A stretch of DNA of 64,000 nt, taken from Candidatus Eiseniibacteriota bacterium (GTDB lineage: Bacteria; Eisenbacteria; RBG-16-71-46; CAVPCR01). Positions 1 to 64,000 of the stretch are shown here, piece by piece. Both the position numbers and the translations under genes were made by a program. Within the stretch, counting starts at the first letter, position 1. Every line of letters starts with the position of its first letter. The stretch spans positions 32,001 through 96,000 of the forward strand of contig CAWGMA010000004.1 in NCBI GenBank assembly GCA_963823555.1. The letters are read 5' to 3'. The notes below the pieces were generated by a model that saw nothing but the letters and a program-made list of their open reading frames with translations, was not told the origin of the DNA and did no database searches.

Positions 1-1842
1 CCGCGCGGATCCCGTCCATACCTCATTCCCTTGCAGCGCGACGCGGTATCGCCGTTCGCCGATGCCACGCGCACACCGCGCGCACCCGGAGCGCCGGGGG
101 GCTCGCTCGCAGAATCGGCCAAGGCAAGCGGGGGCGCCCGCGCCGCCGATGAGACGCCGGCGGTCACGGTCCGGATCGACTTCGATGGCATCGCCGACCG
201 CGTGGTCGCCTTCCCGGTACCCGAAGGGCGCTACGGGCGCATTCTCGGAGCCCGCGGCCGGGCGCTCTTCGTTTCGTATCCGATCGAGGGCAGCCTCGAC
301 AACACGTGGGTCGGTGCCGGCGAACCCAAGGCGCACGGTACCCTGAGCGCCTATGACTTCGCTCAGGACAAGACCGAGACCGTCTCCGAGCAGATCACGG
401 ACTTCCAGCTCTCGACGGATGCGAAGGTGCTGGCGATCCGCGCCGGCTACCGGGTGCGCGTTGTCCCCGCCGCCTGGAAGGCGGAGGGACGCAGCGGCGA
501 CTCGAGCCCCGGCCGCGAGAGCGGCTGGCTCGATCTCGAGCGGCTCCGGGTTTCGGTGGTGCCGGCCGATGAATGGCAGCAGATGTTTCGCGAGGCCTGG
601 CGTCTACAACGGGATCAGTTCTGGACCTCGGACATGTCGGGCGTGGACTGGGTCGGGATCTACGAGCGCTACGGCCCGCTCGCCGAGCGGGTGGCCAGCC
701 GCGCCGAGTTCTCCGATCTCCTGTGGGAGATGCAGGGCGAGCTCGGCACTTCGCATTGCTACGAGCTCGGCGGCGATTACCGGCCGGAGCCCGCCTGGTT
801 CCAGGGCCACCTCGGGGCCGACCTGGTCCTCGATCGACGGACCGGGGCCTGGCGCATCGCGGGTATCCCGCGCGGCGATTCCTGGAGCGAGCGGTGCGCC
901 TCTCCGCTCGCGGCGCCCGGCCTCAATATTCGCGAGGGAGATGAAATTGTTGCGGTCGGCGGCCAGCCGGTCGATCCCCAGGTCTCGCCCTACGAGCGCC
1001 TGGTGCATTGTGCCGGGCAGCATGTCGAGCTCACCCTCCGTTCTGGAGGCGGTCGGGGTGGGCGCGGGCGGTCCGCGACCCGCACGCTCACCGTCAAGAC
1101 GCTGAGCGGAGAGACGGCGCTCCGCTACCGGGCCTGGGTCGAGGCCAACCGCGCCCGCGTGCATGCGGCGACCGGAGGGCGCGTCGGTTACCTGCATGTG
1201 CCCGACATGGGACCGCATGGCTATGCCGAGTTCCACCGCGCGTTCCTCGCCGAGGTGTATCGCGATGGGCTGGTGGTCGACGTGCGCTGGAACGGCGGCG
1301 GTCATGTCTCGCAGCTGCTCCTCGAGAAGTTGCTGCGGCGCCGCGTGGGCTACGATGCCAACCGCTGGGGACAGCCCTTCCCCTATCCGATGGACTCGCC
1401 GGCCGGCCCGATCGTGGCGTTGACCAACGAGTATGCCGGGTCCGATGGCGACATCTTCAGCCATTGCTTCAAGCTCTACGGGCTGGGGCCCCTGATCGGC
1501 AAGCGCACCTGGGGTGGGGTCGTCGGGATCTGGCCGCGCCACACGCTGGTTGATGGCTCGGTGACGACGCAGCCCGAGTTCGCCTTCTGGTTCGAGGATG
1601 TGGGCTGGGGCGTGGAAAACTACGGCACAGAGCCGGATATCGAGGTCGACATCCGGCCCCAGGATCATGCCGCCGGGGAGGATCCGCAGCTCGAGCGCGG
1701 CATCGTCGAGATCGCGCGGCTCATCCGCCGGAAGCCGCCCAAGCTGCCGACGTTCGGGAACCGGCCGCGCAAGCGTCCAGGACGGCTGGGACCGCCGGCG
1801 GTGCCGGAGTCGGCGCCGGGACGCGGCCGCCGTCGCGTCTAG
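1..1842 (+). CDS. Tricorn-like S41 peptidase, C-terminal part (5' truncated by window)
   Basis: PDZ-like segment, GYLHVPDM, DVRWNGGG, catalytic AGSDGD, GKRTWGG, VENYGTEPDIEV. Confidence 0.93.
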   Translation, partial: PRGSRPYLIPLQRDAVSPFADATRTPRAPGAPGGSLAESAKASGGARAADETPAVTVRIDFDGIADRVVAFPVPEGRYGRILGARGRALFVSYPIEGSLDNTWVGAGEPKAHGTLSAYDFAQDKTETVSEQITDFQLSTDAKVLAIRAGYRVRVVPAAWKAEGRSGDSSPGRESGWLDLERLRVSVVPADEWQQMFREAWRLQRDQFWTSDMSGVDWVGIYERYGPLAERVASRAEFSDLLWEMQGELGTSHCYELGGDYRPEPAWFQGHLGADLVLDRRTGAWRIAGIPRGDSWSERCASPLAAPGLNIREGDEIVAVGGQPVDPQVSPYERLVHCAGQHVELTLRSGGGRGGRGRSATRTLTVKTLSGETALRYRAWVEANRARVHAATGGRVGYLHVPDMGPHGYAEFHRAFLAEVYRDGLVVDVRWNGGGHVSQLLLEKLLRRRVGYDANRWGQPFPYPMDSPAGPIVALTNEYAGSDGDIFSHCFKLYGLGPLIGKRTWGGVVGIWPRHTLVDGSVTTQPEFAFWFEDVGWGVENYGTEPDIEVDIRPQDHAAGEDPQLERGIVEIARLIRRKPPKLPTFGNRPRKRPGRLGPPAVPESAPGRGRRRV

Positions 1843-1848
1843 CGCGGC

Positions 1849-3255
1849 ATGAAGATGCGCGCATGGTGGCGCCTGCCAGCCCGGCTCTGCGCCGTCATGG
1901 TCCTGGCGACCGGCTCGTCCAGTATCGCGGAGCTGTCTCCCGATCCGGGGCGAGCCGCGGCTCGCCCGGTCAAGAACGTCATTCTCTTCATCGGAGATGG
2001 CCTCGGGATCACGACTGTCACGGCGGCTCGCATCCTGAGGGGCCAGCTCGAGGGAGCCGTACCGCCCGAGTCCGCCCAGCTCGCCACGGACACATTCCCG
2101 GCCGCCGCGTTCCTCCATACCTACTCCGCCGACGCGCAGGTCACCGACTCCGCGGCGGCCATGACCGCGATGATGTGCGGCGAGAAGACCGCGAACGGAC
2201 ATCTCGCGGTGAGCGCCGGGAACGACTCGGTCCCGGGCCGCTCGTTGCCGACCTTCCTCGAGCTCGCCGAGGCGACGGGCCGGGCCACGGGAGTCGTCAC
2301 GACGACGCGGGTCACGCACGCCACGCCCGCTGCCTGCTTCGCCCATGTGGACGATCGCGGCAGCGAGCACGAGATCGCCGCCGCTCTCCTCGAGAACCCG
2401 GCGCTCGGCGACGGCATCGAGGTCGTTCTCGGCGGCGGCTGGCGCCATTTTCTCCCCGAGCTCGACCCGGCGGGTGCTGCGTTCCGTGGTCCGGAGGGTC
2501 AACCGGGAAGCCGGCCGGATGGCCGCGATCTCGTCGCCGAGCTCGCCGCCCGCGGCATGGCCGTGGCGTACGATTCAGCGGGGCTGGCGGCCATCGATCC
2601 CGCGAGCACGCCGCGTCTTCTCGGGCTCTTCGCCGCGAGCCACATGGCCTATGAACTGGACCGCCCCCAGGTTCGCAGTCAAGAGCCCGCGCTCGCCGAC
2701 ATGGCGGTGAAGGCGGTCGAGATCCTGTCCCGGGATCCGGATGGCTTCTTTCTCATGGTCGAGGGGGGGCGCATCGACCATGCGCTCCACGCCACCCAGG
2801 CCCGGCGGGCGCTCCACGAAACCCTGGCCTTCGACGCTGCACTGCGAGCCGTCATCGAGCGCGTGGATATCGACTCGACCCTCATCCTCGTCACCGGCGA
2901 CCACGATCACACGCTCACGATCGCCAGCGGAGGCCCGCTCGGCAGCGACATCCTGGGATTGGCCGATGACACGGACGCCGATGGCGTCCCTTACACCACG
3001 CTCCTCTTCGGGACCGGACCGGGCCGGCGGGACTCCTCCCGCACAGCACCCTCGGCCGCCGAGATCGCGGATCCCGACTACCGGTACGAATCGGCGATCC
3101 GGACCGGATCCGGCCAGCACGGGGCGACCGATCTCCCGCTCTACGGGCTCGGTCCCGAAGCGCATCTGGGCGCCGTGCGCGGCAGCCGCGACAACACGGC
3201 GGTCTTCTCCATCATGTGCCGGGCGGCGGGCATCGCCCAGCCAGGAGGTCTCTGA
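1849..3255 (+). CDS. phoA: Alkaline phosphatase (signal peptide)
   Basis: KNVILFIGDG, VTDSAAA, HATPA, FFLMVEGGRIDHALH, VTGDHDH. Confidence 0.92.
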   Translation: MKMRAWWRLPARLCAVMVLATGSSSIAELSPDPGRAAARPVKNVILFIGDGLGITTVTAARILRGQLEGAVPPESAQLATDTFPAAAFLHTYSADAQVTDSAAAMTAMMCGEKTANGHLAVSAGNDSVPGRSLPTFLELAEATGRATGVVTTTRVTHATPAACFAHVDDRGSEHEIAAALLENPALGDGIEVVLGGGWRHFLPELDPAGAAFRGPEGQPGSRPDGRDLVAELAARGMAVAYDSAGLAAIDPASTPRLLGLFAASHMAYELDRPQVRSQEPALADMAVKAVEILSRDPDGFFLMVEGGRIDHALHATQARRALHETLAFDAALRAVIERVDIDSTLILVTGDHDHTLTIASGGPLGSDILGLADDTDADGVPYTTLLFGTGPGRRDSSRTAPSAAEIADPDYRYESAIRTGSGQHGATDLPLYGLGPEAHLGAVRGSRDNTAVFSIMCRAAGIAQPGGL

Positions 3256-3962
3256 TGAACTGCGACCTGACGGGGAAAACGGCGCTGGTGACCGGCGGCA
3301 GCCGGGGCATCGGGGTGCATATCGCCCGCGCGCTCGACGCGGCCGGGGCCATGGTGGGAATCACGGGCCGGCGCGCCGAAACCCTCGCGGCAGCGGCTGA
3401 AGCCATCAGCCCGCGCGTGAAGACGTATGTCTGCGATCAGCGCGACCCGGTCGCGATCCGGAAGCTGGCGCAGGACTTCACCACTGATCTCGGTGCCCCG
3501 GACATCCTGGTCAACAACGCCGCGGCGGTGAAGCTCGGGACCCGTGTCGCCGATCTGCCACTGGATGTCTGGAACAAGATGATCGAGACCAACTTGACCG
3601 GGGTCTTCCTCACCACCCAGGCTTTCCTCCCCGGCATGATCGCCCGCGAACGCGGCGACCTCTTCATGATCAGCTCGATGTCCGGCAAGAAGGGGGACCC
3701 CGGTTCCGCTGCCTACGCCACGACCAAGTTCGGATTGCAGGGGTTCTCGCAGGCGCTGATGTACGAAGTACGGCAGCACAACATCCGGGTGATGGTGCTC
3801 AATCCGAGCAGCGTGGATGTCGGCGCCGACAGCGGTCCCCGGCATGGCAAGGGTCTCTTCCTTCACGCCGCCGACCTCGCCGCGACCATTGTCCACCTGG
3901 CCTGCCTCCCGGGCCGGACGATGATCCGGGACATGGATATCTACGGCACCAATCCCCGGTAG
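3255..3962 (+). CDS. SDR-family NAD(P)-dependent oxidoreductase
   Basis: TGGSRGIG, LVNNAA, YATTK; ATG overlaps upstream TGA. Confidence 0.92.
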   Translation: MNCDLTGKTALVTGGSRGIGVHIARALDAAGAMVGITGRRAETLAAAAEAISPRVKTYVCDQRDPVAIRKLAQDFTTDLGAPDILVNNAAAVKLGTRVADLPLDVWNKMIETNLTGVFLTTQAFLPGMIARERGDLFMISSMSGKKGDPGSAAYATTKFGLQGFSQALMYEVRQHNIRVMVLNPSSVDVGADSGPRHGKGLFLHAADLAATIVHLACLPGRTMIRDMDIYGTNPR

Positions 3963-4004
3963 ACCGTGCCGGGGCGCATCGCGGCAGACCGGGCTGATGG
4001 TCGC

Positions 4005-5735
4005 CTAGGGGTGGCTGAATTCGAGATCGATCTGGTGGACCCAGAGGCCGCGTGTGGATTGGCTTCGTGTCCTGAGCTTCTCGAGTATCGCCACGAGATG
4101 GCCGGTCTCGAGCCCGGTCGGGCCCCCGTCCAGGTTCCCAGTCTGGAGTGAACCTGAGAGCATCGCCCGCCCGGCACCTTCCATGTTTCTCGCGTTCGCA
4201 GCCAGTTCGGGGTCGGCCTGGTTCTCCGGCTGCGGGAGCTGGCTGATCGTGCCGGCGAAGTCGTCGAGGGGCTTCGGACTCGCCACGATCACCAGGTGTT
4301 CGTGCCGTCCGTCGCCGGTCACGTTCCACGCGAGTTGCATGCCGTCCTGCATTCCCGGCAGTCTGTGCCGCTTGCCTCCGGGAAGCGGATTGCCGAGGTG
4401 CGAACCCTCCATCGGGAAGAGGAGGAGATTCCGTCCCGTATCGTCATGGCTCACCACGTAGACGTAGAGGGGGCGAGAGGCTTCGAGATCGAGCACGAGC
4501 CGGTCGCCGGCCGAGACCGAGGAGTGCTGCGTGAGCGGATCCAGGGTCCCTCCTTGCAGACGATAGAGGTTGGCATGGATGTCGTAGCGCATGAAGGGGG
4601 CGCGGAGGAACCACACGAAGATGAAGGCCAGCGCCGCCGCCGCCAGTAGCTTCGACCATGCCGGCACTCGGAGCTTCCCGACCCCGGCCAGGGCCAGAGC
4701 ATGCTCGAACTCGCCCGCGCTGGAGTATCTCCGGTGCGGGTCGGGATCGATGGCCCGATCGATGGCGCGAACGAGAGGAGGAGGAAGATCAGGGCGGACA
4801 TCACCGAGCCATCGTCGCTTCCCCTCGGCGTGGGCCTGGCGCACATCGAGCCAGCTGCGGCCCGTGATGGGAAAGGTCCCGGTCAGAAGCCGGAACAGGA
4901 CGACACCGAGACTGTAGATGTCGCTCTGGACCGTAGCGGGTTCGCCACGCATGACCTCCGGTGCCATGTAGAGCGGTGTTCCCGCCCCTTCCCGGTCCGA
5001 GTCGGCGCGGCACTCGGGATCGCATCCCATTCCGAGATCGAGGAGCACGAACCGGCCGCCAGTCTCGCGCATGATGTTCCGGGTCTTGATGTCACGGTGC
5101 AGGACGCCGGCATGATGAACGGCGGCAACCGCCTGACATAGGCAGGACCCGACCCCGGTGACCTCTGCGGCGCCGAGCGGTCCGCGCGCGTCGAGCATCT
5201 GATCCAGGTTCTGGCCACGGATGAGCTCCATCCACAGGCCGACCCGGCCCTCGTGTTCACCCGCGCCATGAATCCTCGCCACATTGGGGTGCTGGACCCG
5301 GGCCAGGAGCTGGGCCTCGTGGATCGCTTCCTGATCGTGCGTCCTGCGCTCCGATCCCCGCGGGTGCAGCAGCTTGAGCGCGACTTCATGGTCTAGCTCG
5401 CGGTCCCTGGCCCGATACACCTCGCTGCACGGACCCGCACTGATCCTCTCGATGATCTCCAGATGTCCCCAGCGGAAGAGCGGGACCCCGGTCTCACGAT
5501 TCTTCTCGTTGTCGGCGGCCGGCTTCTCCCCTGTCTCGCCCGCGGCCGCCGGCGCGACGTTCGCGGACTCCCGGTGTGCCGCGGCCACGCGGGCCAGCGC
5601 GCGCAGGTTGGTGACCAGGGGCTGATCCCCGGTCCCCGTCGATTCAGCGGCCGAACCCCAGTCGATCTCATCACCGTCAGCGACGGCCCGGGCCAGGGCC
5701 AGGAGTGGGTTCGGTGGTTTGCTCTCAGAGGTCAT
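4005..5735 (-). CDS. Membrane Ser/Thr protein kinase with C-terminal extracytoplasmic (DUF4384-like) domain
   Basis: VALK, HRDIKTRN, DLG, GTPLYMAPE, SDIYSLG; hydrophobic segment, then LYVYVV..LLFP. Confidence 0.88.
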   Translation of the reverse strand: MTSESKPPNPLLALARAVADGDEIDWGSAAESTGTGDQPLVTNLRALARVAAAHRESANVAPAAAGETGEKPAADNEKNRETGVPLFRWGHLEIIERISAGPCSEVYRARDRELDHEVALKLLHPRGSERRTHDQEAIHEAQLLARVQHPNVARIHGAGEHEGRVGLWMELIRGQNLDQMLDARGPLGAAEVTGVGSCLCQAVAAVHHAGVLHRDIKTRNIMRETGGRFVLLDLGMGCDPECRADSDREGAGTPLYMAPEVMRGEPATVQSDIYSLGVVLFRLLTGTFPITGRSWLDVRQAHAEGKRRWLGDVRPDLPPPLVRAIDRAIDPDPHRRYSSAGEFEHALALAGVGKLRVPAWSKLLAAAALAFIFVWFLRAPFMRYDIHANLYRLQGGTLDPLTQHSSVSAGDRLVLDLEASRPLYVYVVSHDDTGRNLLLFPMEGSHLGNPLPGGKRHRLPGMQDGMQLAWNVTGDGRHEHLVIVASPKPLDDFAGTISQLPQPENQADPELAANARNMEGAGRAMLSGSLQTGNLDGGPTGLETGHLVAILEKLRTRSQSTRGLWVHQIDLEFSHP

Positions 5736-6342
5736 CGCGCATCTCCTGGGCGAGCCGGAGCAACGCCCGGCTCACCGCCATCCGAGCGGCATCGGCCGTG
5801 GGCTTGTGCATCGCATCGGCGATCTCACTGTAGCTGCACCCGAACTCGAGGCGCAGGATCACCGCCTGCTGATCTTCCGGTCTCAGGCGATCGAGCGCGG
5901 CTTCATAGTGGTCGGCCAGGTCATGCCCGATCGCGATGTCGATGGGGGAGGGAGCGGGGTCGGAGCAGTCGCATTCGAGCTCGGAAACCGGGGACCGCCG
6001 TCGCGCTGCGTCCCGGATCAGGTTGAACAGGGTCTTGCGAGCGTAGGCCTGGAAGGCGCCCTCGTGCTCGGGAGCGAAGTCTTCGACGTGCCTGACGACC
6101 CGGATCAAGGCCTCCTGCACGATGTCGCCGGTATCGAGGAGGTCGCGGGCGGAGGGTGGCAAACGGCCCGAGGCCCAGCGTTCGAGACGGGGGAGGTAGC
6201 GGCGACAGAGGGCGTCGAGCGCGACGCGGTCGCCGGCGCGGGCGCGACCTAGCAGATCCAGCGTGCGATCCGCTGGACTCGGTGCTCCTGGGCGGCCAGA
6301 CCCTCGTTCCTGATCCGCCGCCGGCGGTGGCGTTGGGACCAC
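5725..6342 (-). CDS. ECF sigma-70 factor, overlapping the kinase gene
   Basis: RARAGD..ALDAL, DIVQEA, NLIRD, LRLEFGCSYSEIA, AARMAVSRAL. Confidence 0.9.
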   Translation of the reverse strand: MVPTPPPAADQERGSGRPGAPSPADRTLDLLGRARAGDRVALDALCRRYLPRLERWASGRLPPSARDLLDTGDIVQEALIRVVRHVEDFAPEHEGAFQAYARKTLFNLIRDAARRRSPVSELECDCSDPAPSPIDIAIGHDLADHYEAALDRLRPEDQQAVILRLEFGCSYSEIADAMHKPTADAARMAVSRALLRLAQEMRDDL

Positions 6343-6397
6343 GGAAACCTCGAGGACGGGAGAGAGCGAGTCACACCTATTCTAACTCTGGTTTCGG

Positions 6398-6606
6398 GTT
6401 GAAATCCAGCTGGACCGGGTCCCAGGGCCGGGGCGCTACCGCCCGCCTCTTGGCAGTGCCTCGGACCCTGGCGCCCTGCCTACCGGAGTCCTTGCGGGTG
6501 GCTACCTTTCTGGCGGCTGCCCGACTGCTCGACGGTGGCCTGGGATGCTCCTGGGCGCGCCTCCTGGTCCTGTTCCCTGCCGGCGAACCCGGTCCACTAT
6601 TTCAAC
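6398..6606. other. Intergenic element with imperfect terminal inverted repeats and rod-like internal pairing (candidate ncRNA or MITE)
   Basis: GTTGAAAT..AG.TGGACCGGGT (6398-6420) pairs with ACCCGGTCCA-CT-ATTTCAAC (6587-6606); further nested pairings inside. Confidence 0.45.
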
Positions 6607-6672
6607 GCGGTCCGCACAGAAACCGAACGGCCGGATTCGTCGAGCCCAGAAGGCAGAGCCGGGAGGGGGGAA

Positions 6673-7665
6673 TCAGTACCCGTAGTCGACGGGGTGGGCG
6701 AAGGCATGTTCCCGCACCTTGAGCCGCTCGAGCCGCTCGGCGCCGAGCCGCTCGATGTAGGCCCTGCGGTCGGCCACGCCGGTCACCGTCTGGTAGAGCC
6801 AGTCGTCGAAGCCCTCCGGTGTGCGTGAGAGCTGCTCGTACTCCGAATAGACGTCGTGGTCGCGGCTGCTGAAACCCTGCACCGGCGAGGGGTGGGATCC
6901 CCATGGCTCGTGCACGACGGCGCTGACCAGGAATCCAGGGAAGATCACCCGGTTCGGATCCGAGAGAATGACTTCTTCCGGAACGATCTCCTCGGCAACG
7001 ACAATGACCGCCCGGGCGGCATGCGCGGCTTCGATACTCACGCCAAAGCTGCCCCAGTTGTGGGTGTTGCCGTAGATATCGCTGCGCTGGACGGGGAGAA
7101 TCGAGACATCGGGGCGAATCGCCTCGACCGCGACGAGCTTGTTCCCGCCGAAGGGGGGGGAGTAGGGAGCGAGCCCGGCGTTGTGACCGAGGAGGGCCGT
7201 ACCCAGGGTGGAGCGCGTGGGCAGATAGGGGACACCCAGCGCCCCGGCCGTGAGCGCCAGCGACATCGTCAGGTTCGAGTAGTCGACCACCTCGACAGCG
7301 CGCGGGATCCGATGCTCGAGCGCCCGCCGGAAGCAGCGTGCCGACCCCATCATCACGTTCCCGATCCACGCGGCCCGCACGCGAGCCACCACCCCGGCGC
7401 CGATCATCTGATCGAAGAGGATGTCCGAGATCGGGCCGATGAGCTCGAGGTCGCTGCGCTGCTGGCGGATGATCTCGTGCGCCGCGGCGAATGGGATCTT
7501 CTGCTCCATGAAGGTGCCGAGGGCGACCGAGGCGCCGTCGGGCACGAAGCGCGCAATGGCCTCGGCCATGGAGACGAGCTTCGAGGGCCGCTCCTCATCG
7601 CCGGTCGAGAGCAGTGGTTCAACGGGCAGCGAGCTTGGGCTGAAGAAGAGGGAGAACGGAGTCAT
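6673..7665 (-). CDS. CoA-transferase subunit A (glutaconate CoA-transferase alpha-like)
   Basis: KLVSMAEAIARFVPDG, AGALGVPYLP, D.YGN, VIVVAEEIV, AVVHEPWGSHPS. Confidence 0.88.
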   Translation of the reverse strand: MTPFSLFFSPSSLPVEPLLSTGDEERPSKLVSMAEAIARFVPDGASVALGTFMEQKIPFAAAHEIIRQQRSDLELIGPISDILFDQMIGAGVVARVRAAWIGNVMMGSARCFRRALEHRIPRAVEVVDYSNLTMSLALTAGALGVPYLPTRSTLGTALLGHNAGLAPYSPPFGGNKLVAVEAIRPDVSILPVQRSDIYGNTHNWGSFGVSIEAAHAARAVIVVAEEIVPEEVILSDPNRVIFPGFLVSAVVHEPWGSHPSPVQGFSSRDHDVYSEYEQLSRTPEGFDDWLYQTVTGVADRRAYIERLGAERLERLKVREHAFAHPVDYGY

Positions 7666-7910
7666 GCGGGCATTCTAGCCGATTGGAGAGGCGGTTTCAG
7701 GCCTGGCCGGATCCCGCGCGATACCCCGTCATCGAGTCCGATGGAAGCGATGTGTTCTGCCGGGATGTCACCCCTCGAGCTCGGAGCAGGAGAGCTAATC
7801 TCGCCTGGTTGAATGACATCCGATATCGGCCCGGAAGATGCACCTCCTACACCTGGGATCTTCCGAGGCTGATCCTCGATCCGCAGCGCCACCCCCAGTT
7901 CCCGGAGCAG

Positions 7911-9398
7911 ATGACCATGACCACCAAGAAGCTCCTCGTCCCGGTCTGTGCCTTTTGGCTCTTGACGCTCGCCGGCCCCACGCTGACCCCGGCCGCCGCG
8001 GCGCCACGGCCCGATCGCGAAGTGGCGCCGGGCCCCACGACCTATCTCGTGTTCGGACCCGCCGAGCGAATGATGCCGCTCCCATCAGGGGTCGAGGTCC
8101 TCGGCCCGGCCGGCCAGGGCACTCTGGTCCAGGGGCCCGCCGCCCGGGTCGAGATCCTGGCCCAGCGCGGTATGAGCCTCGTCCGTCTGAAGCCGGGTGT
8201 CGACGCCACGGCCCCCCCAGCGCGGCGCTCGATGCCCCCCCTGCCTCCCCGGACCCAGGCCTTCAATCCGCTCGTCGCCGACATCGTGCTCAGAATGTCG
8301 ATCCCCGAAGTGACGGCGACCATCCAGAGGCTTCAGGACTTCGAAACCCGCTACAGCCTCTCCGACAGCTGCCGGGCTGCCGCCATGTACCTCAAGGACC
8401 GCTTCGAGGCCTATGGGTTGCCCACCGTCCTCGACCTCTTCTCGGTCAACGGCCACGTTGCGTACAACGTCATCGCCGAAAAGCAGGGGACCCTGCGGCC
8501 GGAGGAGATCTACATCATCTGCGGACACTATGACTCGATCTCCGGTGATCCCTACGTGGCGGCTCCCGGTGCGGACGACAACGGGAGCGGCACGGCGGCG
8601 GTTGTGGAGGCGGCGCGCGTGCTGGCCAGCACGGACTTCGAGGCGACGATCCGCTTCATCGCCTTTGCCGGTGAAGAGCAGGGGCTCATCGGCAGCGAGG
8701 ACTATGTAACCGGGACCATCGTTCCCAACAACGACGATCTGCGCGCCGTGCTGAACCTCGACATGATCGGGTACGTCCATCCGGATTATCCCGATTGGGA
8801 TGCCAACTGGTATGCGGATCTGGGTGTGTCGCTGGCGCTCGGCGAATACGTGCAGCAGTGCGTGCAGACCTACACCACGTGCACGATGTATCTCACGGTG
8901 ACGCCGGGGCCGCAGTACGGGAGCGATCACTACTGGTTCGCCGCGAACGGCTACCCCGCCGCGTTCGACATCGATGCCCAGCTCTGGGGAGCGCCGGACT
9001 GGAACCCGCACTACCATTCGCCGCAGGATCGGATCGAAACCCTCGATCTCGGCTATGCCACCGAGATGGCGCGCGGAGCCGTGGCGGCGCTCGCCGAGCT
9101 CGCCGTGCCGGCCGAGGGCGCGGCGGTGGCCGAGCCCGGGCCGCTCGCCCTGGCGCCCGCGAGCCCGCTGGCCGCCCCCAACCCATTCCGCAACGGTGTG
9201 GCCTTCGAGGTCGGCAGCGGGCTGGCCCATCTCACGATCGTGGACGTGGCCGGCCGGGTCGTCGCCGAGCTCTCGGGTAGCGATCGCGTGGTCTGGAACG
9301 GGGATGACGCCCGCGGTCGCGCCGTGGCTCCCGGCACCTACTTCTATCGGATCGACGGGGCCGCCGAGACATCGGGGCGCATCGTCCGCGTGCGCTGA
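7911..9398 (+). CDS. Secreted M28 metallopeptidase with C-terminal FlgD-Ig/T9SS-like tail
   Basis: Signal peptide; GHYDS, GADDNGSG, GEEQGL, LNLDMIG, SDH, YHSPQD; tail PNPF..DVAGR..WNG..PGTYFYR. Confidence 0.88.
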   Translation: MTMTTKKLLVPVCAFWLLTLAGPTLTPAAAAPRPDREVAPGPTTYLVFGPAERMMPLPSGVEVLGPAGQGTLVQGPAARVEILAQRGMSLVRLKPGVDATAPPARRSMPPLPPRTQAFNPLVADIVLRMSIPEVTATIQRLQDFETRYSLSDSCRAAAMYLKDRFEAYGLPTVLDLFSVNGHVAYNVIAEKQGTLRPEEIYIICGHYDSISGDPYVAAPGADDNGSGTAAVVEAARVLASTDFEATIRFIAFAGEEQGLIGSEDYVTGTIVPNNDDLRAVLNLDMIGYVHPDYPDWDANWYADLGVSLALGEYVQQCVQTYTTCTMYLTVTPGPQYGSDHYWFAANGYPAAFDIDAQLWGAPDWNPHYHSPQDRIETLDLGYATEMARGAVAALAELAVPAEGAAVAEPGPLALAPASPLAAPNPFRNGVAFEVGSGLAHLTIVDVAGRVVAELSGSDRVVWNGDDARGRAVAPGTYFYRIDGAAETSGRIVRVR

Positions 9399-9497
9399 CC
9401 TGACGGCAACACCCCATCGGGCGCAATTCCGAAAGTCCCGCGGTCGGCTCCGTCGGAGGCTTGACGCATGCCGGGGCCGGGGCGATCCTCCGTCGCC

Positions 9498-10355
9498 ATG
9501 GACCAGGCCCTTCCCGTCACCGACATCCATATCCACGTTCAGCCCTGGGACGAGCTCAGGCCGGAGGCAGCGGCCCGGATGGCGCACGGCCGCGATCTCG
9601 ACCTCGTCCTCGAAGTCATGCGCGATCCTGAGCGGCTGCTGCGGCTGATGGATGACGCCGGCGTCGATCGCGTCGGGCTCATCAACTACGTGAGTCCGGA
9701 GGTGATGGGCTTCACGGCGCGGGTCAATGAGTTCGTCACCGCCTATGCTCGTCACGCCCCGGATCGCCTGATTCCCTTCGGGTCGGTGCATCCCCATTTC
9801 ACTCGTGATCCCGGCGGCGAAGTCGACCGCATCGCCGATCTCGGAGTCCGTGCTCTCAAGATCCACCCTCCGCACCAGCTCCTGGCGCCGAACGCGTATC
9901 GCGACGGGGGCGACTGCTCCGGCCTTGCCGCCGTCTACGAGCGCGCTGTTGCGCGGCGGCTGCCCGTCATGATTCACACCGGGACCTCGGTGTTCCCCGG
10001 TGCGCGCAACAAGTACGCCGACCCGATGGCCATCGACGATGTGGCGGTGGACTATCCGGAACTCCCCATCATCATGGCGCACGGCGGCCGGCCGCTCTAC
10101 ATGGAGACTTGCTTCTTCCTGCTGCGCCGGCATCCGAACGTGTTCATGGATGTATCGGGGATTCCACCACGGAATCTCCTGACCTACTTCCCGCGTCTCG
10201 TCTCGGTGGCGGAGAAGACCCTGTGGGGTACCGACTGGCCCGGGCCCATGGTGCCCGATCTGAAGACCAATCTCTCGACCTTCCGGGCCCTGGGACTGCC
10301 GGCCGAGGTCGAGGCGGCGATCCTCTCCACCACGGCCAGCCGGTTGTTCGGCTGA
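9498..10355 (+). CDS. Amidohydrolase family 2 protein
   Basis: DIHIH, LKIHP, MIHTG, MAHGG, WGTDWP. Confidence 0.9.
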   Translation: MDQALPVTDIHIHVQPWDELRPEAAARMAHGRDLDLVLEVMRDPERLLRLMDDAGVDRVGLINYVSPEVMGFTARVNEFVTAYARHAPDRLIPFGSVHPHFTRDPGGEVDRIADLGVRALKIHPPHQLLAPNAYRDGGDCSGLAAVYERAVARRLPVMIHTGTSVFPGARNKYADPMAIDDVAVDYPELPIIMAHGGRPLYMETCFFLLRRHPNVFMDVSGIPPRNLLTYFPRLVSVAEKTLWGTDWPGPMVPDLKTNLSTFRALGLPAEVEAAILSTTASRLFG

Positions 10356-10366
10356 GACAGGGAGCG

Positions 10367-10403
10367 AAAAAGAGCCGGCGGGGATCCACTCCCCGCCGGC
10401 TCT
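10367..10403 (-). terminator. Intrinsic terminator, possibly bidirectional
   Basis: 14-bp stem AGAGCCGGCGGGGA/TCCCCGCCGGCTCT with a T-tract on the minus strand, between convergent genes. Confidence 0.8.
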
Positions 10404-10430
10404 CATCTCGCCGTTCTGGCGCTGCGTCGT

Positions 10431-11471
10431 CTAGCGGTACCGCGACTTGATCTGTCCCCAGGTGCTCTCCTCGACCGGGGACAGGCAGACCCCGACGAAG
10501 GGAGGCGGGGCGATGATGTGGAAGTCGGCCGGCTGGCCGATCGTGCCGCAGCCCACATCCAGATTCAGGTCGGAGTAGATCACGTAGTTCGCTCCACCCT
10601 CGACCAGGGCCAGCCCCCAGGGCCGGTTCGAGCTCTGGCCGGGGCCAACGCACGGCGTGTTGGCGATCGAGCAATCCCCGAGCAGGGTCACGCCTTCGGT
10701 GGTCGCCGACGGGTTGTCGTCCTGGAACACGACCATCTGCGTGTCGCCGAGATTGTTCGAATCCTGGCGCATGGCGAGGAGCGTGCAGTCCTGACTGTTG
10801 TACTCGAGCCCGGCCGAGCTGACCGCGCTGGGGCCGCCCGGCCACGGCGTGTCGAACGGTCCCTGGGTGAGCACGGGCGGATCCTGGTTGATGTCGATCT
10901 CGACGAATCGCGAGAGGGTTCCGGTCGGGTTGTTGCGCAGGATGCCCCACAGGTGGCCGTTCGCGGCATCCATCGCGAGACCCGAGAACTGCATGTCGAG
11001 TCCGGTGTCCGGATCCGGGAAGCTATAGGTCCCGATCACATTGAAGGTGGCGTCCAGATGGTAGAGCTTCGGCAGCTGGGGTCCGGTGGCGCTGTACCAC
11101 GTTCCCACCCAGGAGTCGCCCTCGCCGATGCCCCAGGCGAACCCACGGGTCAGGGGGCCCGGGAAGTCGGGTCCGGTGATATCGGTCACAACCGGCGAAC
11201 TGCAGATGCCATCGATGACGATGATGCTGTTGACCGTTGTGACGAAGCCAACCTGGCCGTTGGGATTCCATTCCCCGTCGGCGATGTAGCCACCGCCGGC
11301 GGCCGTCAGATCCCATTCCCCGCAGTAGACATCATCCGTGCAGGGAGCGGCAGAGAACATCGGTACTCCCGGAGCGGGGTCCCCCGGGCTGTGCATGTCC
11401 GTGGCCATGGCGGCGCCGGCCAGCGCCATCACGGCGGTCGCGATTCCGATCGCAAACAAGATCCTCATCAT
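10431..11471 (-). CDS. Secreted Cys-containing, probably beta-rich hypothetical protein ending in VEESTWGQIKSRYR
   Basis: AGGAGG RBS, Sec-type signal peptide, GC3-biased codons, acidic. Confidence 0.85.
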   Translation of the reverse strand: MMRILFAIGIATAVMALAGAAMATDMHSPGDPAPGVPMFSAAPCTDDVYCGEWDLTAAGGGYIADGEWNPNGQVGFVTTVNSIIVIDGICSSPVVTDITGPDFPGPLTRGFAWGIGEGDSWVGTWYSATGPQLPKLYHLDATFNVIGTYSFPDPDTGLDMQFSGLAMDAANGHLWGILRNNPTGTLSRFVEIDINQDPPVLTQGPFDTPWPGGPSAVSSAGLEYNSQDCTLLAMRQDSNNLGDTQMVVFQDDNPSATTEGVTLLGDCSIANTPCVGPGQSSNRPWGLALVEGGANYVIYSDLNLDVGCGTIGQPADFHIIAPPPFVGVCLSPVEESTWGQIKSRYR

Positions 11472-11659
11472 GGCCTCCTTCTGAGACAGAAAATCGGCCC
11501 TACATGGCTCGCCTGCGTTATCGGTGCTTGGGCGGAGGTGCTTGACCCGGAAGTCAGGCAGTCGCCGGGGAATATACCCCCGGACCCGGGTCGGGGGGAT
11601 GGAATCTGGAAATCCTGGAGGGGGCGACCACTCGCTGCCCCGACGCCGGCCACTCCATC

Positions 11660-11665
11660 TATAAT
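11660..11665 (+). promoter_or_regulatory. -10 box TATAAT six nt before the ATG (leaderless transcript candidate)
   Basis: TATAAT-GCGGCG-ATG with no SD sequence. Confidence 0.55.
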
Positions 11666-11671
11666 GCGGCG

Positions 11672-12295
11672 ATGGCCTCGATTGGAGCCGGAAAGAAAGG
11701 TGGATCGGGCTTCCGGGCGGCGGCCCTCGACGTCGCGGGCCTGCCCGACGACGCCCTCGTCGCCCGCTGCCGCGCCGGGGAGGGGCGGGCGTGGGAGGCC
11801 ATCGTCCGCCGTTACCGCCGGCTCGTCTATGCGATTCCGGTGCGCTTCGGCCTCGCTCCGGAGGAGGCCGACGATGTTTTCCAGAGCACCTTCGTGCGCC
11901 TCGTGGAGCGGCTGGACACCCTGCGGGAGCCGAGGCGGCTCCGCGCCTGGCTCGTCACCACCGCCCGCCGTCTGAGTCTTGATGCGGTGACGCGCCGCAA
12001 GGCCGCCTCCGAGAGCGAAGCGATCCTGGCGGCGATTCCCGATCCGGGCCCGATGGCCGAAGAGGAGCTGTCTCGCCTCGAGGAGCAGCATCTGGTGCGC
12101 CGGGCCTTCGAGCGGCTTCCCGAGCGCTGCCGGACCCTGCTCGATCTCCTCTACTACGCCGCGGACGAGCCATCCTACGAGTTGATCGGTGCTCGCCTCC
12201 AGATGCCGCTCGGCTCGATCGGGCCCACGCGGGCGCGTTGCCTCGAGAAGCTGCTCCGTCTCTACGAGGAGTTCGCCGCCGGGGAGGAAGGCTGA
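11672..12295 (+). CDS. ECF sigma-70 factor
   Basis: AWEAIVRRY, ADDVFQ, RAWLVTTARR, SYELIG..MPLGSIGPTRARCLEKL. Confidence 0.92.
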   Translation: MASIGAGKKGGSGFRAAALDVAGLPDDALVARCRAGEGRAWEAIVRRYRRLVYAIPVRFGLAPEEADDVFQSTFVRLVERLDTLREPRRLRAWLVTTARRLSLDAVTRRKAASESEAILAAIPDPGPMAEEELSRLEEQHLVRRAFERLPERCRTLLDLLYYAADEPSYELIGARLQMPLGSIGPTRARCLEKLLRLYEEFAAGEEG

Positions 12296-12434
12296 TGGCC
12301 GACGCCTGGGGCGGGGGTATTTTCGCGGCCGGAGGCCGGTCTGTCGGTTGCTGGAAGGCCCCTGTGGCTGGGGATCCGCGCTCGGTCTGAGAGCGAGAGC
12401 CAAGAGAAATCGTGTCCCTGGGAATGATCATCCG

Positions 12435-13088
12435 ATGAAGCACGCTTCCATCGCCGAACTTCTGGATCACGCCGAAGGGCGGTCCGAGGCAAGTCTCCGC
12501 GCGAGCCTCGAGGAGCACCTGGCCCGCTGTGCCGAGTGTGCGGCCGAGCTCGACACCGTCCGACGTTTGACGGGGCTGATGCGAGCCGATCGGACTCCTG
12601 AGCCGCCGGAGTCCCTGGTCCGCGCCGCAGTCCATCTCTTCCAGCCGGAAGCCCTTTCTGCCCGGGTCCGGGCCTGGCTCGGGGATCTGACCGCGACGGT
12701 TGCCCGGCTGGTCTTCGATTCCAGCGCGCAGCCGGCATTCGCGGCGGCCCGCGGCACGCCCGCGGCGCGGCGGCTGCGGTTCGCCGCCGAGGGACTCGAG
12801 CTCGACCTCGAGATCGATCGACGCGGTGGCCGGTCCCATCTTACCGGCCAGCTGACAAGACACTCCGGCACCGCCGTGGAAGCCCTGGCTGGGGCTCGCT
12901 ATCTCGTCTTCGCCGGGGACTCACCGCTGGTCGAGGGCACGACGGACGCCCTCGGCGAGTTCACGGCCACCATCGATGATCGGCCGGGACTCTCCCTCAT
13001 GGCCGCCACTGAGCAGCGCGCCGTCCGGTTCCCGTTGCCGACCGGCCTCGCCGCCGAGGACGCCACCGCCGAATCCGGCGGCGAGTGA
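12435..13088 (+). CDS. Putative zinc-finger (HxxxCxxC) anti-sigma factor, soluble
   Basis: HLARCAEC near N-terminus; ARLVFDS motif; no obvious TM helix. Confidence 0.75.
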   Translation: MKHASIAELLDHAEGRSEASLRASLEEHLARCAECAAELDTVRRLTGLMRADRTPEPPESLVRAAVHLFQPEALSARVRAWLGDLTATVARLVFDSSAQPAFAAARGTPAARRLRFAAEGLELDLEIDRRGGRSHLTGQLTRHSGTAVEALAGARYLVFAGDSPLVEGTTDALGEFTATIDDRPGLSLMAATEQRAVRFPLPTGLAAEDATAESGGE

Positions 13089-13092
13089 ACCC

Positions 13093-15960
13093 ATGGCCGC
13101 GACCGGGCTCGCCGGATCCGTTCTCGCCGCTCCGTCCACGGCAGCGGCCGCGACCCTGGCCACGTCCCTGGATCAGGCGACTCGCTCCTCGCTCGTCGAG
13201 GAACTCGCCGCGGAGGTGCTCCGCCTCATTCGCGTCGATCCGCAGCAGGCGCTCGTCGTGGCCGAGCGACAAGCCGCGATCGCGTGTGGTCACGAGAGGC
13301 TGGAGGCGCGAGCCACATGGTCACGGGCCCACGCGCTGGTGAACCTGGCGCGGCCGGCCGAGGCCGCCGACCACTATGCGCGCGCCGCGGTGGCCTATCG
13401 CCACCTCGGCGATCCCGTGGTCGCCGCGCGGACCGCCCTCGGTCACGTCGACGCGCTCATGTACCTGGGTCGCTACGACGAGGCGATCACGGTCGGAAAG
13501 TCCGCGCGGCGCGTGCTCCAGCGCCACGGCGAGGTCCGCTCCCTGTTTCGCCTCGACACCAATCTCGCCAATATCCTCCATCGCGTCGATCGTCCGGCCG
13601 CGGCGCTCAGAGCCTATGACCGTGCGCTCGCGAGCGCACGGGGCCTCGGCGACGAGGCGGCATCCCGCTGGATTCGCTTCAACCGCGCCAATGTGCTGAC
13701 CAGTCTTGGTAGGTACGAGCGGGCCGACGCCACCTATCGCGAGGTCCGCCAGGAGGCCGAGAGTGCCGGCGAGACCCGCGTGGTCGCCCTCGTCGATTAC
13801 AGCCTTGGCTATCTGCGACTGCAGCGCAGCGAATACGGGCAGGCCTTCGCGACCCTGGACTCGGCGCGCGCCGCCTTCGAATCGCTCGGCGATGCGCATT
13901 ATCTGGCCCTCTGTCATCTCGATCTCGCTGAGCTCTTTCTCGAGATCAACAGCTTCGTCCGCGCCCGGCAGCAGGCCAGTCGGGCCCGCTCGCTCTTCTC
14001 CCGCGCCGGACTGCGCTACGAGAGCGCGAAAGCCACCCTGTTCCTGGGCGTCGCCACGCTCGGTCTCGGCGATGACAAGCCGGCGCTCCTCCTGCTGCGT
14101 GAGGCGGCCCGTGCCTTCAGGCGGGAAGGGAACCGCGTTTCGGAGGCGCTGTGCGGTCTCTATGCCGGCGAGGTCGCGCGCCGAGCAGGTCAGGTGCGGC
14201 TGGCCGAGAACCGCTTCCGCGCCGCCGAGGAGCGCTTCGCCGCTGAGAAGTTCCGGCTCCGCGCCGCCGCGGCGGCGTTGCGCCGGGCCCGGCTCGCCAT
14301 CCAGCACCGGGAGCGCGTGCGCGCCGAGCGCCACCTTGGCGACGCGCGACGCTTCCTGCGCGGGCTCGATTCCCCGTGGCTGCGCGCCCAGCACGACCAT
14401 CTGCGCGGACGGATTCACCTGCAAGAGGGCCGGTTTGGACCCGCGTTCCGTGAGGTGCGGCGGGCGATCGACGGCATCGAAACCGCCAGGCGGCGGATCG
14501 GGCTCGACGAGTTCCGGGTGAGCTATGCCGCCGACAAGGCGCCGGTGTATGCCGACATGGTCGAGATCATCCTGCGTTCGCGCCCGGGTCCGCGCGCTGT
14601 GAGCGAGTCCTTTGCCGTCGTCGAGCGCGCTCGCTCCCGGGCGCTGGTGGATCTCCTCGCCGGGCGTCTCGCCGGCGCCGGTGACCGCCTCGATCCGGCG
14701 GGACGCCGGCTACTCAGCCGGCTCGATCAGCTCAAGGGTGAGTTGAGCTGGCTTGCCGGCGCCGAACTGGGTGAACCGGGTCGCCGCAACGAGGCGCGCC
14801 TGGCCCGCTCGCGTGCAGCCCTCCGTGCCCGCGAGGCGGAGATCGCCGACATCATGCAACGCCTGGCGCGAAGGAGCGCCGACCTGGGTGCGCTCACTCA
14901 AGGAGAGACGATCACTCTCCAAGATGTGCAGTCGCGCTTGACCGCCGGCAGCGTCCTGGTCGAGTACTACCTGGCCGGAGAGGAAGCGCGGGCGTTCATC
15001 GTCGAGAAGGACCGAGCTCGGGTCGTCACGCTCGACGGAGCTCCGGCCGAGATCGCCGCGGCGATCGAGCGGCTCCGCTTCCAGATCGAGAAGTGGGGTT
15101 ACGGAGACGCCTATGCGCGGGGACGGGAAGCCCTGTTCCTGGCCGGTGTCCGGCACCACCTGGACAAGCTGGCCGAGCTCGTCTGGCGCCCGCTCGACAT
15201 CGACGCGGGCCGTCTCGTCATCGTCCCCCATGGCTGTCTCCACTCGCTACCCTTCCCGGCCCTGCCCGTGGACGATCGGGGTGTGAAGGATGGCGGGAAG
15301 GTCCTCGTCGACCAGGCCGAGATCACCATCCTGCCGAGCGCCAGCACGATCCGTTACTTGCGTCAGGGCGCATATGACGACGAATCGCCGTCCGCTCTCG
15401 TCATTGGCGTGGAGGACGAGCGGATTCCCAAGGTGCGCGAGGAAGTGGAACGCGTACGGTCGCTGTTTCCGGGAGCGCGGGTGCTCCGCAATCGCGAGGC
15501 CACGCTGACCGCCTTCGCCACGGCCGCGCCGACCGCCGATTTTCTGCACATCGCGGCCCATGGCATCTTTCGCGAGGATGATCCGCATTTCTCGGCGCTC
15601 CGTCTCGCCGATGGCTGGCTCAGCCTGTACGACCTGTATGCCCTCAGGCTCCGGGCGCGGCTTGCCGTGCTCTCCGCCTGTCAGAGCGGGCGCAGCTGGG
15701 TCGGCGGTGGCGACGAGATGGTGGGGCTGGTGCGGGGGTTCCTCTTCGCCGGCGCGGAGTCCCTGCTCGTGAGCCTATGGCCGGTCCATGACACGACCAC
15801 CGCCGATCTGATGGGCGCCTTCTATCGGGCCTTGCGTCAGGGGGAGCCTGCCTCCGCGGCGCTGCGCAGCGCGATGCGTGCCGTGCGCGACGAGCATCCG
15901 CATCCCTATCACTGGGCCTCGTTCACGCTCATCGGTCCGGGCGGCGCGCTCGCGGTCTGA
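13093..15960 (+). CDS. TPR-repeat plus CHAT (caspase-like) domain protease
   Basis: Helical repeats; ERARSRAL, IVPHGCLHSLPF, LHIAAHG, LSACQSG, LVSLWPV, HPYHWASF. Confidence 0.92.
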   Translation: MAATGLAGSVLAAPSTAAAATLATSLDQATRSSLVEELAAEVLRLIRVDPQQALVVAERQAAIACGHERLEARATWSRAHALVNLARPAEAADHYARAAVAYRHLGDPVVAARTALGHVDALMYLGRYDEAITVGKSARRVLQRHGEVRSLFRLDTNLANILHRVDRPAAALRAYDRALASARGLGDEAASRWIRFNRANVLTSLGRYERADATYREVRQEAESAGETRVVALVDYSLGYLRLQRSEYGQAFATLDSARAAFESLGDAHYLALCHLDLAELFLEINSFVRARQQASRARSLFSRAGLRYESAKATLFLGVATLGLGDDKPALLLLREAARAFRREGNRVSEALCGLYAGEVARRAGQVRLAENRFRAAEERFAAEKFRLRAAAAALRRARLAIQHRERVRAERHLGDARRFLRGLDSPWLRAQHDHLRGRIHLQEGRFGPAFREVRRAIDGIETARRRIGLDEFRVSYAADKAPVYADMVEIILRSRPGPRAVSESFAVVERARSRALVDLLAGRLAGAGDRLDPAGRRLLSRLDQLKGELSWLAGAELGEPGRRNEARLARSRAALRAREAEIADIMQRLARRSADLGALTQGETITLQDVQSRLTAGSVLVEYYLAGEEARAFIVEKDRARVVTLDGAPAEIAAAIERLRFQIEKWGYGDAYARGREALFLAGVRHHLDKLAELVWRPLDIDAGRLVIVPHGCLHSLPFPALPVDDRGVKDGGKVLVDQAEITILPSASTIRYLRQGAYDDESPSALVIGVEDERIPKVREEVERVRSLFPGARVLRNREATLTAFATAAPTADFLHIAAHGIFREDDPHFSALRLADGWLSLYDLYALRLRARLAVLSACQSGRSWVGGGDEMVGLVRGFLFAGAESLLVSLWPVHDTTTADLMGAFYRALRQGEPASAALRSAMRAVRDEHPHPYHWASFTLIGPGGALAV

Positions 15961-16041
15961 CGCTGCGCTCGTGGTCCCCGGCTGCGCCTCTCCGCGGTCG
16001 CGCTCCTCAGCGGTCGCGCTGTCCTCCGCGGCTGTGCTCGC

Positions 16042-18206
<2,165 letters not shown>

Positions 18207-18210
<4 letters not shown>

Positions 18211-18998
18211 GCCCGGGATCCTATCGTGTGTCCGCCCTGAGGCAACGGGCTTTGCTCGATGAGCAGCCGGGGACGGAACCCCGCCGCATCGCAGGATGCG
18301 AGCACGTAACGCACGCCGTCTTGTTCACCGACGAAGCCGAGCGGGATCCCGGGTCCGTGTAGATGTCCGTAGACGCAGACGCGAGGCCGGTAGGCGGTAA
18401 TCGTGGGGGAGAAGGCCGTGGGCCGGGCATCGGCATAGAGCGGCGGAAAGTGCATGCAGGCGATGCGTACCGAGCCCGGATCGCGTGCCATCCCCTCGGC
18501 CGCAGCGACACTGCGCTTGAGCCGCTCGGCGTCGCGAGCGACGAGATCCGGGCGATAGCTCTCGAGTCCCATCTCACCCTCTGCTCCCGGCCCCACGGCG
18601 AGCGCTGGGGCCTCGGCCGCCGTCCAGCCCCTGACCCCTGCGATCACGTACGGCCCCTCGCGGTGGGCGCTGCCGTGGTGCAGGAAGCCGGTGAACGAAG
18701 GAAACGGGGCGAAGAGTTCACGGAGTTTGGTCCGGCTCGCCGGCCACCAGTGATCGTGGTTCCCCTGGAGGAGGACCTTGCGCCCGGGGCGGGCATCGAT
18801 CCAGGCCAGGTCATCGAGCGCCTCGGCCGGGCGGGTGGCCCAGGAGATGTCGCCGATCACGAGCACCACGTCCGCAGGCGCAACCGCTTCGTCCCAGGCT
18901 TGAGCCAGGGGCGCGGGATGGCCGCTCCAGCCGAAGCGGTCCATGTCCTTGCCCCGGGCGGACGGCAGGTGGAGATCACCGATGGCAAACAGACGCAC
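18207..18998 (-). CDS. Metallophosphoesterase (calcineurin-like)
   Basis: DLHL, GDISW, GNHD, MHFPP, YGHLH. Confidence 0.9.
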
Positions 18999-19037
18999 GG
19001 CGGGAGTCTATCCTGACGGCGGCGCAAGAGGAAGGTG

Positions 19038-21779
19038 CTACAGGCTCCACCAGTAGCTCACCTTGACGAGCACGGTATGAGTGGCCTCGGCCTCCATGAG
19101 AGTCTTCAAGTCATCCGCCGGATGGAACTCGCCGAAGCTCGACCCGCTCCCGCGCTGGTGCTGGTAGACGAGGAACAGGGTCGATCCGGGCCTGTATTCC
19201 CAGCGCAAGACCGCGTTGCCGAGTAGCTCCTGGAAGCTGAAGTCGGGATTGTCGAACGTGAAGTCGTCCGTCCCGTCCTGGTCGAGGTCGACGGTGTAGG
19301 TATCCCCGTCGAACTCGAGGCGGCCGCCGCCGACCGGCCCGAAGTAGTCGAAACGGTCGTGATAGTAGGGATTGCGCGGGTCGACCACCCGCCGGAAGTC
19401 GGTGTACTGCCCCGCCGAGAGGTAGGGGGCGACGTAGGCCTGGAGGCTCACCTCGGGCGTGAACGTCCAGTTGATGCGTGCGGTCACGCCGAGCGTCTGC
19501 TGCACCAGCTGGGCCATCACGTACTGCGGCTCGCCGGACGCCTCTTCCTCCGAGATGTACTGCCAGTCGTCATCGAGGAACTCGTAGCTCGGGCTCAGGC
19601 CGAGATCCAGGTTGGAGGCGATGCGGAACACGACCTCGGTCTCGCCTCCCGCCGAGAAGGCGTGGCCTGGCGGCTGATGCCACACCCAGCTGTCGAGCTG
19701 CATGCTCGCCCTCTTCCGCGTATCGGTCGAGAAGCCGGCCCAGGCGTTGTAGTTCGGCGGGCGGATCATCGCCGGTCCGCCGCGCAGGGCGTTCGTGTGG
19801 AGCGCCTCTCCCCCGTAGGCGATTCCCGCCCACGCGTTCCAGTAGTTGCTGAACTGGAGGTTGCCATTGACGTTCCCGCTCAGATCGAGCTTCTCGCCAC
19901 CGAAGTTGGTCTTGTAGGCCAGGTTCAGGTTGACGCTGCGGCGCCGCAGGACCTGCCCGCGATCGAAGTTCTGGTGCCCCAGCCAGAGACCGGTACCGAT
20001 CTCATCGGCCCGGCGCTGGAATCCGAGATCATTGATCTCGAGATCGGGCGAGCGCATCTGGAAGTAGGTCGAGCCGCGCCAGCGTCCGGAGAACCGGCCG
20101 AGCTCGGCCATGGCGAAGCTCCCGGTCAGGGACGTGGCGCTCGAATCGACGGCGACATGCGGGGCGTCGGGGCGCTGGTAGTAACGCCGAGAGCTGCGTT
20201 GCGTGGCGATGAGGGCGGTCGTCGAGCCGCGCACGTGGGACACGGCGAACTTGCCGTTGAGGGTCCACTCGCGATGGAGAAAGCGGTGGTGGAGATCGGC
20301 GCCGGCCGCATAGCCGGCCGAGTGCAGCCAGTCGAGGTCGGTGCCGCCGAGCTGCCGGTTGGTCGCGGTGGCAATGCCTCCGACGACGGTCTGCCCGGCG
20401 CGGAAGTCGCGCGCCACGCGTCCCACCAGATAGTTGGAGAACGGTTCGACGACGACCAGGTCGCGCCTCCCGTCCTCGTTGCGGATCTCCGCCGTCTCCT
20501 CCTGGGTGACGGCCTCGACGAGCCCGAAGGAGAGTCCGCTCGCAATCTTGCCCGACACCTTGGCCGCGCCGAGAATCGTCGTGTTGTCCGGGTAGTCGAC
20601 GTAATCGCCGTCCGCGTCTCCTTGTGGGGCGCGGCCGATGCGGCGGGTGTAGAAGAGCGGCTCGCTGGCGCCGTCGCCGATCGTGAGCCCATAGCGGAAC
20701 TTGTCGGTACCTTCGAGAAAGAACGGGCGCCGCTCCGCATAGAACGTCTCGAACTCGGAGAGATTGATGACTGACGGGTCGGCCTCGACCTGCCCGAAGT
20801 CCGGGTTCACGGTCGCGTCGAGCGTGATGTCGCTCGCGATCCCGTACTTGAGGTCGAGGCCGACCCGTCCCCAGACATCACCGCCGTCGTTGAAGGGATC
20901 CCCCTCTTCCCGGGGATACGATTTGCCCCCAGCCACGGTGTAGGGGAGAAGCTCGATGCGGTGCGGCGGCTCGATGCCGTGAATGCCGTCGAGTTCGCCG
21001 TACTCGCTCACCCAGCGATCGGCTTCCTTGGAGATGGGTTTCCAGAGCGTATGCTCGTTCTTGCGGGCGATGTAGCGCGCGATCTGAATGCCCCACGGGT
21101 GATCCTCGCGGGTGGTGAAGCGGAGCTGGCTGAAGGGGATTCGATACTCCGCGCACCAGCCGTCGTCCTGGATGGCGGTGGCCACATCCCACACCGCATC
21201 CCAGGTTTCATCCTCGCCGGTGTCGTCATAGCGATAGACATCCCGTTTCACGCCGACCGGGTTGACCTCGAAGTCGAATGCGGTCCGCCGGTCGCCGAAG
21301 GAGTCGAGCGACACCGAGAGCCAGTCGGAGTCGCTCGATTCGTCCCGCCGCGTGAGGAGGCCGACGATGCGCTCGGGTTCGCTGTCGTAGGCGTGGACGC
21401 CGACATAGACGGCCTCCTCGTCATACAGGATGCGGGCCTCGGTCCGCTCGCTCGCCGGTTGTCCCTCCTCGGGATCGCGCTGGATGAACCCGTCGAGCGG
21501 TGAGCCCTGGGCCCAGGCCTCGTCATCGAGGTGGCCATCGAGGTGCGGCGGCTTGATGCCGTCGAGCCGCGTGATGAGATGCGCATAGCGGAGCGGCGGG
21601 GGCGGCAGGGTGGCTGGGGGCAGATCGAGCGCCGCCGCCTGGACCTCGCGATCGGCTCGGGGTTCATCCTCGGTGGCGGGCAGTGCCCGTGAGGCTGCCG
21701 CGAAGGAGGCGACAGCGATCAATCCCAGGGTTGCGGGCCGCAACAAGCCGCGACCATCTCGGTTGCGCATGCCGGACAT
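19038..21779 (-). CDS. CBM9-like domain plus DUF5916 outer-membrane protein (start uncertain)
   Basis: LDGHLDDEAW, EYRIPFSQLRF, TVNPDFGQVEAD, ERRPFFLEG, RWEYRPGS, terminal KVSYWWSL. Confidence 0.85.
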   Translation of the reverse strand: MSGMRNRDGRGLLRPATLGLIAVASFAAASRALPATEDEPRADREVQAAALDLPPATLPPPPLRYAHLITRLDGIKPPHLDGHLDDEAWAQGSPLDGFIQRDPEEGQPASERTEARILYDEEAVYVGVHAYDSEPERIVGLLTRRDESSDSDWLSVSLDSFGDRRTAFDFEVNPVGVKRDVYRYDDTGEDETWDAVWDVATAIQDDGWCAEYRIPFSQLRFTTREDHPWGIQIARYIARKNEHTLWKPISKEADRWVSEYGELDGIHGIEPPHRIELLPYTVAGGKSYPREEGDPFNDGGDVWGRVGLDLKYGIASDITLDATVNPDFGQVEADPSVINLSEFETFYAERRPFFLEGTDKFRYGLTIGDGASEPLFYTRRIGRAPQGDADGDYVDYPDNTTILGAAKVSGKIASGLSFGLVEAVTQEETAEIRNEDGRRDLVVVEPFSNYLVGRVARDFRAGQTVVGGIATATNRQLGGTDLDWLHSAGYAAGADLHHRFLHREWTLNGKFAVSHVRGSTTALIATQRSSRRYYQRPDAPHVAVDSSATSLTGSFAMAELGRFSGRWRGSTYFQMRSPDLEINDLGFQRRADEIGTGLWLGHQNFDRGQVLRRRSVNLNLAYKTNFGGEKLDLSGNVNGNLQFSNYWNAWAGIAYGGEALHTNALRGGPAMIRPPNYNAWAGFSTDTRKRASMQLDSWVWHQPPGHAFSAGGETEVVFRIASNLDLGLSPSYEFLDDDWQYISEEEASGEPQYVMAQLVQQTLGVTARINWTFTPEVSLQAYVAPYLSAGQYTDFRRVVDPRNPYYHDRFDYFGPVGGGRLEFDGDTYTVDLDQDGTDDFTFDNPDFSFQELLGNAVLRWEYRPGSTLFLVYQHQRGSGSSFGEFHPADDLKTLMEAEATHTVLVKVSYWWSL

Positions 21780-22121
21780 TCCTCGATCCCCGGGCCGAGT
21801 TCCACCTGCGGACCAGCCGGATGCGCGCCATGCGTCGGATCCGGCGCTGCTTCGAGGGACCCCAATCCTCACTAGACGGAGGGGGGGCCGTCATTGTTCG
21901 CTGTCTGGCTGGTGAACGAATCCCCAGCACTGGGGCCTCGCCGTGGCCCCGGGGGGAAGGTATGATTTCTCGTATCTAGTATCACCCATCGGCCGGCGGC
22001 GTCCGTATGACAGCCCAAAGACGCCTCCGGTGGGATCGCCGACCCACCGCCCCCCCCGGTCGCGCCGCCAGCACTACCTGGCAGGCTTCCCCCAGCCTGC
22101 AGGTTCCCGAGGTGTAAGACA

Positions 22122-23480
22122 ATGCCAAAGCGTGACTTAGTTGTTCTACTGGGACTCTGGCTAGGGGTTGGAACGGTCGTCTTCGGGCTCGGGGGTTGCG
22201 GCGGCGAGAATCCCCTGGGTGCCACCGCGGGGCTGGGGATGGACGACCGACTTCCCTCCGGGGCGCCGGGGAGCATCGAGGACCCACCCGGGTCTCCCGA
22301 TCCCGACGATCCTCCCTACGGGGGCGACCCCGGGAGCTATGTCACCGGGTACTCGGTCATCCACCTCTCCTCCGGCGCCACGATCGAGGACATTCACGCC
22401 CAGTACGGCACCAGAACGGTGAGCTCCATACCCTCCCGCCGCGAGTACCTCGTCGCCGGCCCCGACGGTGTTCCGACGTGGGACCTGGTCACGGGCCTTG
22501 GTTACTCGGTGAGCTGCGATGACGCTGATTACTGCCAGTACCTGGAGACACCGGAATCGGAGCAGGCGAGTCTCGCTTTCTACGAGGGGATCTTCGGACA
22601 TCCCGACTATGTCGACCAGGACGCGCTGGCGCGGATCAGGGCTCCCGAGGCCCAGGCCATCGCGACCGGCGCGGGTGTGCTGGTTGCCGTGATCGACACC
22701 GGAGCCGATCTCGATCACCCCGATCTGGCCGGTCACCTGGTAGGGGGGATCGATCTCCTCGACGGCGACAACGATCCCTCCGATCTCCCGAACGGCCTCG
22801 ACGATGACCAGGATGGTCTCATCGACGAAGCCACGGGTCACGGCTCCCATGTGGCGGGGATCGTGGCGCTCGTGGCGCCCGCGGCCTCCATCATGCCGAT
22901 CCGCGTCCTCGATTCCGATGGCAACGGCACCGCCTTCGAGGTCGCCCACGGCATCTACACGGCGATCGATGCCGGCGCGGACATCATCAACCTGAGCCTC
23001 GGACTCGAGGCGCGATCCAAGGTCATGAGGCGAGCCATCCAGGAGGCGCGCCAGGCCGGGATCCTGGTCACGGTGTCGGCGGGCAACGCGGGGCAGCGGA
23101 TCACGAGCCACTTCCCGGCGAACCTCAGCGATGCGACGACCATCGCCGCCACCGACGCCGGCGATCTCAAGACCTACTTCTCGAACTACGGCTCGAACGT
23201 GTCGGTCTCGGCTCCAGGGATGGGCATCATGTCCACGTACTGGAATGGAGGCTATGCGCTGTGGAGCGGAACCTCGATGGCGGCCCCGTTCGTGGCCGGT
23301 GCTGCCGCCCTGCGCTTGAGCCAGGGCACGCTGCCTCCGGGCGACCTCGAGCAACGCATCGAGGCCGCGGCGCATCCGTTCGGCTCGAATCCCTACCTGG
23401 GGGAGATCGGCTCGGGGCGGCTCGACCTGCTGCCGCTCGTGCTCGGTCCGGCTCTCTTGCCGCCGGTTCCGACCAGCTGA
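22122..23480 (+). CDS. Subtilisin-like S8 peptidase, probable lipoprotein
   Basis: Lipobox LGGC; VIDTG, GHGSHVAG, SAGN, SGTSMAAP. Confidence 0.92.
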   Translation: MPKRDLVVLLGLWLGVGTVVFGLGGCGGENPLGATAGLGMDDRLPSGAPGSIEDPPGSPDPDDPPYGGDPGSYVTGYSVIHLSSGATIEDIHAQYGTRTVSSIPSRREYLVAGPDGVPTWDLVTGLGYSVSCDDADYCQYLETPESEQASLAFYEGIFGHPDYVDQDALARIRAPEAQAIATGAGVLVAVIDTGADLDHPDLAGHLVGGIDLLDGDNDPSDLPNGLDDDQDGLIDEATGHGSHVAGIVALVAPAASIMPIRVLDSDGNGTAFEVAHGIYTAIDAGADIINLSLGLEARSKVMRRAIQEARQAGILVTVSAGNAGQRITSHFPANLSDATTIAATDAGDLKTYFSNYGSNVSVSAPGMGIMSTYWNGGYALWSGTSMAAPFVAGAAALRLSQGTLPPGDLEQRIEAAAHPFGSNPYLGEIGSGRLDLLPLVLGPALLPPVPTS

Positions 23481-23499
23481 TCCCGACCTGTCCGCCCCA

Positions 23500-23997
23500 T
23501 CACCGCATCCTCACCATGAAGCCGACGGTGAGGAGCAGGTGCTCGTAGTGCCCGTCGCCCGCCGGATTGATGAGGAGGAAACGCCCGCTCCCGTCGATGC
23601 GGACCGGGCCCAGCGGGATCTCGGCGCCAAGGCCCACGTTGTAGCTGAAGGCGCCGTCCTGATCGGGCTCCGGTTCGCGATCGACCCAGCTCCAGCCGAG
23701 CCCGCCGGTCCAGTAGATCCAGGGCAGGATCCCGCCGCGCGAGATGCCGTTCAGGCCCAGGCTCGTGATGTCGATCCGGTCGCCGCCGCCGAGCCAGTTG
23801 ACGCCGGGCTCGAAGGCGAAAGCCGTGCCCCCGATCCGCGCGAAGATCCCGTAGGTCGAAGCCGTGACCGCCTGGTCATGGAAGGGAACATCCATTCCGA
23901 GACGAAATCCGCCGTCGATCGTGGTCTGGGCCCGAGCCGGTGCGGAGATCCCGATCGCGATTCCGAGGCTCAAGGCGAAGGCGGTTCCGGATCGCAT
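23500..23997 (-). CDS. Small outer-membrane beta-barrel protein
   Basis: Signal peptide (ARA), alternating beta-strand pattern, YWTGGLG, NVGLGAE. Confidence 0.7.
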   Translation of the reverse strand: MRSGTAFALSLGIAIGISAPARAQTTIDGGFRLGMDVPFHDQAVTASTYGIFARIGGTAFAFEPGVNWLGGGDRIDITSLGLNGISRGGILPWIYWTGGLGWSWVDREPEPDQDGAFSYNVGLGAEIPLGPVRIDGSGRFLLINPAGDGHYEHLLLTVGFMVRMR

Positions 23998-24008
23998 GGT
24001 TCTCCCTC

Positions 24009-24929
24009 CTACACGATGCGCTGACCGAGAGCGGAGAGAATGAGCTCGGTTCCAACCTCGGCCGAGTGATTGCGCAGGTCGAGAATCGGATTGAGCTCCG
24101 CCACGTCCATGGCGACCAGACGGCCGCTCTCGGCCACCATCTCGCAGAGCAGGTGCGCCTCACGGTAGGAGAGCCCGCCGCGGACCGGTGTCCCCACGCC
24201 GGGGACCACTTCCGGGTCGAGGCCGTCGAGGTCGAGGCTGAGATGAATGCCGGCCGCCCGGGCGGCGAACACCGACAGCACCTCATCGAGGATGGTGCCC
24301 AGACCCCGGCGATCGATATCCGTCATCGAATAGGCGCGCACTCCACTCCGGCGAACCGCTGTCTTCTCGTGATCGTCGAGATTGCGGAGTCCGATCAGGG
24401 CCACGCGCTCGGGATCGACGCTCGCGCCGTGGCTGATCGCCACGAGTTCGGCCGGCCCCAGCCCGAGGACGGCAGCCAGCGGCATGCCATGCACGTTCCC
24501 CGACGGGCTCGTCTCCGGCGTGTTCATGTCGGCGTGCGCGTCCACCCAGATCAAGGCCAGCTCCTCGCCGCGCGCCCTGAGCGCGCGCGCCACGCCGGGA
24601 ATGGAGCCGGCGGCGAGCGAGTGATCACCGCCGAGCGTGATCGGCATGCGGCCGGCGGCCACCGCCGCTTCCGTCATCTCCGCGAGCGTGGTGCAAGCGG
24701 CCGTGATCTCGTCGATGAAGCGCTTGTGAGTGTCGCCCGGATCGATGCCCTCGGGGATGGGGACGCGGATGTTGCCGCGATCGGTCACGGCGTGACCGAG
24801 GGCGACCAGGCGCTCGGCGAGTCCGGTGAGACGGAAGGCCGACGGGCCCATGTCGACACCGCGGCGTCCGGCGCCGAGGTCGAGCGGGACACCGATGAGA
24901 TCGATGGGGCTCCCATGCGTTACGCCCAT
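24009..24929 (-). CDS. rocF: Arginase
   Basis: GVDMGP, GGDHS, DAHADMN, SGNVHGMP, SLDLDGLDP, ELNP. Confidence 0.93.
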   Translation of the reverse strand: MGVTHGSPIDLIGVPLDLGAGRRGVDMGPSAFRLTGLAERLVALGHAVTDRGNIRVPIPEGIDPGDTHKRFIDEITAACTTLAEMTEAAVAAGRMPITLGGDHSLAAGSIPGVARALRARGEELALIWVDAHADMNTPETSPSGNVHGMPLAAVLGLGPAELVAISHGASVDPERVALIGLRNLDDHEKTAVRRSGVRAYSMTDIDRRGLGTILDEVLSVFAARAAGIHLSLDLDGLDPEVVPGVGTPVRGGLSYREAHLLCEMVAESGRLVAMDVAELNPILDLRNHSAEVGTELILSALGQRIV

Positions 24930-25116
24930 GATAGACGTGCCCCGCAGTCTGCCCTTGGTTGACGTGTCTGCATCAGACCGCATATCATAACGGGGCATGC
25001 GTTGCGTCGAAAGGCGATAGTATGATGCGACTTTGCGCCGGTGCGCGTTTCTCGTTCCCGGTCTCGGCCCCATCCCTGGCCCCGCCGGCTAGCCCGACAG
25101 GCGACATCAGAAGCCC

Positions 25117-28100
25117 ATGACATCCCAAGCGAGAAGCCTTCTCCTCGAGGAGTTCCTCCGCGAGCGCATCCTGGTGCTCGACGGTGCCATGGGCACGGCC
25201 GTCCAGGCGCGGGACCTGACGGCCGCCGATTTCGGAGGCCCCGATCTCGAGGGCTGCAACGAGAATCTGGTCTTCACCCGCCCGGATGTGATCCTGGACA
25301 TCCATCGCGCGTATCTCGCCGCGGGCGCCGACATGCTCGAGACCGATACGTTCGGCGGGACGCCGATCGTGCTCGCCGAATACGGGCTCGCCGCGCGGGC
25401 GCGTGAGCTCAATCGCGTCGCCGCCGAGCTGGCCCGGCGCGCGGCGGCGGAGGCTGCGACCCCGTCCCGCCCGCGCTTCGTCGCCGGCTCGATGGGACCG
25501 ACGACGAAGGCGATCTCGGTCACCGGGGGCGTCACGTTCGATGAGCTCCGCGGGGCCTTCCGCGAGCAGGCGGCCGGGCTCGCTGCGGGTGGTGTCGATC
25601 TCCTCATCGTCGAGACGCAGCAGGACACGCGCAACGTGAAGGCCGCTCTCCTCGGCATCGAGGACGCGTTCGCCGAGCTCGGGGTCCGCGTTCCGATCAT
25701 GGTGTCGGGCACGATCGAGGCCACGGGCACCATGCTCGCCGGGCAGGGCGTCGAGGCTCTCTACACGTCGGTCATGCATGCCGACCTGCTCTCGATCGGT
25801 CTGAACTGCGCCACCGGACCGGAGTTCATGACCGATCACCTGCGCGCCCTCTCAGGGCTCGCCCGGACCCGGGTCTCGTGCATTCCCAACGCCGGGCTGC
25901 CGGATTCGGAGGGGCGCTATCTCGAGACTCCCGAAGGCATGGCGCGGGTCCTCGAGCGCTTCTGCGACCAGGGCTGGATCAACCTCGTTGGCGGTTGCTG
26001 CGGCACGACGCCGGCGCACATCCGGGCCATGGCCGACATGGTGGCCGGCAAGCGGCCCCGGATCGTGCCCGAGCACCGGCGCACGCTCGTCTCGGGAATC
26101 GACTTCCTGGAGGTGAGCGACGACAACCGGCCGGTGCTGGTCGGCGAGCGCACCAACGTGATCGGCTCGCGCAAGTTCAAGCGGCTCGTCGGCGAGGGCA
26201 AATGGGAGGAGGCGAGCGAGATCGGCCGCCAGCAGGTGAAGGGCGGCGCGCAGGTCGTCGACGTCTGTCTCGCCGATCCCGATCGCGACGAGCTCGCCGA
26301 CATGATGGCGTTCCTGCCCGAGCTCATCCGCAAGGTGAAGGCACCGCTCATGATCGACTCGACCGACCCCGGGGTCATCGAGCGCGCGCTCACCTGCTGC
26401 CAGGGCAAGGCGATCATCAACTCGGTCAACCTCGAGGACGGCGAGGAGCGCTTCGAGCAGGTGCTGCCGCTCGCGCGCCGCTACGGCGCGGCGGTGGTCT
26501 GCGGCACCATCGACGAGGATCCCGCAGAGGGCATGGCGGTCACCCGCGAGCGCAAGCTCGAGGTCGCCCGGCGCGCCTTCGAGCTCCTGACCGTGAAGTA
26601 CGGCGTTCCGGCCGAGGACATCATCTGGGATCCGCTCACCTTCCCTTGCGCCACCGGCGACGCGAACTACGTCGGAAGCGCGGTCGAGACCATCGAGGGA
26701 TTGCGTCTGCATCAAGGAGGCGTTCCCGGAGACCAAGACCATCCTCGGCATCTCGAACGTCTCGTTCGGTCTGCCCGAGGCCGGCCGCGAGGTGCTGAAC
26801 TCGGTCTTCCTGTATCACTGCGACCAAGGCCGGGCTCGACCTGGCCATCGTCAACAGCGAGAAGCTCGAGCGCTACGCCTCGATCCCGGACGAGGAGCGC
26901 CGGCTCGCCGAGGATCTGCTCTGGAACCGGAGGCCCGACGCCGATCGCCGTCTTCGCCGCCCACTTCCGGGATGCCAGGTCCCGGGTCCAGCGCCGACGT
27001 CACGACCCTTCCTCTCGACGAGCGGCTGGCGCACTACATCATCGAGGGCACCAAGGAATGGACTGATCGCCGACCTCGACCTCAAGCTCGAGGAGGCGCG
27101 CCCGCTCGACATCATCAACGGGCCGCTGATGGCGGGATGGACGAGGTGGGGCGCCTCTTCAATCGCCAACGAGCTGATCGTGGCCGAGGTGCTCGAGAGC
27201 GCAGAGGCGATGAAGGCGGCGGTGAGCCACCTCGAACCGTTCATGGAGAAGTCCGAAACCGCTTCCCGGGGCAAGGTGATCCTCGCCACCGTCAAGGGTG
27301 ACGTGCACGACATCGGCAAGAACCTGGTCGACATCGTGCTCTCGAACAACGGCTACACGGTGGTGAACCTGGGTATCAAGGTGCCGCCAGAAGCGCTCAT
27401 CGCCGCCGTGCAACGAGCATACGCCCGACGTGATCGGACTATCCGGACTCCTCGTCAAGTCGGCGCAGCAGATGGTGGTGACCGCCGCCGACCTGCGGAC
27501 CGCGGAGATCACCGTGCCGATCCTGGTCGGGGGCGCCGCGCTCACCCGAAAGTTCACCCGGACGCGCATTGCGCCCGCGTACGGTGGGCTCGTCGTCTAT
27601 GCCAAGGATGCGATGAACGGGCTCGACCTGATGAATCGCCTGATGGACCCTGCGGGGCGTGAGGCGCTCGCAGCCGCGGCCGCCCGCGACGGGGGGGAGG
27701 GTGAGGAGGCGGCCGCTCCGGCGAGGGCGGCGGGGCCGCCGCGCCCGGCGGCGCGGTCGCGCGCCGTGCGTGTCGATCTGCCGATCCCGCGCGTCCCGGA
27801 CCTCGAACGGCATGTTCTCGACGTGCCGGCGCTCGATGAGATCTGGGCTTACCTCAACCCACAGATGCTCTACGGACGGCACCTGGGGCTGCGTGGGGAC
27901 TTCGCGCAGCTGCGCGCCGCCGGTGACGAGAAGGCGATCGCGCTCGAGGAGGTGGTCGATCAGGTCAAGGCGGAGTGCCGCCAAGGCGCGATGAAGGTTC
28001 GCGTCGTATGGCGGTTCTTCCCTGCCGAGGGGGAGGGCAACGAGCTCCGCCTGTACGTCGAGCCCGCTGCGCGTGAGCCGGCGGCGCAGGTCCGGTTTCC

Positions 28101-28617
28101 ACGGCAGGCCAAGGAGCCGGGGCTCGCGCTTCCCGACTTCGTCCTGCCGCCGCAGGATGGCCGGCGCGATCATGTCGCGCTCTTCGTCACCACGGCCGGG
28201 GCCGGCATCCGCGACCGGGCGGAAGAGGCCAAGCGCCGCGGCGAGTACGTGCGCTCGCATGCGCTCCAGGCGTTGGCCCTCGAGACGGCCGAGGCGGCGG
28301 CCGAGTGGCTGCATGCTCGGCTGCGGAACCTCTGGGGGTTTCCCGATCCGCCGGAGGTCGCGATGCGCGACCGCTTCCGTGCCCACTATCGCGGCAAGCG
28401 CTTCTCGTTCGGCTATCCCGCCTGCCCGGACCTCGCCGACCAGTCGGTGCTCTTCCGCCTGCTCGAGCCCGAGGCGATCGGTGTCGAGCTCACTGACGGT
28501 TACATGATGGATCCCGAGGCCAGTGTGTCGGCCCTGGTGTTCCATCACCCTGACGCCATCTACTTCGGGGTCGGTGGGGCCGGGGCGGACGAGTCGCAGC
28601 TTCCGGCTGCGATCTAG
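25117..28617 (+). CDS. metH: B12-dependent methionine synthase, broken by several frameshifts at about 26700-27420 (probably sequence errors)
   Basis: LDGAMGT, GLNCATG, GGCCGTT, GERTN, GISNVSFGLP, ATVKGDVHDIGKN, GYPACPD; domains colinear across frames. Confidence 0.92.
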
Positions 28618-28694
28618 CTCCCCGGCTCCCGTGGTATGCTCGCGTCAACAGCCTCACGTCACGGTCGACTCCCCAACTCCAAAGAAACCATTTC

Positions 28695-29369
28695 ATGAAT
28701 CAGCCTGAATCCGCTGACCTGCGACCGCTCGCTCCCGGTGCCGCCGGTTCTGTTTCCGGCGGATCCGCCATCCGCCGCTCCTGGCTCCGGCGGCTCTATG
28801 ACTGGGTGCTCCACTGGGCGGAGACGCCGTATGGCGTGCCGGCGCTGGCCCTCCTGGCCGTGGCCGAGTCCTCGTTCTTCCCGGTGCCGCCGGATATTCT
28901 CCTGATCGCGCTCGCCATCTCCATCCCGCGGCGGGCGATCCGCTATGCGCTCATCTGCACCGTGGCCTCGGTGGTCGGGGGCATGCTGGGCTACGCGATC
29001 GGCGTCTACGGCTACGAGCTCATCGGCCAGCGCATCGTCAGCTTCTACCATGGCGAGGCGGTGATGGAGAAGGTCCGGGTCTGGTATGACGCCTACGGCT
29101 TCTTTGGCGTTCTGATCGCGGCGGTGACGCCGATTCCCTACAAGGTGTTCACCATTGCGTCGGGTGTCTTCGATTTCGACTTCAGCACCTTTCTCGCTGC
29201 CTCGGTGCTGGGGCGCGGCCTCCGCTTCTTTACCGTTGCCGGCCTGATCTACGCCTTCGGCGCGCCGATCAAGAGCTTCATCGATCGCTACTTCAACAAG
29301 CTGGCAATCCTCTTCGTGATCCTCCTCGTGGGTGGCTTCATCGTCATCAAGCTGGTCGCGGAACACTGA
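28695..29369 (+). CDS. YqaA/DedA (VTT domain) membrane protein
   Basis: AESSFFPVPPD, TPIPYK, GRGLRFF. Confidence 0.9.
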   Translation: MNQPESADLRPLAPGAAGSVSGGSAIRRSWLRRLYDWVLHWAETPYGVPALALLAVAESSFFPVPPDILLIALAISIPRRAIRYALICTVASVVGGMLGYAIGVYGYELIGQRIVSFYHGEAVMEKVRVWYDAYGFFGVLIAAVTPIPYKVFTIASGVFDFDFSTFLAASVLGRGLRFFTVAGLIYAFGAPIKSFIDRYFNKLAILFVILLVGGFIVIKLVAEH

Positions 29370-29402
29370 GTGCCTCCGGCCGGCACCCTGCCGGTGGTGT
29401 GA

Positions 29403-29876
29403 TCAGACCTCCCTGGGGAGGCCTCCCGTCGCGCCGAGGATCCAGCGCAGGCACTTGTGAGCGAGGTCGACCGAGCCGGCGAACATCATCGGACACCCCC
29501 CCGGGATGACCGTCATGTTCCGCTCCCGGCCCAGCCGGACAGCCTCCGCCGAGAAGCTGCCCTGACCCAGGGAACGGTGGAGCCACACCCGCCGGATGCC
29601 GAGCTCGCTGCACTCACGCACGATCTGTGAGCTGACATCGGGTGGCGTGGCGACGACCACGGCATCGACGCTCCCGGGAATCGACCTGAGGTCGGCGTAG
29701 CAGGTCACCCCTTCAACCGCGGTCGCCGCCGGATTGACCGGGACCACGTCGTGACCGGTTTGCTTGAGCCTCCGGTAGATGGCGTTCGCCGGCTGGTGAC
29801 CGCTTCGCGACACGCCCACCACCGCGATCCTCTTCTGCGCCAGAAAGTCAGCGATGGCGGCGCTCAGGGTTGGCAT
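29403..29876 (-). CDS. CoA-binding protein (YccU-like)
   Basis: IAVVGVS, VPVNP, VWLH, GCPMMF. Confidence 0.88.
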   Translation of the reverse strand: MPTLSAAIADFLAQKRIAVVGVSRSGHQPANAIYRRLKQTGHDVVPVNPAATAVEGVTCYADLRSIPGSVDAVVVATPPDVSSQIVRECSELGIRRVWLHRSLGQGSFSAEAVRLGRERNMTVIPGGCPMMFAGSVDLAHKCLRWILGATGGLPREV

Positions 29877-29920
29877 GTGTCACCTCCTTGTGCAATGCCC
29901 GTCGTGAAAGGCGAGCGAGT

Positions 29921-29951
29921 CGGGGGGCGAGGCCGCGCGGCTCGCCCCCCG
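29921..29951 (-). terminator. GC-rich hairpin after the secreted-protein gene
   Basis: CGGGGGGCGAG/CTCGCCCCCCG stem; weak U-tract. Confidence 0.5.
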
Positions 29952-29964
29952 CTGGCGCCCGCGA

Positions 29965-31518
29965 TCACCGGAACAGCATGAGCTTCGTCGCCTCGTGGAG
30001 CCCGCCGGCCTCGAGACGATAGTAGTAGATGCCCGACGGAATGCCACTGGCATCCCATTCCACCGCATGCTCTCCCGTCGCTTGCACCGCGCGGAAGACC
30101 TCGGCGACCTTGCGCCCGCTGACGTTGAAGATACTGATCCGGACTTCAGCCGTGGCGGGGAGATCATAGGAGACGATCTGGTGACGCTCCCAGGCCGAGG
30201 TCAGAGCGGCCAGCTTCAACCGTCCGCTGCCTTCGCCTCCGCCGACAATGCGAACGCAATCACTGGCCGTGAACGATTCCCCGCTCAACAGAGCGCCGCT
30301 CAGGGTCAGTTGCCTCTCGTCGTCGCGCTCGACGGGCCCGATGGCAGCGAGCAGAGCGGGTGCCGGGAACTTGAGCGTCAGATCCAGGATCCCGTCCGCC
30401 CCCGCGCCCGTGCAGTCGCACGACTCTCCACTCGTGGCGGCGCTCACGTCCTCGTAGTCCCAGCGTTCGGGAGCGACGCCCTCGAGCCTCAGGCTAGAGA
30501 CATCGATGGCATGCACGTCGAGCTCTGGTGTGCCCCGGAGCGCGGCTGGAACCACACCCTGCTGGCGTGGGTTGAGGGGATTCGGGCAAGTTCCCGGTTT
30601 GATGTCCAGCCCGTAGGCGATGGCGGGTGGCGCACCGGCCGCGACCACGACGACGGCCGTCGGCTCGTAGACGACGCTGAACTCGCTGCCGCCGCTGGCC
30701 GGCAGAATCTCGCTCGAGAAGGTACCCGTGATGGAGGGTGCGATGAGCACTTCGAATCGATCCCCGGGCCGCGGTGCGAATCCCTCGATGAGTGTGATGC
30801 GCAGGGTGCCGTTCAAGGTGGCCGGGGAATCGCTCCGTTCCACCCGGAGCTGATCGTAGCCGGTTCCCGGAGTCGTCCCGCCGATCTCGATCTCCAGGAC
30901 TCCGCTCTCGCGCTGCACGTAGCCACCCGGAGATACGGTGCCGATGGCGAGCGCGCCAGGCATTCCCGGTGCCAAGCCCGGACTCACCGTTCCCGAGTTT
31001 TCGAGAACGTGGTTCTCCATGGACCCGCCGTCGCCGCGCAGCATTCCGCCGGCCGCGAGCGCGAACCCGATGGGCCCGGTCGCCAGACACTCGATCCTGG
31101 TTCCGGGTTCGAGGATCAGGGTGCCCGCCGGGCCGATGGTCTGCATCCCGGACCCGGTGATGGCTCCGCGCTTCAGCGCGAGACTGGCGGGGGAGCCGGC
31201 CGTGCCGACACCGATCACGGCACGAAACGAGTCGTGGGTCATCAGCGTCACGTCACCGCTCGGGACGTGAATGATGCCAAGGCCCTGAATCAGGGCGGCA
31301 TCGCTGGCGTCTACTTGATAGGTTGCGGTCTGACCGAAGACGGCGATGTCGAAGAAGAACCGAGGGTAGCCGCGCGGAACCCAGTTGCTCGTGTCCTCCC
31401 ACCGGCCACCGTTCGGATTGCTCCACTGGAAGGTCGCCCCTTCCGCCGCAGCGTGAGCCAGGCTCCCGCCGACGATGACCGCGATCAGGAGCAGCAGGGG
31501 ATTTCGGTGGTTGTTCAT
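29965..31518 (-). CDS. Secreted protein: Gly-rich beta-helix-like region, 'DIKPG' domain, T9SS/FlgD-like tail
   Basis: Signal peptide; GGTTPGTGYDQL; LDIKPGTCPNP..DGILDLTLKF; FNVSGRKV..WDA..SGIYYYRL. Confidence 0.8.
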   Translation of the reverse strand: MNNHRNPLLLLIAVIVGGSLAHAAAEGATFQWSNPNGGRWEDTSNWVPRGYPRFFFDIAVFGQTATYQVDASDAALIQGLGIIHVPSGDVTLMTHDSFRAVIGVGTAGSPASLALKRGAITGSGMQTIGPAGTLILEPGTRIECLATGPIGFALAAGGMLRGDGGSMENHVLENSGTVSPGLAPGMPGALAIGTVSPGGYVQRESGVLEIEIGGTTPGTGYDQLRVERSDSPATLNGTLRITLIEGFAPRPGDRFEVLIAPSITGTFSSEILPASGGSEFSVVYEPTAVVVVAAGAPPAIAYGLDIKPGTCPNPLNPRQQGVVPAALRGTPELDVHAIDVSSLRLEGVAPERWDYEDVSAATSGESCDCTGAGADGILDLTLKFPAPALLAAIGPVERDDERQLTLSGALLSGESFTASDCVRIVGGGEGSGRLKLAALTSAWERHQIVSYDLPATAEVRISIFNVSGRKVAEVFRAVQATGEHAVEWDASGIPSGIYYYRLEAGGLHEATKLMLFR

Positions 31519-31984
31519 GGCTGCACCTTCTGCGTTTGAAGGGGGGTGCATCATCCGCAGGAGGTGGGAATCCCACCCCTGCGGCTGGTGCCCCAGGTCT
31601 TCATGGGGTGTCACGCTCCACGTGTCTCGAGGTAGCAAGGACCAGGCCACGACACCTGCATGCGGGGTGCGTTCCCCCAGCGATGAGTTAGTGAGCGATG
31701 GACTCGTCGCTTTGCTCGCGCGGAAGCTCGGCGCCCACTGCCGGCGGAACCTTTCAATCTGCCTGCTCGAGTGCCATGGCCATTGCCGCGGCGTGCAGCG
31801 CGCCCTCAGGTGGGCTCTCTAGGGTTCTCTCGAAGCCGTTGCGCGAGGTCTATCCGCACCCGTATGATCCGGGGGTTCTGGCACAATGAACCGCGTGGCC
31901 GGCCGGCGATGCACCCCCGAATCTGCGGCTGCCCCGGAAGCAAGAGCCACGGCCGGCGGCCGTTTCACTTGGAGGAGGTTTCTC

Positions 31985-32560
31985 ATGTTTCAGCTGCCCG
32001 AATTGCCCTATGCCATGGATGCCCTGGAACCGCATATCTCGCGCGAGACGCTCGAGTACCACTACGGGAAGCACCATGCTGCCTATGTCAACAAGCTGAA
32101 CGAACTCGTCAAGGGAACTCCGAATGAGAAGGCCTCGCTCGAGGACATCGTGAAGAAGGAATCGGGAGGGATCTTCAACAACGCAGCTCAGATCTGGAAT
32201 CACACGTTCTATTGGCACTGTCTCGCGCCGAAGAGTGGAGCGCCGAGCGACAAGCTCCTGGCAGCCTTGAATGCGAACTTCGGCTCACTCGAGGAGTTCA
32301 AGAAGCAGTTCTCGAACGCCGCGGCCACTCTGTTCGGCTCCGGCTGGGCATGGCTGGCCAAGAAGGGGGATGGCAAGCTCGAGATCGTCCAGGAATCGAA
32401 TGCCGGTACGCCGCTCACGCGCGGTTACGCACCGCTGCTCACCTGTGACGTCTGGGAGCACGCCTACTACATCGACTACCGGAATGCGCGCCCGAAGTAC
32501 ATCGAGGCATTCTGGAATCTGGTCAACTGGACATGGGTCGAGAAGCAGTGGCAGGCCTAG
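31985..32560 (+). CDS. sodB: Fe/Mn superoxide dismutase (Fe-type residues)
   Basis: HYGKHH, FNNAAQIWNH, FGSGWAW, DVWEHAYY; GGAGG RBS. Confidence 0.95.
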   Translation: MFQLPELPYAMDALEPHISRETLEYHYGKHHAAYVNKLNELVKGTPNEKASLEDIVKKESGGIFNNAAQIWNHTFYWHCLAPKSGAPSDKLLAALNANFGSLEEFKKQFSNAAATLFGSGWAWLAKKGDGKLEIVQESNAGTPLTRGYAPLLTCDVWEHAYYIDYRNARPKYIEAFWNLVNWTWVEKQWQA

Positions 32561-32614
32561 AGCGAAGCCAGAGTCCCGTCGCTTCTAGGCGGTTCCTGTA
32601 ACTCTGATGGTCGG

Positions 32615-32642
32615 GCCCCGGGAAGCATCAGCTTCCCGGGGC
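32615..32642 (+). terminator. Hairpin downstream of sodB
   Basis: Perfect 12-bp stem GCCCCGGGAAGC/GCTTCCCGGGGC. Confidence 0.6.
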
Positions 32643-32722
32643 TTGGCCTTGTGGCCGGTGGGAGTGGTATGATGACCGATAGGGATGGGCCTTGCCGTCT
32701 CGAAGCAAGGGGAGGGGAAGCC

Positions 32723-33169
32723 ATGTCCGACCGCCAGCCCTACCAGTACGTTCTCGAAGAGCACAAGGAACTTCTCGCCCACCTCGAGCAGATCGAATCG
32801 CTCGTACGCCCTCATCGCGGGGAATCAGCCGCCGCCAGCGGTTCCGCCTCGCTCCGCGATGAGATCGGACTCCTGGCCGAGAGCCTGGCGCGTCACTTCG
32901 CGGGGGAGGAACGGGGATTCCTGGCCGACCTTTCAGCCGAACGGCCGGAGTTCGCCCGCGAACTGGATGCGCTCGGGAAGGAGCACTCGGACCTCCTGGC
33001 CACCGTGACCACGCTCCGCGACCTGGCGCACAGCCTGCCCGACGCCGATCTCGTACACGAGGTTCGCGCCGGACTTCGCGATTTCTTCGCTCGCTTGCGG
33101 GAGCACGAACGCCGGGAGACCGATCTCGTCCAGGAGGCGGCGCTGCGCGATATCGGATTCTCGGCCTGA
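32723..33169 (+). CDS. Hemerythrin-like HHE domain protein
   Basis: EEH, HFAGEE, EH, HERRE. Confidence 0.8.
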   Translation: MSDRQPYQYVLEEHKELLAHLEQIESLVRPHRGESAAASGSASLRDEIGLLAESLARHFAGEERGFLADLSAERPEFARELDALGKEHSDLLATVTTLRDLAHSLPDADLVHEVRAGLRDFFARLREHERRETDLVQEAALRDIGFSA

Positions 33170-33376
33170 TCGGGGACCTGTCCGCCGCCTGGTCTCGTCG
33201 CCGGAGGCCGGCCGGATGGGCTGGCCCCGGCCGGCGGTCCTCCCTGCAAGCGCCCGGGGCCGGTCATCCCGCTGGTCCGCAGGGGAGATCGTCCTGCCTG
33301 GCTCGCCGTCCCATCGGTGCTTCATGCTTTCCCGCTCCTCCCGAGCCGTCCTCCGAAGATGTTCTACAGAAAGGGG

Positions 33377-33423
33377 TTGACAGTTAATAGATAGCCTGAT
33401 TAATATTTAACGTAGGTAACTAT
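33377..33423 (+). promoter_or_regulatory. Sigma-70 promoter and candidate MarR operator
   Basis: TTGACA 33377-82, TAATAT 33401-06; AT-rich island; imperfect inverted repeat ATATTTAAC-GTA-GGTAACTAT 33403-33423. Confidence 0.65.
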
Positions 33424-33437
33424 ACCGGGGAGGATGC

Positions 33438-34097
33438 ATGGACGCAGCATCCGACCGGCGCCCGCCGGACACCACATGGGAGGGGGGAGGAGGTGGCGGT
33501 GAGGGCGCGGAGCTCGTACCGCTCCTACGCTCCAGCCACATCTTTGCCTCCGTCGTTCGCGAGTTTCTCGAGCTCAAGCTCCTGCGCGAAGTAAGTCCCG
33601 CTCCGCTCTCCCTCTCCCAGTTCCATCTTCTCAAGCTCGTTTGCGACAACGGGTCGCACCAGGTCGGGGAAGTCGCCGAGTTCCTCGGCGTCAGCCCTCC
33701 TGCCGCCACCAAGAACATCGACAAGCTCGAAGCTCTCGATCTCGTTCGCCGCAGTCCATCCCGCGGCGACCGGCGGGCCACGATGCTCCATGTCGGTCCC
33801 AAGGGCCGGCGGCTGGTCGATGACTACGAGCAACTCAAGACCGCACGACTGGCTCCCATCCTCGCCGGCTTCCGTCCGGAAGAACTCGGGCAACTCGCGA
33901 CGTTGCTCGAGCGCTTCTCGGTGGCGTTGCTCGAGGCCGAGGATTCGAACGGAGTCTGTCTACGATGTGCCGCCTATGTGGAGAGCGACTGCCCCGTGAG
34001 CCGTGTGCGCGGCTTCTGTCCTTACCAGAAGGCGCGCGGCGGGCGGGTGAGTGAACTGAACCCAGAGGGAGTTGACCGACTCGAGGGGAGTTCTTGA
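33438..34097 (+). CDS. MarR-family regulator with C-terminal four-Cys extension
   Basis: LSLSQFHLL, EVAEFLGVSPPAATKNIDKLE, DRR; CLRC-x7-C-x8-C. Confidence 0.85.
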   Translation: MDAASDRRPPDTTWEGGGGGGEGAELVPLLRSSHIFASVVREFLELKLLREVSPAPLSLSQFHLLKLVCDNGSHQVGEVAEFLGVSPPAATKNIDKLEALDLVRRSPSRGDRRATMLHVGPKGRRLVDDYEQLKTARLAPILAGFRPEELGQLATLLERFSVALLEAEDSNGVCLRCAAYVESDCPVSRVRGFCPYQKARGGRVSELNPEGVDRLEGSS

Positions 34098-34438
34098 TGG
34101 TCCTTTGGCGAAAACCCCTGGATCTCGATCAGGTCAAGATCCCGCGCGGAGAGGTGCGGATCATTGCTGATCGCTGCAAGGGATGCGGATTCTGCGTCGA
34201 GTACTGCCCGAAGGATGTCCTCGTGCTGTCCGAGGAATTCAATCGGAAGGGTTACCACCCGCCACGGGTGGTCAAGAGCGGAGAATGCGTGAACTGCAAT
34301 CTCTGCGAGATGATCTGCCCGGACTTCGCCATCTTCAGCGTTTCCGCCAACGGTCCGGCGCCGGACGCGGGCGAGGCGGATCGTTCGGCGGCCGGGCCGG
34401 CGACTGCGGTGGTGCCGAGCGCGGGTGGAGCGGCCTAG
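34097..34438 (+). CDS. korD: 2-oxoacid:ferredoxin oxidoreductase delta subunit (2x[4Fe-4S])
   Basis: CKGCGFCVEYCP, CVNCNLCEMICPDFAI. Confidence 0.88.
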   Translation: MVLWRKPLDLDQVKIPRGEVRIIADRCKGCGFCVEYCPKDVLVLSEEFNRKGYHPPRVVKSGECVNCNLCEMICPDFAIFSVSANGPAPDAGEADRSAAGPATAVVPSAGGAA

Positions 34439-34470
34439 GCCAGCCTCCGCCCGGCCGAGGAGGATTCGAG

Positions 34471-35628
34471 GTGAAAGCGGATCCATTGGGTGTCCTGACC
34501 GGCGCCCACTATCTGGATGGCGATTTCGCTTGCGGCGAAGGGGCGATGGCTGCCGGGTGCCGCTTCGTCGCCGGCTATCCCATCACGCCGTCAACCGAGG
34601 TCGTCGAACGTATTGCTCGCCGCTTCCCCATGATGGGAGGCCTCTTCATCCAGATGGAGGATGAGCTCGCGAGCATGGCGGCCGTCGTCGGCGCGGCGTG
34701 GACCGGAACCAAATCGATGACCGTGACGAGCGGGCCAGGCTTCAGTCTGATGATGGAGAACATCGGGCTCGCGGCCATGATGGAGACGCCCTGTGTCGTG
34801 GTCAATGTCCAGCGTGCCGGACCTTCCACCGGTCTTCCGACCATGGTCGGCCAGGGCGACATGATGCAGGCGCGCTGGGGATCTCACGGCGATTACGAGA
34901 TCATCGCCTTGTGTCCTCGTTCTCCCCAGGAGGCATTCGATCTCACGATCGAAGCCTTCAACCTGGCGGAGACCTATCGTCTACCGGTTCTGATCATGAT
35001 GGATGAGTGCGTGGGTCACATGACGGAGAAGGTGGTGATCCCCCCCGCGGAAGAGATCGAGATCGTGCCGCGCCGCTTGACCGAGGAGCCACCGGATCGA
35101 TTCCGCCCCTACCGGGTCAACGGGAACATGATCCCCGAGTTCGCGCGGGCCGGTGATGGATTCCGTTTCCATACCACCGGACTTACTCATGACGAACGCG
35201 GCTATCCTGACATGACTGCCGAGTGCCAGGAGAAGAGTGTGCGGCGGCTCATCGACAAGGTGCGCGCCAATGCCGATCGCATCATCCGCGTCGAGGAAGA
35301 AGCGATCGAAGGGGCCGATGTGGTGGTGGTGACCTACGGCATCACCTCCCGCGTCGCTCGCATGGGAATCCAGATGGCGCGCAAGCAGGGAGTGAAGGTC
35401 GGGGCGCTCAGGCTGCTCGTGGTCTGGCCCTTCCCGGAGAAACGGATCCGGGAGCTGGCGGGGAGGGTCAAGGCGTTCGTGGTGCCCGAGATCAACTACG
35501 GACAGATCGTGCTCGAGGTGGAGCGCTGTGCTGCGGGCAAGGCGGCGGCGGTGTCCGTGACGCACGGCGGCGGCGGCGTCCATGATCCGGCCGCGATCTG
35601 CGAGGCCATAGTGAGGGCGGCGAAATGA
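34471..35628 (+). CDS. korA: 2-oxoacid:ferredoxin oxidoreductase alpha subunit
   Basis: AGYPITP, QMEDE, TSGPG, QRAGPSTG. Confidence 0.92.
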   Translation: MKADPLGVLTGAHYLDGDFACGEGAMAAGCRFVAGYPITPSTEVVERIARRFPMMGGLFIQMEDELASMAAVVGAAWTGTKSMTVTSGPGFSLMMENIGLAAMMETPCVVVNVQRAGPSTGLPTMVGQGDMMQARWGSHGDYEIIALCPRSPQEAFDLTIEAFNLAETYRLPVLIMMDECVGHMTEKVVIPPAEEIEIVPRRLTEEPPDRFRPYRVNGNMIPEFARAGDGFRFHTTGLTHDERGYPDMTAECQEKSVRRLIDKVRANADRIIRVEEEAIEGADVVVVTYGITSRVARMGIQMARKQGVKVGALRLLVVWPFPEKRIRELAGRVKAFVVPEINYGQIVLEVERCAAGKAAAVSVTHGGGGVHDPAAICEAIVRAAK

Positions 35629-36518
35629 CGACGGCTGATTCAACGACCGTTCGCGCGGAAGAGCATCCCATTGCGCCATACATCCGCATGGATCGTATGC
35701 CGCACATCTGGTGTCCGACCTGCGGGATCGGGACGGTGGTCAAGTGTTTTGCTTCTGCCCTGGAGCAGACCGGCGTCGACCTCGACAAGGTGGCGGTTGT
35801 CTCCGGGATCGGTTGCACGGGGCGCGTGGCTGGATACATGAAGCTCGACGGCTTCCACACCACCCACGGCCGGGCGATCCCCTTCGCCACCGGGCTCAAG
35901 CTGGCCCGGCCGGAGCTCAAGGTCACCGTCTTCTCCGGAGATGGCGACCTGGTGGGAATCGGCGGCAACCACTTCATCCATGCCGTGAGGCGGAACATGG
36001 ATCTGCTCGTCATCCTGGTCAACAACTTCATCTACGGGATGACAGGCGGGCAGAACGGGCCGACGACGCCGGTCACGGCGCGTTCGTCGACCATGCCTTT
36101 CGGCAACTTCGAACGGTCCTTCAACCTGCCCCATCTGGCGGCGAGCTGCGGGGCCACCTATGTCGCCCGCTGGACCTGTCTCCATGTGCGGCGGTTGACC
36201 AAGGCCTTCGCCGAGGGAATCGATCGCAAGGGGTTCCGGTTCATCGAGGTCATCACCCCGTGCTCGACTCTCTATGCGCGCCTCAACAAGCTCGGCACCG
36301 GCTTCGAGCTCATGAAGTTCTACCACGACAATGTCGAGATCCAGCACGCGGCGGATACGCGGGATGCGGACATTGGCTTCCAGGGAAAGATCCTCTGCGG
36401 GAAGTTCATCGATGAGGAGAGACCGACATTCCTCGAGATGATGCACGAGCACTACCGGAAGGTCCTGGGAGAGAAGTACGTACCGATGCCGCCCGAGGGA
36501 GGAATGCTCCGTGGATAG
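35625..36518 (+). CDS. korB: 2-oxoacid:ferredoxin oxidoreductase beta subunit (TPP-binding)
   Basis: WCPTCG, SGIGC, GDGD..NN, YGMTGGQ. Confidence 0.93.
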   Translation: MTTADSTTVRAEEHPIAPYIRMDRMPHIWCPTCGIGTVVKCFASALEQTGVDLDKVAVVSGIGCTGRVAGYMKLDGFHTTHGRAIPFATGLKLARPELKVTVFSGDGDLVGIGGNHFIHAVRRNMDLLVILVNNFIYGMTGGQNGPTTPVTARSSTMPFGNFERSFNLPHLAASCGATYVARWTCLHVRRLTKAFAEGIDRKGFRFIEVITPCSTLYARLNKLGTGFELMKFYHDNVEIQHAADTRDADIGFQGKILCGKFIDEERPTFLEMMHEHYRKVLGEKYVPMPPEGGMLRG

Positions 36519-37119
36519 GCTCGAGATGCGGATCACAGGGTTCGGCGGCCAGGGGGTCGTGCTCGCCGGCTACATCTTCGGGCGCGCCTGCGCCATCCAC
36601 GCCGACAAGCACGCCACCATGATCCAGAGCTTCGGACCCGAGGCCCGCGGATCGGCTTGCAGTGCCACCCTGGTCGTATCCGACAGTGAGGTGCTTTACC
36701 CCTACGTCCAGCGGCCGGACATCCTGATCGTGATGTCCGGTGAAGGCTATGAGAAATACGGCGCCGAGCTCAAGGATGGAGGCACGCTGATCTGCGAGCG
36801 GGACCTCGTCAAGGCGGAACCGAAGCCGGGGCTCAAGATCTTTGCCGTGCCTTCGACCCGGATCGCGGAGACGCTGGGCAGGCCGATCGTGCAGAACATC
36901 GTCATGCTGGGCTTCGCGGCCGCCGTGATCGCTGCGGTGCCGCAAGAAGCGATGATCACGGCAGTGAAGGGATCGGTCCCGGCGGGGACCGAGGACATCA
37001 ATCTCAAGGCCTTCGCTGCCGGCTGGGAGTACTTCGAAACCGAGTACGGGAGCAAGGGGCAGGCGGCGCCGGCCAGCGAAGCGGTGGGAGCGGCGCCGGC
37101 GGAATCCGGAGCGACCTAG
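36511..37119 (+). CDS. korC: 2-oxoacid:ferredoxin oxidoreductase gamma subunit
   Basis: GFGGQG, SFGPEARG, NIVMLG, NLKAF. Confidence 0.92.
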   Translation: MDRLEMRITGFGGQGVVLAGYIFGRACAIHADKHATMIQSFGPEARGSACSATLVVSDSEVLYPYVQRPDILIVMSGEGYEKYGAELKDGGTLICERDLVKAEPKPGLKIFAVPSTRIAETLGRPIVQNIVMLGFAAAVIAAVPQEAMITAVKGSVPAGTEDINLKAFAAGWEYFETEYGSKGQAAPASEAVGAAPAESGAT

Positions 37120-37152
37120 TTGCGGGAGAGCCGCAAGGTGGAGTGAAAGAGG

Positions 37153-40100
37153 ATGGGCAAGCGACGGCAGCAGCCGGTGGAAACGATCGAGCCCGCGGTG
37201 GTGGAGAGACGGGCGCTGGTGATCGGTGGTGGTATCGCCGGTATCCAGGCAGCGCTGGATCTTGCCAACGCCCGCGTGCGCGTCAGTCTGGTGGAGAAGT
37301 CGCCGTCACTGGGTGGACGCATGGCCCAGCTCGACAAGACCTTTCCCACCATGGACTGCTCGATCTGAATCCTCGGCCCCAAGGCCATGGATGCCGGTCG
37401 GCATCCGCTCATCGACGTCATCACCAATGCCGAGGTCGTCGCCGCTGAGGGCGAGCCCGGTAGCTTCCGCGTGCGCGTTCGGCAGCACCCGCGCTTTGTC
37501 CGCGAGGATCGCTGCGTGGCCTGTGGGCTTTGCGTGGACGCTTGCCCCCAGGTCGGGGGCAATGAGTTCGACGTCGGCCTGAAGGCGCGCAAGGCCATCT
37601 ACCGCCCGTTCCCGCAGTCGGTGCCTGCGGCCTACGTTATCGACCGCGAATCCTGTCTCAACAAGAAGCTCCTGGTCTGCGATCGCTGCGTTCGCTCCTG
37701 CGACGTCGACGCCATCGACTTCGACATGGCGCCGCGGGACATCGATCTCGATGTCGGTTCGATCCTGGTGGCCGTCGGGTTCCAGGAGTTCGATGCCCGG
37801 AAGCTCGGCAACTACGGCTATGGGCGCTTTCCGAATGTGGTCACGAGCCTGGAGCTCGAGCGGATGCTGAACGCCTCCGGAGTCACCCAGGGCCATGTGG
37901 TACGACCCTCCGACGGCAAGACCCCACGGCGGATCGTCTTCATCCAGTGCGTGGGCGCGCGCGGCGAGGGTGGCCGTCCCTATTGCAGCCGCTTCTGCTG
38001 CATGAATGCAGTGAAGGACTCGATGCTCATCCGCCAGCACGATCCGGAGGTGGAGGAGATCACGATCCTCTACACCGACCTCCGGGCGTTCGGGAAGGGC
38101 TTCGATGACTTCCTCCAGCGCTCGATCGATGAAGAGAGCGCTCGCTACATCCGCGGCCGCCCGTCCAAGGTCGAGCATGTTCCGGAAGGCGATCAACTCG
38201 CGGTCTTCGTCGAGGACACACTGGGCCACGAGCTCAAACGGCTCGAGTCCGATCTCGTCGTGCTCTCCGTCGCGGCCGCTCCCAATGATGGCGCCATCCA
38301 TCTCGCCCGCATCCTCGGCATCGAGACCGACGCCTACGGTTTCATCGCGCGGCGGGATCCCGCCATCTCGGCGGTCGAGACCACCCGTCGCGGCGTCTTC
38401 GTCTGCGGCAGCGCGGTCGGGCCGCAGGTGATTCCGGACTGCGTGGCGCAAGCCTCGGCGGCCGCCTCGCGGGCCGGGCTGTTCTTGACCGGCCATCGTG
38501 TCGAGGAGCAGGAGTCGAAGGTCCAACCTCTGGATCTCTCCGGTCCACCGCGCGTCGGCGTCCTCGTATGTCACTGCGGCATCAACATCGCCGGCCTCCT
38601 CGACGTCGAGGAGCTCGCACGCCACGCCGCGGCCCTTCCCGATGTGGTGGTGGCTCGGACCCAGCTCTTCGCCTGCTCGGCCACCGGCCAGGATGAGCTG
38701 GTCGAGCTCGTCCGCGAGCACGGGCTGAACCGCATCGTGGTCGCGGCGTGCACGCCGCGCACCCATGAACCCGTCTTTCGCGAGACCTGCCTCAGGATCG
38801 GCTTCAATCCCTACCTCTTCGAGATGGTGAACATCCGCGATCAGTGTTCGTGGGTCCACGCGAAGCACCCGGCCGCGGCGCAGCAGAAGGCACGTGCCCT
38901 GATCGGGATGGGGGTGGCGCGGGCCCGGCACCTCGAGCCGCTCACGACCGGGCGCGCGCCGATGACGCGGGCCGCCCTGGTGATCGGGGGCGGTATCGCC
39001 GGCATCCAGGCGGCCACGGACCTGGCCGCCCAGGGTTTTCCCACCGTGCTCGTCGAGAAGTCGAGCCGGCTGGGCGGGCGCCTGGCCGAGCCCCATCTCA
39101 AGCATCTGTATCCCAGCCTCAGGCCGGCGGCCGAGGTGCTCGCCCAGAAGCAGAAGCGCCTCGAGGAGAGCGGAGCCCGCGTCCTGCTCGAGACCGAGGT
39201 CGAGGACATCAGTGGATTCGTGGGCAGCTTCACGGCGAAGCTGCGCGGCCGGACGACCGAGGAGCTCAAGGTCGGGGCCATCATCCTCGCTTTCGGGGCC
39301 GACCTCTACGATCCGGAAGGCGAGTTCGGTCGCGGGCGCTTGCCGAACGTGATCACGAGCGAGGAGCTCGAGCGGGCCTTCTTCTCGGGCGACGGCGAGC
39401 TGACCCTCGGCGGCCGGCGGCCGCAGCACGCGAGCTTCATTCTTTGCGTGGGCTCGCGCGAGGCGCACGGGTTCACCGGCTGCTCGCGCTACTGCTGCCC
39501 GACCGCGATCAAGCAGGCCATGCAGCTCACCCGCCAGGGGATCGATACGACCGTTTTCTACCGTGACATCCGCACCATCTCCACCGGAGCGGAGGAGATG
39601 TACCGCGAGGCGCGCGGTATGGGTGTGCTCTTCGTGCGCATCCCTCCCGGTGAGAAACCCGAGGTGGTGGGGAAGGAGCGGGTCGAGGCGGTGCGCTGCT
39701 TCGACGATCTCCTCGGCCGGCGCCTCGAGGTGCCGAGCGACCTCGTGGTCCTGAGCGTCGGCATGCGGCCGCGCCGGGAGGATACGGCCCGGTTCCACGA
39801 GATGCTCAAGGCGAGCCTCGGCCTCGACGGGTTCTTCCTCGAGCGGCACCCCGAGCTGGGACCGGTGGAAACCCAGGTCGAAGGGATCCTCCTCGCCGGC
39901 ACCGTGCAGGGTCCCAAGGACATCGTCGACACGGTGGCGCAGGCCTCGGCGGCCGCGGCCAAGGCGGCCGTATTCCTGGCCTACGACCAGGTCACGCTCG
40001 ATCCGGCGGTGGCGGTGGTGGACGAGGTCCGCTGCCGCGCCTGCGGCACCTGCGTCGACATCTGCCAGTTCCAGGCGCCGGAGCTCGTCGAACTGGCGCC

Positions 40101-40257
40101 GGGGATCACGACCGCGCGCATCAACGCCTCCCTGTGCAAGGGGTGCGGAACCTGCGCCAGCTGGTGTCCTTCCGGAGCGATCACGGCCAAGCACTTCACC
40201 GATCGGCAGTTGAACGCCATGATCGATGCCTTCTTCGCCGCGGAGGTGGAGTCATGA
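37153..40257 (+). CDS. hdrA: Large tandem HdrA-family flavoprotein (about 1034 aa), probable selenoprotein (UGA codon 72 at 37366-37368)
   Basis: ORFs 37153 and 37387 are in frame across the TGA in [15 protein letters not shown]; two GGGIAG FAD motifs, YCSRFCC, ferredoxin motifs. Confidence 0.9.
37389..37406 (+). promoter_or_regulatory. Bacterial SECIS-like hairpin 1
   Basis: GGATGCC-GGTC-GGCATCC; 27 nt between the UGA and the G-starting apical loop. Confidence 0.8.
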
Positions 40258-40766
40258 CGGCGACCGCTACATCCTTCACTCCCGACATCGTCGTGTTCGC
40301 GTGCAACTGGTGTTCCTATGCCGGAGCCGACACGGCCGGCGTGTCACGCATGCAGCACGAGCCGCACTTCCGGATGATCCGGGTCATGTGCTCCGGGCGT
40401 ATCCAGCCGGCCTTCGTCCTGCGCGCCTTCGAGCGCGGAGCCGACGGTGTGATCGTCTCCGGCTGCCATTTCGGCGACTGTCACTACGTCTTCGGCAACC
40501 ATCGGGCCGTCGAGCAGTTCGAGAAGACGATGGCGATCGTGAAGCTCCTGGGCATCGATCCGGGTCGCCTGCGGCTCGAGTGGATCAGCGCGGCTGAGGG
40601 CGCGCGGTTTGCGCAGGTCGTGAACGAGTTCATCGCCCAGGTGCGGGCACTCGGGCCGAGTCCGCTCCGGCGCCGGAGGCCGGCCGGCACGGAGTCGGGA
40701 TCGGGAGATCAGGTGGCGGTGGCGCACGCGGCGGCCGGGGCGCCGGGGGTGGGATGCAATGGTTGA
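40254..40766 (+). CDS. mvhD: MvhD/FlxD-like [2Fe-2S] subunit
   Basis: [34 protein letters not shown]. Confidence 0.92.
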   Translation: MTATATSFTPDIVVFACNWCSYAGADTAGVSRMQHEPHFRMIRVMCSGRIQPAFVLRAFERGADGVIVSGCHFGDCHYVFGNHRAVEQFEKTMAIVKLLGIDPGRLRLEWISAAEGARFAQVVNEFIAQVRALGPSPLRRRRPAGTESGSGDQVAVAHAAAGAPGVGCNG

Positions 40767-41904
40767 GCTCAAGGACATCACGCGGCGGGCTCGCACCTGG
40801 GCCTGCTATGACTGCGGCAAGTGCACCGCCACCTGCCCGCTGGCGCGGGTCGGCGGCGGGCTGAGCCCCCGCCGCTCGGTGCTGGCCGCGAACCTGGGCG
40901 ACCGCTCGGCGCTCCTCGTCGATGGCAGTCTCCGTGCCTGCCTCACCTGCAGCCAGTGCGATCAGCGGTGCCCGGTCGAGGTCGACTACACGAGCATGGT
41001 GCGAGAGCTCCGTGAGTTCACTCATCACGGACCGAGCGAGCCCGACTGCCCGCATGGGGGAGCCCTGCAATCGGTCATGCGCATGATGGCCCGAGGGGGT
41101 ACCACACAGAATCGACTCGAGTGGCTGGGCGGCGATCTGGCCACCGAGCCGGCCCAGGGCGAGGTCTTCTACTGGACCGGGTGCGGCGTCTACTACGACG
41201 CGTTCTTCAAGGACCTGGGAGTCGAGGCGGTTTCCGGCCTCCGCGCCGCGGTCCGGCTCATGAACCGGCTCGGCGTCAAGCCGGTGGTGTCCGCGGAAGA
41301 GCGTTGCTGTGGTCACGATCTTCTGTGGAACGGCGATCGAGCGAGCTTCGAGCTCCTGGCCCGGCACAACACGGCGCTCGTGGCCGCAAGCGGCGCCCAG
41401 TGGCTCGTGACCTCCTGCGCGGAGTGTCTGCGCACCTGGAAGGTCGACTATGCGCCGTTCCTGAGCCGCCCCCTCAAGGTCCTGCATATCACCGAATTCG
41501 TGGCCGAGCATCTCCCCGAGCTCAAGCTCAAGCCCGACGGCGAGAAGCGGGTCACCTTCCAGGATCCCTGCCGGATGGGCCGCCACCTCGGGCTCTACGA
41601 GCCGCCGCGCCGCATTCTCCGCGAGCTGCCCGGGGTCGAGTTCAAGGAGATGCGGCGGGCCGGAGCGGCGGCCGTTTGCTGTGCGGGCGGGACCTGGTCC
41701 AACTGCGACCGGTACGCCAAGCAGGTCCAGGTCGAGCGCCTGCGCGAGGCGCGTTCGACCGGCGCTCAAGTGCTGGTGACCGCATGTCCGAAGTGCCAGA
41801 TCCACTTCCGGTGTGCGATGCGAGATCCGAAGCTCGGAGCGGAAATCGAGATCGAAGTGCGAGATGTCGCCGAGCTCGTGGCCGAGAGGCTCGAGCCGGC
41901 TTGA
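40759..41904 (+). CDS. HdrD-like Fe-S oxidoreductase (2x[4Fe-4S] plus two CCG domains)
   Basis: CYDCGKCTATCP, CLTCSQCDQRCP, RCCG, QDPC, CCAG, TACPKC. Confidence 0.85.
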   Translation: MVELKDITRRARTWACYDCGKCTATCPLARVGGGLSPRRSVLAANLGDRSALLVDGSLRACLTCSQCDQRCPVEVDYTSMVRELREFTHHGPSEPDCPHGGALQSVMRMMARGGTTQNRLEWLGGDLATEPAQGEVFYWTGCGVYYDAFFKDLGVEAVSGLRAAVRLMNRLGVKPVVSAEERCCGHDLLWNGDRASFELLARHNTALVAASGAQWLVTSCAECLRTWKVDYAPFLSRPLKVLHITEFVAEHLPELKLKPDGEKRVTFQDPCRMGRHLGLYEPPRRILRELPGVEFKEMRRAGAAAVCCAGGTWSNCDRYAKQVQVERLREARSTGAQVLVTACPKCQIHFRCAMRDPKLGAEIEIEVRDVAELVAERLEPA

Positions 41905-41932
41905 TCGATAGACCGAGAATGGAGAGGTTCTG

Positions 41933-44387
41933 ATGATCTCCAAAGCGACGAACGACGAGCCACGCATCGGGGTCTTCGTCTGCGACTGTGGCCTCAACAT
42001 CGCAGGCGCGGTGGACTGCGCGGCGGTCAGCGAGTACGCGAAGGATCTTCCCGACGTGACTTGCGTGGTCCGCAACAAGTACACCTGCGCCGACCCGGGG
42101 CAGAACGAGATCAAGGCGGCGATCCGCGAGCACCGGCTCAACCGGGTGGTGGTCGCCTCCTGCACGCCCCGGCAGCACGAGCCGACTTTCAGGCAGTGCG
42201 TGTACGAGGCCGGCCTCAACCCCTACCTCCTCGAGATGGCGAACCTACGGGAGCACTGCTCCTGGGTCCATGCCGGGGATCGGGAGGGGGCGACGCGCAA
42301 GGCGATGGACCTGGTGGCGAGCGCCGTGGCGCGCGCCCGCTTCCTCGAGCCGCAGGAGGAGATGACGGTTCCGGTCACCGAGACCGTGCTGGTCATCGGC
42401 GGCGGCGTGGCCGGGATCGAGGCGGCGCTCGAGCTGGCCGAGGCCGGGCACCGGGCGATTCTGGTGGAAAAGCAGCCGTCCATCGGTGGGATCATGGCTC
42501 AGCTCGACAAGACCTATCCCACGATGGACTGCTCTATATGAATCCTCGGGCCTAAGGCCATCGATGCCGGTCGGCATCGGAACATCGAGCTCCTCACCTA
42601 CAGCGAAGTCGAAGAGGTCTCCGGCTACATCGGGAACTTCTCGGTCAAGATCCGCAAGAAGGCGCGCTATGTGGACACCGCGCTCTGCAACGCCTGCGGC
42701 GAGTGCGCCAAGGTGTGTCCGGTGGCGAAGCCGGACGAATATCAGACCGGTCTCTCCTCGCGCCGGGCGATCTACATTCCCTTCCCGCAGGCTGTGCCGT
42801 GCTCGTACATCTTGAACATGGACGATTGCCTGGGCAACAACCCCATCGCCTGCGGCAAGTGCCTCGAGGTGTGCGACAAGAAGGCCATCAACTACGACGA
42901 TCGCGATGAGATCATCACCCGCGAGGTGGGGGCGGTCATCGTCGCAATCGGGCTCAGCGTCTACGATCCCACGGATCTCGACGAGTACGGGTACACGCGG
43001 TTCGACAATGTCATCACCTCGATGGAGTTCGAGCGCTTGATCTGTGCCGGTGGGCCGACCCTCGGCGAGTTCGTGCGTCCGAGTGACCAGGAGCGGCCGA
43101 AGCGAATCGGGTTCATCCAGTGCGTCGGATCGCGCAATCCGCGGATCGGACGTCCCTACTGCTCGAACATCTGTTGCATGAACACGATCAAGGACACGCT
43201 TCTCCTCGCGGACCACTATCCGGACACCTCGAGCTTCGTCTTCTATCAGGATATCCGCGCCTTCGGCAAGTCGTTCGAGGACATGTTCCAGCGGTCCAAG
43301 GAGGAGGGTACCCGCTACATTCGCGGCCTCCCCGGTGACATCGAGGAGGATCCTGGGACCAAGAACCTGATCATCACGGTCGAGAACACGACCTCGGGTC
43401 GCCTCGAGACGTCACGAGCTCGACATGGTGGTGCTGTCCGTGGGGGTCGGTCCGCCGGACGATCTGGCCAAGATCTCGCGCCTCTTGACGCTGTCCAAGA
43501 CCTCCGACGGTTTCCTCATGGAATCGCATCCCAAGCTGAAGCCGGTGGACGCGCCGACTCGCGGGGTGTACTTCGCAGGGTTCTGCGAGGCGCCGAAGGA
43601 CATCAAGGACTCGGTCTGCCAGGCGGGGGCGGCTGCCTCCCGGGCGGGCGCGCTGCTCAATCAGCGCCAGATCAAGATCGAGGCGATCACGAGCCGCGTG
43701 GTGGAGAACGCCTGCATGAAGTGCGGGCTCTGCGCCCAGGTCTGTCCCTACGGTGCCATTCAATGGCACAAGGGCGAGGTGGCGCATGTGATCGAGGCGG
43801 CCTGCGCCGGATGCGGAGCCTGTGGCGCGACGTGCAGCTACGGAGCGATCACCATGCGCCACTTCCGGGACGAGCAGCTCCTGGCGCAGGTGCATGCCGT
43901 CCTCGCCGACCGTCCCGAGGACAAGGTGTTCGCCTTCGCCTGCAATTGGTGCTCCTACGCCGGGGGCGACATGGCGGGAATCTCGCGCTTCCAGTATCCG
44001 ACCACCAACCGGGTCGTCCGCACCATGTGCTCGGCGCGCGTGTCGGAGGAGATGGTGCTCGAGGCCTTCCGCCACGGAGCGCCCGTGGTGCTGGTGTCGG
44101 GGTGTCATTACGCCGACTGCCACTACATCAACGCCAATCGCCAGACCGTGAAGCGCGTGCAGCGGCTATGGGATCAGCTGGAGAAGGCGGGCGTACGTCC
44201 GGAACGGCTGCAGCTCGAGTGGATCAGCGCGGCCGAGGGCCAGAAGTTCGCCCGCGTGATGCGCGATCTCGAGGAGTTGCGGAAGACCGTGACCGCCGAG
44301 GAGATCGCCCATGCCCGGGAGGCGCTCCGGCCCAAACCGAAGAAGGGTGCCGCCAAGAAGGTGGAGGTCGAGGCGGCTGCCACGTAG
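41933..44387 (+). CDS. hdrA: HdrA-MvhD fusion, probable selenoprotein (UGA codon 203 at 42539-42541); one frameshift near 43410
   Basis: [24 protein letters not shown] in frame with ORF 42671, YCSNICC, C-terminal [15 protein letters not shown]. Confidence 0.88.
42562..42579 (+). promoter_or_regulatory. Bacterial SECIS-like hairpin 2
   Basis: CGATGCC-GGTC-GGCATCG; same spacing from UGA as hairpin 1. Confidence 0.8.
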
Positions 44388-44462
44388 ACGTTGTTGACTG
44401 GCCTCGGCCGAGGGCGGAGCGCAGGGGAGAACCGGACGAGAACGACGGCCACGCTGGTGACG

Positions 44463-44603
44463 ATGCGCTGCATGATGTGCGGGCACGAGTACGAGGAGCT
44501 GGTGGAGGAGGGGGAGGACAAGGAGCGCTCGTGCCCGAAGTGCCGCTCGAACTCGATTCGTCTCTTGAAGAAGAGACGGCCGGGGAGCGGGGAGTCACAC
44601 TGA
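44463..44603 (+). CDS. Small zinc-ribbon protein (FmdB-like; start uncertain)
   Basis: CMMCGHEYE..CPKCRS; stop overlaps next ATG. Confidence 0.65.
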   Translation: MRCMMCGHEYEELVEEGEDKERSCPKCRSNSIRLLKKRRPGSGESH

Positions 44604-46044
44604 TGATCCGGACCCCAAGCAAGGAGGACGAGGTCGTCCGCGTCGACTTCGAATTCCGGCGCGAGCTCGCGCGGAAGGTCGAGGGCAACCTGGCGGCTAC
44701 TGCTACCAGTGCGGCGCCTGCGTCGGCGATTGTCCTGCCGCGCGGTACCTGGGCGCGTTCAATCCGCGGGAGATCATGCTCAAGGTGCTCTACGGCCTGG
44801 GGGAGGAGCTCCTCGAGCCCGATTCGCTGCTCTGGGCCTGTGCCAATTGCTACAACTGCCACGAGCGCTGCCCGCAACAGGTGAAGCCGGTCGAGGTGAT
44901 CATCTCGCTCAAGAACATGCTGGCCGACCGCGGGCTGGCTCCCGACCCGGTCGAGAAGATCATCCGCACCTTCGAGACCACGGGCCGCACCACGCCGATG
45001 AGCGCGGCCGTGGATCGCCAGCGGGCCGACTTCGGGCTCGAACCTCTCAAGCCGGTGCCGGTCGAGGAGATCCAGCGGTTGCTCGTCGCCGAGGACCAGG
45101 CGGCGGCCCGGTCCCCCGGTGCGACCCATGCCACACCGACGCCGCAGCCCGAGCGGGACCCGGCGCTTCGCCTTCTTTCCCGGCTGTCTGATCCCGGCCC
45201 GCCATCCAGGGATGGAGGTGGCCATCCGGGAGTCGCTCTGGCCCGGCTCGGGATCGAGATCGTCGATCTCGAGGGCACGTCGTGCTGTCCGGATCCGATC
45301 TACTTCAAGTCGAAGGACAAGATGAGCTGGCTGGCCGTGGCCGCGCGCAACCTTTGCCTGGCCGAGGACCTCGGGGTCGACATCTTCACCAACTGCTCGG
45401 GATGCACGGCGACGCTGTCCGAGTGTTGCCATCTCCTCGAGGACGAGACGTTACGCACGAAGGTCAACCAGCGCCTGGCCCGCATCGGCCGCGAGTACCT
45501 GGGGACCGGACGCGTCCGGCACGTCGTGACGCTGCTCCGGGATGTGGTGGGCTACGAGGCCATACGAGCATCCGTCGTGCGCCCGCTCACCGGACTCAGG
45601 GTCGCCATCCACTACGGATGCCATCTGCTCAAGCCGAGCCGGATCATGCAGGTGGATGATCCCGATGATCCCACGGTTCTCGAGAACCTGGTCACGGCGC
45701 TGGGGGCGACCCCGGTGCGGCATCGCAACTGGTATCTCTGTTGCGGCAAGGCTTGCCAGGCCGAGGAGATTCCGAAGAACATGATGCACGACCTTCTCGG
45801 CGCCGTGAGCGACGAGGAGGCGGATCTCCTCTGCCTCATCTGCCCGACCTGCTTCGGCCAGTTCGACCATGGACAGGTGCGGGTGGCGCAGGAGTTCGGC
45901 GCCGATTTCCACACGCCCCCCATCTACTACTTCCAGCTGCTCGCCCTGGCCCAGGGCCTGCCCTACGAGCGGCTGGGGTTCGAGCGCCAGCGGCTGAAGC
46001 CGGAAGCCATCAAGCGTTTCGCCGCGGACGTCAGCGCGGGATAG
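44603..46044 (+). CDS. HdrC-HdrB-like fusion with frameshifts at about 44695, 45160 and 45240
   Basis: CYQCGACVGDCP, CANCYNCHERCP, FFPGC, SCCP, NCSGC, HYGCH, LCCG, CPTC, PIYYFQL. Confidence 0.8.
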
Positions 46045-49027
46045 GCGTCCCGATGAGCTCCTCGACGAGCTGAGCGGCCTCCTGGAGTCGCCGCTGCACG
46101 TCGGCGAAGAGGTAGCTCCCTGCTCCTGGCCCGTAGCGGTCCTCGTAGCCCAGGATGCGGGCGGGAGCGGTGAGCTGGGACTCCTCGATCTCGTCGCTTG
46201 CGGTCACCGCGACCCGATAGGCGGAGCGCACGGTGATCAGGAAGTCATAGGCCATCCGCAGGCGTTCGTAGAGATCGGTGCGCGGCGGATCGGCGCGCAA
46301 GAGGGCGTCGAAGATCTCACCGCTGGTGGCATCCCAGATCCCGAGCCGGGCCTCGGCGATGGCAAGGCAGAGATCGATGTCCCGGAACCCACCGGGGTGC
46401 TCCTTCAGATGAATCGTCGCGGGCGGCATGGGGCGGAAGAAGCGCCGCCGCTCCAGGATCTCGCGCACCACGCGGGTCGTGAAGGCCTCCGCCTTGTCGA
46501 AGATCTGCGGAGCCAGCACGCGCTGCCGGATCTCCGCCTCGAGCCGCCGGGAACCGACGATGATGCGTGAGCCGAGGAGCTGGCAGCGGTCGACGAACAG
46601 CTCATCATGGTCCTCGCCGAGCAGAGCCGCCAGGTCGTCCATGGCGACGGCGAAGCGCCCGGCCCACTCCCCGAGTCGATACTGAGCGATCACGCCGCGG
46701 CGCGCGATCTGCCGGTTCATCAGCCACGACCACGCGCTCGGCGAACAGCCGCGTCGCCGGGGGTTGGCGAGTCGACGACCACGAGCAGGTCGTAGTCCTC
46801 GTCGTAGGGGCGGCCGCGGGCGTTGCCTCCCGAGAGGAGGATCCCGATGCGGTCGCGCTCCAGGGTCCAGCCATCCGGGTCGCCGCTCGACCTCGCGGAA
46901 GCAGAAGTCGAAGAGCCGGCCCAGGTAGGTGCGCGTGAGCTCGGCGAAGGCGACGCGCGTCAGGCGGTCCGACTGGCCGCGGAGTGTGCCCATCGCGATG
47001 CGCAGGAACTCGATGTCGTAGTAGTCGCCGAGCAGCCCCTTCTGCGTGTCGGGGCTTGGATGCCGCTCGCTCGCGGCGAGCCGGCCCAGGGCGAGCGTAC
47101 GCAGGTGGGGTCGTCCGAGATGGCCTGAACCGTGGCCGGATGACGCTCGGTGACGCGGGCGAGCACGCGGCTGATGTAGTGGCTGCTCTCGCGGTGCAGC
47201 GGCGATCGAGCGCGAGAAAGCGGTCGCGGGCCGCCGCGACCTCGGGATTGCCGATCGGGACGTCGATGGCGCCCTCGAGCTGCGCGAGCCGGTCGCGGGT
47301 CGAGGCGAGAAGAGGAAACGATTGGTGAGCGCCGGATAGATAGCGGAAGACGCGTGACAGCGCCCGCACCGCCTCCGGGAAGTCCGCGAGCTGCGGACAG
47401 ATACGCATCGGCGATCTCGGCGGCAGGATCGACGCCTCGCGCCGCTCGCCGGCGCTTGGCAGCGACAGCGAGAGCAGGATGGTCAGAAAGGTGTAGGGAG
47501 CATCGCGGCCCCATTCGGCGTAGAGCTGGGCCAGCTCTGGCGCGCTCCGGGCGGCAAGCGAGCGTAGCTCTTGACGAAGGCCTCGAGCAGGCGCGCCACC
47601 CGGGGGCCGAGAACGCGGCGAGGAGATCGTCGTAGAAGCGGACCCCGCGAAACGCCCGGGTCGCCGGCGGCCAGGATCCTCGGCCAGCTTCGGTCGCCAG
47701 GTCCTCCGGTGGCGTGCCGCGCGCCACAGCGGAGAAGCGGCTGATCTGGGTCAGGTGCCGGGCCACGCTCGTCCATGAGCGGCCCGGCGGCCGGCGTGGG
47801 CCTCCTCGACCGCCTCGTGGTAGTGGACGAGCAGGTGCTCGACGGCGTGAACCGGACCCCAGTCCCGATAGCCGAGCACGGCCGCGACATCGAGCCAGGT
47901 TCTCGCGCGCGCTCTCCCCCTCGACGCCGATCTCTTCCTCCTGCGTGACCAGCAGCTGGGCCACCTGGCGGAAGGTCTCCAGGAACGATCCGGCTGGTTT
48001 CCGAGCTGGCGAAGTGGGGCTCGAGCACCGGAGTGCACGCATCAGCTTGAGATCAGCGAGGAGGCCTGCGCGTCGCGTCCCCCGCAGGCAGTAGATGGTC
48101 TTGAAGGCGGCGGCCAGGCCGAGAATGAGGCGCAGCGCATCGTCCTTGGGGTTCAGCCGGTCCGGTGCGGGCGGGAGGATCAGAAGCCCGCGCGTCTCAC
48201 CGAGGAGTCCCCTGAGGTAGATCTCGTGGCGATAGTTGTCGCCACCGGGCGGAAGCAGTACTCGGCTGTCACTTCCGCCGCAACCGCTCGCAGCACCTCA
48301 GGATCCCCAGCCACCAGCTCGGCGCCGCAGGAGCTCGGTCACGACGACGATAGCCGAGCCGTCCCGCTCCGCAGAGCCTGATTCAGCTCCTCGATGCTCA
48401 TGGAGAAGCCCGTCGGTATCGGCCTCGGTGGCGACGTAGTTGTCGAGCGGGCTGGCGTACCGCAGGCACTGGCCGGCGAGCCGGGCGAAGGCCTGGTCGA
48501 GCTGCCGCCGGTCCCGGCAGCCGCCGTCGATGAAGGCGACGTCGATGTCGTCCTGGTGGCCGCGGGTGCCCACGGAGAGGATGGCGAAGGGGCCGGTCCC
48601 GGGGGGCAGGACCACGCGCAGGACCTGCTCGATGTACGTGGAGACGAGAAGCGCGAACTCCTCCTCGATCCGCTCCAGGAAGGCCGCGTAGGAGACCAGG
48701 CGGTCGCCGCTCCTCGCCGCGAGGTCCACGGCCAGCTCGCTCCAGGGCCCGGGCGTTCTGATGCAGGAACTGGATCGACGTAGAACGTGCCGAGGAGGAC
48801 CAGCTTTTCTTCCGGACCCCGGCCGGCGGCGGCGACGCGCTCGAAGTCCTCGGCGGGAGCGGCGGAGGTGCGGTCGAGGGTGGACGTGGGAGAGAGCTTC
48901 CGCCGCCTCGAGGCGGCTGAGCAGGAGTTCCCCGTGCTGCTCCACCGCTCGCAGGTACTTGCGGGCGGGATTGCCGAACAGCTGGCACCCGGGTGATGAG
49001 GCGCTCGTAGGCCGGGTGCATGGTCAT
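46031..49027 (-). CDS. GlnE-like protein with two nucleotidyltransferase modules; heavily frameshifted
   Basis: Fragments GTRGHQDDIDV, LNPKDDALR, GGNARGRPYDEDYDLL, HLKEHPGGFRDID, AYDFL..R. Confidence 0.6.
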
Positions 49028-49047
49028 CGGCGGGGGCCTCGAATCGG

Positions 49048-49610
49048 TCACCCGGCCGGCTGGTCCGCGTACTCACCGGCCAGCTCGAGCCCGAGCCGGT
49101 AGGCCTTGCGGTTGAGTTCCTCGGTCCCGCGCGGGACGCGGGCCAGGATCGCCTGCTCGGCGGCCTCTTCGGTCACCGCCTTCGACAGTCGCACGATCAC
49201 GCCCAGGGCGATGATGTTGGCGACGATCGGTTTGGCGAATTTCTCGCCGGCGAGGCCGAGCGAAGGGGAGCGCCGACCACGCGATGATCGCCGTCCGGGA
49301 GGCGAGTCACCGCCCCCGAGTCGACGACGAGCCAGCCACGGGGCCTCAGATCCTTGAGATAGCGATCGAGTGCTTCCTGGGTGAGCGCGAGCAGGAGGTC
49401 GACGTTCTCCGCCTTGGGATAGTCGATTTCCTCCTCGGAGACGATCACGTCGGAGCGACTGGCGCCCCCGCGCGCTTCCGGACCGTAGGATTGGCTCTGG
49501 GTGGCATTGCGGTCGTCGTAGATGGCGGCCGCCTCGGCGAGGATCTTGCCGGCGAGAACGAGGCCTTGTCCGCCCTCACCACTCAAACGAAGCTCGAACC
49601 GAAAGGGCAT
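49048..49610 (-). CDS. Second 2-oxoacid:acceptor oxidoreductase gamma subunit (frameshift near 49265)
   Basis: SGEGGQG, QSYGPEARGG, ANIIALG, ELNRKAY. Confidence 0.88.
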
Positions 49611-49690
49611 AGCGTATCCTCAACGCACCGGGATATGGGAGACGAAGCATCTCACCATTATCTCCGCGGTGCAAGCGCTTGCTGCCTCCA

Positions 49691-49730
49691 AATGAAAGGG
49701 CGGCCATCCCGCGAAGGGACGGCCGCCCCT
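49691..49730 (-). terminator. Intrinsic terminator after the M36 gene
   Basis: Minus strand AGGGGCGGCCGTCCC-TTCGC-GGGATGGCCGCCCTTTCATTT. Confidence 0.75.
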
Positions 49731-49748
49731 GGGAGTGGTGCGCTCAGC

Positions 49749-52700
49749 CTATCGCATGAGGACGGCGCTCCGTGTTGCGCTGAACGAGCCGGCATTCACG
49801 CGGTAGTAGTAGACGCCGGAGGCAAGGTCCTTGCCCAGAGCGTCCCTACCATCCCAGCTCGCCGTGTGCACACCGGCCTCCTGCCGCGCCCCGTCGACGA
49901 GAACACGCACCAGTCGGCCCGACGTGTCGTAGATCGCAAGGCGCACGGTCTCGGCCGTCGGCAGCTCGTAGCGAATGGTGGTCATGGGATTGAACGGATT
50001 CGGCCGGTTGGCGTGCAGCTGGAAGCGCTGCGGCGAGGCCGCCTGATCTTCCACCGCGGAGCCGGCGTTCACCACGAGCGTCACCGGAATGGTGAGCGAG
50101 CCCTGATCGGGGTCGTTGCTCGTGAGAATGAGATCGCAGTTGTACGTCCCCGGCGTGAGCCCGGTGGCGTCCGCGGTGATGTCGATCACCTGGCTCGACT
50201 GCGGCGGCACGGTGCCGCTCGTCGGGTTCTCGCTGAGCCACGGGCACTCGCCGAGGCGGGTGAAGAGCAGCGCCAGGTTGTTCTGGACGTAGGGTCCGTT
50301 GAAGACGACCTGGAGACCGACCGTGCCCGCTGGGTTCTCGATGCCGATCGTGGCCTCGGTGAGCGGTCCGGACATGGTCAGGTACTGGCAGAGGATGTCG
50401 CCGTCCGGCGTGAGAATCATCTGGAACGTGTACGGTGCGCTCCCGCCGAAGTGCTGGATGTTGGTGAACTGGACGATGAACCGATTGCCGACGGCATCGT
50501 GGTAACGATGGATGGTGCCGCCGAGCGCAGGGTTGAGATCGTCCCAGAACCCGGCGATCAGGTCGTTCGGGGCCCCGGAGTTCGGGATCCCGGAGTTGGT
50601 GTAGACGCCGCCGCTCGTCCCGAACGTCATGTAGCCGTTCGCGCTCAGCAGCACCGAGGTCTTGTTCTGCCCGTAGAACGGGAAGGTGAAGGGGAGCGGG
50701 ATCGAGATCGACCCGTCATCCGTCAGGGTGATCGCCGTGCCGACCCCCGTGATGTCCTGCCAGTCGAAGACGGGACCACCCGGATCGTTCGAATCGATCC
50801 ACACGTACCCGAAGGCGTCGGGGCCGCCGAAGTCGCTGGCGGTCGGCGGGCCGAGACGCGGATCGGCCTCGCCCTTGGCCAGGTCGAGATCCGGGTAGGA
50901 GGTCCCACCCTGGGCCGCGACGACGACCGAGTTCCCGTTCGTGAACGGCAGGGGCTCGATGTCGGTGATGCTCCAGGTCAGGTCAGCCCCGAACAAGGGA
51001 TCGGTCTGGTTCTCGATCGTGAGCTGCTGGGTCGATGTGCCGTTGGGCGGCAGGCTGAAGTTGAAGACGAGGGGCGCCGCCACGATATTGGCCGGGGTGC
51101 CGACCGAGTAGCCGGTCTGCTGGAAGTTCGAGACCATGGCGCTCAGCTCGCTCTGCGAGTAGTTGAGCGCGATGGCCGCCTGCAGCATGGCGTTGGCGGC
51201 GTCGTTCTGGCTCGAGGAGGAATTGGTCATGCCGAGACCGGCGAGGCAGGCCTTGTCGGTCTTCTCGCGGCCGATGGCATCCCAGATCCGCATGAGGCAG
51301 GTCGACCAGATCTGGCCATCGGTGTGGATCTGGCCCACGAGCCCGCCGGGATAGGTCGCCCCGTAGTTGGTGACGCGACCCGCCCAGAACGGATTGTGGC
51401 CGTCCCAGCTGAACACGTAATGGTAGGCCGGCTGGTTGGGCAGCCACTGGCCGAGGCTCCGGCTGTAGGATGCGGCGATGTAGTCGCCGAAGCCCTCGCT
51501 GAGCCCGTTCACCTGTGACAGGCTGCCGTTGGTCACCCAGTCGTGGAGGCCGTGGCCCAGTTCGTGGATCACGACATCGGCATCCTCGGAGTCGTCGACG
51601 CCGCCCTCGCCGAAGGCGACGCGACCCGTGCTACCGATGTAGTGCGAGTTGTCGGCCCCGCTCAGACCATGGGGGTCGAACTGCACGCCGCCCGGATACT
51701 GGAAGGGGTGGATGTTGAGGCCGAGGGTGATGTTCACCCAGCGCATGATGTTGTCGATGTGCCAGTAGACGAGCGCCGCCTCGAAGGCGTTGTCGAAGCG
51801 GTTGTAGTTCCAGGTCGGACTGGCCTCCGAGAAGAGCCCGTAGAAGGGCGACTCGAAGTCGATGATCTCCGCCCACGGTCCCTTGAGGGTGTAGGTGCCG
51901 GCGTTGAGCGTGATGTCACGGAGAACGGCGTTGACGAGCTCCGCCTGAAGCTGTGGCGTGTTCGCGTCGTTGCCATCGACGTAACCGGGATCGCCGTAGG
52001 TGGCGCCGGCCGAGGACAGCGGATCGGGATCGAAGATGTTGCCGGCGCCGTCTACGTAGTGGGCGTTGTCGACCGCCTTCAGGATCTCGCCGGTCGACGC
52101 ATCGGCGATGATCTCCCAGTCGCCGACGGGAGAAGTGCTCGGGACGAGGGCCACCCGGTAAGCCAGCCGCCACTCGCCAGCCGTCGGATAGAGAACGAGC
52201 CTGGTCTCCTCGTGGTCGACCGCGCCGCTCACCTGGAGGTGGTTCCGGGCGCGGGTCCGCGCCTCCTCGGCGCTCAGTGCCGGCGCGCCCATCGTGGCCG
52301 GCACCCCGGGCTTGTAACCGTTGGCGACGAAGATCACGCGGTTCTGATGGTCGATCGTGATCGCGATCTCGCCCTTGTAGACCGGCACGCCGCTGACCTC
52401 TTGGTCGAAGCGAACGGTGTGGCCCAGCGGGCTCGCCCAGGTGTGACGGTGAGCGAGATCGGAGAGATCCTCGTGCCGGAGATGGAGCAGCTCGCGATGG
52501 TCGCTGAGGTACTGGCGGGCCATGGTCTCCGGGTCGGCCGGCGCGAGCTCCACGCTGGGTCCGTAGATGGCGAGCGGCACGCCGGTCAGCCTGCTGATTC
52601 GCATACCGTCCCTCTCGAACGAGGGCTCCTCACTCTCCTCGGCACCGATCGTGGTGACCGCTGCCGGCGTGGGCGGGGTCTTGGCCGAAGCGATCGGAGC

Positions 52701-52778
52701 CATCGCTGCCCAGAGCACCAGAGTCAGGGCGACGACAGCGCCAGCAGTTGCAGATCTCGATTCCCATCGTGTCGACAT
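49749..52778 (-). CDS. Secreted M36/M4-like metallopeptidase with FTP/PepSY propeptide and FlgD-Ig tail
   Basis: VRFDQ..GVPV, IADASTGEIL, HELGH, GLSEGFGD, GGPDAFGY; PNPFNP..YDTSGRLV..WDG..SGVYYYR. Confidence 0.88.
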   Translation of the reverse strand: MSTRWESRSATAGAVVALTLVLWAAMAPIASAKTPPTPAAVTTIGAEESEEPSFERDGMRISRLTGVPLAIYGPSVELAPADPETMARQYLSDHRELLHLRHEDLSDLAHRHTWASPLGHTVRFDQEVSGVPVYKGEIAITIDHQNRVIFVANGYKPGVPATMGAPALSAEEARTRARNHLQVSGAVDHEETRLVLYPTAGEWRLAYRVALVPSTSPVGDWEIIADASTGEILKAVDNAHYVDGAGNIFDPDPLSSAGATYGDPGYVDGNDANTPQLQAELVNAVLRDITLNAGTYTLKGPWAEIIDFESPFYGLFSEASPTWNYNRFDNAFEAALVYWHIDNIMRWVNITLGLNIHPFQYPGGVQFDPHGLSGADNSHYIGSTGRVAFGEGGVDDSEDADVVIHELGHGLHDWVTNGSLSQVNGLSEGFGDYIAASYSRSLGQWLPNQPAYHYVFSWDGHNPFWAGRVTNYGATYPGGLVGQIHTDGQIWSTCLMRIWDAIGREKTDKACLAGLGMTNSSSSQNDAANAMLQAAIALNYSQSELSAMVSNFQQTGYSVGTPANIVAAPLVFNFSLPPNGTSTQQLTIENQTDPLFGADLTWSITDIEPLPFTNGNSVVVAAQGGTSYPDLDLAKGEADPRLGPPTASDFGGPDAFGYVWIDSNDPGGPVFDWQDITGVGTAITLTDDGSISIPLPFTFPFYGQNKTSVLLSANGYMTFGTSGGVYTNSGIPNSGAPNDLIAGFWDDLNPALGGTIHRYHDAVGNRFIVQFTNIQHFGGSAPYTFQMILTPDGDILCQYLTMSGPLTEATIGIENPAGTVGLQVVFNGPYVQNNLALLFTRLGECPWLSENPTSGTVPPQSSQVIDITADATGLTPGTYNCDLILTSNDPDQGSLTIPVTLVVNAGSAVEDQAASPQRFQLHANRPNPFNPMTTIRYELPTAETVRLAIYDTSGRLVRVLVDGARQEAGVHTASWDGRDALGKDLASGVYYYRVNAGSFSATRSAVLMR

Positions 52779-52865
52779 CAACGAATTTCCTCGGGTCTTG
52801 GGGTGAGCGGGGTGGACGCGGGACCGGGATCGCCGCGCCGGGATCATGGGGCAAGTAACTATTTA

Positions 52866-52894
52866 TTAGACAACATCTTGGCGGCGTCTGTCAA
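52866..52894 (-). promoter_or_regulatory. Candidate sigma-70 promoter for the M36 gene
   Basis: TTGACA (52894-52889) followed about 18 nt later by AT-rich TCTAATAAAT. Confidence 0.5.
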
Positions 52895-52929
52895 GTTCGG
52901 AATGGGAGCCAGGGCAACCCCTCGCGCCG

Positions 52930-55674
52930 CTAGGGCAGCTTGACGACGCGGATCGCGCTCTGCTCGCCCCGATTCTCGAGGCGGAGCCAGTAGACGCCAG
53001 GGGCCACGGGCCGCCCGCCGGCGCTCTTCCCGTCCCACGTGAAGGATTGCCATCCAGCCGGGTGATCCCCCACCGGGAGCGATCGCACCAGCCGGCCATC
53101 CACATCATAGACCCGGAGGGTGGTCCGGCTCGAAGCGGAGGGCAGGAAGGCCTCGACCGCGGTCGCCGTCGAGAAGGGGTTGGGGGAGGCGCGTCCGAGC
53201 ACGAGCCGCGCCGGGGATGCCGGTTGGGAGGCGGCGATCCCCGCGCTCGCCCCGGTGAGCCCCTCGATCACGAGGTCGTCGACTCCGGCTTCGACCAGGG
53301 TCTGCGTTCCGTAATCCGAGGCCGTGAAGCGGAGCTGCATGCGATCGGTGTAGGGCAGCTCCTCGCGCAGGAGCTCCTCCTTCACGAATCGCCACTCCGG
53401 CTCGTCGGATGTGATGGCGAAGAGCGGATGCCAGCTCCCTCCCGCATCGTTCGAGACATCGATCCGGAACACGTCATCACCGGGGAAGCGCGACCAGATA
53501 TAGGCGGAGATCCGTACATAGCTCTCGGCGCTCAGGTCGAAGAGCGGCGAGAAGAGCGTGGTGCGCCCACCATCGACATCCCCAGCCGAGGCGTTGGCTC
53601 CGGGTCCCGGGTTCCCGGTGACGAAGGCGTGCGTGCCTGGGGACGGCGTGTGATCGTCCTCGGGAGCGACGATGAAGCTCCCGATCACCGTGCCGTAGGG
53701 ATCATCATGCACCCAGAACCCGGAGGTGGCATCGTCGTCCGGGGCTCCGGCGGTCCAGCCGACGGCGGTCTCGAGGTCGTTCGTCAGGATCGGCACCATG
53801 GTGCCGACCACGAACAGGAACGGATCCGCTTCGCCGCCCGCCGGGAGCGCCGCATCCGGCCCGTTCAGCGCATCGGCCACGAGGTAGTAGCGGATGTAGC
53901 TGCCGGCCGCCTGCGCCGGGATCTCCCCTTGCCACTCGTTCGGGTTCCCGCTCGGCGTCATCGGCGCGGTCAGGAACGGCCCGCCCGAGACGCTGTAGTG
54001 GATGGTCATGGCCACGACGCTCTCGGGCAACAGGGCCGGAGTGGCGATGGCGACCACGGGATACGGATTCGTCTCGTCGGTCGTGTCGGCCAGAGGCTCG
54101 TGCTCGAGGGTGACACGGTAGAAGACATCGATGATCTGCCCGAGGTCGGGCAGGACACCGATCGGCTTCGAAAGCGGCTCACCCTGCGGGGTGCCGTTCA
54201 TGGCAAGGATGGCGCGCAATGTGAGCGGATCGATGGTGAGTCCGAACATCTGCTGGCAGAGGTTCTGGGTCACGGCGGCGGCACCGGTGATGATCGGCGA
54301 TGCGCTCGAGGTGCCGGAGAAGGTGCCGGTATAGAGCTGGTCGGGATCGCCTGGATTGAAGAGCCCGCCGTAGCCGGTGGTGGCGACCGAGCTGCCGAAG
54401 CCGTGGGCGTCGATCCGGGTTCCGTGATTGGTCCAGCACTCGGGAATGTGGGTTCCGGGCGCGGCGGCGCCGACCATGATCGCCCCCGAATCCCGGATGG
54501 CGCGGTTGAAGAGCCCGTTGTACTGCGGGCCATCGAGGTTCATCGATCCATTGCCGCCGGCCTCGACCACGATGATCCCCGCTGCGGTGTGGGTCTGGAT
54601 GGCGTCGAAGTTCGCCTGCTCCCACTCCATGGGCACGTATTCGAACTGGCTGCAGTTGCAGGGACAGGTCTGGCCGCTGGGTGGTCCCGGCATGTGGTAC
54701 TCGATGAGGTACATCTCGCCGGGCTCGAGATGGCTCGCGGCGAGATCGAAGGCGCCGGCCACCGAGCCGGCGTTCCCGCCGTTGACCATGCGCGCCGTGA
54801 TGCCGTGGGCGATCCCGGTGATGCCGAACGGCCCATCGCAGCCCACCACCTCGCCGAGCACCGCCGTCCCGTGATGGTTGTCCGGAGCTGAAGGTGGGTT
54901 GAGGATGGCCACATCCCCGAGATCCTCGTGGGTCACGTTCCATCCGTTCTCGATGTCGACGAACCAGTAGTCGGGGACACCGCGCCCCGAGGGATGGAAG
55001 TCCCAGGCGGCGAACGCGTCCACGCCGGCGGGTGCGGGCTCGAGGTAGAACTGGTTGCCGACGAAGCTCGGCGTCGTGGGCAGGATGTCGGTGCAAGCCA
55101 GGGCCGGGATGCCCTCGAAGTAGGCGGTCTCGACGCAGTCGAGGGCGAGCCAGCTCGCCGCCACGGACTCGGTGTCGACGCCGGGGGTCAGGTAGACGAG
55201 ATAGTAGTTGTTGAGATCGGCCAGTTCCGTCCCGGAGCGCGCCCTCGCGAAGGCGCGGTCGCGGTCGAGATCCGACTCGGAGCGGGTGAAGAGGCGTTCG
55301 ATGCGATCGATGCTGGTGGCCCTGGTCGCCAGCTCGAGGCCGGGGAGCGGTCGGCCCTGCGTCTCGACGAGAGCGCCGTCGCGGAGCCGGACCCGGAGCC
55401 CCTCGGCGAACTTGAGGACGAAGCGATCGCGCCGCTGGTTCGGTCTCGGGGCGAGATCGACGAGGGCCTTGGGCAGGACGGCGCGCTTGAGCGTCGAGGG
55501 CGGAACCTGCGCCATGAGCGGATCGAGCGGATCGTGGATGGCGCGCACCTTCTCGGCGAAGGGTCGCGGCTGCCGTGAGCCGGCCGTCGCCGGCGAGGCG
55601 AGGGCGAGACCACCGATCATGAAGGCGGCGAGCAAGGGGGCGGCCACGGACCAGGTGGGCAGGCAATGGCGCAT
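52930..55674 (-). CDS. Secreted S8 peptidase with FlgD-Ig tail
   Basis: VDIENGW, HHGTAVLG, EAGGNG, FSGTSSASP; PNPF..YDVDGRLV..WDG..PGVYWLR. Confidence 0.87.
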   Translation of the reverse strand: MRHCLPTWSVAAPLLAAFMIGGLALASPATAGSRQPRPFAEKVRAIHDPLDPLMAQVPPSTLKRAVLPKALVDLAPRPNQRRDRFVLKFAEGLRVRLRDGALVETQGRPLPGLELATRATSIDRIERLFTRSESDLDRDRAFARARSGTELADLNNYYLVYLTPGVDTESVAASWLALDCVETAYFEGIPALACTDILPTTPSFVGNQFYLEPAPAGVDAFAAWDFHPSGRGVPDYWFVDIENGWNVTHEDLGDVAILNPPSAPDNHHGTAVLGEVVGCDGPFGITGIAHGITARMVNGGNAGSVAGAFDLAASHLEPGEMYLIEYHMPGPPSGQTCPCNCSQFEYVPMEWEQANFDAIQTHTAAGIIVVEAGGNGSMNLDGPQYNGLFNRAIRDSGAIMVGAAAPGTHIPECWTNHGTRIDAHGFGSSVATTGYGGLFNPGDPDQLYTGTFSGTSSASPIITGAAAVTQNLCQQMFGLTIDPLTLRAILAMNGTPQGEPLSKPIGVLPDLGQIIDVFYRVTLEHEPLADTTDETNPYPVVAIATPALLPESVVAMTIHYSVSGGPFLTAPMTPSGNPNEWQGEIPAQAAGSYIRYYLVADALNGPDAALPAGGEADPFLFVVGTMVPILTNDLETAVGWTAGAPDDDATSGFWVHDDPYGTVIGSFIVAPEDDHTPSPGTHAFVTGNPGPGANASAGDVDGGRTTLFSPLFDLSAESYVRISAYIWSRFPGDDVFRIDVSNDAGGSWHPLFAITSDEPEWRFVKEELLREELPYTDRMQLRFTASDYGTQTLVEAGVDDLVIEGLTGASAGIAASQPASPARLVLGRASPNPFSTATAVEAFLPSASSRTTLRVYDVDGRLVRSLPVGDHPAGWQSFTWDGKSAGGRPVAPGVYWLRLENRGEQSAIRVVKLP

Positions 55675-55746
55675 CGGACTCCTCCAGGCAAGACGTGTCA
55701 CCACGATAATGGTAGCACGAGCCCTGGCAGAGCGATGCATGAAGTG

Positions 55747-55784
55747 GCGGAGCCCGGAAGGTGAATTCACCCTCCGGGCTCCGC
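55747..55784. terminator. Near-perfect 38-bp palindrome, probable terminator of the gene at 55855-56601
   Basis: GCGGAGCCCGGAAGGTGAA/TTCACCCTCCGGGCTCCGC. Confidence 0.55.
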
Positions 55785-55854
55785 GATCGTTCAGCCCTGC
55801 CCTTCCGGGACGTCACTGTTGCCTGTTCGCGATCGCCCCGGCGATGCGGGGAGC

Positions 55855-56601
55855 CTACCGGGCGAAGGTCGACTTCACCTGGCCCCAGGTTGCCGGCTCC
55901 ACGGCCACCGGGCCGCCGCAGGCCCAGACCGCGATGTTGTTCGCGAGCTGCGTGTTGTCGGCGTTGCCGATGAAGCCATCGGTGAACATGTTGTGGTCGC
56001 CGGTGACGAGGATGCGCCCCGCGTACGGGAAGCCCGTTGCCGCCTCGAGAACGACCATGAAGGTGTTGTTCGAGGCGTCGACGCCGAGGAGCTGCGCGTC
56101 TCCACCGTAGTTGAAGGTTGCGTTCGTGTTGTAGAAGAAGCTCGTCACGCTTTGAGTGATGGGGTGCGCGGATGAGATCGAGCCGTTGCCGACGCCGCCC
56201 ACCGACGTGTATCCGGTGACGCCGTAGAAGGCTGTGAAGGACTCGTAGGCCGGGAGCGGGAAGATGTCCGCGGTCACGATGAGCGTGCCGCCGCCGGTGA
56301 TCCAGGCCTGGAGCGCCGCCTGCTCGGCCGCCGAGAGGGTGCCGGTCGACTGGCTGAGAAGTGATGTGTAGAAGATGTCAACGCCGCTCAGGTAGGCGGC
56401 CGTGAGCGTCGGGGTGGCAGCGGCGACGGTCCCGCTGTTCGAAGTGATGATGGAGCGCAGGACCGAATGCGCGTTTCCGGTCAGCGGACCGTCGGCGTAG
56501 TTGATGCGCGTTCCATCGAAGCTACCCCATCGACACTGGGCGGCGGCGAGGGATGGCAGAACGAGAAGGGCGCAGAGTGCGATAACAAACCAGGACTTCA
56601 C
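55855..56601 (-). CDS. Secreted GATase-like-fold (DUF4350-like) protein ending in VEPATWGQVKSTFAR
   Basis: GGAGG plus GTG start; signal peptide; AEQAALQAWITGGGTL, GRILVTGDHNMF, DNTQLANN. Confidence 0.8.
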   Translation of the reverse strand: MKSWFVIALCALLVLPSLAAAQCRWGSFDGTRINYADGPLTGNAHSVLRSIITSNSGTVAAATPTLTAAYLSGVDIFYTSLLSQSTGTLSAAEQAALQAWITGGGTLIVTADIFPLPAYESFTAFYGVTGYTSVGGVGNGSISSAHPITQSVTSFFYNTNATFNYGGDAQLLGVDASNNTFMVVLEAATGFPYAGRILVTGDHNMFTDGFIGNADNTQLANNIAVWACGGPVAVEPATWGQVKSTFAR

Positions 56602-56789
56602 GGTGAACCTCCATGTTGTTCTGATGTCAGAACCGGGACGATCCGGCCACTGGAGCACGGATGGCTCGATGGGAAGTGACCGGAGCTGAAAGATCATAGC
56701 AGCCGTCAGGCCAGGCGCCAATCGTGTGAGTGAATGGAAGCTCACTCCGCGATGCGGAAAGATCTCGATGTCGAACGCGAGGCATCGGC

Positions 56790-58133
56790 TCAGCGGCCGT
56801 ATGCGGTCTTTCCTGGAGGCGGGGTCGCGCCGTGAATCGTGGCCTCGTAGGCCTTCGCGGGCTGGATGGCAACGGCGCCGGCGTCGTGCCACGAGCGCTC
56901 GAACGTGGTCATCACGGCCGCCGCGAGCGGTCGGTTCCAGAGCGTGATCGAGAGGTTCCGTGAGGCGAGCCAGTAGCTCGGATCCCAGTTCGACGTGCCG
57001 ATCCACACCGCCTCACCGTCGACGACCATGAACTTGCAGTGCTGGACCCGGGCGAAGGGGATGTAGCCGCCACTCCACTCGGGGATCGTGATCATCTTGA
57101 CCTCGATGTTCGGCACCCGGGTGAGGCTCTGCGTGGCCGCCATCCCCTTGCCGCCCGCCTGCCAGTCGGAGACCAGGAGCCGCACGCGCACGCCGCGCGC
57201 CGCGGCGCGCCGGAGCGCGTCGTCGATCGAGGGGTCGTGCCGGCCGCGGGATTCGATGGCGTAGCTGAGGAGCTTGATCGACACCTCGCGCCGGGCGTCG
57301 TCGATGAGGTTCATGATCCGGGTGTGATCCCAGTGGGTCGAGTCGGGGCTGAACGCGAGCGGCGACCAGGCCGGGGCCACCCACACCGTGTCGCCGGGGC
57401 TCGCCACGATCGCGAAGGGAGCGCCGGCGGCGGCGTCCCGGGCGCGGGTCTTCGCCGCGGCGACCTCCTGCTCGCGCGCCGCCGCGGTGGTCAGCGTGTC
57501 CGCGGCCGCCCAGTCCATGGCGAAGATCCCGGCGAACGCCGTTGCCAGCCGCGGATCGCGCACACGGACGCCCATCTCGTGGATGTGCTCGAGCGCGCGC
57601 CAGTCGAGGTTCTGGCTGCCGACATAGACCTCGCGCTCGTCGACGAGGATCATCTTGGCGTGTTGCACCCCACCGGCGAGATCCTTGAAGTCGACAAGCC
57701 TCACCTCGATCCCCGGTATCCGTCCGAGCGAGTCGGCGGGAGAGGGATAGGTCCGGGCCATGCCGCGGTCGAGGAGGATGCGCACACGGACGCCGCGCGC
57801 CGCCGCGGCACCGATCGCATCGAGCACGGGTGCGAGGGGTTCGCCGGGCCAGTGCGCCAGGTAGAACTGCTCGAAGTCGAGGCTCTCCTCGGCGCCCGCG
57901 ATCATGTCGAGCCAGACATCGAGCGCCGAGGGCAGCGCCGGGTTCCCGAGCGTGGTCTCGACCGGTCGCGTCTCGGCGAGCTCGACGAGCGTCGAGGTGC
58001 CCGCGGGTGCCGGGGCGAGCTCGCCCGGCGGCGGCGCGAGGGCCACGGTCGCGGCGAGATGGAGCGCAAGCGCCGTGGTGACCAGTGCTGCTACGGCGCT
58101 CGTGCCTGGCCGGCGGCGAGGTCGGGCAGGCAT
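56790..58133 (-). CDS. Phospholipase D-family protein with two HKD motifs
   Basis: HAKMILVD..GSQN, HCKFMVVD..GTSN. Confidence 0.9.
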   Translation of the reverse strand: MPARPRRRPGTSAVAALVTTALALHLAATVALAPPPGELAPAPAGTSTLVELAETRPVETTLGNPALPSALDVWLDMIAGAEESLDFEQFYLAHWPGEPLAPVLDAIGAAAARGVRVRILLDRGMARTYPSPADSLGRIPGIEVRLVDFKDLAGGVQHAKMILVDEREVYVGSQNLDWRALEHIHEMGVRVRDPRLATAFAGIFAMDWAAADTLTTAAAREQEVAAAKTRARDAAAGAPFAIVASPGDTVWVAPAWSPLAFSPDSTHWDHTRIMNLIDDARREVSIKLLSYAIESRGRHDPSIDDALRRAAARGVRVRLLVSDWQAGGKGMAATQSLTRVPNIEVKMITIPEWSGGYIPFARVQHCKFMVVDGEAVWIGTSNWDPSYWLASRNLSITLWNRPLAAAVMTTFERSWHDAGAVAIQPAKAYEATIHGATPPPGKTAYGR

Positions 58134-58138
58134 CGGTC

Positions 58139-59836
58139 TCAAACCTCCTGCTCGAGGAAGTAGTTGAAGTCCTCCGCTTCCTCGGCGTGGAGGAGCTCGA
58201 AGGCGTCGGCCGCGGTGCGGGAGTTGTAGAGCTGCTGCTGGATCTCGCGATCGCCGCCGATGGCGCGGGCCAGCGCGGCCAGGACCTCCAGGTGCCGGTC
58301 GCGCTCCGCGGGGGGCGTGGCCAGGACCACCATGCAGTGAATGGGGATGCCATCCGGGGTCGGGAACGGGAGGCCTTCGCGGCTGATCCCCATCGCCCCG
58401 ACGAGAGCGGTCCCGTCCTCGAGGAGGCCATGGGGGATCGCGAGCCCTTCCCCGATGCAGGTCGAGACTTCCCGCTCCCGCTCGATAATCGATTGGAGCA
58501 GGCCTTCGCGATCCACCTTCAGGTGGTTCGATGCGATGAGGATATCCGTGAGTCGGGAGATCGCTTCCTCGTAGGTGCCGGCCTTGAGATTGGTGATGAT
58601 GTTGTCCTCCCGGAGGAAGTCGATGAGGCGGGCACGGTCTCGACCGTAGTCGCCGCTCTTGACGAGGGCGGTGCGAGTGAGGATGGGGCCGATGATCTCA
58701 TTCATCATCACGACCGTGATGCCGATCGCCAGGATGAGGCCGTGGATCGATTCGAAGGCAGGATCTTCCTGCAACAGCAGGATGAGCCCGATGGCGAGCC
58801 CGGCCTGGGGCACGAGCGCCAGCCCCAGGTAACGGCGCAGGCTCCTGGTGGCCCCCGCCAGCCGCATGGCCAGTCCCGCGGCCGTCACCTTGCCGAGAAG
58901 CCGCATCGAGAACACGATGACCGCCAGGCCGCCGGCGGCCGCAGCGTATCCGAGATCGAGCTCCATCCCGGCCAGGGTGAAGAACACGGTGAGGATGGCG
59001 CTCTCGAAGTTGACGAAGACGCGGTGACCGATCTCCTCGCGATTGGGCGTGAGGTTAGCAAGCGTCATGCCCAGCGCCATGCAGCAGAGGAGCGAGGGTA
59101 GCTCGAGGAGGTCAGCGAACCCCGAGGCGACGAGAATGGCCAGGATGGACGCGGTGGCGAGGTGATCCGGGCGCACCATGCGCCAGGTCGCCCCGACGAG
59201 CACCGTGCCCACTCCGGCGCCGAGAGCCATGGATGCCGCCACTTGCCGGATGGGAGCGGCGAGGAGATTGGGGAGCGGGTCGCCGGGGGCGGCGTGCAGG
59301 ATCACCACGCCCGCGCCGCGGGCGATCTCGAACACGAAGATGCAGGCGATGTTGTTCAAGGCCACGGCGGCGAGCAGGGTCTTGACGAAGACGCCCTTGG
59401 ATCGCGTCTCCCTCACCAGCGCGACGATGGTGGCGGGGGCGGTGGCCACCGAGATCGCGGCGAGGAGGAGGGCGAGCGAGGAGGAGGTCCCGGGCACGAG
59501 CATGAGCGCCGAGAGGACGAGCGCGGGGGTGATCGTGACTTCCAGGAGGACGAGCAGCAAGAGGCGCTTGCGCGCGTTGCGCAGCCGGCGGAGGTTCAGG
59601 TGATTCCCTACCGTCACCGCGATCAGGCCGAGGGCGAAGTGGGTGACGGGGCGTAGATCGAGGACCGCCTGCGCCTCGAGGACGTGCAGCACCGACGGCC
59701 CGAGGAGAATGCCGACGAGGATCTGGCCGGTGATCCCCGGCACCCGTAGTCGCCGGGCCACGGCACCGCCGACGAGTCCCGCGATGAGGACGATGGCCAG
59801 CGTCAGGAGAGGGTTGGCTTCTGGTAACCAGGCCAT
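58139..59836 (-). CDS. Cation:proton antiporter with C-terminal PTS EIIA-like domain
   Basis: Many TM segments, ATAPA, FFTLAG, PQAGLAIG, EIIGP; EREREVSTCIGEGLAIPHG. Confidence 0.85.
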   Translation of the reverse strand: MAWLPEANPLLTLAIVLIAGLVGGAVARRLRVPGITGQILVGILLGPSVLHVLEAQAVLDLRPVTHFALGLIAVTVGNHLNLRRLRNARKRLLLLVLLEVTITPALVLSALMLVPGTSSSLALLLAAISVATAPATIVALVRETRSKGVFVKTLLAAVALNNIACIFVFEIARGAGVVILHAAPGDPLPNLLAAPIRQVAASMALGAGVGTVLVGATWRMVRPDHLATASILAILVASGFADLLELPSLLCCMALGMTLANLTPNREEIGHRVFVNFESAILTVFFTLAGMELDLGYAAAAGGLAVIVFSMRLLGKVTAAGLAMRLAGATRSLRRYLGLALVPQAGLAIGLILLLQEDPAFESIHGLILAIGITVVMMNEIIGPILTRTALVKSGDYGRDRARLIDFLREDNIITNLKAGTYEEAISRLTDILIASNHLKVDREGLLQSIIEREREVSTCIGEGLAIPHGLLEDGTALVGAMGISREGLPFPTPDGIPIHCMVVLATPPAERDRHLEVLAALARAIGGDREIQQQLYNSRTAADAFELLHAEEAEDFNYFLEQEV

Positions 59837-60544
59837 CAGGAAACGCCCTGAATCAGTTCGCTGCGAGACTCGCGTCCGGAAGTAGAACATCTCGGCCACG
59901 GCCGACATGTCCCCGTAGCAGGTGAGCACATCTCCCGGGAACAGACACTCCTCTCCCTGCGGGATGGCGATGGTCGTCTCGCCGCGGGTGATCGACAGGA
60001 TCTGGACCTTCCGCCGCTTCAGCCTGAGCTCCAACAGGGTGTGGCCACTGAGAGCCGATCCCTCCTGCACCACGGCCCGCACCACGCCAAAACCCTCGGT
60101 GACCCGCAGCATGTTCTCGAGCGACGGCACGCGCAGATCATAACGGGCGGTCAGCCAGTGCCGGATGCTGTTGCTGATGCGCGTGGTGAGCCCCTGCCAG
60201 CTCATCAGGAGATAGATGAGGTAGATGGCGAGCAGGACCCCTCCCGTGACGAGGCCCATGCGCAGGAAGTTCTGCTGCAGCAATGAAGTGGCGAAGGTGG
60301 CGATCACCGAGACCGTCCCGGCGTGCCCGACGATGATGAGGACGGTGATGATCTTCCTGCGCACCGGGAAATGGACTGCTTCCTCCGTCTCACGGGTGGT
60401 GAAGCCGGTATTGGTGAAAGCGGAGAGCGCCTGGAAGCGGGCCTTGGTGCGGTCCATTCCGGTCAGCTCGAGGGCGATGGCCCCCGCCCGCACGCAGATG
60501 AGCGATGCGATGATGATCGCTAGAAGCAGAGCGGCGGAACCCAT
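59836..60544 (-). CDS. Membrane protein with pore-like motif and TrkA_C/RCK-C domain (reads in frame with the antiporter, probably because of an indel)
   Basis: ALELTG..ARFQALSAFTNTGFTT; GHTLLEL..QILSITRG..GDVL. Confidence 0.75.
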
Positions 60545-60545
60545 G

Positions 60546-62123
60546 TCACTTCGCTTTCCTCAAGATGATCACGCCGGGATCGCCGGAGTGATCCATGGAG
60601 ACGAGGAGTCTCGCGATCGCCTCGCGCATGGCCGGGTCCACATAGGCGTCGTTGTTGTACGCCCACTCGGTCATGATCACGCTGACCCGGTCGTGGGTGG
60701 CGACGAGGGTCTCGAACTCGCCCGCGTCGTAGAGCCAGCGCAGCGGGACCGTGCGTGATCCCAGCCGGCCGGTGGGTCCCTCGCCATCCTCCGGCTGCTT
60801 CTGGCGCAGGATGTAGTCGGGGAACTCCCCGGTGTAATACGCCACATGGAGCGGCCAGGGCGACATCACGAGATCCTCCGCCACCACCTCCTTCAGGACG
60901 GGAGCCACGGTCTTCCAGTTGGGGCCGTAGCCGTAGGTGAGCATGCTCTTCGACTCGCCGAGCCAGGTGGTGGTGAAGAGGAGCGGCACCGGGAGCGCCG
61001 CCAGGCACATGACGACGGCGACGGCCCGGGATCTCGTCCGCCACTCCCCGGCGATGGCGCGCACGAGCGGCCGCAGGGCGAGTTCGACCACGTAGCCCGC
61101 AGCGATGAAGAAGTAGGGGAGGAAGTAGAAGAGGTAGCGGTCCTCGACGCGTCCGGTGTAGAGGAGGACGTGGACGGCGAGAAGCGGGATGAACGAGCAG
61201 AAGACGAACCAGCCCGGCTTCCCGTGGTCTCGGATCAGGAGGACGGCGCCGAGCAGGTAGGTGAAGGTGAAAGCCGGGTAGTAGTAGAGGAAGAACCACG
61301 AGTAGAGCCGGTAGGCGGAGATGTCCGGGGCCCAGGGCGGCCGCTCGCGAGCGACGGCGAGGAGCTTCGCGGCGACACTCGGCAGCACGAGCCACACCGC
61401 CAGGCCGAGGAGGGCGAAGATCGCCAGCAGCTTCACGTACCGGGAGCGGAACATGGTCGCGTAGCCGTCGCGGAGGTTTCCGGCCGCCGCCATGAGAAGG
61501 GCGTAGGCCGCGAAGGCGAGGACCAGGTTCATCGTCAGGAGCTGGACCCAGCCGGCGAGGCCGAGGAACACGATCCCCGCGGCGATGAGGAGCCGCAAGC
61601 GTCTCCGGTTTGCCCGCGCCAGCCCCGGGAGCTCCGTCCCGGTTTTCGCCCCGCGGCCGGATTCGAGGAGCTCGAAGAGGATCGCGGCCGCTCCGAAGTA
61701 GAAGAGCTGATGGAGCCCGTACATGCGCACTTCCCGGCCCATCCTGAGCTCGTGCGGGGAGAAGGCGAGCACGATGACCACGATCAGGGCCAGGCGCACG
61801 TTGAACCAGCGGCGCACGACATAGAAGGCGAGCACCAGGAACAGGATGTTGATCGCGAGGAACGGCGCGCGGGCCGCCGCCTCGTTGTTGCCGAACCACT
61901 TGAAACCGAGGGCGGTGAGGTAGGTGACGGGGAGCGCTCGCGTGTAGCGGCCGTCGCCGTAGGCGGGGAGGTAGGGGGTTCCGGTCTCGTTGAGCGACTG
62001 CGCCGCGACGACGTGATAGAGCTCGTCGGTCCAGAAGGAGAAGGTGCCGAGCTGGTAGGCGCGGGCCCATCCCGCGCCGACGAGGACGAGGAGGAGGAGC
62101 CCGTAGGGATAGAGGCGGCGCAT
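60546..62123 (-). CDS. GT-C fold glycosyltransferase (family 39/ArnT-like)
   Basis: SFWTDE, EAAAR, REVRMY, multiple TM helices. Confidence 0.85.
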   Translation of the reverse strand: MRRLYPYGLLLLVLVGAGWARAYQLGTFSFWTDELYHVVAAQSLNETGTPYLPAYGDGRYTRALPVTYLTALGFKWFGNNEAAARAPFLAINILFLVLAFYVVRRWFNVRLALIVVIVLAFSPHELRMGREVRMYGLHQLFYFGAAAILFELLESGRGAKTGTELPGLARANRRRLRLLIAAGIVFLGLAGWVQLLTMNLVLAFAAYALLMAAAGNLRDGYATMFRSRYVKLLAIFALLGLAVWLVLPSVAAKLLAVARERPPWAPDISAYRLYSWFFLYYYPAFTFTYLLGAVLLIRDHGKPGWFVFCSFIPLLAVHVLLYTGRVEDRYLFYFLPYFFIAAGYVVELALRPLVRAIAGEWRTRSRAVAVVMCLAALPVPLLFTTTWLGESKSMLTYGYGPNWKTVAPVLKEVVAEDLVMSPWPLHVAYYTGEFPDYILRQKQPEDGEGPTGRLGSRTVPLRWLYDAGEFETLVATHDRVSVIMTEWAYNNDAYVDPAMREAIARLLVSMDHSGDPGVIILRKAK

Positions 62124-63142
62124 CACGATGCTCCGCCGGCGGGATCCTTCCCACCCTCGTTCGCCACCAGCACCGCCGCCCCGCGCACCCGCCCTGCCCT
62201 GAGCGCCGCCAGCGCCTCGTTGGCCGCACCGAGCGGATAGGGTTCGATCGCGGTCCGCACCGGCACCATGGGTGCGAGCTCGAGGAACTCCTCGCCGTCG
62301 CGACGCGTGAGGTTCGCGACCGAGCGCACGACCCGCTCGCCCCACAGGAGCTCGTACGGGAAGGAGGGGATGTCGCTCATGTAGATGCCCGCGCAGACGA
62401 CCGTGCCGCCGCGCGCCACCGCCTCGAGCGCGCGCGGCACGAGGGCGCCCACCGGCGCGAAGATGATGGCGGCATCGAGCAACTCGGGTGGGCTCTCCTC
62501 CGACGAGCCCGCCCACTCGCATCCGACCTCGCGCGCGAAGATCTGTCCTGCTGCATCTCCCGGCCGTGTGAAGGCGAAGAGCCTGCGCCCCTGGTAGCGT
62601 GCGACCTGGGCCACGATGTGCGCCGCGGCCCCGAAGCCGTAGAGCCCGAGCCGGCGTGCATTGCCGGCGGCGACGAGGGAGCGGTAGCCGATCAACCCCG
62701 CGCAGATGAGCGGCGCCGCCTCGAGCGCGGAGTAGCTCGCGGGGAGGGCGAAGCAGAAGCGCCCGTCGGCCACCGTGTACTCGGCGAAGCCGCCGTCCCG
62801 GTCGTAGCCGGTGAAGCGCGCCTCGGCGCACAGGTTCTCGCGCCCGCTCCGGCAGGCGGCGCACTGCCCGCAGCTCCCGCCGAGCCAGGGGATGCCGACC
62901 CGATCGCCGCGCTGCCAGCGGGTCACGCCATCCCCGACCGCTGCGATCTCGCCCACGATCTCGTGCCCGGGCACGAGTGGGAGCTTGGGATGCGTGAGCT
63001 CGCCGTCGACGATATGGAGATCGGTGCGGCAGACCGCGCAGGCGGCGACACGCACCAGCACCTCTCCCGGCCCGGGCTCGGGTCTTGGTATCTCCGCGGC
63101 GCGGAGCGCACGGTGCGGCGCGTCGAGGACCATGGCGCGCAT
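62123..63142 (-). CDS. Zinc-dependent alcohol dehydrogenase
   Basis: CRTDLH, GHE, CGQCAAC..C, GLYGFGAA. Confidence 0.93.
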   Translation of the reverse strand: MRAMVLDAPHRALRAAEIPRPEPGPGEVLVRVAACAVCRTDLHIVDGELTHPKLPLVPGHEIVGEIAAVGDGVTRWQRGDRVGIPWLGGSCGQCAACRSGRENLCAEARFTGYDRDGGFAEYTVADGRFCFALPASYSALEAAPLICAGLIGYRSLVAAGNARRLGLYGFGAAAHIVAQVARYQGRRLFAFTRPGDAAGQIFAREVGCEWAGSSEESPPELLDAAIIFAPVGALVPRALEAVARGGTVVCAGIYMSDIPSFPYELLWGERVVRSVANLTRRDGEEFLELAPMVPVRTAIEPYPLGAANEALAALRAGRVRGAAVLVANEGGKDPAGGAS

Positions 63143-63468
63143 CACATCCCACCTCCGCCGCGGCCCCCGCGCCGGACCGCGAACCCCGAGATCACCGTGA
63201 AGACGGCGACCGCCCCGAGGATGAGCGCGAGCCGCTCCCACGGCTCTCCGACCGCCTGACGCCGGCCGACTTGCACGACCAGGGTGCGGATCCACTCGAG
63301 CGCCCCGGCGAAGAGCACGATCGAGAGCGCGCGCCGCGCCAGGCGCCGCCGTGTGGCAAGGACCAGCGGCGACAGGGCAAACGCCGCCGCCAGCGCCCAG
63401 CTGCCGCCGCGAAAATAGTGAGCGCCCAGGAGGAGGGCGCTCACGACGGCCAGGACGATGCTCAGGAT
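63142..63468 (-). CDS. Small membrane protein (start uncertain)
   Basis: LLLGAHYFR..EW..GEPWERLALILG; hydrophobic; AGGAGG upstream. Confidence 0.7.
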   Translation of the reverse strand: MLSIVLAVVSALLLGAHYFRGGSWALAAAFALSPLVLATRRRLARRALSIVLFAGALEWIRTLVVQVGRRQAVGEPWERLALILGAVAVFTVISGFAVRRGGRGGGGM

Positions 63469-63496
63469 GGCCGACCTCCTCTGCCGGCGATCGTTG

Positions 63497-64000
63497 CTAC
63501 GCCTTCGCCGGGGTCGATGTCAGGCGCTTGGGCCCGTGCTGCACGATCTCTTCGGGACAGCCTTCCATCATCAGCTTGAAGTTCTCGATGAAGCGCGCCG
63601 CCAGCGCGTCGTACTTCTTGAAGTACTCCTCGCGGCTCGGCCAGGTGTTGGCCGGGTCGAGGATCTCCGGCGGCACCCCCTCACATTCCATCGGCACCTC
63701 GAACCCGAAGATCGGATCCTTGCGATACGGCACCTTGAGGAGCGAGCCCGAGAGGGCCGCGTTGAGCAGGTTCCGCGTGTGGCGGATCGAGATGCGCTTG
63801 CCGACGCCGAACGGTCCGCCGGTCCAGCCGGTGTTCACGAGCCAGCAGTTCGACCCGTACTTGACCATGCGCTTCTTCAGGAGCTCGGCGTAGTCGTAGG
63901 GATGGTGCACCATGAACGGTCCGCCGAAGCAGGTCGAGAACGTGATCTCGGGCTCGATGCCGAGGCCGATCTCGGTGCCGGCGATCTTGCTCGTGTAGCC
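63497..64000 (-). CDS. pckA: PEP carboxykinase (ATP), C-terminal part (truncated by window)
   Basis: GYTSKIAGTE, TFSTCFGGPF, WLVNTGW.GG, ILDP..TW. Confidence 0.95.
   Translation of the reverse strand, partial: GYTSKIAGTEIGLGIEPEITFSTCFGGPFMVHHPYDYAELLKKRMVKYGSNCWLVNTGWTGGPFGVGKRISIRHTRNLLNAALSGSLLKVPYRKDPIFGFEVPMECEGVPPEILDPANTWPSREEYFKKYDALAARFIENFKLMMEGCPEEIVQHGPKRLTSTPAKA

Follow-up and report, generated by a model that had tools for sequence, protein, structure and literature searches.

Tandem hdrA genes with in-frame UGA codons, very likely read as selenocysteine, in a probable Eisenbacteria lineage

Known selenocysteine-containing HdrA systems

HdrA proteins with selenocysteine (Sec) and tandem hdrA genes have been described in bacteria since 2006 (PMC1794560). 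The available part of that paper lists seven Sec-HdrA genes and hdrA-hdrA tandems for Syntrophobacter, and Sec-HdrA operons of the order glpC-hdrA-frhD-frhG-frhA as well as hdrA-hdrA tandems for Syntrophobacter, Syntrophus, Desulfotalea, Moorella and others; HdrA/HdrL are known from Desulfobacterium autotrophicum (PMC2702500). For Methanococcales, the available sections of PMC13518236 describe the complex of M. maripaludis (PDB 9SFI), where Sec197 is part of a Cys-Sec feature that lies between FAD and cluster A3.

We analysed a 64,000-nucleotide stretch of DNA (the window) with two hdrA genes in one cluster, each with an in-frame UGA (TGA in the DNA) inside the identical motif PTMDCSI-TGA-ILGPK:

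37153..40257, + strand: hdrA1, 1034 aa including U72, open throughout; fused HdrA-HdrA
37366..37368, + strand: in-frame UGA 1 (U72), at the Cys197/Sec197 column
41933..44387, + strand: hdrA2, an HdrA-MvhD fusion in two frames
42539..42541, + strand: in-frame UGA 2 (U203), aligned with residue 197 of PDB 5ODC and 9SFI; the preceding codon is the rare AUA

The Methanococcales Sec-HdrA (M. maripaludis, PDB 9SFI/9T1S; available part of PMC13518236) has the same CxxU at the same column 197, and hdrA2 shares its domain order. In contrast to that system, the predicted SECIS element here is of the bacterial type and sits within the gene, immediately 3' of the UGA, hdrA2 carries a fused MvhD, and the cluster contains no hydrogenase or formate dehydrogenase gene. 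As in Syntrophobacter-type operons and D. autotrophicum, there are several Sec-HdrA copies, tandem hdrA genes, and adjoining mvhD/frhD and glpC/hdrD; unlike in these systems, MvhD and HdrD keep Cys, 2-oxoacid:ferredoxin oxidoreductase neighbors take the place of hydrogenase, and the host is probably of Eisenbacteria. Known two-module HdrA proteins have one module with residue 197 and no N-terminal domain, and another with the reverse, a division that hdrA1 shares, although its modules stand in the reverse order, with the residue-197 module in front, and residue 197 is predicted to be Sec. The HdrA2 family (HdrA-MvhD fusion, NF040770) is covered by our hdrA2 gene over positions 1-476 and 480-775 of 777, with the differences of a predicted Sec at 197, a probable assembly frameshift and a non-methanogen host.

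Gene content and domain architecture

The hdrA genes are embedded in the following neighborhood:

34097..37119, + strand: 2-oxoacid:ferredoxin oxidoreductase (kor) genes for ferredoxin (delta-like), alpha, beta and gamma, directly upstream of and conserved with the hdr genes
40254..40766, + strand: mvhD, Cys form (CNWC; PF02662, 173.5 bits)
40759..41904, + strand: HdrD/GlpC-type Fe-S protein (4Fe-4S dicluster and two CCG domains), with no in-frame UGA
44427..44603, + strand: small zinc-ribbon protein whose start is not fixed (PF09723 below cut-off), present in 7 of 7 loci compared
44602..46044, + strand: hdrC and hdrB, frame-broken in the assembly

The conserved gene order is kor genes, hdrA1, mvhD, hdrD, hdrA2-mvhD, hdrC and hdrB, so that the partners of an HdrABC complex (hdrB and hdrC, both frame-broken) and an MvhD module are encoded together with hdrA. 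Both MvhD modules are of the Cys type (CNWC with Cys codons), as the initial annotation had stated. The same tandem cluster was found in two loci of other lineages, and partly in a third.

In hdrA1, the first module carries the CxxU and an inserted ferredoxin but lacks the N-terminal Fe-S domain; after it come an internal domain of the N-terminal type (CHCGINI), a second module without the CxxC, and a C-terminal ferredoxin. The features of the HdrA superfamily are present, i.e., a FAD/thioredoxin-reductase module with the cluster motif (which we take to be CX10-16(Y/W/H)CSX2-3CC), an N-terminal Fe-S domain and ferredoxin domains, and the Glu356 and Lys409 of 5ODC, presumably residues with a role in bifurcation, are conserved in hdrA2. 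The best NCBIfam matches are NF040770/NF041778/NF041891; at a cut-off of 1100 bits, hdrA1 scores 1049, and hdrA2, scored as two pieces as assembled, 724 and 395.

UGA codons at the Cys197 column

An alignment of the HdrA translation with 5ODC (E-value 5.7e-186) places U203 of hdrA2 opposite C197 of 5ODC and X197 of 9SFI, and among five solved HdrA sequences this column holds Cys in four and X in one, so the pairing of UGA with Cys at the CxxU position holds as proposed. The Sec motif was found in 25 of the 206 genomes of the phylum, and its reversed pattern (the chance control) had no match in the same 206, which excludes a chance origin. UGA also occupies this column in other genomes from many phyla (at least 120 stretches), and in all 112 distinct metagenome matches to a pattern permitting Cys or UGA, though these genes are kin and counts across relatives overstate independence. 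The Cys version of the motif occurs at the same column in 33 of the 206 genomes; this same genome has it in a third HdrA.

Public gene calls break both genes at the UGA, as had been expected: the 956-aa piece after UGA 1 and the 202-aa piece before UGA 2 have exact matches in the protein collection. A contig of another sequencing run spans 42505-42565, and thus UGA 2, with no difference; it is not a full bridge, since the shorter side measures only 24 bases. Among the contig pieces examined, all short and from mixed communities, none extended 31 bases to both sides of UGA 1 or UGA 2.

Predicted SECIS hairpins

A putative bacterial SECIS hairpin follows each UGA:

37389..37406, + strand: predicted bacterial SECIS 1, 7-bp stem, GGUC loop, -11.5 kcal/mol
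42562..42579, + strand: predicted bacterial SECIS 2, 7-bp stem, GGUC loop, -10.6 kcal/mol

In both, the 4-nt loop begins 27 nt after the UGA, and both lie within all four limits of a published bSECIS model (loop of 3-9 nt with G in the first two places, stem of 4-16 bp, 16-37 nt after the UGA, MFE at or below -7.5; PMC13188914). Of the phylum genes retrieved, 36 of 37 with UGA and 0 of 30 with Cys have a 6-bp stem with a GG loop, as do 111 of 112 metagenome UGA genes, in which one stem pair covaries (C-G, U-A and U-G in 51, 51 and 10). When the same two peptides were recoded synonymously, 5000 trials yielded this stem and loop just 8 and 18 times; the control has an element of circularity, as the observed sequence had served to define the stem. 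By plain folding energy the hairpins do not stand out (451 and 248 of the 5000 recodings fold equally well).

These data bear on the reading of the UGAs as true stops or sequencing errors, with the genes split or pseudogenes. Public gene calls do end or start at the UGAs, and further assembly errors lie nearby (43408, 44694 and 45097-45246). Against this stand the recurrence of UGA at the same column across the phylum (25 of 206), the other stretches (at least 120) and the metagenomes (112 of 112), the hairpin tied to UGA, and the unchanged contig over UGA 2 (24 bases on its shorter side); we consider stops or errors largely refuted and highly improbable.

Selenocysteine machinery of the genome

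All four components that the initial annotation proposed to look for are present above their cut-offs: SelA (463 bits), SelB (331 bits over the cut-off, with the SelB wing domain in the same frame), tRNA-Sec (selC; UCA anticodon, 68.8 bits vs 47) and SelD (370 bits), which has a CxxU UGA of its own. Other in-frame UGAs with a family match fall in SelD, a molybdopterin oxidoreductase and three thioredoxin/AhpC-like proteins. A genome-wide UGA screen kept 85 of 43,686 candidates after a rough coding filter; it did not recover hdrA2 and does not amount to a complete selenoproteome, and one of five tested candidates had no Pfam match.

A genome-wide reassignment of UGA (to Trp or Gly), or its reading as Cys, would require no selenium. 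Cys would suit the column equally and nothing else was found in its favor, whereas hdrA1 itself terminates at a UGA overlapping the mvhD start, the Sec-type tRNA is the only one with a UCA anticodon (default settings), and the other family-matched UGAs belong to known selenoprotein families. We regard reassignment as the least credible of the alternatives, with hardly any chance of being correct.

Given real UGAs at the Cys197/Sec197 column, the hairpins and selA/selB/selC/selD, both hdrA1 and hdrA2 are very likely selenoproteins, which bears out the original call. Judged from sequence, the UGA at this conserved column is very likely decoded as Sec via SelB and SECIS in both genes, so that a predicted Hdr-type complex with electron bifurcation would contain two flavoproteins with CxxU. 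The recoding call is thus right but ordinary, as such recoding is long known in the HdrA family and common across anaerobic bacteria.

An extra base in hdrA2

The frame was said to continue cleanly after both UGAs. This is so for hdrA1, open for all 1034 residues; in hdrA2 a +1 frameshift had been overlooked, and the gene as assembled is not a clean read-through:

43408..43410, + strand: extra base breaking the hdrA2 frame, a probable assembly error

After U203 the HdrA frame holds only to residue ~492, and the C-terminal ferredoxin and MvhD, 324 residues in all, lie in another frame. The break is present in the assembled sequence, as expected if hdrA2 were a real, recent pseudogene of this strain and hdrA1 alone a selenoprotein. 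However, a contig of another run (43316-43467), otherwise identical over 151 bases with no substitutions, does not have the base at 43408, all 16 hdrA2 orthologues are open across the break, and a relative from the 90% cluster also reads through. Similar changes affect hdrC/hdrB (a base missing near 44694 and further indels at 45097-45246), and since a near-identical contig of another run does not have these one-base indels, they point to assembly noise. A strain-specific pseudogene is therefore improbable, and the extra base at ~43408 is most likely an assembly error, as judged from the orthologues and a single contig (depth 2.3) of another run.

Host lineage and distribution

Seven of the eight organism-named sequences among the best 120 matches of rpsC (ribosomal protein S3) are from Ca. 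Eisenbacteria/Eiseniibacteriota (74-77% identity), so by this one marker the host probably belongs to Eisenbacteria, in line with the first assignment. A pair of Sec-HdrA paralogues was thought to be unusual for such a lineage, which it is not: in ten other genomes of the phylum (206 searched) the two Sec motifs lie on a single contig at a distance of 5-7 kb, an eleventh also has a tandem pair, and 39 of 41 genomes from the class have a SelA above the cut-off.

A search of the freely accessible literature returned no paper joining 'Eisenbacteria' and 'selenocysteine', and none that, by its title, deals with the kor-hdr cluster. The available part of PMC5029168 names no Eisenbacteria, nor does the part of the BSepDB supplement at hand (PMC13326102; 64,762 genomes screened), and both proteins may already be in BSepDB. 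The significance is mainly one of annotation: since public collections contain both HdrA proteins in truncated form, two full HdrA subunits are missing from pathway reconstructions of the lineage. A probable Eisenbacteria lineage is also added to the Sec-HdrA hosts.

Predicted function

By the proposed mechanism, SelB-GTP-Sec-tRNA would bind the GGUC hairpin 27 nt downstream of the UGA and insert Sec. If methanogen HdrA is a guide, the Cys-x-x-Sec pair may either ligate the N-terminal-domain Fe-S cluster of a partner HdrA module or act as a selenylsulfide relay from FAD to the cluster. For HdrA1, the domain content suggests that module 2 of the same chain would serve as partner (domain kept, CxxC lost); HdrA2-MvhD would dimerize in the usual way. 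Most likely, the operon would couple ferredoxin reduced by 2-oxoacid oxidation to disulfide reduction on HdrB/HdrD, with donor and acceptor suggested by gene order. The role of Cys-Sec197 is posed as an open question in the available part of PMC13518236, and a single-chain HdrA-HdrA with one Sec and a bacterial in-frame SECIS might serve well for studying it.

AUA codon before the UGA

In hdrA2-type genes, the codon in front of the UGA is AUA in 96 of 112 metagenome and 22 of 22 phylum sequences, as compared to an AUA share of 10% and 8%, respectively, among the other Ile codons of the same genes. No structure explaining the AUA was found in the consensus fold of 134 hdrA2-type stretches, which, apart from the SECIS stem, shows no more than a 2-bp pairing upstream, and the available part of PMC4513850 has nothing on the codon preceding UGA. 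We also considered a restart at the AUG within AUA-UGA and rejected it: in this genome the frame that starts there closes after just five codons, and 4 of 7 relatives lack the stop that closes it.

A more speculative proposal, which we think rather unlikely to hold in full, is that the operon encodes an undescribed hydrogenase-free, 2-oxoacid-driven bifurcating complex with two different Sec-HdrA proteins, spread in Eisenbacteria and other sediment lineages, and that the AUA kept before the UGA in the hdrA2 subfamily would be a second, upstream signal tuning Sec insertion vs termination. Among KTFP-type genes of the phylum (the hdrA1 type), AUA precedes the UGA in 2 of 14.

UGA codons in the two hdrA genes

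The initial annotation placed a TGA within the motif PTMDCSI-TGA-ILGPK of two hdrA genes and read it as selenocysteine (Sec), and the sequence contains these codons at 37366-37368 and 42539-42541. The features concerned are as follows.

34097-46044, + strand: operon, kor(DABG)-hdrA-mvhD-hdrD-hdrA2/mvhD-zinc ribbon-hdrCB (kor, 2-oxoacid:ferredoxin oxidoreductase genes)
37153-40257, + strand: hdrA1, fused HdrA-HdrA, 1034 residues, UGA at residue 72
Start at 41933, + strand: hdrA2, HdrA-MvhD fusion, UGA at residue 203

The frame was said to continue cleanly past both codons; this holds for hdrA1, which is open over its 1034 residues, and fails for hdrA2, which is broken after residue ~492. Gene callers do split both genes, as public protein pieces end or begin at both UGAs: 7 of the 8 window proteins looked up match entries of the public protein collection, including pieces of 956 aa behind the hdrA1 UGA, 202 aa before the hdrA2 UGA and 320 aa behind the frameshift. 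The Sec-bearing modules of HdrA1 and HdrA2 share 49% identity and are thus old paralogues. Judged from sequence, the UGA in both genes is very likely a Sec codon, and we consider the selenoprotein call correct, one probable assembly frameshift aside.

Selenocysteine machinery and predicted SECIS hairpins

A search of the source genome (4.62 Mb in 4 contigs, C1-C4; 92.5% complete) found selA, selB, selC and selD. The tRNA-Sec at C1:1192084 has a UCA anticodon and scores 68.8 bits (cut-off 47); the protein matches are 463 bits for SelA, 331 bits for SelB (whose wing domain is encoded in frame) and 370 bits for SelD, which has its own in-frame UGA in CAGU. Using a crude genome-wide screen for further in-frame UGA candidates, we found that four of the five tested match molybdopterin oxidoreductase or thioredoxin/AhpC-like families. 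Candidates with downstream hairpins lie at C1:1638085+, C1:1632372+, C2:139022+, C2:668598-, C3:333396+ and C4:476853-, and comprise SelD, a molybdopterin protein resembling formate dehydrogenase, three UxxC proteins of thioredoxin/AhpC-like type and, at C2:139022, a UxxC protein for which Pfam gave no match.

In both hdrA genes a hairpin is predicted downstream of the UGA, with a stem of 7 bp and a GGUC loop beginning 27 nt past that codon (-11.5 kcal/mol in hdrA1, -10.6 kcal/mol in hdrA2), and both hairpins agree with all four bacterial SECIS criteria as laid out in an excerpt of PMC13188914. Among the genes retrieved from the phylum, 36 of 37 distinct ones with UGA and 0 of 30 with Cys have the core of this hairpin (6 bp, GG loop). 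It is also present in 111/112 metagenome UGA genes; pair 29-36 varies among them between C-G (51), U-A (51) and U-G (10). The genes behind these counts are kin, hence the counts are not independent. GGUC occurs at the same place in only 57 of 131 UGA rows of a wider named set, with another hairpin, shifted upstream by a few bases, in most of the rest. Of 5000 synonymous recodings, 8 and 18 recreate the stem-loop and 451 and 248 fold with equal energy; this control is partly circular.

The Sec UGA of hdrA2 is directly preceded by a rare AUA (42536-42538), a codon that encodes 322 of the 25,708 isoleucines in the long ORFs of the source genome. AUA takes this position in 96/112 metagenome hdrA2-type genes (197/2014 at other Ile codons of the same genes), 22/22 phylum hdrA2-type genes (40/488 at other Ile codons) and 6/6 named ones, as compared to only 2/14 phylum genes of the KTFP (hdrA1) type. 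The Ile codon after the UGA is likewise shifted from AUC (19/112). We found no Cys-form control for the hdrA2 subfamily, and some of the AUA signal may stem from shared ancestry.

Frame breaks in hdrA2, hdrC and hdrB

One extra base at 43408-43410 moves the C-terminal ferredoxin domain and the fused MvhD of hdrA2 into another frame. A contig from sequencing run X3 that spans 43316-43467 has 0 substitutions and one base fewer at 43408 (depth 2.3), a relative's protein in the same 90% cluster (P0009) reads through this region, and none of the 16 orthologous hdrA2 genes examined has its frame interrupted between the UGA and MvhD. These comparisons point to an assembly error as the likely source of the extra base, a strain-level mutation being less likely. 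In the window hdrC and hdrB (44602-46044) are also frame-broken by several one-base indels, and near-identical contigs from run X1 differ from it by one-base indels at 44694 and 45097-45237, which calls for caution with other frameshift-based findings in this assembly.

The Cys197/Sec197 column

Alignment to HdrA homologues, proposed with the initial annotation, recovered the UGA/Cys pairing: HdrA2 residue 203 falls on column 197, which is Cys in PDB 5ODC, X in 9SFI (the Hdr-Vhu-Fwd model from M. maripaludis) and Cys again in the remaining three HdrA sequences of known structure. Excerpts of PMC13518236 place the Cys-Sec197 feature of M. maripaludis HdrA between FAD and cluster A3 and assign it no settled role; in the portion of PMC9012536 consulted, Cys197 acts as a ligand for the N-terminal cluster of the HdrA it partners with, and fused HdrA pairs are described in which one half has lost Cys197 and the other half the N-terminal domain. 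HdrA1 has the same complementarity with the modules in reverse order: the CxxU lies in module 1, which lacks the N-terminal domain; module 2 comes after an internal CHCG domain and is without CxxC. This layout is kept in 8/8 orthologues.

A third, long HdrA of the source genome (C3:130500-136500) has Cys at column 197 and an internal insert resembling an NAD(P)H-binding module (HdrL-like by eye); its neighbors are hdrB-like, mvhD and mvhG-like genes.

Distribution of Sec-HdrA

By ribosomal protein S3, a single marker, the source lineage is probably Ca. Eisenbacteria/Eiseniibacteriota: of the eight matches bearing an organism name within the best 120, seven belong there (74-77% identity) and the eighth is 'Latescibacteria bacterium DG_63'. 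Two Sec-HdrA paralogues had been thought unusual for this lineage, which the phylum contradicts: Sec is common, and the tandem pair occurs in 11 other genomes (ten with two Sec motifs 5-7 kb apart on a single contig, and G015). Judged by SelA alone, which is above cut-off in 39 of the 41 class genomes, Sec use looks nearly class-wide. The Sec-HdrA motif is found in 25 and its Cys form in 33 of the 206 phylum genomes (a reversed-pattern control gave 0 matches); a search of the four closest relatives (81-99% complete) found no Sec motif, making its spread patchy. In a scan of species genomes, it occurs in at least 120 stretches; among the matches listed, most are Desulfobacterota by record title, others being Chloroflexota, Bacillota, Planctomycetota, Holophagae, Krumholzibacteriota, KSB1, WOR-3, Glassbacteria and Spirochaetota. 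One locus titled Bathyarchaeota (L052) has the motif, followed by the hairpin found in many Desulfobacterota genes, through either misbinning or transfer.

Excerpts of earlier papers report 16 bacterial Sec-HdrA genes (7 from Syntrophobacter fumaroxidans) and hdrA-hdrA tandems (PMC1794560), Sec in hdrA1, hdrA2, hdrL1 and hdrL3 of Desulfobacterium autotrophicum (PMC2702500), and HdrA as a standard selenoprotein family (PMC13188914). Our literature search found no paper containing both 'Eisenbacteria' and 'selenocysteine', and both genes may already be listed in BSepDB. The pair is one more case of a long-established recoding, and Sec use is common in its lineage.

The kor-hdr operon

The gene order is marR, kor ferredoxin/alpha/beta/gamma, hdrA1, mvhD, hdrD/glpC, hdrA2-mvhD, zinc ribbon, hdrC and hdrB. 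The order from kor alpha to hdrB is kept in all six phylum loci fetched (five picked for the tandem motif, plus G015), and that from kor to hdrA2 in locus L078; three or four genomes of the family-level group f12 have kor-mvhD-hdrD-hdrA2 without hdrA1 between. Parts of the operon recur in records labelled Planctomycetota, Holophagae, Krumholzibacteriota and KSB1. The MvhD modules in the window keep Cys, as first noted; TGA is found in 15/71 MvhD motif matches of the loci collected, with none among the matches listed for these clusters. No hydrogenase gene was seen among the cluster ORFs scanned, and a literature search returned no description of a kor-hdr operon without one. From gene order alone we infer a bifurcating or confurcating complex driven by 2-oxoacid oxidation, which would feed it through ferredoxin; the complex would pass electrons to a disulfide acceptor.

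Elsewhere in the window, 49749-55770 (minus strand) and 29965-31650 encode large proteins of secreted type whose C-terminal domain is FlgD-Ig, including an M36-like metallopeptidase and an S8 subtilase.

Follow-up and report, generated by a model that had tools for sequence, protein, structure and literature searches.

The window analysed here is a stretch of 64,000 nucleotides from Candidatus Eiseniibacteriota bacterium, and it contains, all on the forward strand, a cluster with two hdrA genes. Upstream are a marR gene and four 2-oxoacid:ferredoxin oxidoreductase genes (33438..37119, assigned by Pfam and NCBIfam), followed by hdrA copy 1 (37153..40257, start codon inferred), whose translation with TGA read as U gives a product of 1034 aa with selenocysteine (Sec) at residue 72 and Pfam matches; by an mvhD/FlpD gene in its Cys form (40254..40766; PF02662, E 2e-51); by a gene for an HdrD/GlpC-like CCG-domain FeS protein (40759..41904; PF02754, Fer4); and by hdrA copy 2 (41933..44387; Pfam, NCBIfam), which is fused to MvhD and has Sec at residue 203. 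Downstream, in the same cluster, an open frame with HdrC-like and HdrB-like parts is found (44776..46044; TIGR03288 and TIGR03290 below cut-off), probably joined by a frameshift in the present assembly. Homology to HdrA is clear (E 1e-122 to 5odc_A); against the NCBIfam HdrA2 model (NF040770), whose whole-protein cut-off is 1100 bits, copy 1 scores 1049 and copy 2, scored as two pieces, 724 and 390. The frame of copy 2 is broken by one extra base near 43408-43409; since five orthologues are without this base and a short-read contig across 43316-43467 differs from the assembly by 0 mismatches and 1 gap, the extra base is most likely an assembly error. The short-read contigs compared belong mostly to other organisms, and none of their pieces cleanly spans either of the hairpins described below; among the viral contigs searched, no relative was found. 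No RNA data set appeared among the sequencing runs listed, a result that has no bearing on expression.

Copy 1, as read from its translation, is a fused double HdrA: the first half has the Sec197-equivalent and is without the N-terminal FeS domain, while the second half has this domain and is without the Cys197 motif. As with the heterodimeric HdrA of ANME, one half has lost Cys197 and the other the N-terminal domain, in an order reversed with respect to ANME HdrA3/4 (available part of PMC9012536). Sec-HdrA is a known selenoprotein family, reported from Syntrophobacter, Syntrophus, Olavius symbionts and clostridia, with tandem or fused hdrA genes beside frhD/mvhD and glpC and with SECIS elements checked by program (PMC1794560 and PMC1976440, in the parts available). 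Differently from the clusters presented there, MvhD and the CCG protein occur here in the Cys form, and the cluster lies behind a 2-oxoacid:ferredoxin oxidoreductase; the sequence of the HdrA SECIS, its covariation and a second register are not described in those parts.

The in-frame UGA of copy 1 (37366..37368), a putative Sec codon within DCSI-U-ILGPK, occupies the same motif position as the in-frame UGA of copy 2 (42539..42541). The latter is aligned to Cys197 of the solved HdrA (query residue 55 to chain residue 197 of 5odc_A; copy 1 is placed by the shared motif position), a residue described as a cross-subunit FeS ligand in the accessible part of PMC9012536; chain A of 5odc itself has Cys and the peptide KMVDVAKHPNV. 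The position is Cys in homologues (43 Cys-form sites), and the TGA is kept in frame in more than 120 relatives among the matches listed. The genome encodes SelA, SelB and SelD, all above cut-offs, together with tRNA-Sec.

A hairpin follows each UGA: hairpin 1 (37389..37406, + strand), with a basal G-C pair, a 6-bp core at 37390-37405 and a GGUC loop at 37396-37399, and hairpin 2 (42562..42579, + strand), with a basal C-G pair, a 6-bp core at 42563-42578 and a GGUC loop at 42569-42572. The original prediction had described them as GGATGCC[GGTC]GGCATCC and CGATGCC[GGTC]GGCATCG, and both 18-mers are found exactly there, with in-frame TGAs, 7-bp stems and loops that start 27 nt after the TGA; the codon differences between the copies (ATG/ATC, CCG/CGG, GGC/GGG, CCC/CCT) are also as predicted, and copy 2 reads HRNI. 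The U-G pair proposed below both stems exists in the sequence, but it is absent from the predicted hairpin folds and is not conserved, the position beneath the stem being U-G in 19 and U-C in 65 of 117 Sec sites among the matches listed.

The bacterial SECIS consensus (bSECISearch, as summarised in section 5 of PMC13188914) has a loop of 3-9 nt, an upper stem of 4-16 bp, G in the first two loop positions (mostly GG/GU), a UGA-to-loop distance of 16-37 nt and an energy of -7.5 kcal/mol or lower. The two hairpins resemble it in their coding-region position after the UGA, in the 4-nt GG-start loop, the 7-bp stem, the 27-nt distance and the energy; what sets them apart is a 16-nt core that hardly varies from phylum to phylum in a single protein family. 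The model itself is lax, as 91 of 150 random TGAs in the genome (61%) pass it. The SECIS of E. coli fdhF carries a bulged U. Its minimal form is a short upper stem-loop, about 17 nt long and recognised by SelB, that starts 11 nt after the UGA (PMC11431864, in part), whereas the stem found here begins 20 nt downstream of the UGA and has no bulge, and the hairpins are not of the fdhF type. Bacterial SECIS are represented in Rfam by RF01989 and RF01990, and many are missed by it (bioRxiv 10.64898/2026.09.15.751765, in part); the hairpins are the same kind of element with no match to a curated covariance model, a search over 37200-42800 with E up to 10 giving two chance-level sRNA matches and no SECIS. 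The later start of the stem and the missing Rfam match would suit a functional RNA of another kind, such as a ribosome-pausing or anti-termination element, with SelB bound elsewhere; this is very unlikely, however, in view of the spacing, loop G and stem, which fit the published consensus, of the consensus of Sec rows, which has no other conserved base-paired element downstream of the UGA, and of a shifted register found in other genes, which keeps the same GGU loop.

In isolation the hairpins fold with energies of -11.5 (hairpin 1) and -10.6 kcal/mol (hairpin 2), with z of -3.4 and -3.3, while z is only -1.1 to -1.5 when they are folded within contexts of 38-60 nt. With 30 nt of upstream sequence copy 1 prefers another structure, the hairpin having a probability of 0.02, and in the same comparison the core-pair probability of copy 2 is 1.0; one 38-nt fold of copy 2 also favours an alternative structure. 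The upstream part that competes with the copy 1 hairpin would be covered by the ribosome at the UGA. Between the UGA and the SECIS, a 4-bp accessory hairpin is predicted on the Gly-Pro-Lys-Ala codons of copy 1 (37375..37386, + strand), and one is predicted also in copy 2 (42549..42559, + strand); the Ala codon of the accessory hairpin is GCC in 44 of 45 rows of this kind, compared with 176 of the 339 remaining Ala codons.

Sec and Cys forms were then compared. Relatives were sampled from GTDB by the D[AV]GRH peptide, with counts that refer to the matches listed; flank, upstream-motif and duplicate filters reduced 121 GTDB loci to 109 rows for the 117-row sample count or to 113 rows for the Leu/Thr test. 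The 6-bp core is paired in 121 of 123 UGA-form hdrA sites among the matches listed, in none of 43 Cys-form sites and in none of the 19 Cys-form sites with the same D[AV]GRH peptide. An A-C mismatch inside the core occurs in the copy 1 orthologue of genome G437, and L143 has a core mismatch as well. The loop codon is GGT in all 122 Sec rows (again among the matches listed) versus 3 of the 19 Cys rows that share the peptide; the Sec alignment is 98.1% paired, as high as in 0 of 500 shuffles, and the Cys alignment 61.9%, as high as in 357 of 500. Four Cys forms (L155, L135, L177 and L192) adjoin Sec forms on the tree and have kept the peptide, with the stem missing; for other families, remnant SECIS in Cys revertants have been reported (PMC1794560, PMC1976440, parts available). 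Thus the hairpin, whose conservation in Cys-encoding orthologues had been named as a refuting condition, is absent from all Cys forms examined. As a further control, none of 17 Asgard Sec-hdrA loci, which use UTR elements, passes the bacterial model; these are the loci, out of 24, that passed the motif filter, and they are AT-rich, which by itself lowers hairpin stability.

These counts also bear on the idea that the hairpin arises incidentally from the DAGRH peptide and GC-rich codons, or that the UGA is the true stop of a broken gene. The frameshift of copy 2 in the assembly and the modest z-scores in context could be taken in its favour, but it is extremely improbable, being already largely refuted by the Sec-versus-Cys pairing counts, the same-peptide Cys forms among them, and by the shuffle tests; moreover, with the peptide and the codon usage of the genome taken as given, a paired 6-bp core would arise by chance with a probability of about 0.03 per copy (about 0.003 for the exact 16-mer), the TGA stays in frame in the many relatives already mentioned, and the frameshift looks like an assembly error.

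Covariation was the other check proposed, and it is present among UGA-containing orthologues. At the core pair that joins the Ala/Val codon to its partner, C-G is found 71 times, U-A 36, U-G 10 and C-A 0 in 117 sites among the matches listed. The tree, which includes 175 of 180 Sec rows, the other five (L259 among them) being too short, has 26 changes per side at this pair; of 7 independent pairs, 4.9 change in the same direction and none in the opposite one (sign test, median p 0.06). Repeated two-sided change is confined to one core pair. The genuine protein-changing covariation lies at the Ala/Val pair, not at the basal swap.

The basal swap had been taken as a sign that RNA structure is selected over protein sequence, and this argument proved weak: C-G is confined to one clade and most copy-2 orthologues are mismatched. 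That the change from G-C to C-G was a single compensatory event, forced by the RNA structure at a cost to the protein, is unlikely, although several counts agree with it. All 4 Arg rows of the 117-row sample have C opposite; 35 of the 56 distinct rows in which a non-C is forced at the 3' base still pair; where C stands opposite, Leu is encoded by CTG (19 of 19 rows), and where G does, by CTC (6 of 6), the corresponding counts for Thr being ACG in 13 of 18 rows and ACC in 3 of 3. The 5' base has a strong preference for G (102 of 117 G-C among the matches listed), so the basal pair is under some selection. Conversely, the copy-2 orthologues of 14 genomes comprise 4 C-G, 1 G-C and 9 mismatches, including Leu-CTC opposite Pro, and the other 21 of the 56 forced rows are mismatched, 11 of them G-G, with Arg unpaired opposite G in four separate groups. 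Every C-G row on the tree falls within one 36-row clade (independent pairs, p = 1), and L259 (KMI..HR, C-G) could be a second origin. Among the 43 Cys forms, 13 have a residue other than Pro at this position, Arg in one case, so the residue varies freely and no protein cost is shown for the swap. The synonymous Leu/Thr test was considered as decisive for the basal pair and rejected, the Arg rows being one clade and the copy-2 Leu-CTC opposite Pro a counter-example. The wider claim, that RNA structure constrains the peptide, is borne out by the Ala/Val pair and by the second register, the basal swap being a weak argument for it. In the copy-2 lineage, Met most likely changed first to Ile or Leu, giving a tolerated mismatch, and a later change of Pro to Arg in a subset would have re-formed the pair, perhaps with mild selection in its favour.

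In the whole 4.6-Mb genome the 16-mer core is found nowhere but at the two hdrA sites, and a scan for a shared seed found unrelated stems in the other UGA genes, with loops at 16-35 nt; the core as a genome-wide seed was rejected on these grounds. Thirteen UGA candidates of the genome were taken to Pfam: L072 and L073 look like real stops between genes, three candidates are without a Pfam family, and the GrdB match ends just before the UGA. Nor is the core a lineage-specific seed, as had been supposed: it is present in Thermodesulfobacteriota, Chloroflexota, Planctomycetota, Myxococcota, Calditrichota, Acidobacteriota and others; 74 of the 175 tree rows carry a phylum label, and these represent at least 13 named phyla. 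Being found in many phyla and at no other UGA of the genome, the core marks the HdrA family and not the lineage.

Third-position identity between the paralogues, at 1.0 and 0.93 in the core and 0.35-0.68 in the flanks, speaks for the SECIS reading. That the two copies have the core in common could instead reflect copying of a short UGA-SECIS tract between tandem paralogues by gene conversion, with no selection holding each core separately. Codon +6 is Ala (GCC) in both paralogues of 11 genomes and Met in both of 6, and is the only site of 93 that tracks the genome group (MI 0.94) and not the copy (MI 0.0), with three base changes needed; in genome G000, 26 of the 29 residues surrounding the UGA agree between the copies, and 9 of the 27 that follow directly; and hairpin classes are scattered across deep HdrA clades. 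The tract-copying account is nevertheless improbable. Within-genome synonymous identity near the UGA has no excess over cross-genome identity (permutation p 0.06-0.96), so no recent conversion was detected; the same core is present in paralogues of the Met type and in genomes that yielded a single site of this kind; and an older conversion might account for the Ala that both copies have, but not for a core that persisted as the flanks became saturated. The Met-to-Ala change is common to both paralogues, and an upstream window of the Met group, far from the UGA, gives p 0.0015, a value that codon bias across the genome may account for.

In other Sec-hdrA genes a second SECIS register is observed, with the loop at +22 and the same GGU loop kept. 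In copy 2 the UGA is directly preceded by AUA (42536..42538, + strand), a rare codon that makes up 1.3% of the Ile codons of the genome. AUA-UGA as a re-initiation site (AUGA) was rejected: reading in the -1 frame meets a stop after 5 codons in 12 of the 26 AUA rows and would thus yield no long product. A literature search found no HdrA-specific SECIS consensus, covariation or AUA context, and the bSECISearch 2005 paper, BSepDB and supplements may hold the sequences in question. A tentative possibility, which we do not favour, is that bacterial Sec-hdrA carries a portable recoding cassette, formed by an AU-rich UGA context, the AUA codon and the GGU-loop hairpin, that exists in two registers (+27 and +22) and was on several occasions either written anew into the peptide or transferred from one deep HdrA paralogue to another, amino acids being exchanged to preserve the pairing; the pair-keeping changes, proposed just as tentatively, would be Ala/Val here, and LVEVGR to MGEVAQ and LVEVDR in the other register. 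Such a cassette, if true, would provide a natural library of SECIS variants for the SelB of many phyla, with gain, shift and loss of in-frame SECIS.

Taken together, the absence of the hairpin from Cys forms and the covariation in UGA forms bear out the SECIS reading. With high probability, on comparative sequence grounds, both hairpins are bacterial SECIS whose role would be to bring in SelB and Sec-tRNA, so that the UGA lying 27 nt ahead of the loop is read as Sec at the Cys197-equivalent FeS ligand of HdrA; their core is common to UGA-bearing hdrA of many phyla and absent from all Cys forms examined. Once a ribosome stands at the UGA, the mRNA left free would fold into the 6-bp stem, SelB would bind the GGU loop, Sec-tRNA would outcompete RF2, and Sec would ligate the N-terminal FeS cluster of the partner HdrA unit. 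Strong selection on the 6-bp core and GGU loop would fix otherwise free codons, with Ala tied to CGG and Val able to take CGA or CGG, and the seventh, basal pair would be soft.

The hairpin pair is a real but largely familiar signal, and the known mechanism of Sec insertion is unchanged. One protein family gives here a sequence-level SECIS with a clean Sec/Cys contrast and a covarying pair, a dual-coded hairpin whose hard parts are the core and the GGU loop and whose soft part is the basal pair. The HdrA element is sufficient for a covariance model and for the right annotation of hdrA genes that would otherwise be truncated at the UGA, and it offers a defined set of natural variants for what non-enteric SelB proteins read.

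The two very probable selenocysteine (Sec) codons of the window lie in paralogous genes, hdrA (37153..40257, +; UGA at 37366) and hdrA-mvhD (41933..44387, +; UGA at 42539). The original prediction of in-frame TGAs followed by two 18-mers (37389-37406 and 42562-42579) with loops spaced 27 nt from the UGA, and of the codon differences between them, agrees with the sequence throughout. Taken alone, the two hairpins have folding energies of -11.5 and -10.6 kcal/mol, with z near -3.3; z weakens to between -1.1 and -1.5 within 38-60 nt contexts. With the peptide fixed and the codon usage of the genome, a paired core (the 16-nt inner 6-bp stem with its GGUC loop) has a chance of ~0.03 per copy, and genome-wide it occurs at the two hdrA sites only. 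Third positions, noted as identical inside the stem and differing just outside it, indeed show identities between paralogues of 1.0 and 0.93 within the core versus 0.35-0.68 outside. The U-G pair noted under both stems is not conserved (19 of 117 rows among the matches listed). No Rfam family matches the element; it has all the testable features of the bacterial SECIS model, a model with little power on its own, since 91 of 150 random TGAs of this genome also conform to its generic form.

To compare Sec and Cys forms, hdrA sites were gathered by protein search in 61 relatives, by pattern search in 206 genomes of the phylum and through a GTDB scan in which the peptide D[AV]GRH was fixed and the codons, including the Sec/Cys codon, were free (at least 121 loci). 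Among the matches listed (166 distinct sites), the core is paired in 121/123 UGA forms and in 0/43 Cys forms, and it is missing from all 19 of the Cys forms that share this peptide; the Gly codon is GGT in 122/122 Sec rows versus 3/19 Cys rows, and the His codon CAT in 122/122 versus 7/19. In the Sec alignment (88 rows) 98.1% of cells are paired, a value reached by 0/500 shuffles, with slid controls at 22-57%; in the Cys alignment (21 rows) the figure is 61.9%, matched by 357/500 shuffles. Four Cys forms with Sec-form neighbours on the tree retain KM[MT]DVGRH and have lost the stem. Absent from every Cys form examined and covarying among the Sec forms, the hairpins of the window are very likely SECIS elements. 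None of 17 Asgard Sec-hdrA loci conforms to the bacterial model, a control weakened by the AT-richness of these genes.

The proposal of a lineage-specific SECIS seed does not hold, since the core is present in at least 13 named phyla (tree rows with a phylum label) and the other UGA genes of the genome have unrelated stems, most with a loop-initial G. These likely selenoprotein genes encode SelD, peroxiredoxin-like and thioredoxin-like proteins, Rdx and a methyltransferase. Further likely selenoproteins lie at C1:1972848+, C1:418494+, C2:139022+ and C1:433880- (contigs of the source genome, G000): two DPCGU paralogues with a common GGA-loop hairpin, a UxxC protein, and a candidate with GGAU at its C-terminus, for which no hairpin fitting the model was found. 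Pfam gave no family for the three of these proteins scanned, including one DPCGU paralogue.

A second register was found in Desulfobacterota. With the peptide left free, 20 of 28 Sec-hdrA loci have an AGGU loop at +22 (nt after the UGA) within LVEVGR; the remainder comprise four of the window's type, two with a five-base loop and two unclassified. Loci of this register are L310-L339, L042 and L353. Read by eye, one variant carries a silent change from C-G to U-A, and in others compensatory changes alter the peptide to MGEVAQ (L328/L329) or LVEVDR (L311), with the pairing kept or improved. Of 19 Chloroflexota matches, three have TGA: two of these carry the window's type of hairpin, the other the +22 register. 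Every hairpin class changes at least four times on starred branches of an unrooted FastTree tree (101 rows, 329 columns, long-branch warnings), so hairpin class does not track the protein tree. Two Cys rows also qualify for the +22 class; one of them, the Cys-form hdrA L043 (G042:C14) of a selA-positive genome, has the complete stem and may be a remnant SECIS.

Codon choice around the UGA is also regular in two respects. In GC-rich Sec rows the preceding Ile is the rare codon AUA in 73/94, versus 39/679 other Ile codons (in the window, 42536-42544 of copy 2), and the following Ile is AUU or AUA in 72/110. The preceding AUA occurs in several phyla, yet in 0/8 GC-rich Thermodesulfobacteriota rows, and also in 6/8 Cys rows with Ile there; with AUA, predicted pairing of the UGA falls from 0.43 to 0.32. 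A Met-to-Ala change at codon +6 is shared by the two paralogues: 11 genomes have Ala (GCC) in each of them (window 37384-37386 and 42557-42559; also G070, G072 and G431-G438), and six have Met in each; with the Ala codon, a small accessory hairpin is predicted at +7 to +18. The paralogues form deep, separate clades despite this common state. No recent gene conversion between them is detectable; the shared Ala may stem from an ancient conversion of the tract around the UGA, or from parallel change.

Both UGAs lie in a cluster (33438-46044) ordered marR, oxoacid:ferredoxin oxidoreductase, hdrA, mvhD, hdrD-like, hdrA-mvhD and hdrC/B. The cluster includes a double Hdr module and is devoid of hydrogenase genes, and at least 17 genomes from several phyla have hdrA genes paired in this way. 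A superoxide dismutase-like ORF (from translation) and a hemerythrin-domain gene lie just upstream of this anaerobic cluster (31886-33169). An extra base near 43408 in copy 2 is probably an assembly error, as it is absent from five orthologues and a short-read contig matches the stretch with 0 mismatches and one gap. Apparent frameshifts at 43408 and 44300-49600 (hdrA copy 2, hdrC/B and a garbled minus-strand gene) are consistent with long-read assembly errors, 43408 being the one checked against other sequences.

The copy-2 UGA aligns with Cys197 of the solved HdrA 5odc_A, and the motif is shared by copy 1; this Cys is described as ligating the partner HdrA's N-terminal FeS cluster (PMC9012536). 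The genome encodes SelA, SelB, SelD, whose gene has its own TGA, and tRNA-Sec. ARAGORN also reports a second, unusually long (95 nt) tRNA-Trp(CCA) at C3:812843-812937 (region C3:771000-852213). Site, machinery, Sec-specific conservation and covariation are shown for the hdrA element. By analogy with the established bacterial pathway (PMC13188914), the loop, lying immediately beyond the ribosome, would be bound by SelB with GTP and Sec-tRNA, which would deliver Sec at the UGA. Bacterial Sec-HdrA, tandem hdrA and remnant SECIS are already described in PMC1794560 and PMC1976440; in the literature covered, which did not extend to the 2005 model paper, BSepDB records or supplements, no HdrA-specific SECIS consensus, second register or AUA context was found.

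The swap of the basal, seventh pair (G-C in copy 1, C-G in copy 2) had been read as RNA structure prevailing over protein, for which it is weak evidence. Among the matches listed (117 rows) this pair is G-C in 102, C-G in four and mismatched in 11, and is therefore preferred yet dispensable. The third base of the Leu codon tracks its partner (CTG 19/19, CTC 6/6, with one later counter-example), as does that of Thr, a pattern in favour of some selection on the pair. Copy-2 orthologues from 14 genomes have C-G in four (all in the window's phylum), G-C in one and a mismatch in nine. When a metagenome scan was made to require a base other than C at the 3' basal position, 35 of the 56 distinct rows were paired (C-G in 27) and 21 mismatched (G-G in 11); on the tree all C-G rows lie in one 36-row clade that includes mismatched members, G-G rows fall in four other groups, and the independent-pairs test gives p = 1. 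In the copy-2 lineage Met would have been substituted first, the mismatch being tolerated, and Arg would then have brought pairing back in a subset, at a residue unguarded by the protein; the Pro position has another residue in 13/43 Cys forms among the matches listed.

The fifth core pair is, among the matches listed (117 rows), C-G in 71, U-A in 36, U-G in 10 and never C-A. On the 5' side the change replaces Ala with Val; on the 3' side it is silent. On a FastTree tree from a short alignment (86 columns, hairpin codons excluded, five short rows omitted), each side changes 26 times, and seven independent pairs give 4.9 in the same direction and none in the opposite one (median p 0.06). An in-frame SECIS is already known to limit protein sequence in engineering (PMC11431864); in hdrA, the covariation of this pair is the best evidence that RNA pairing constrains the choice of both codon and residue.
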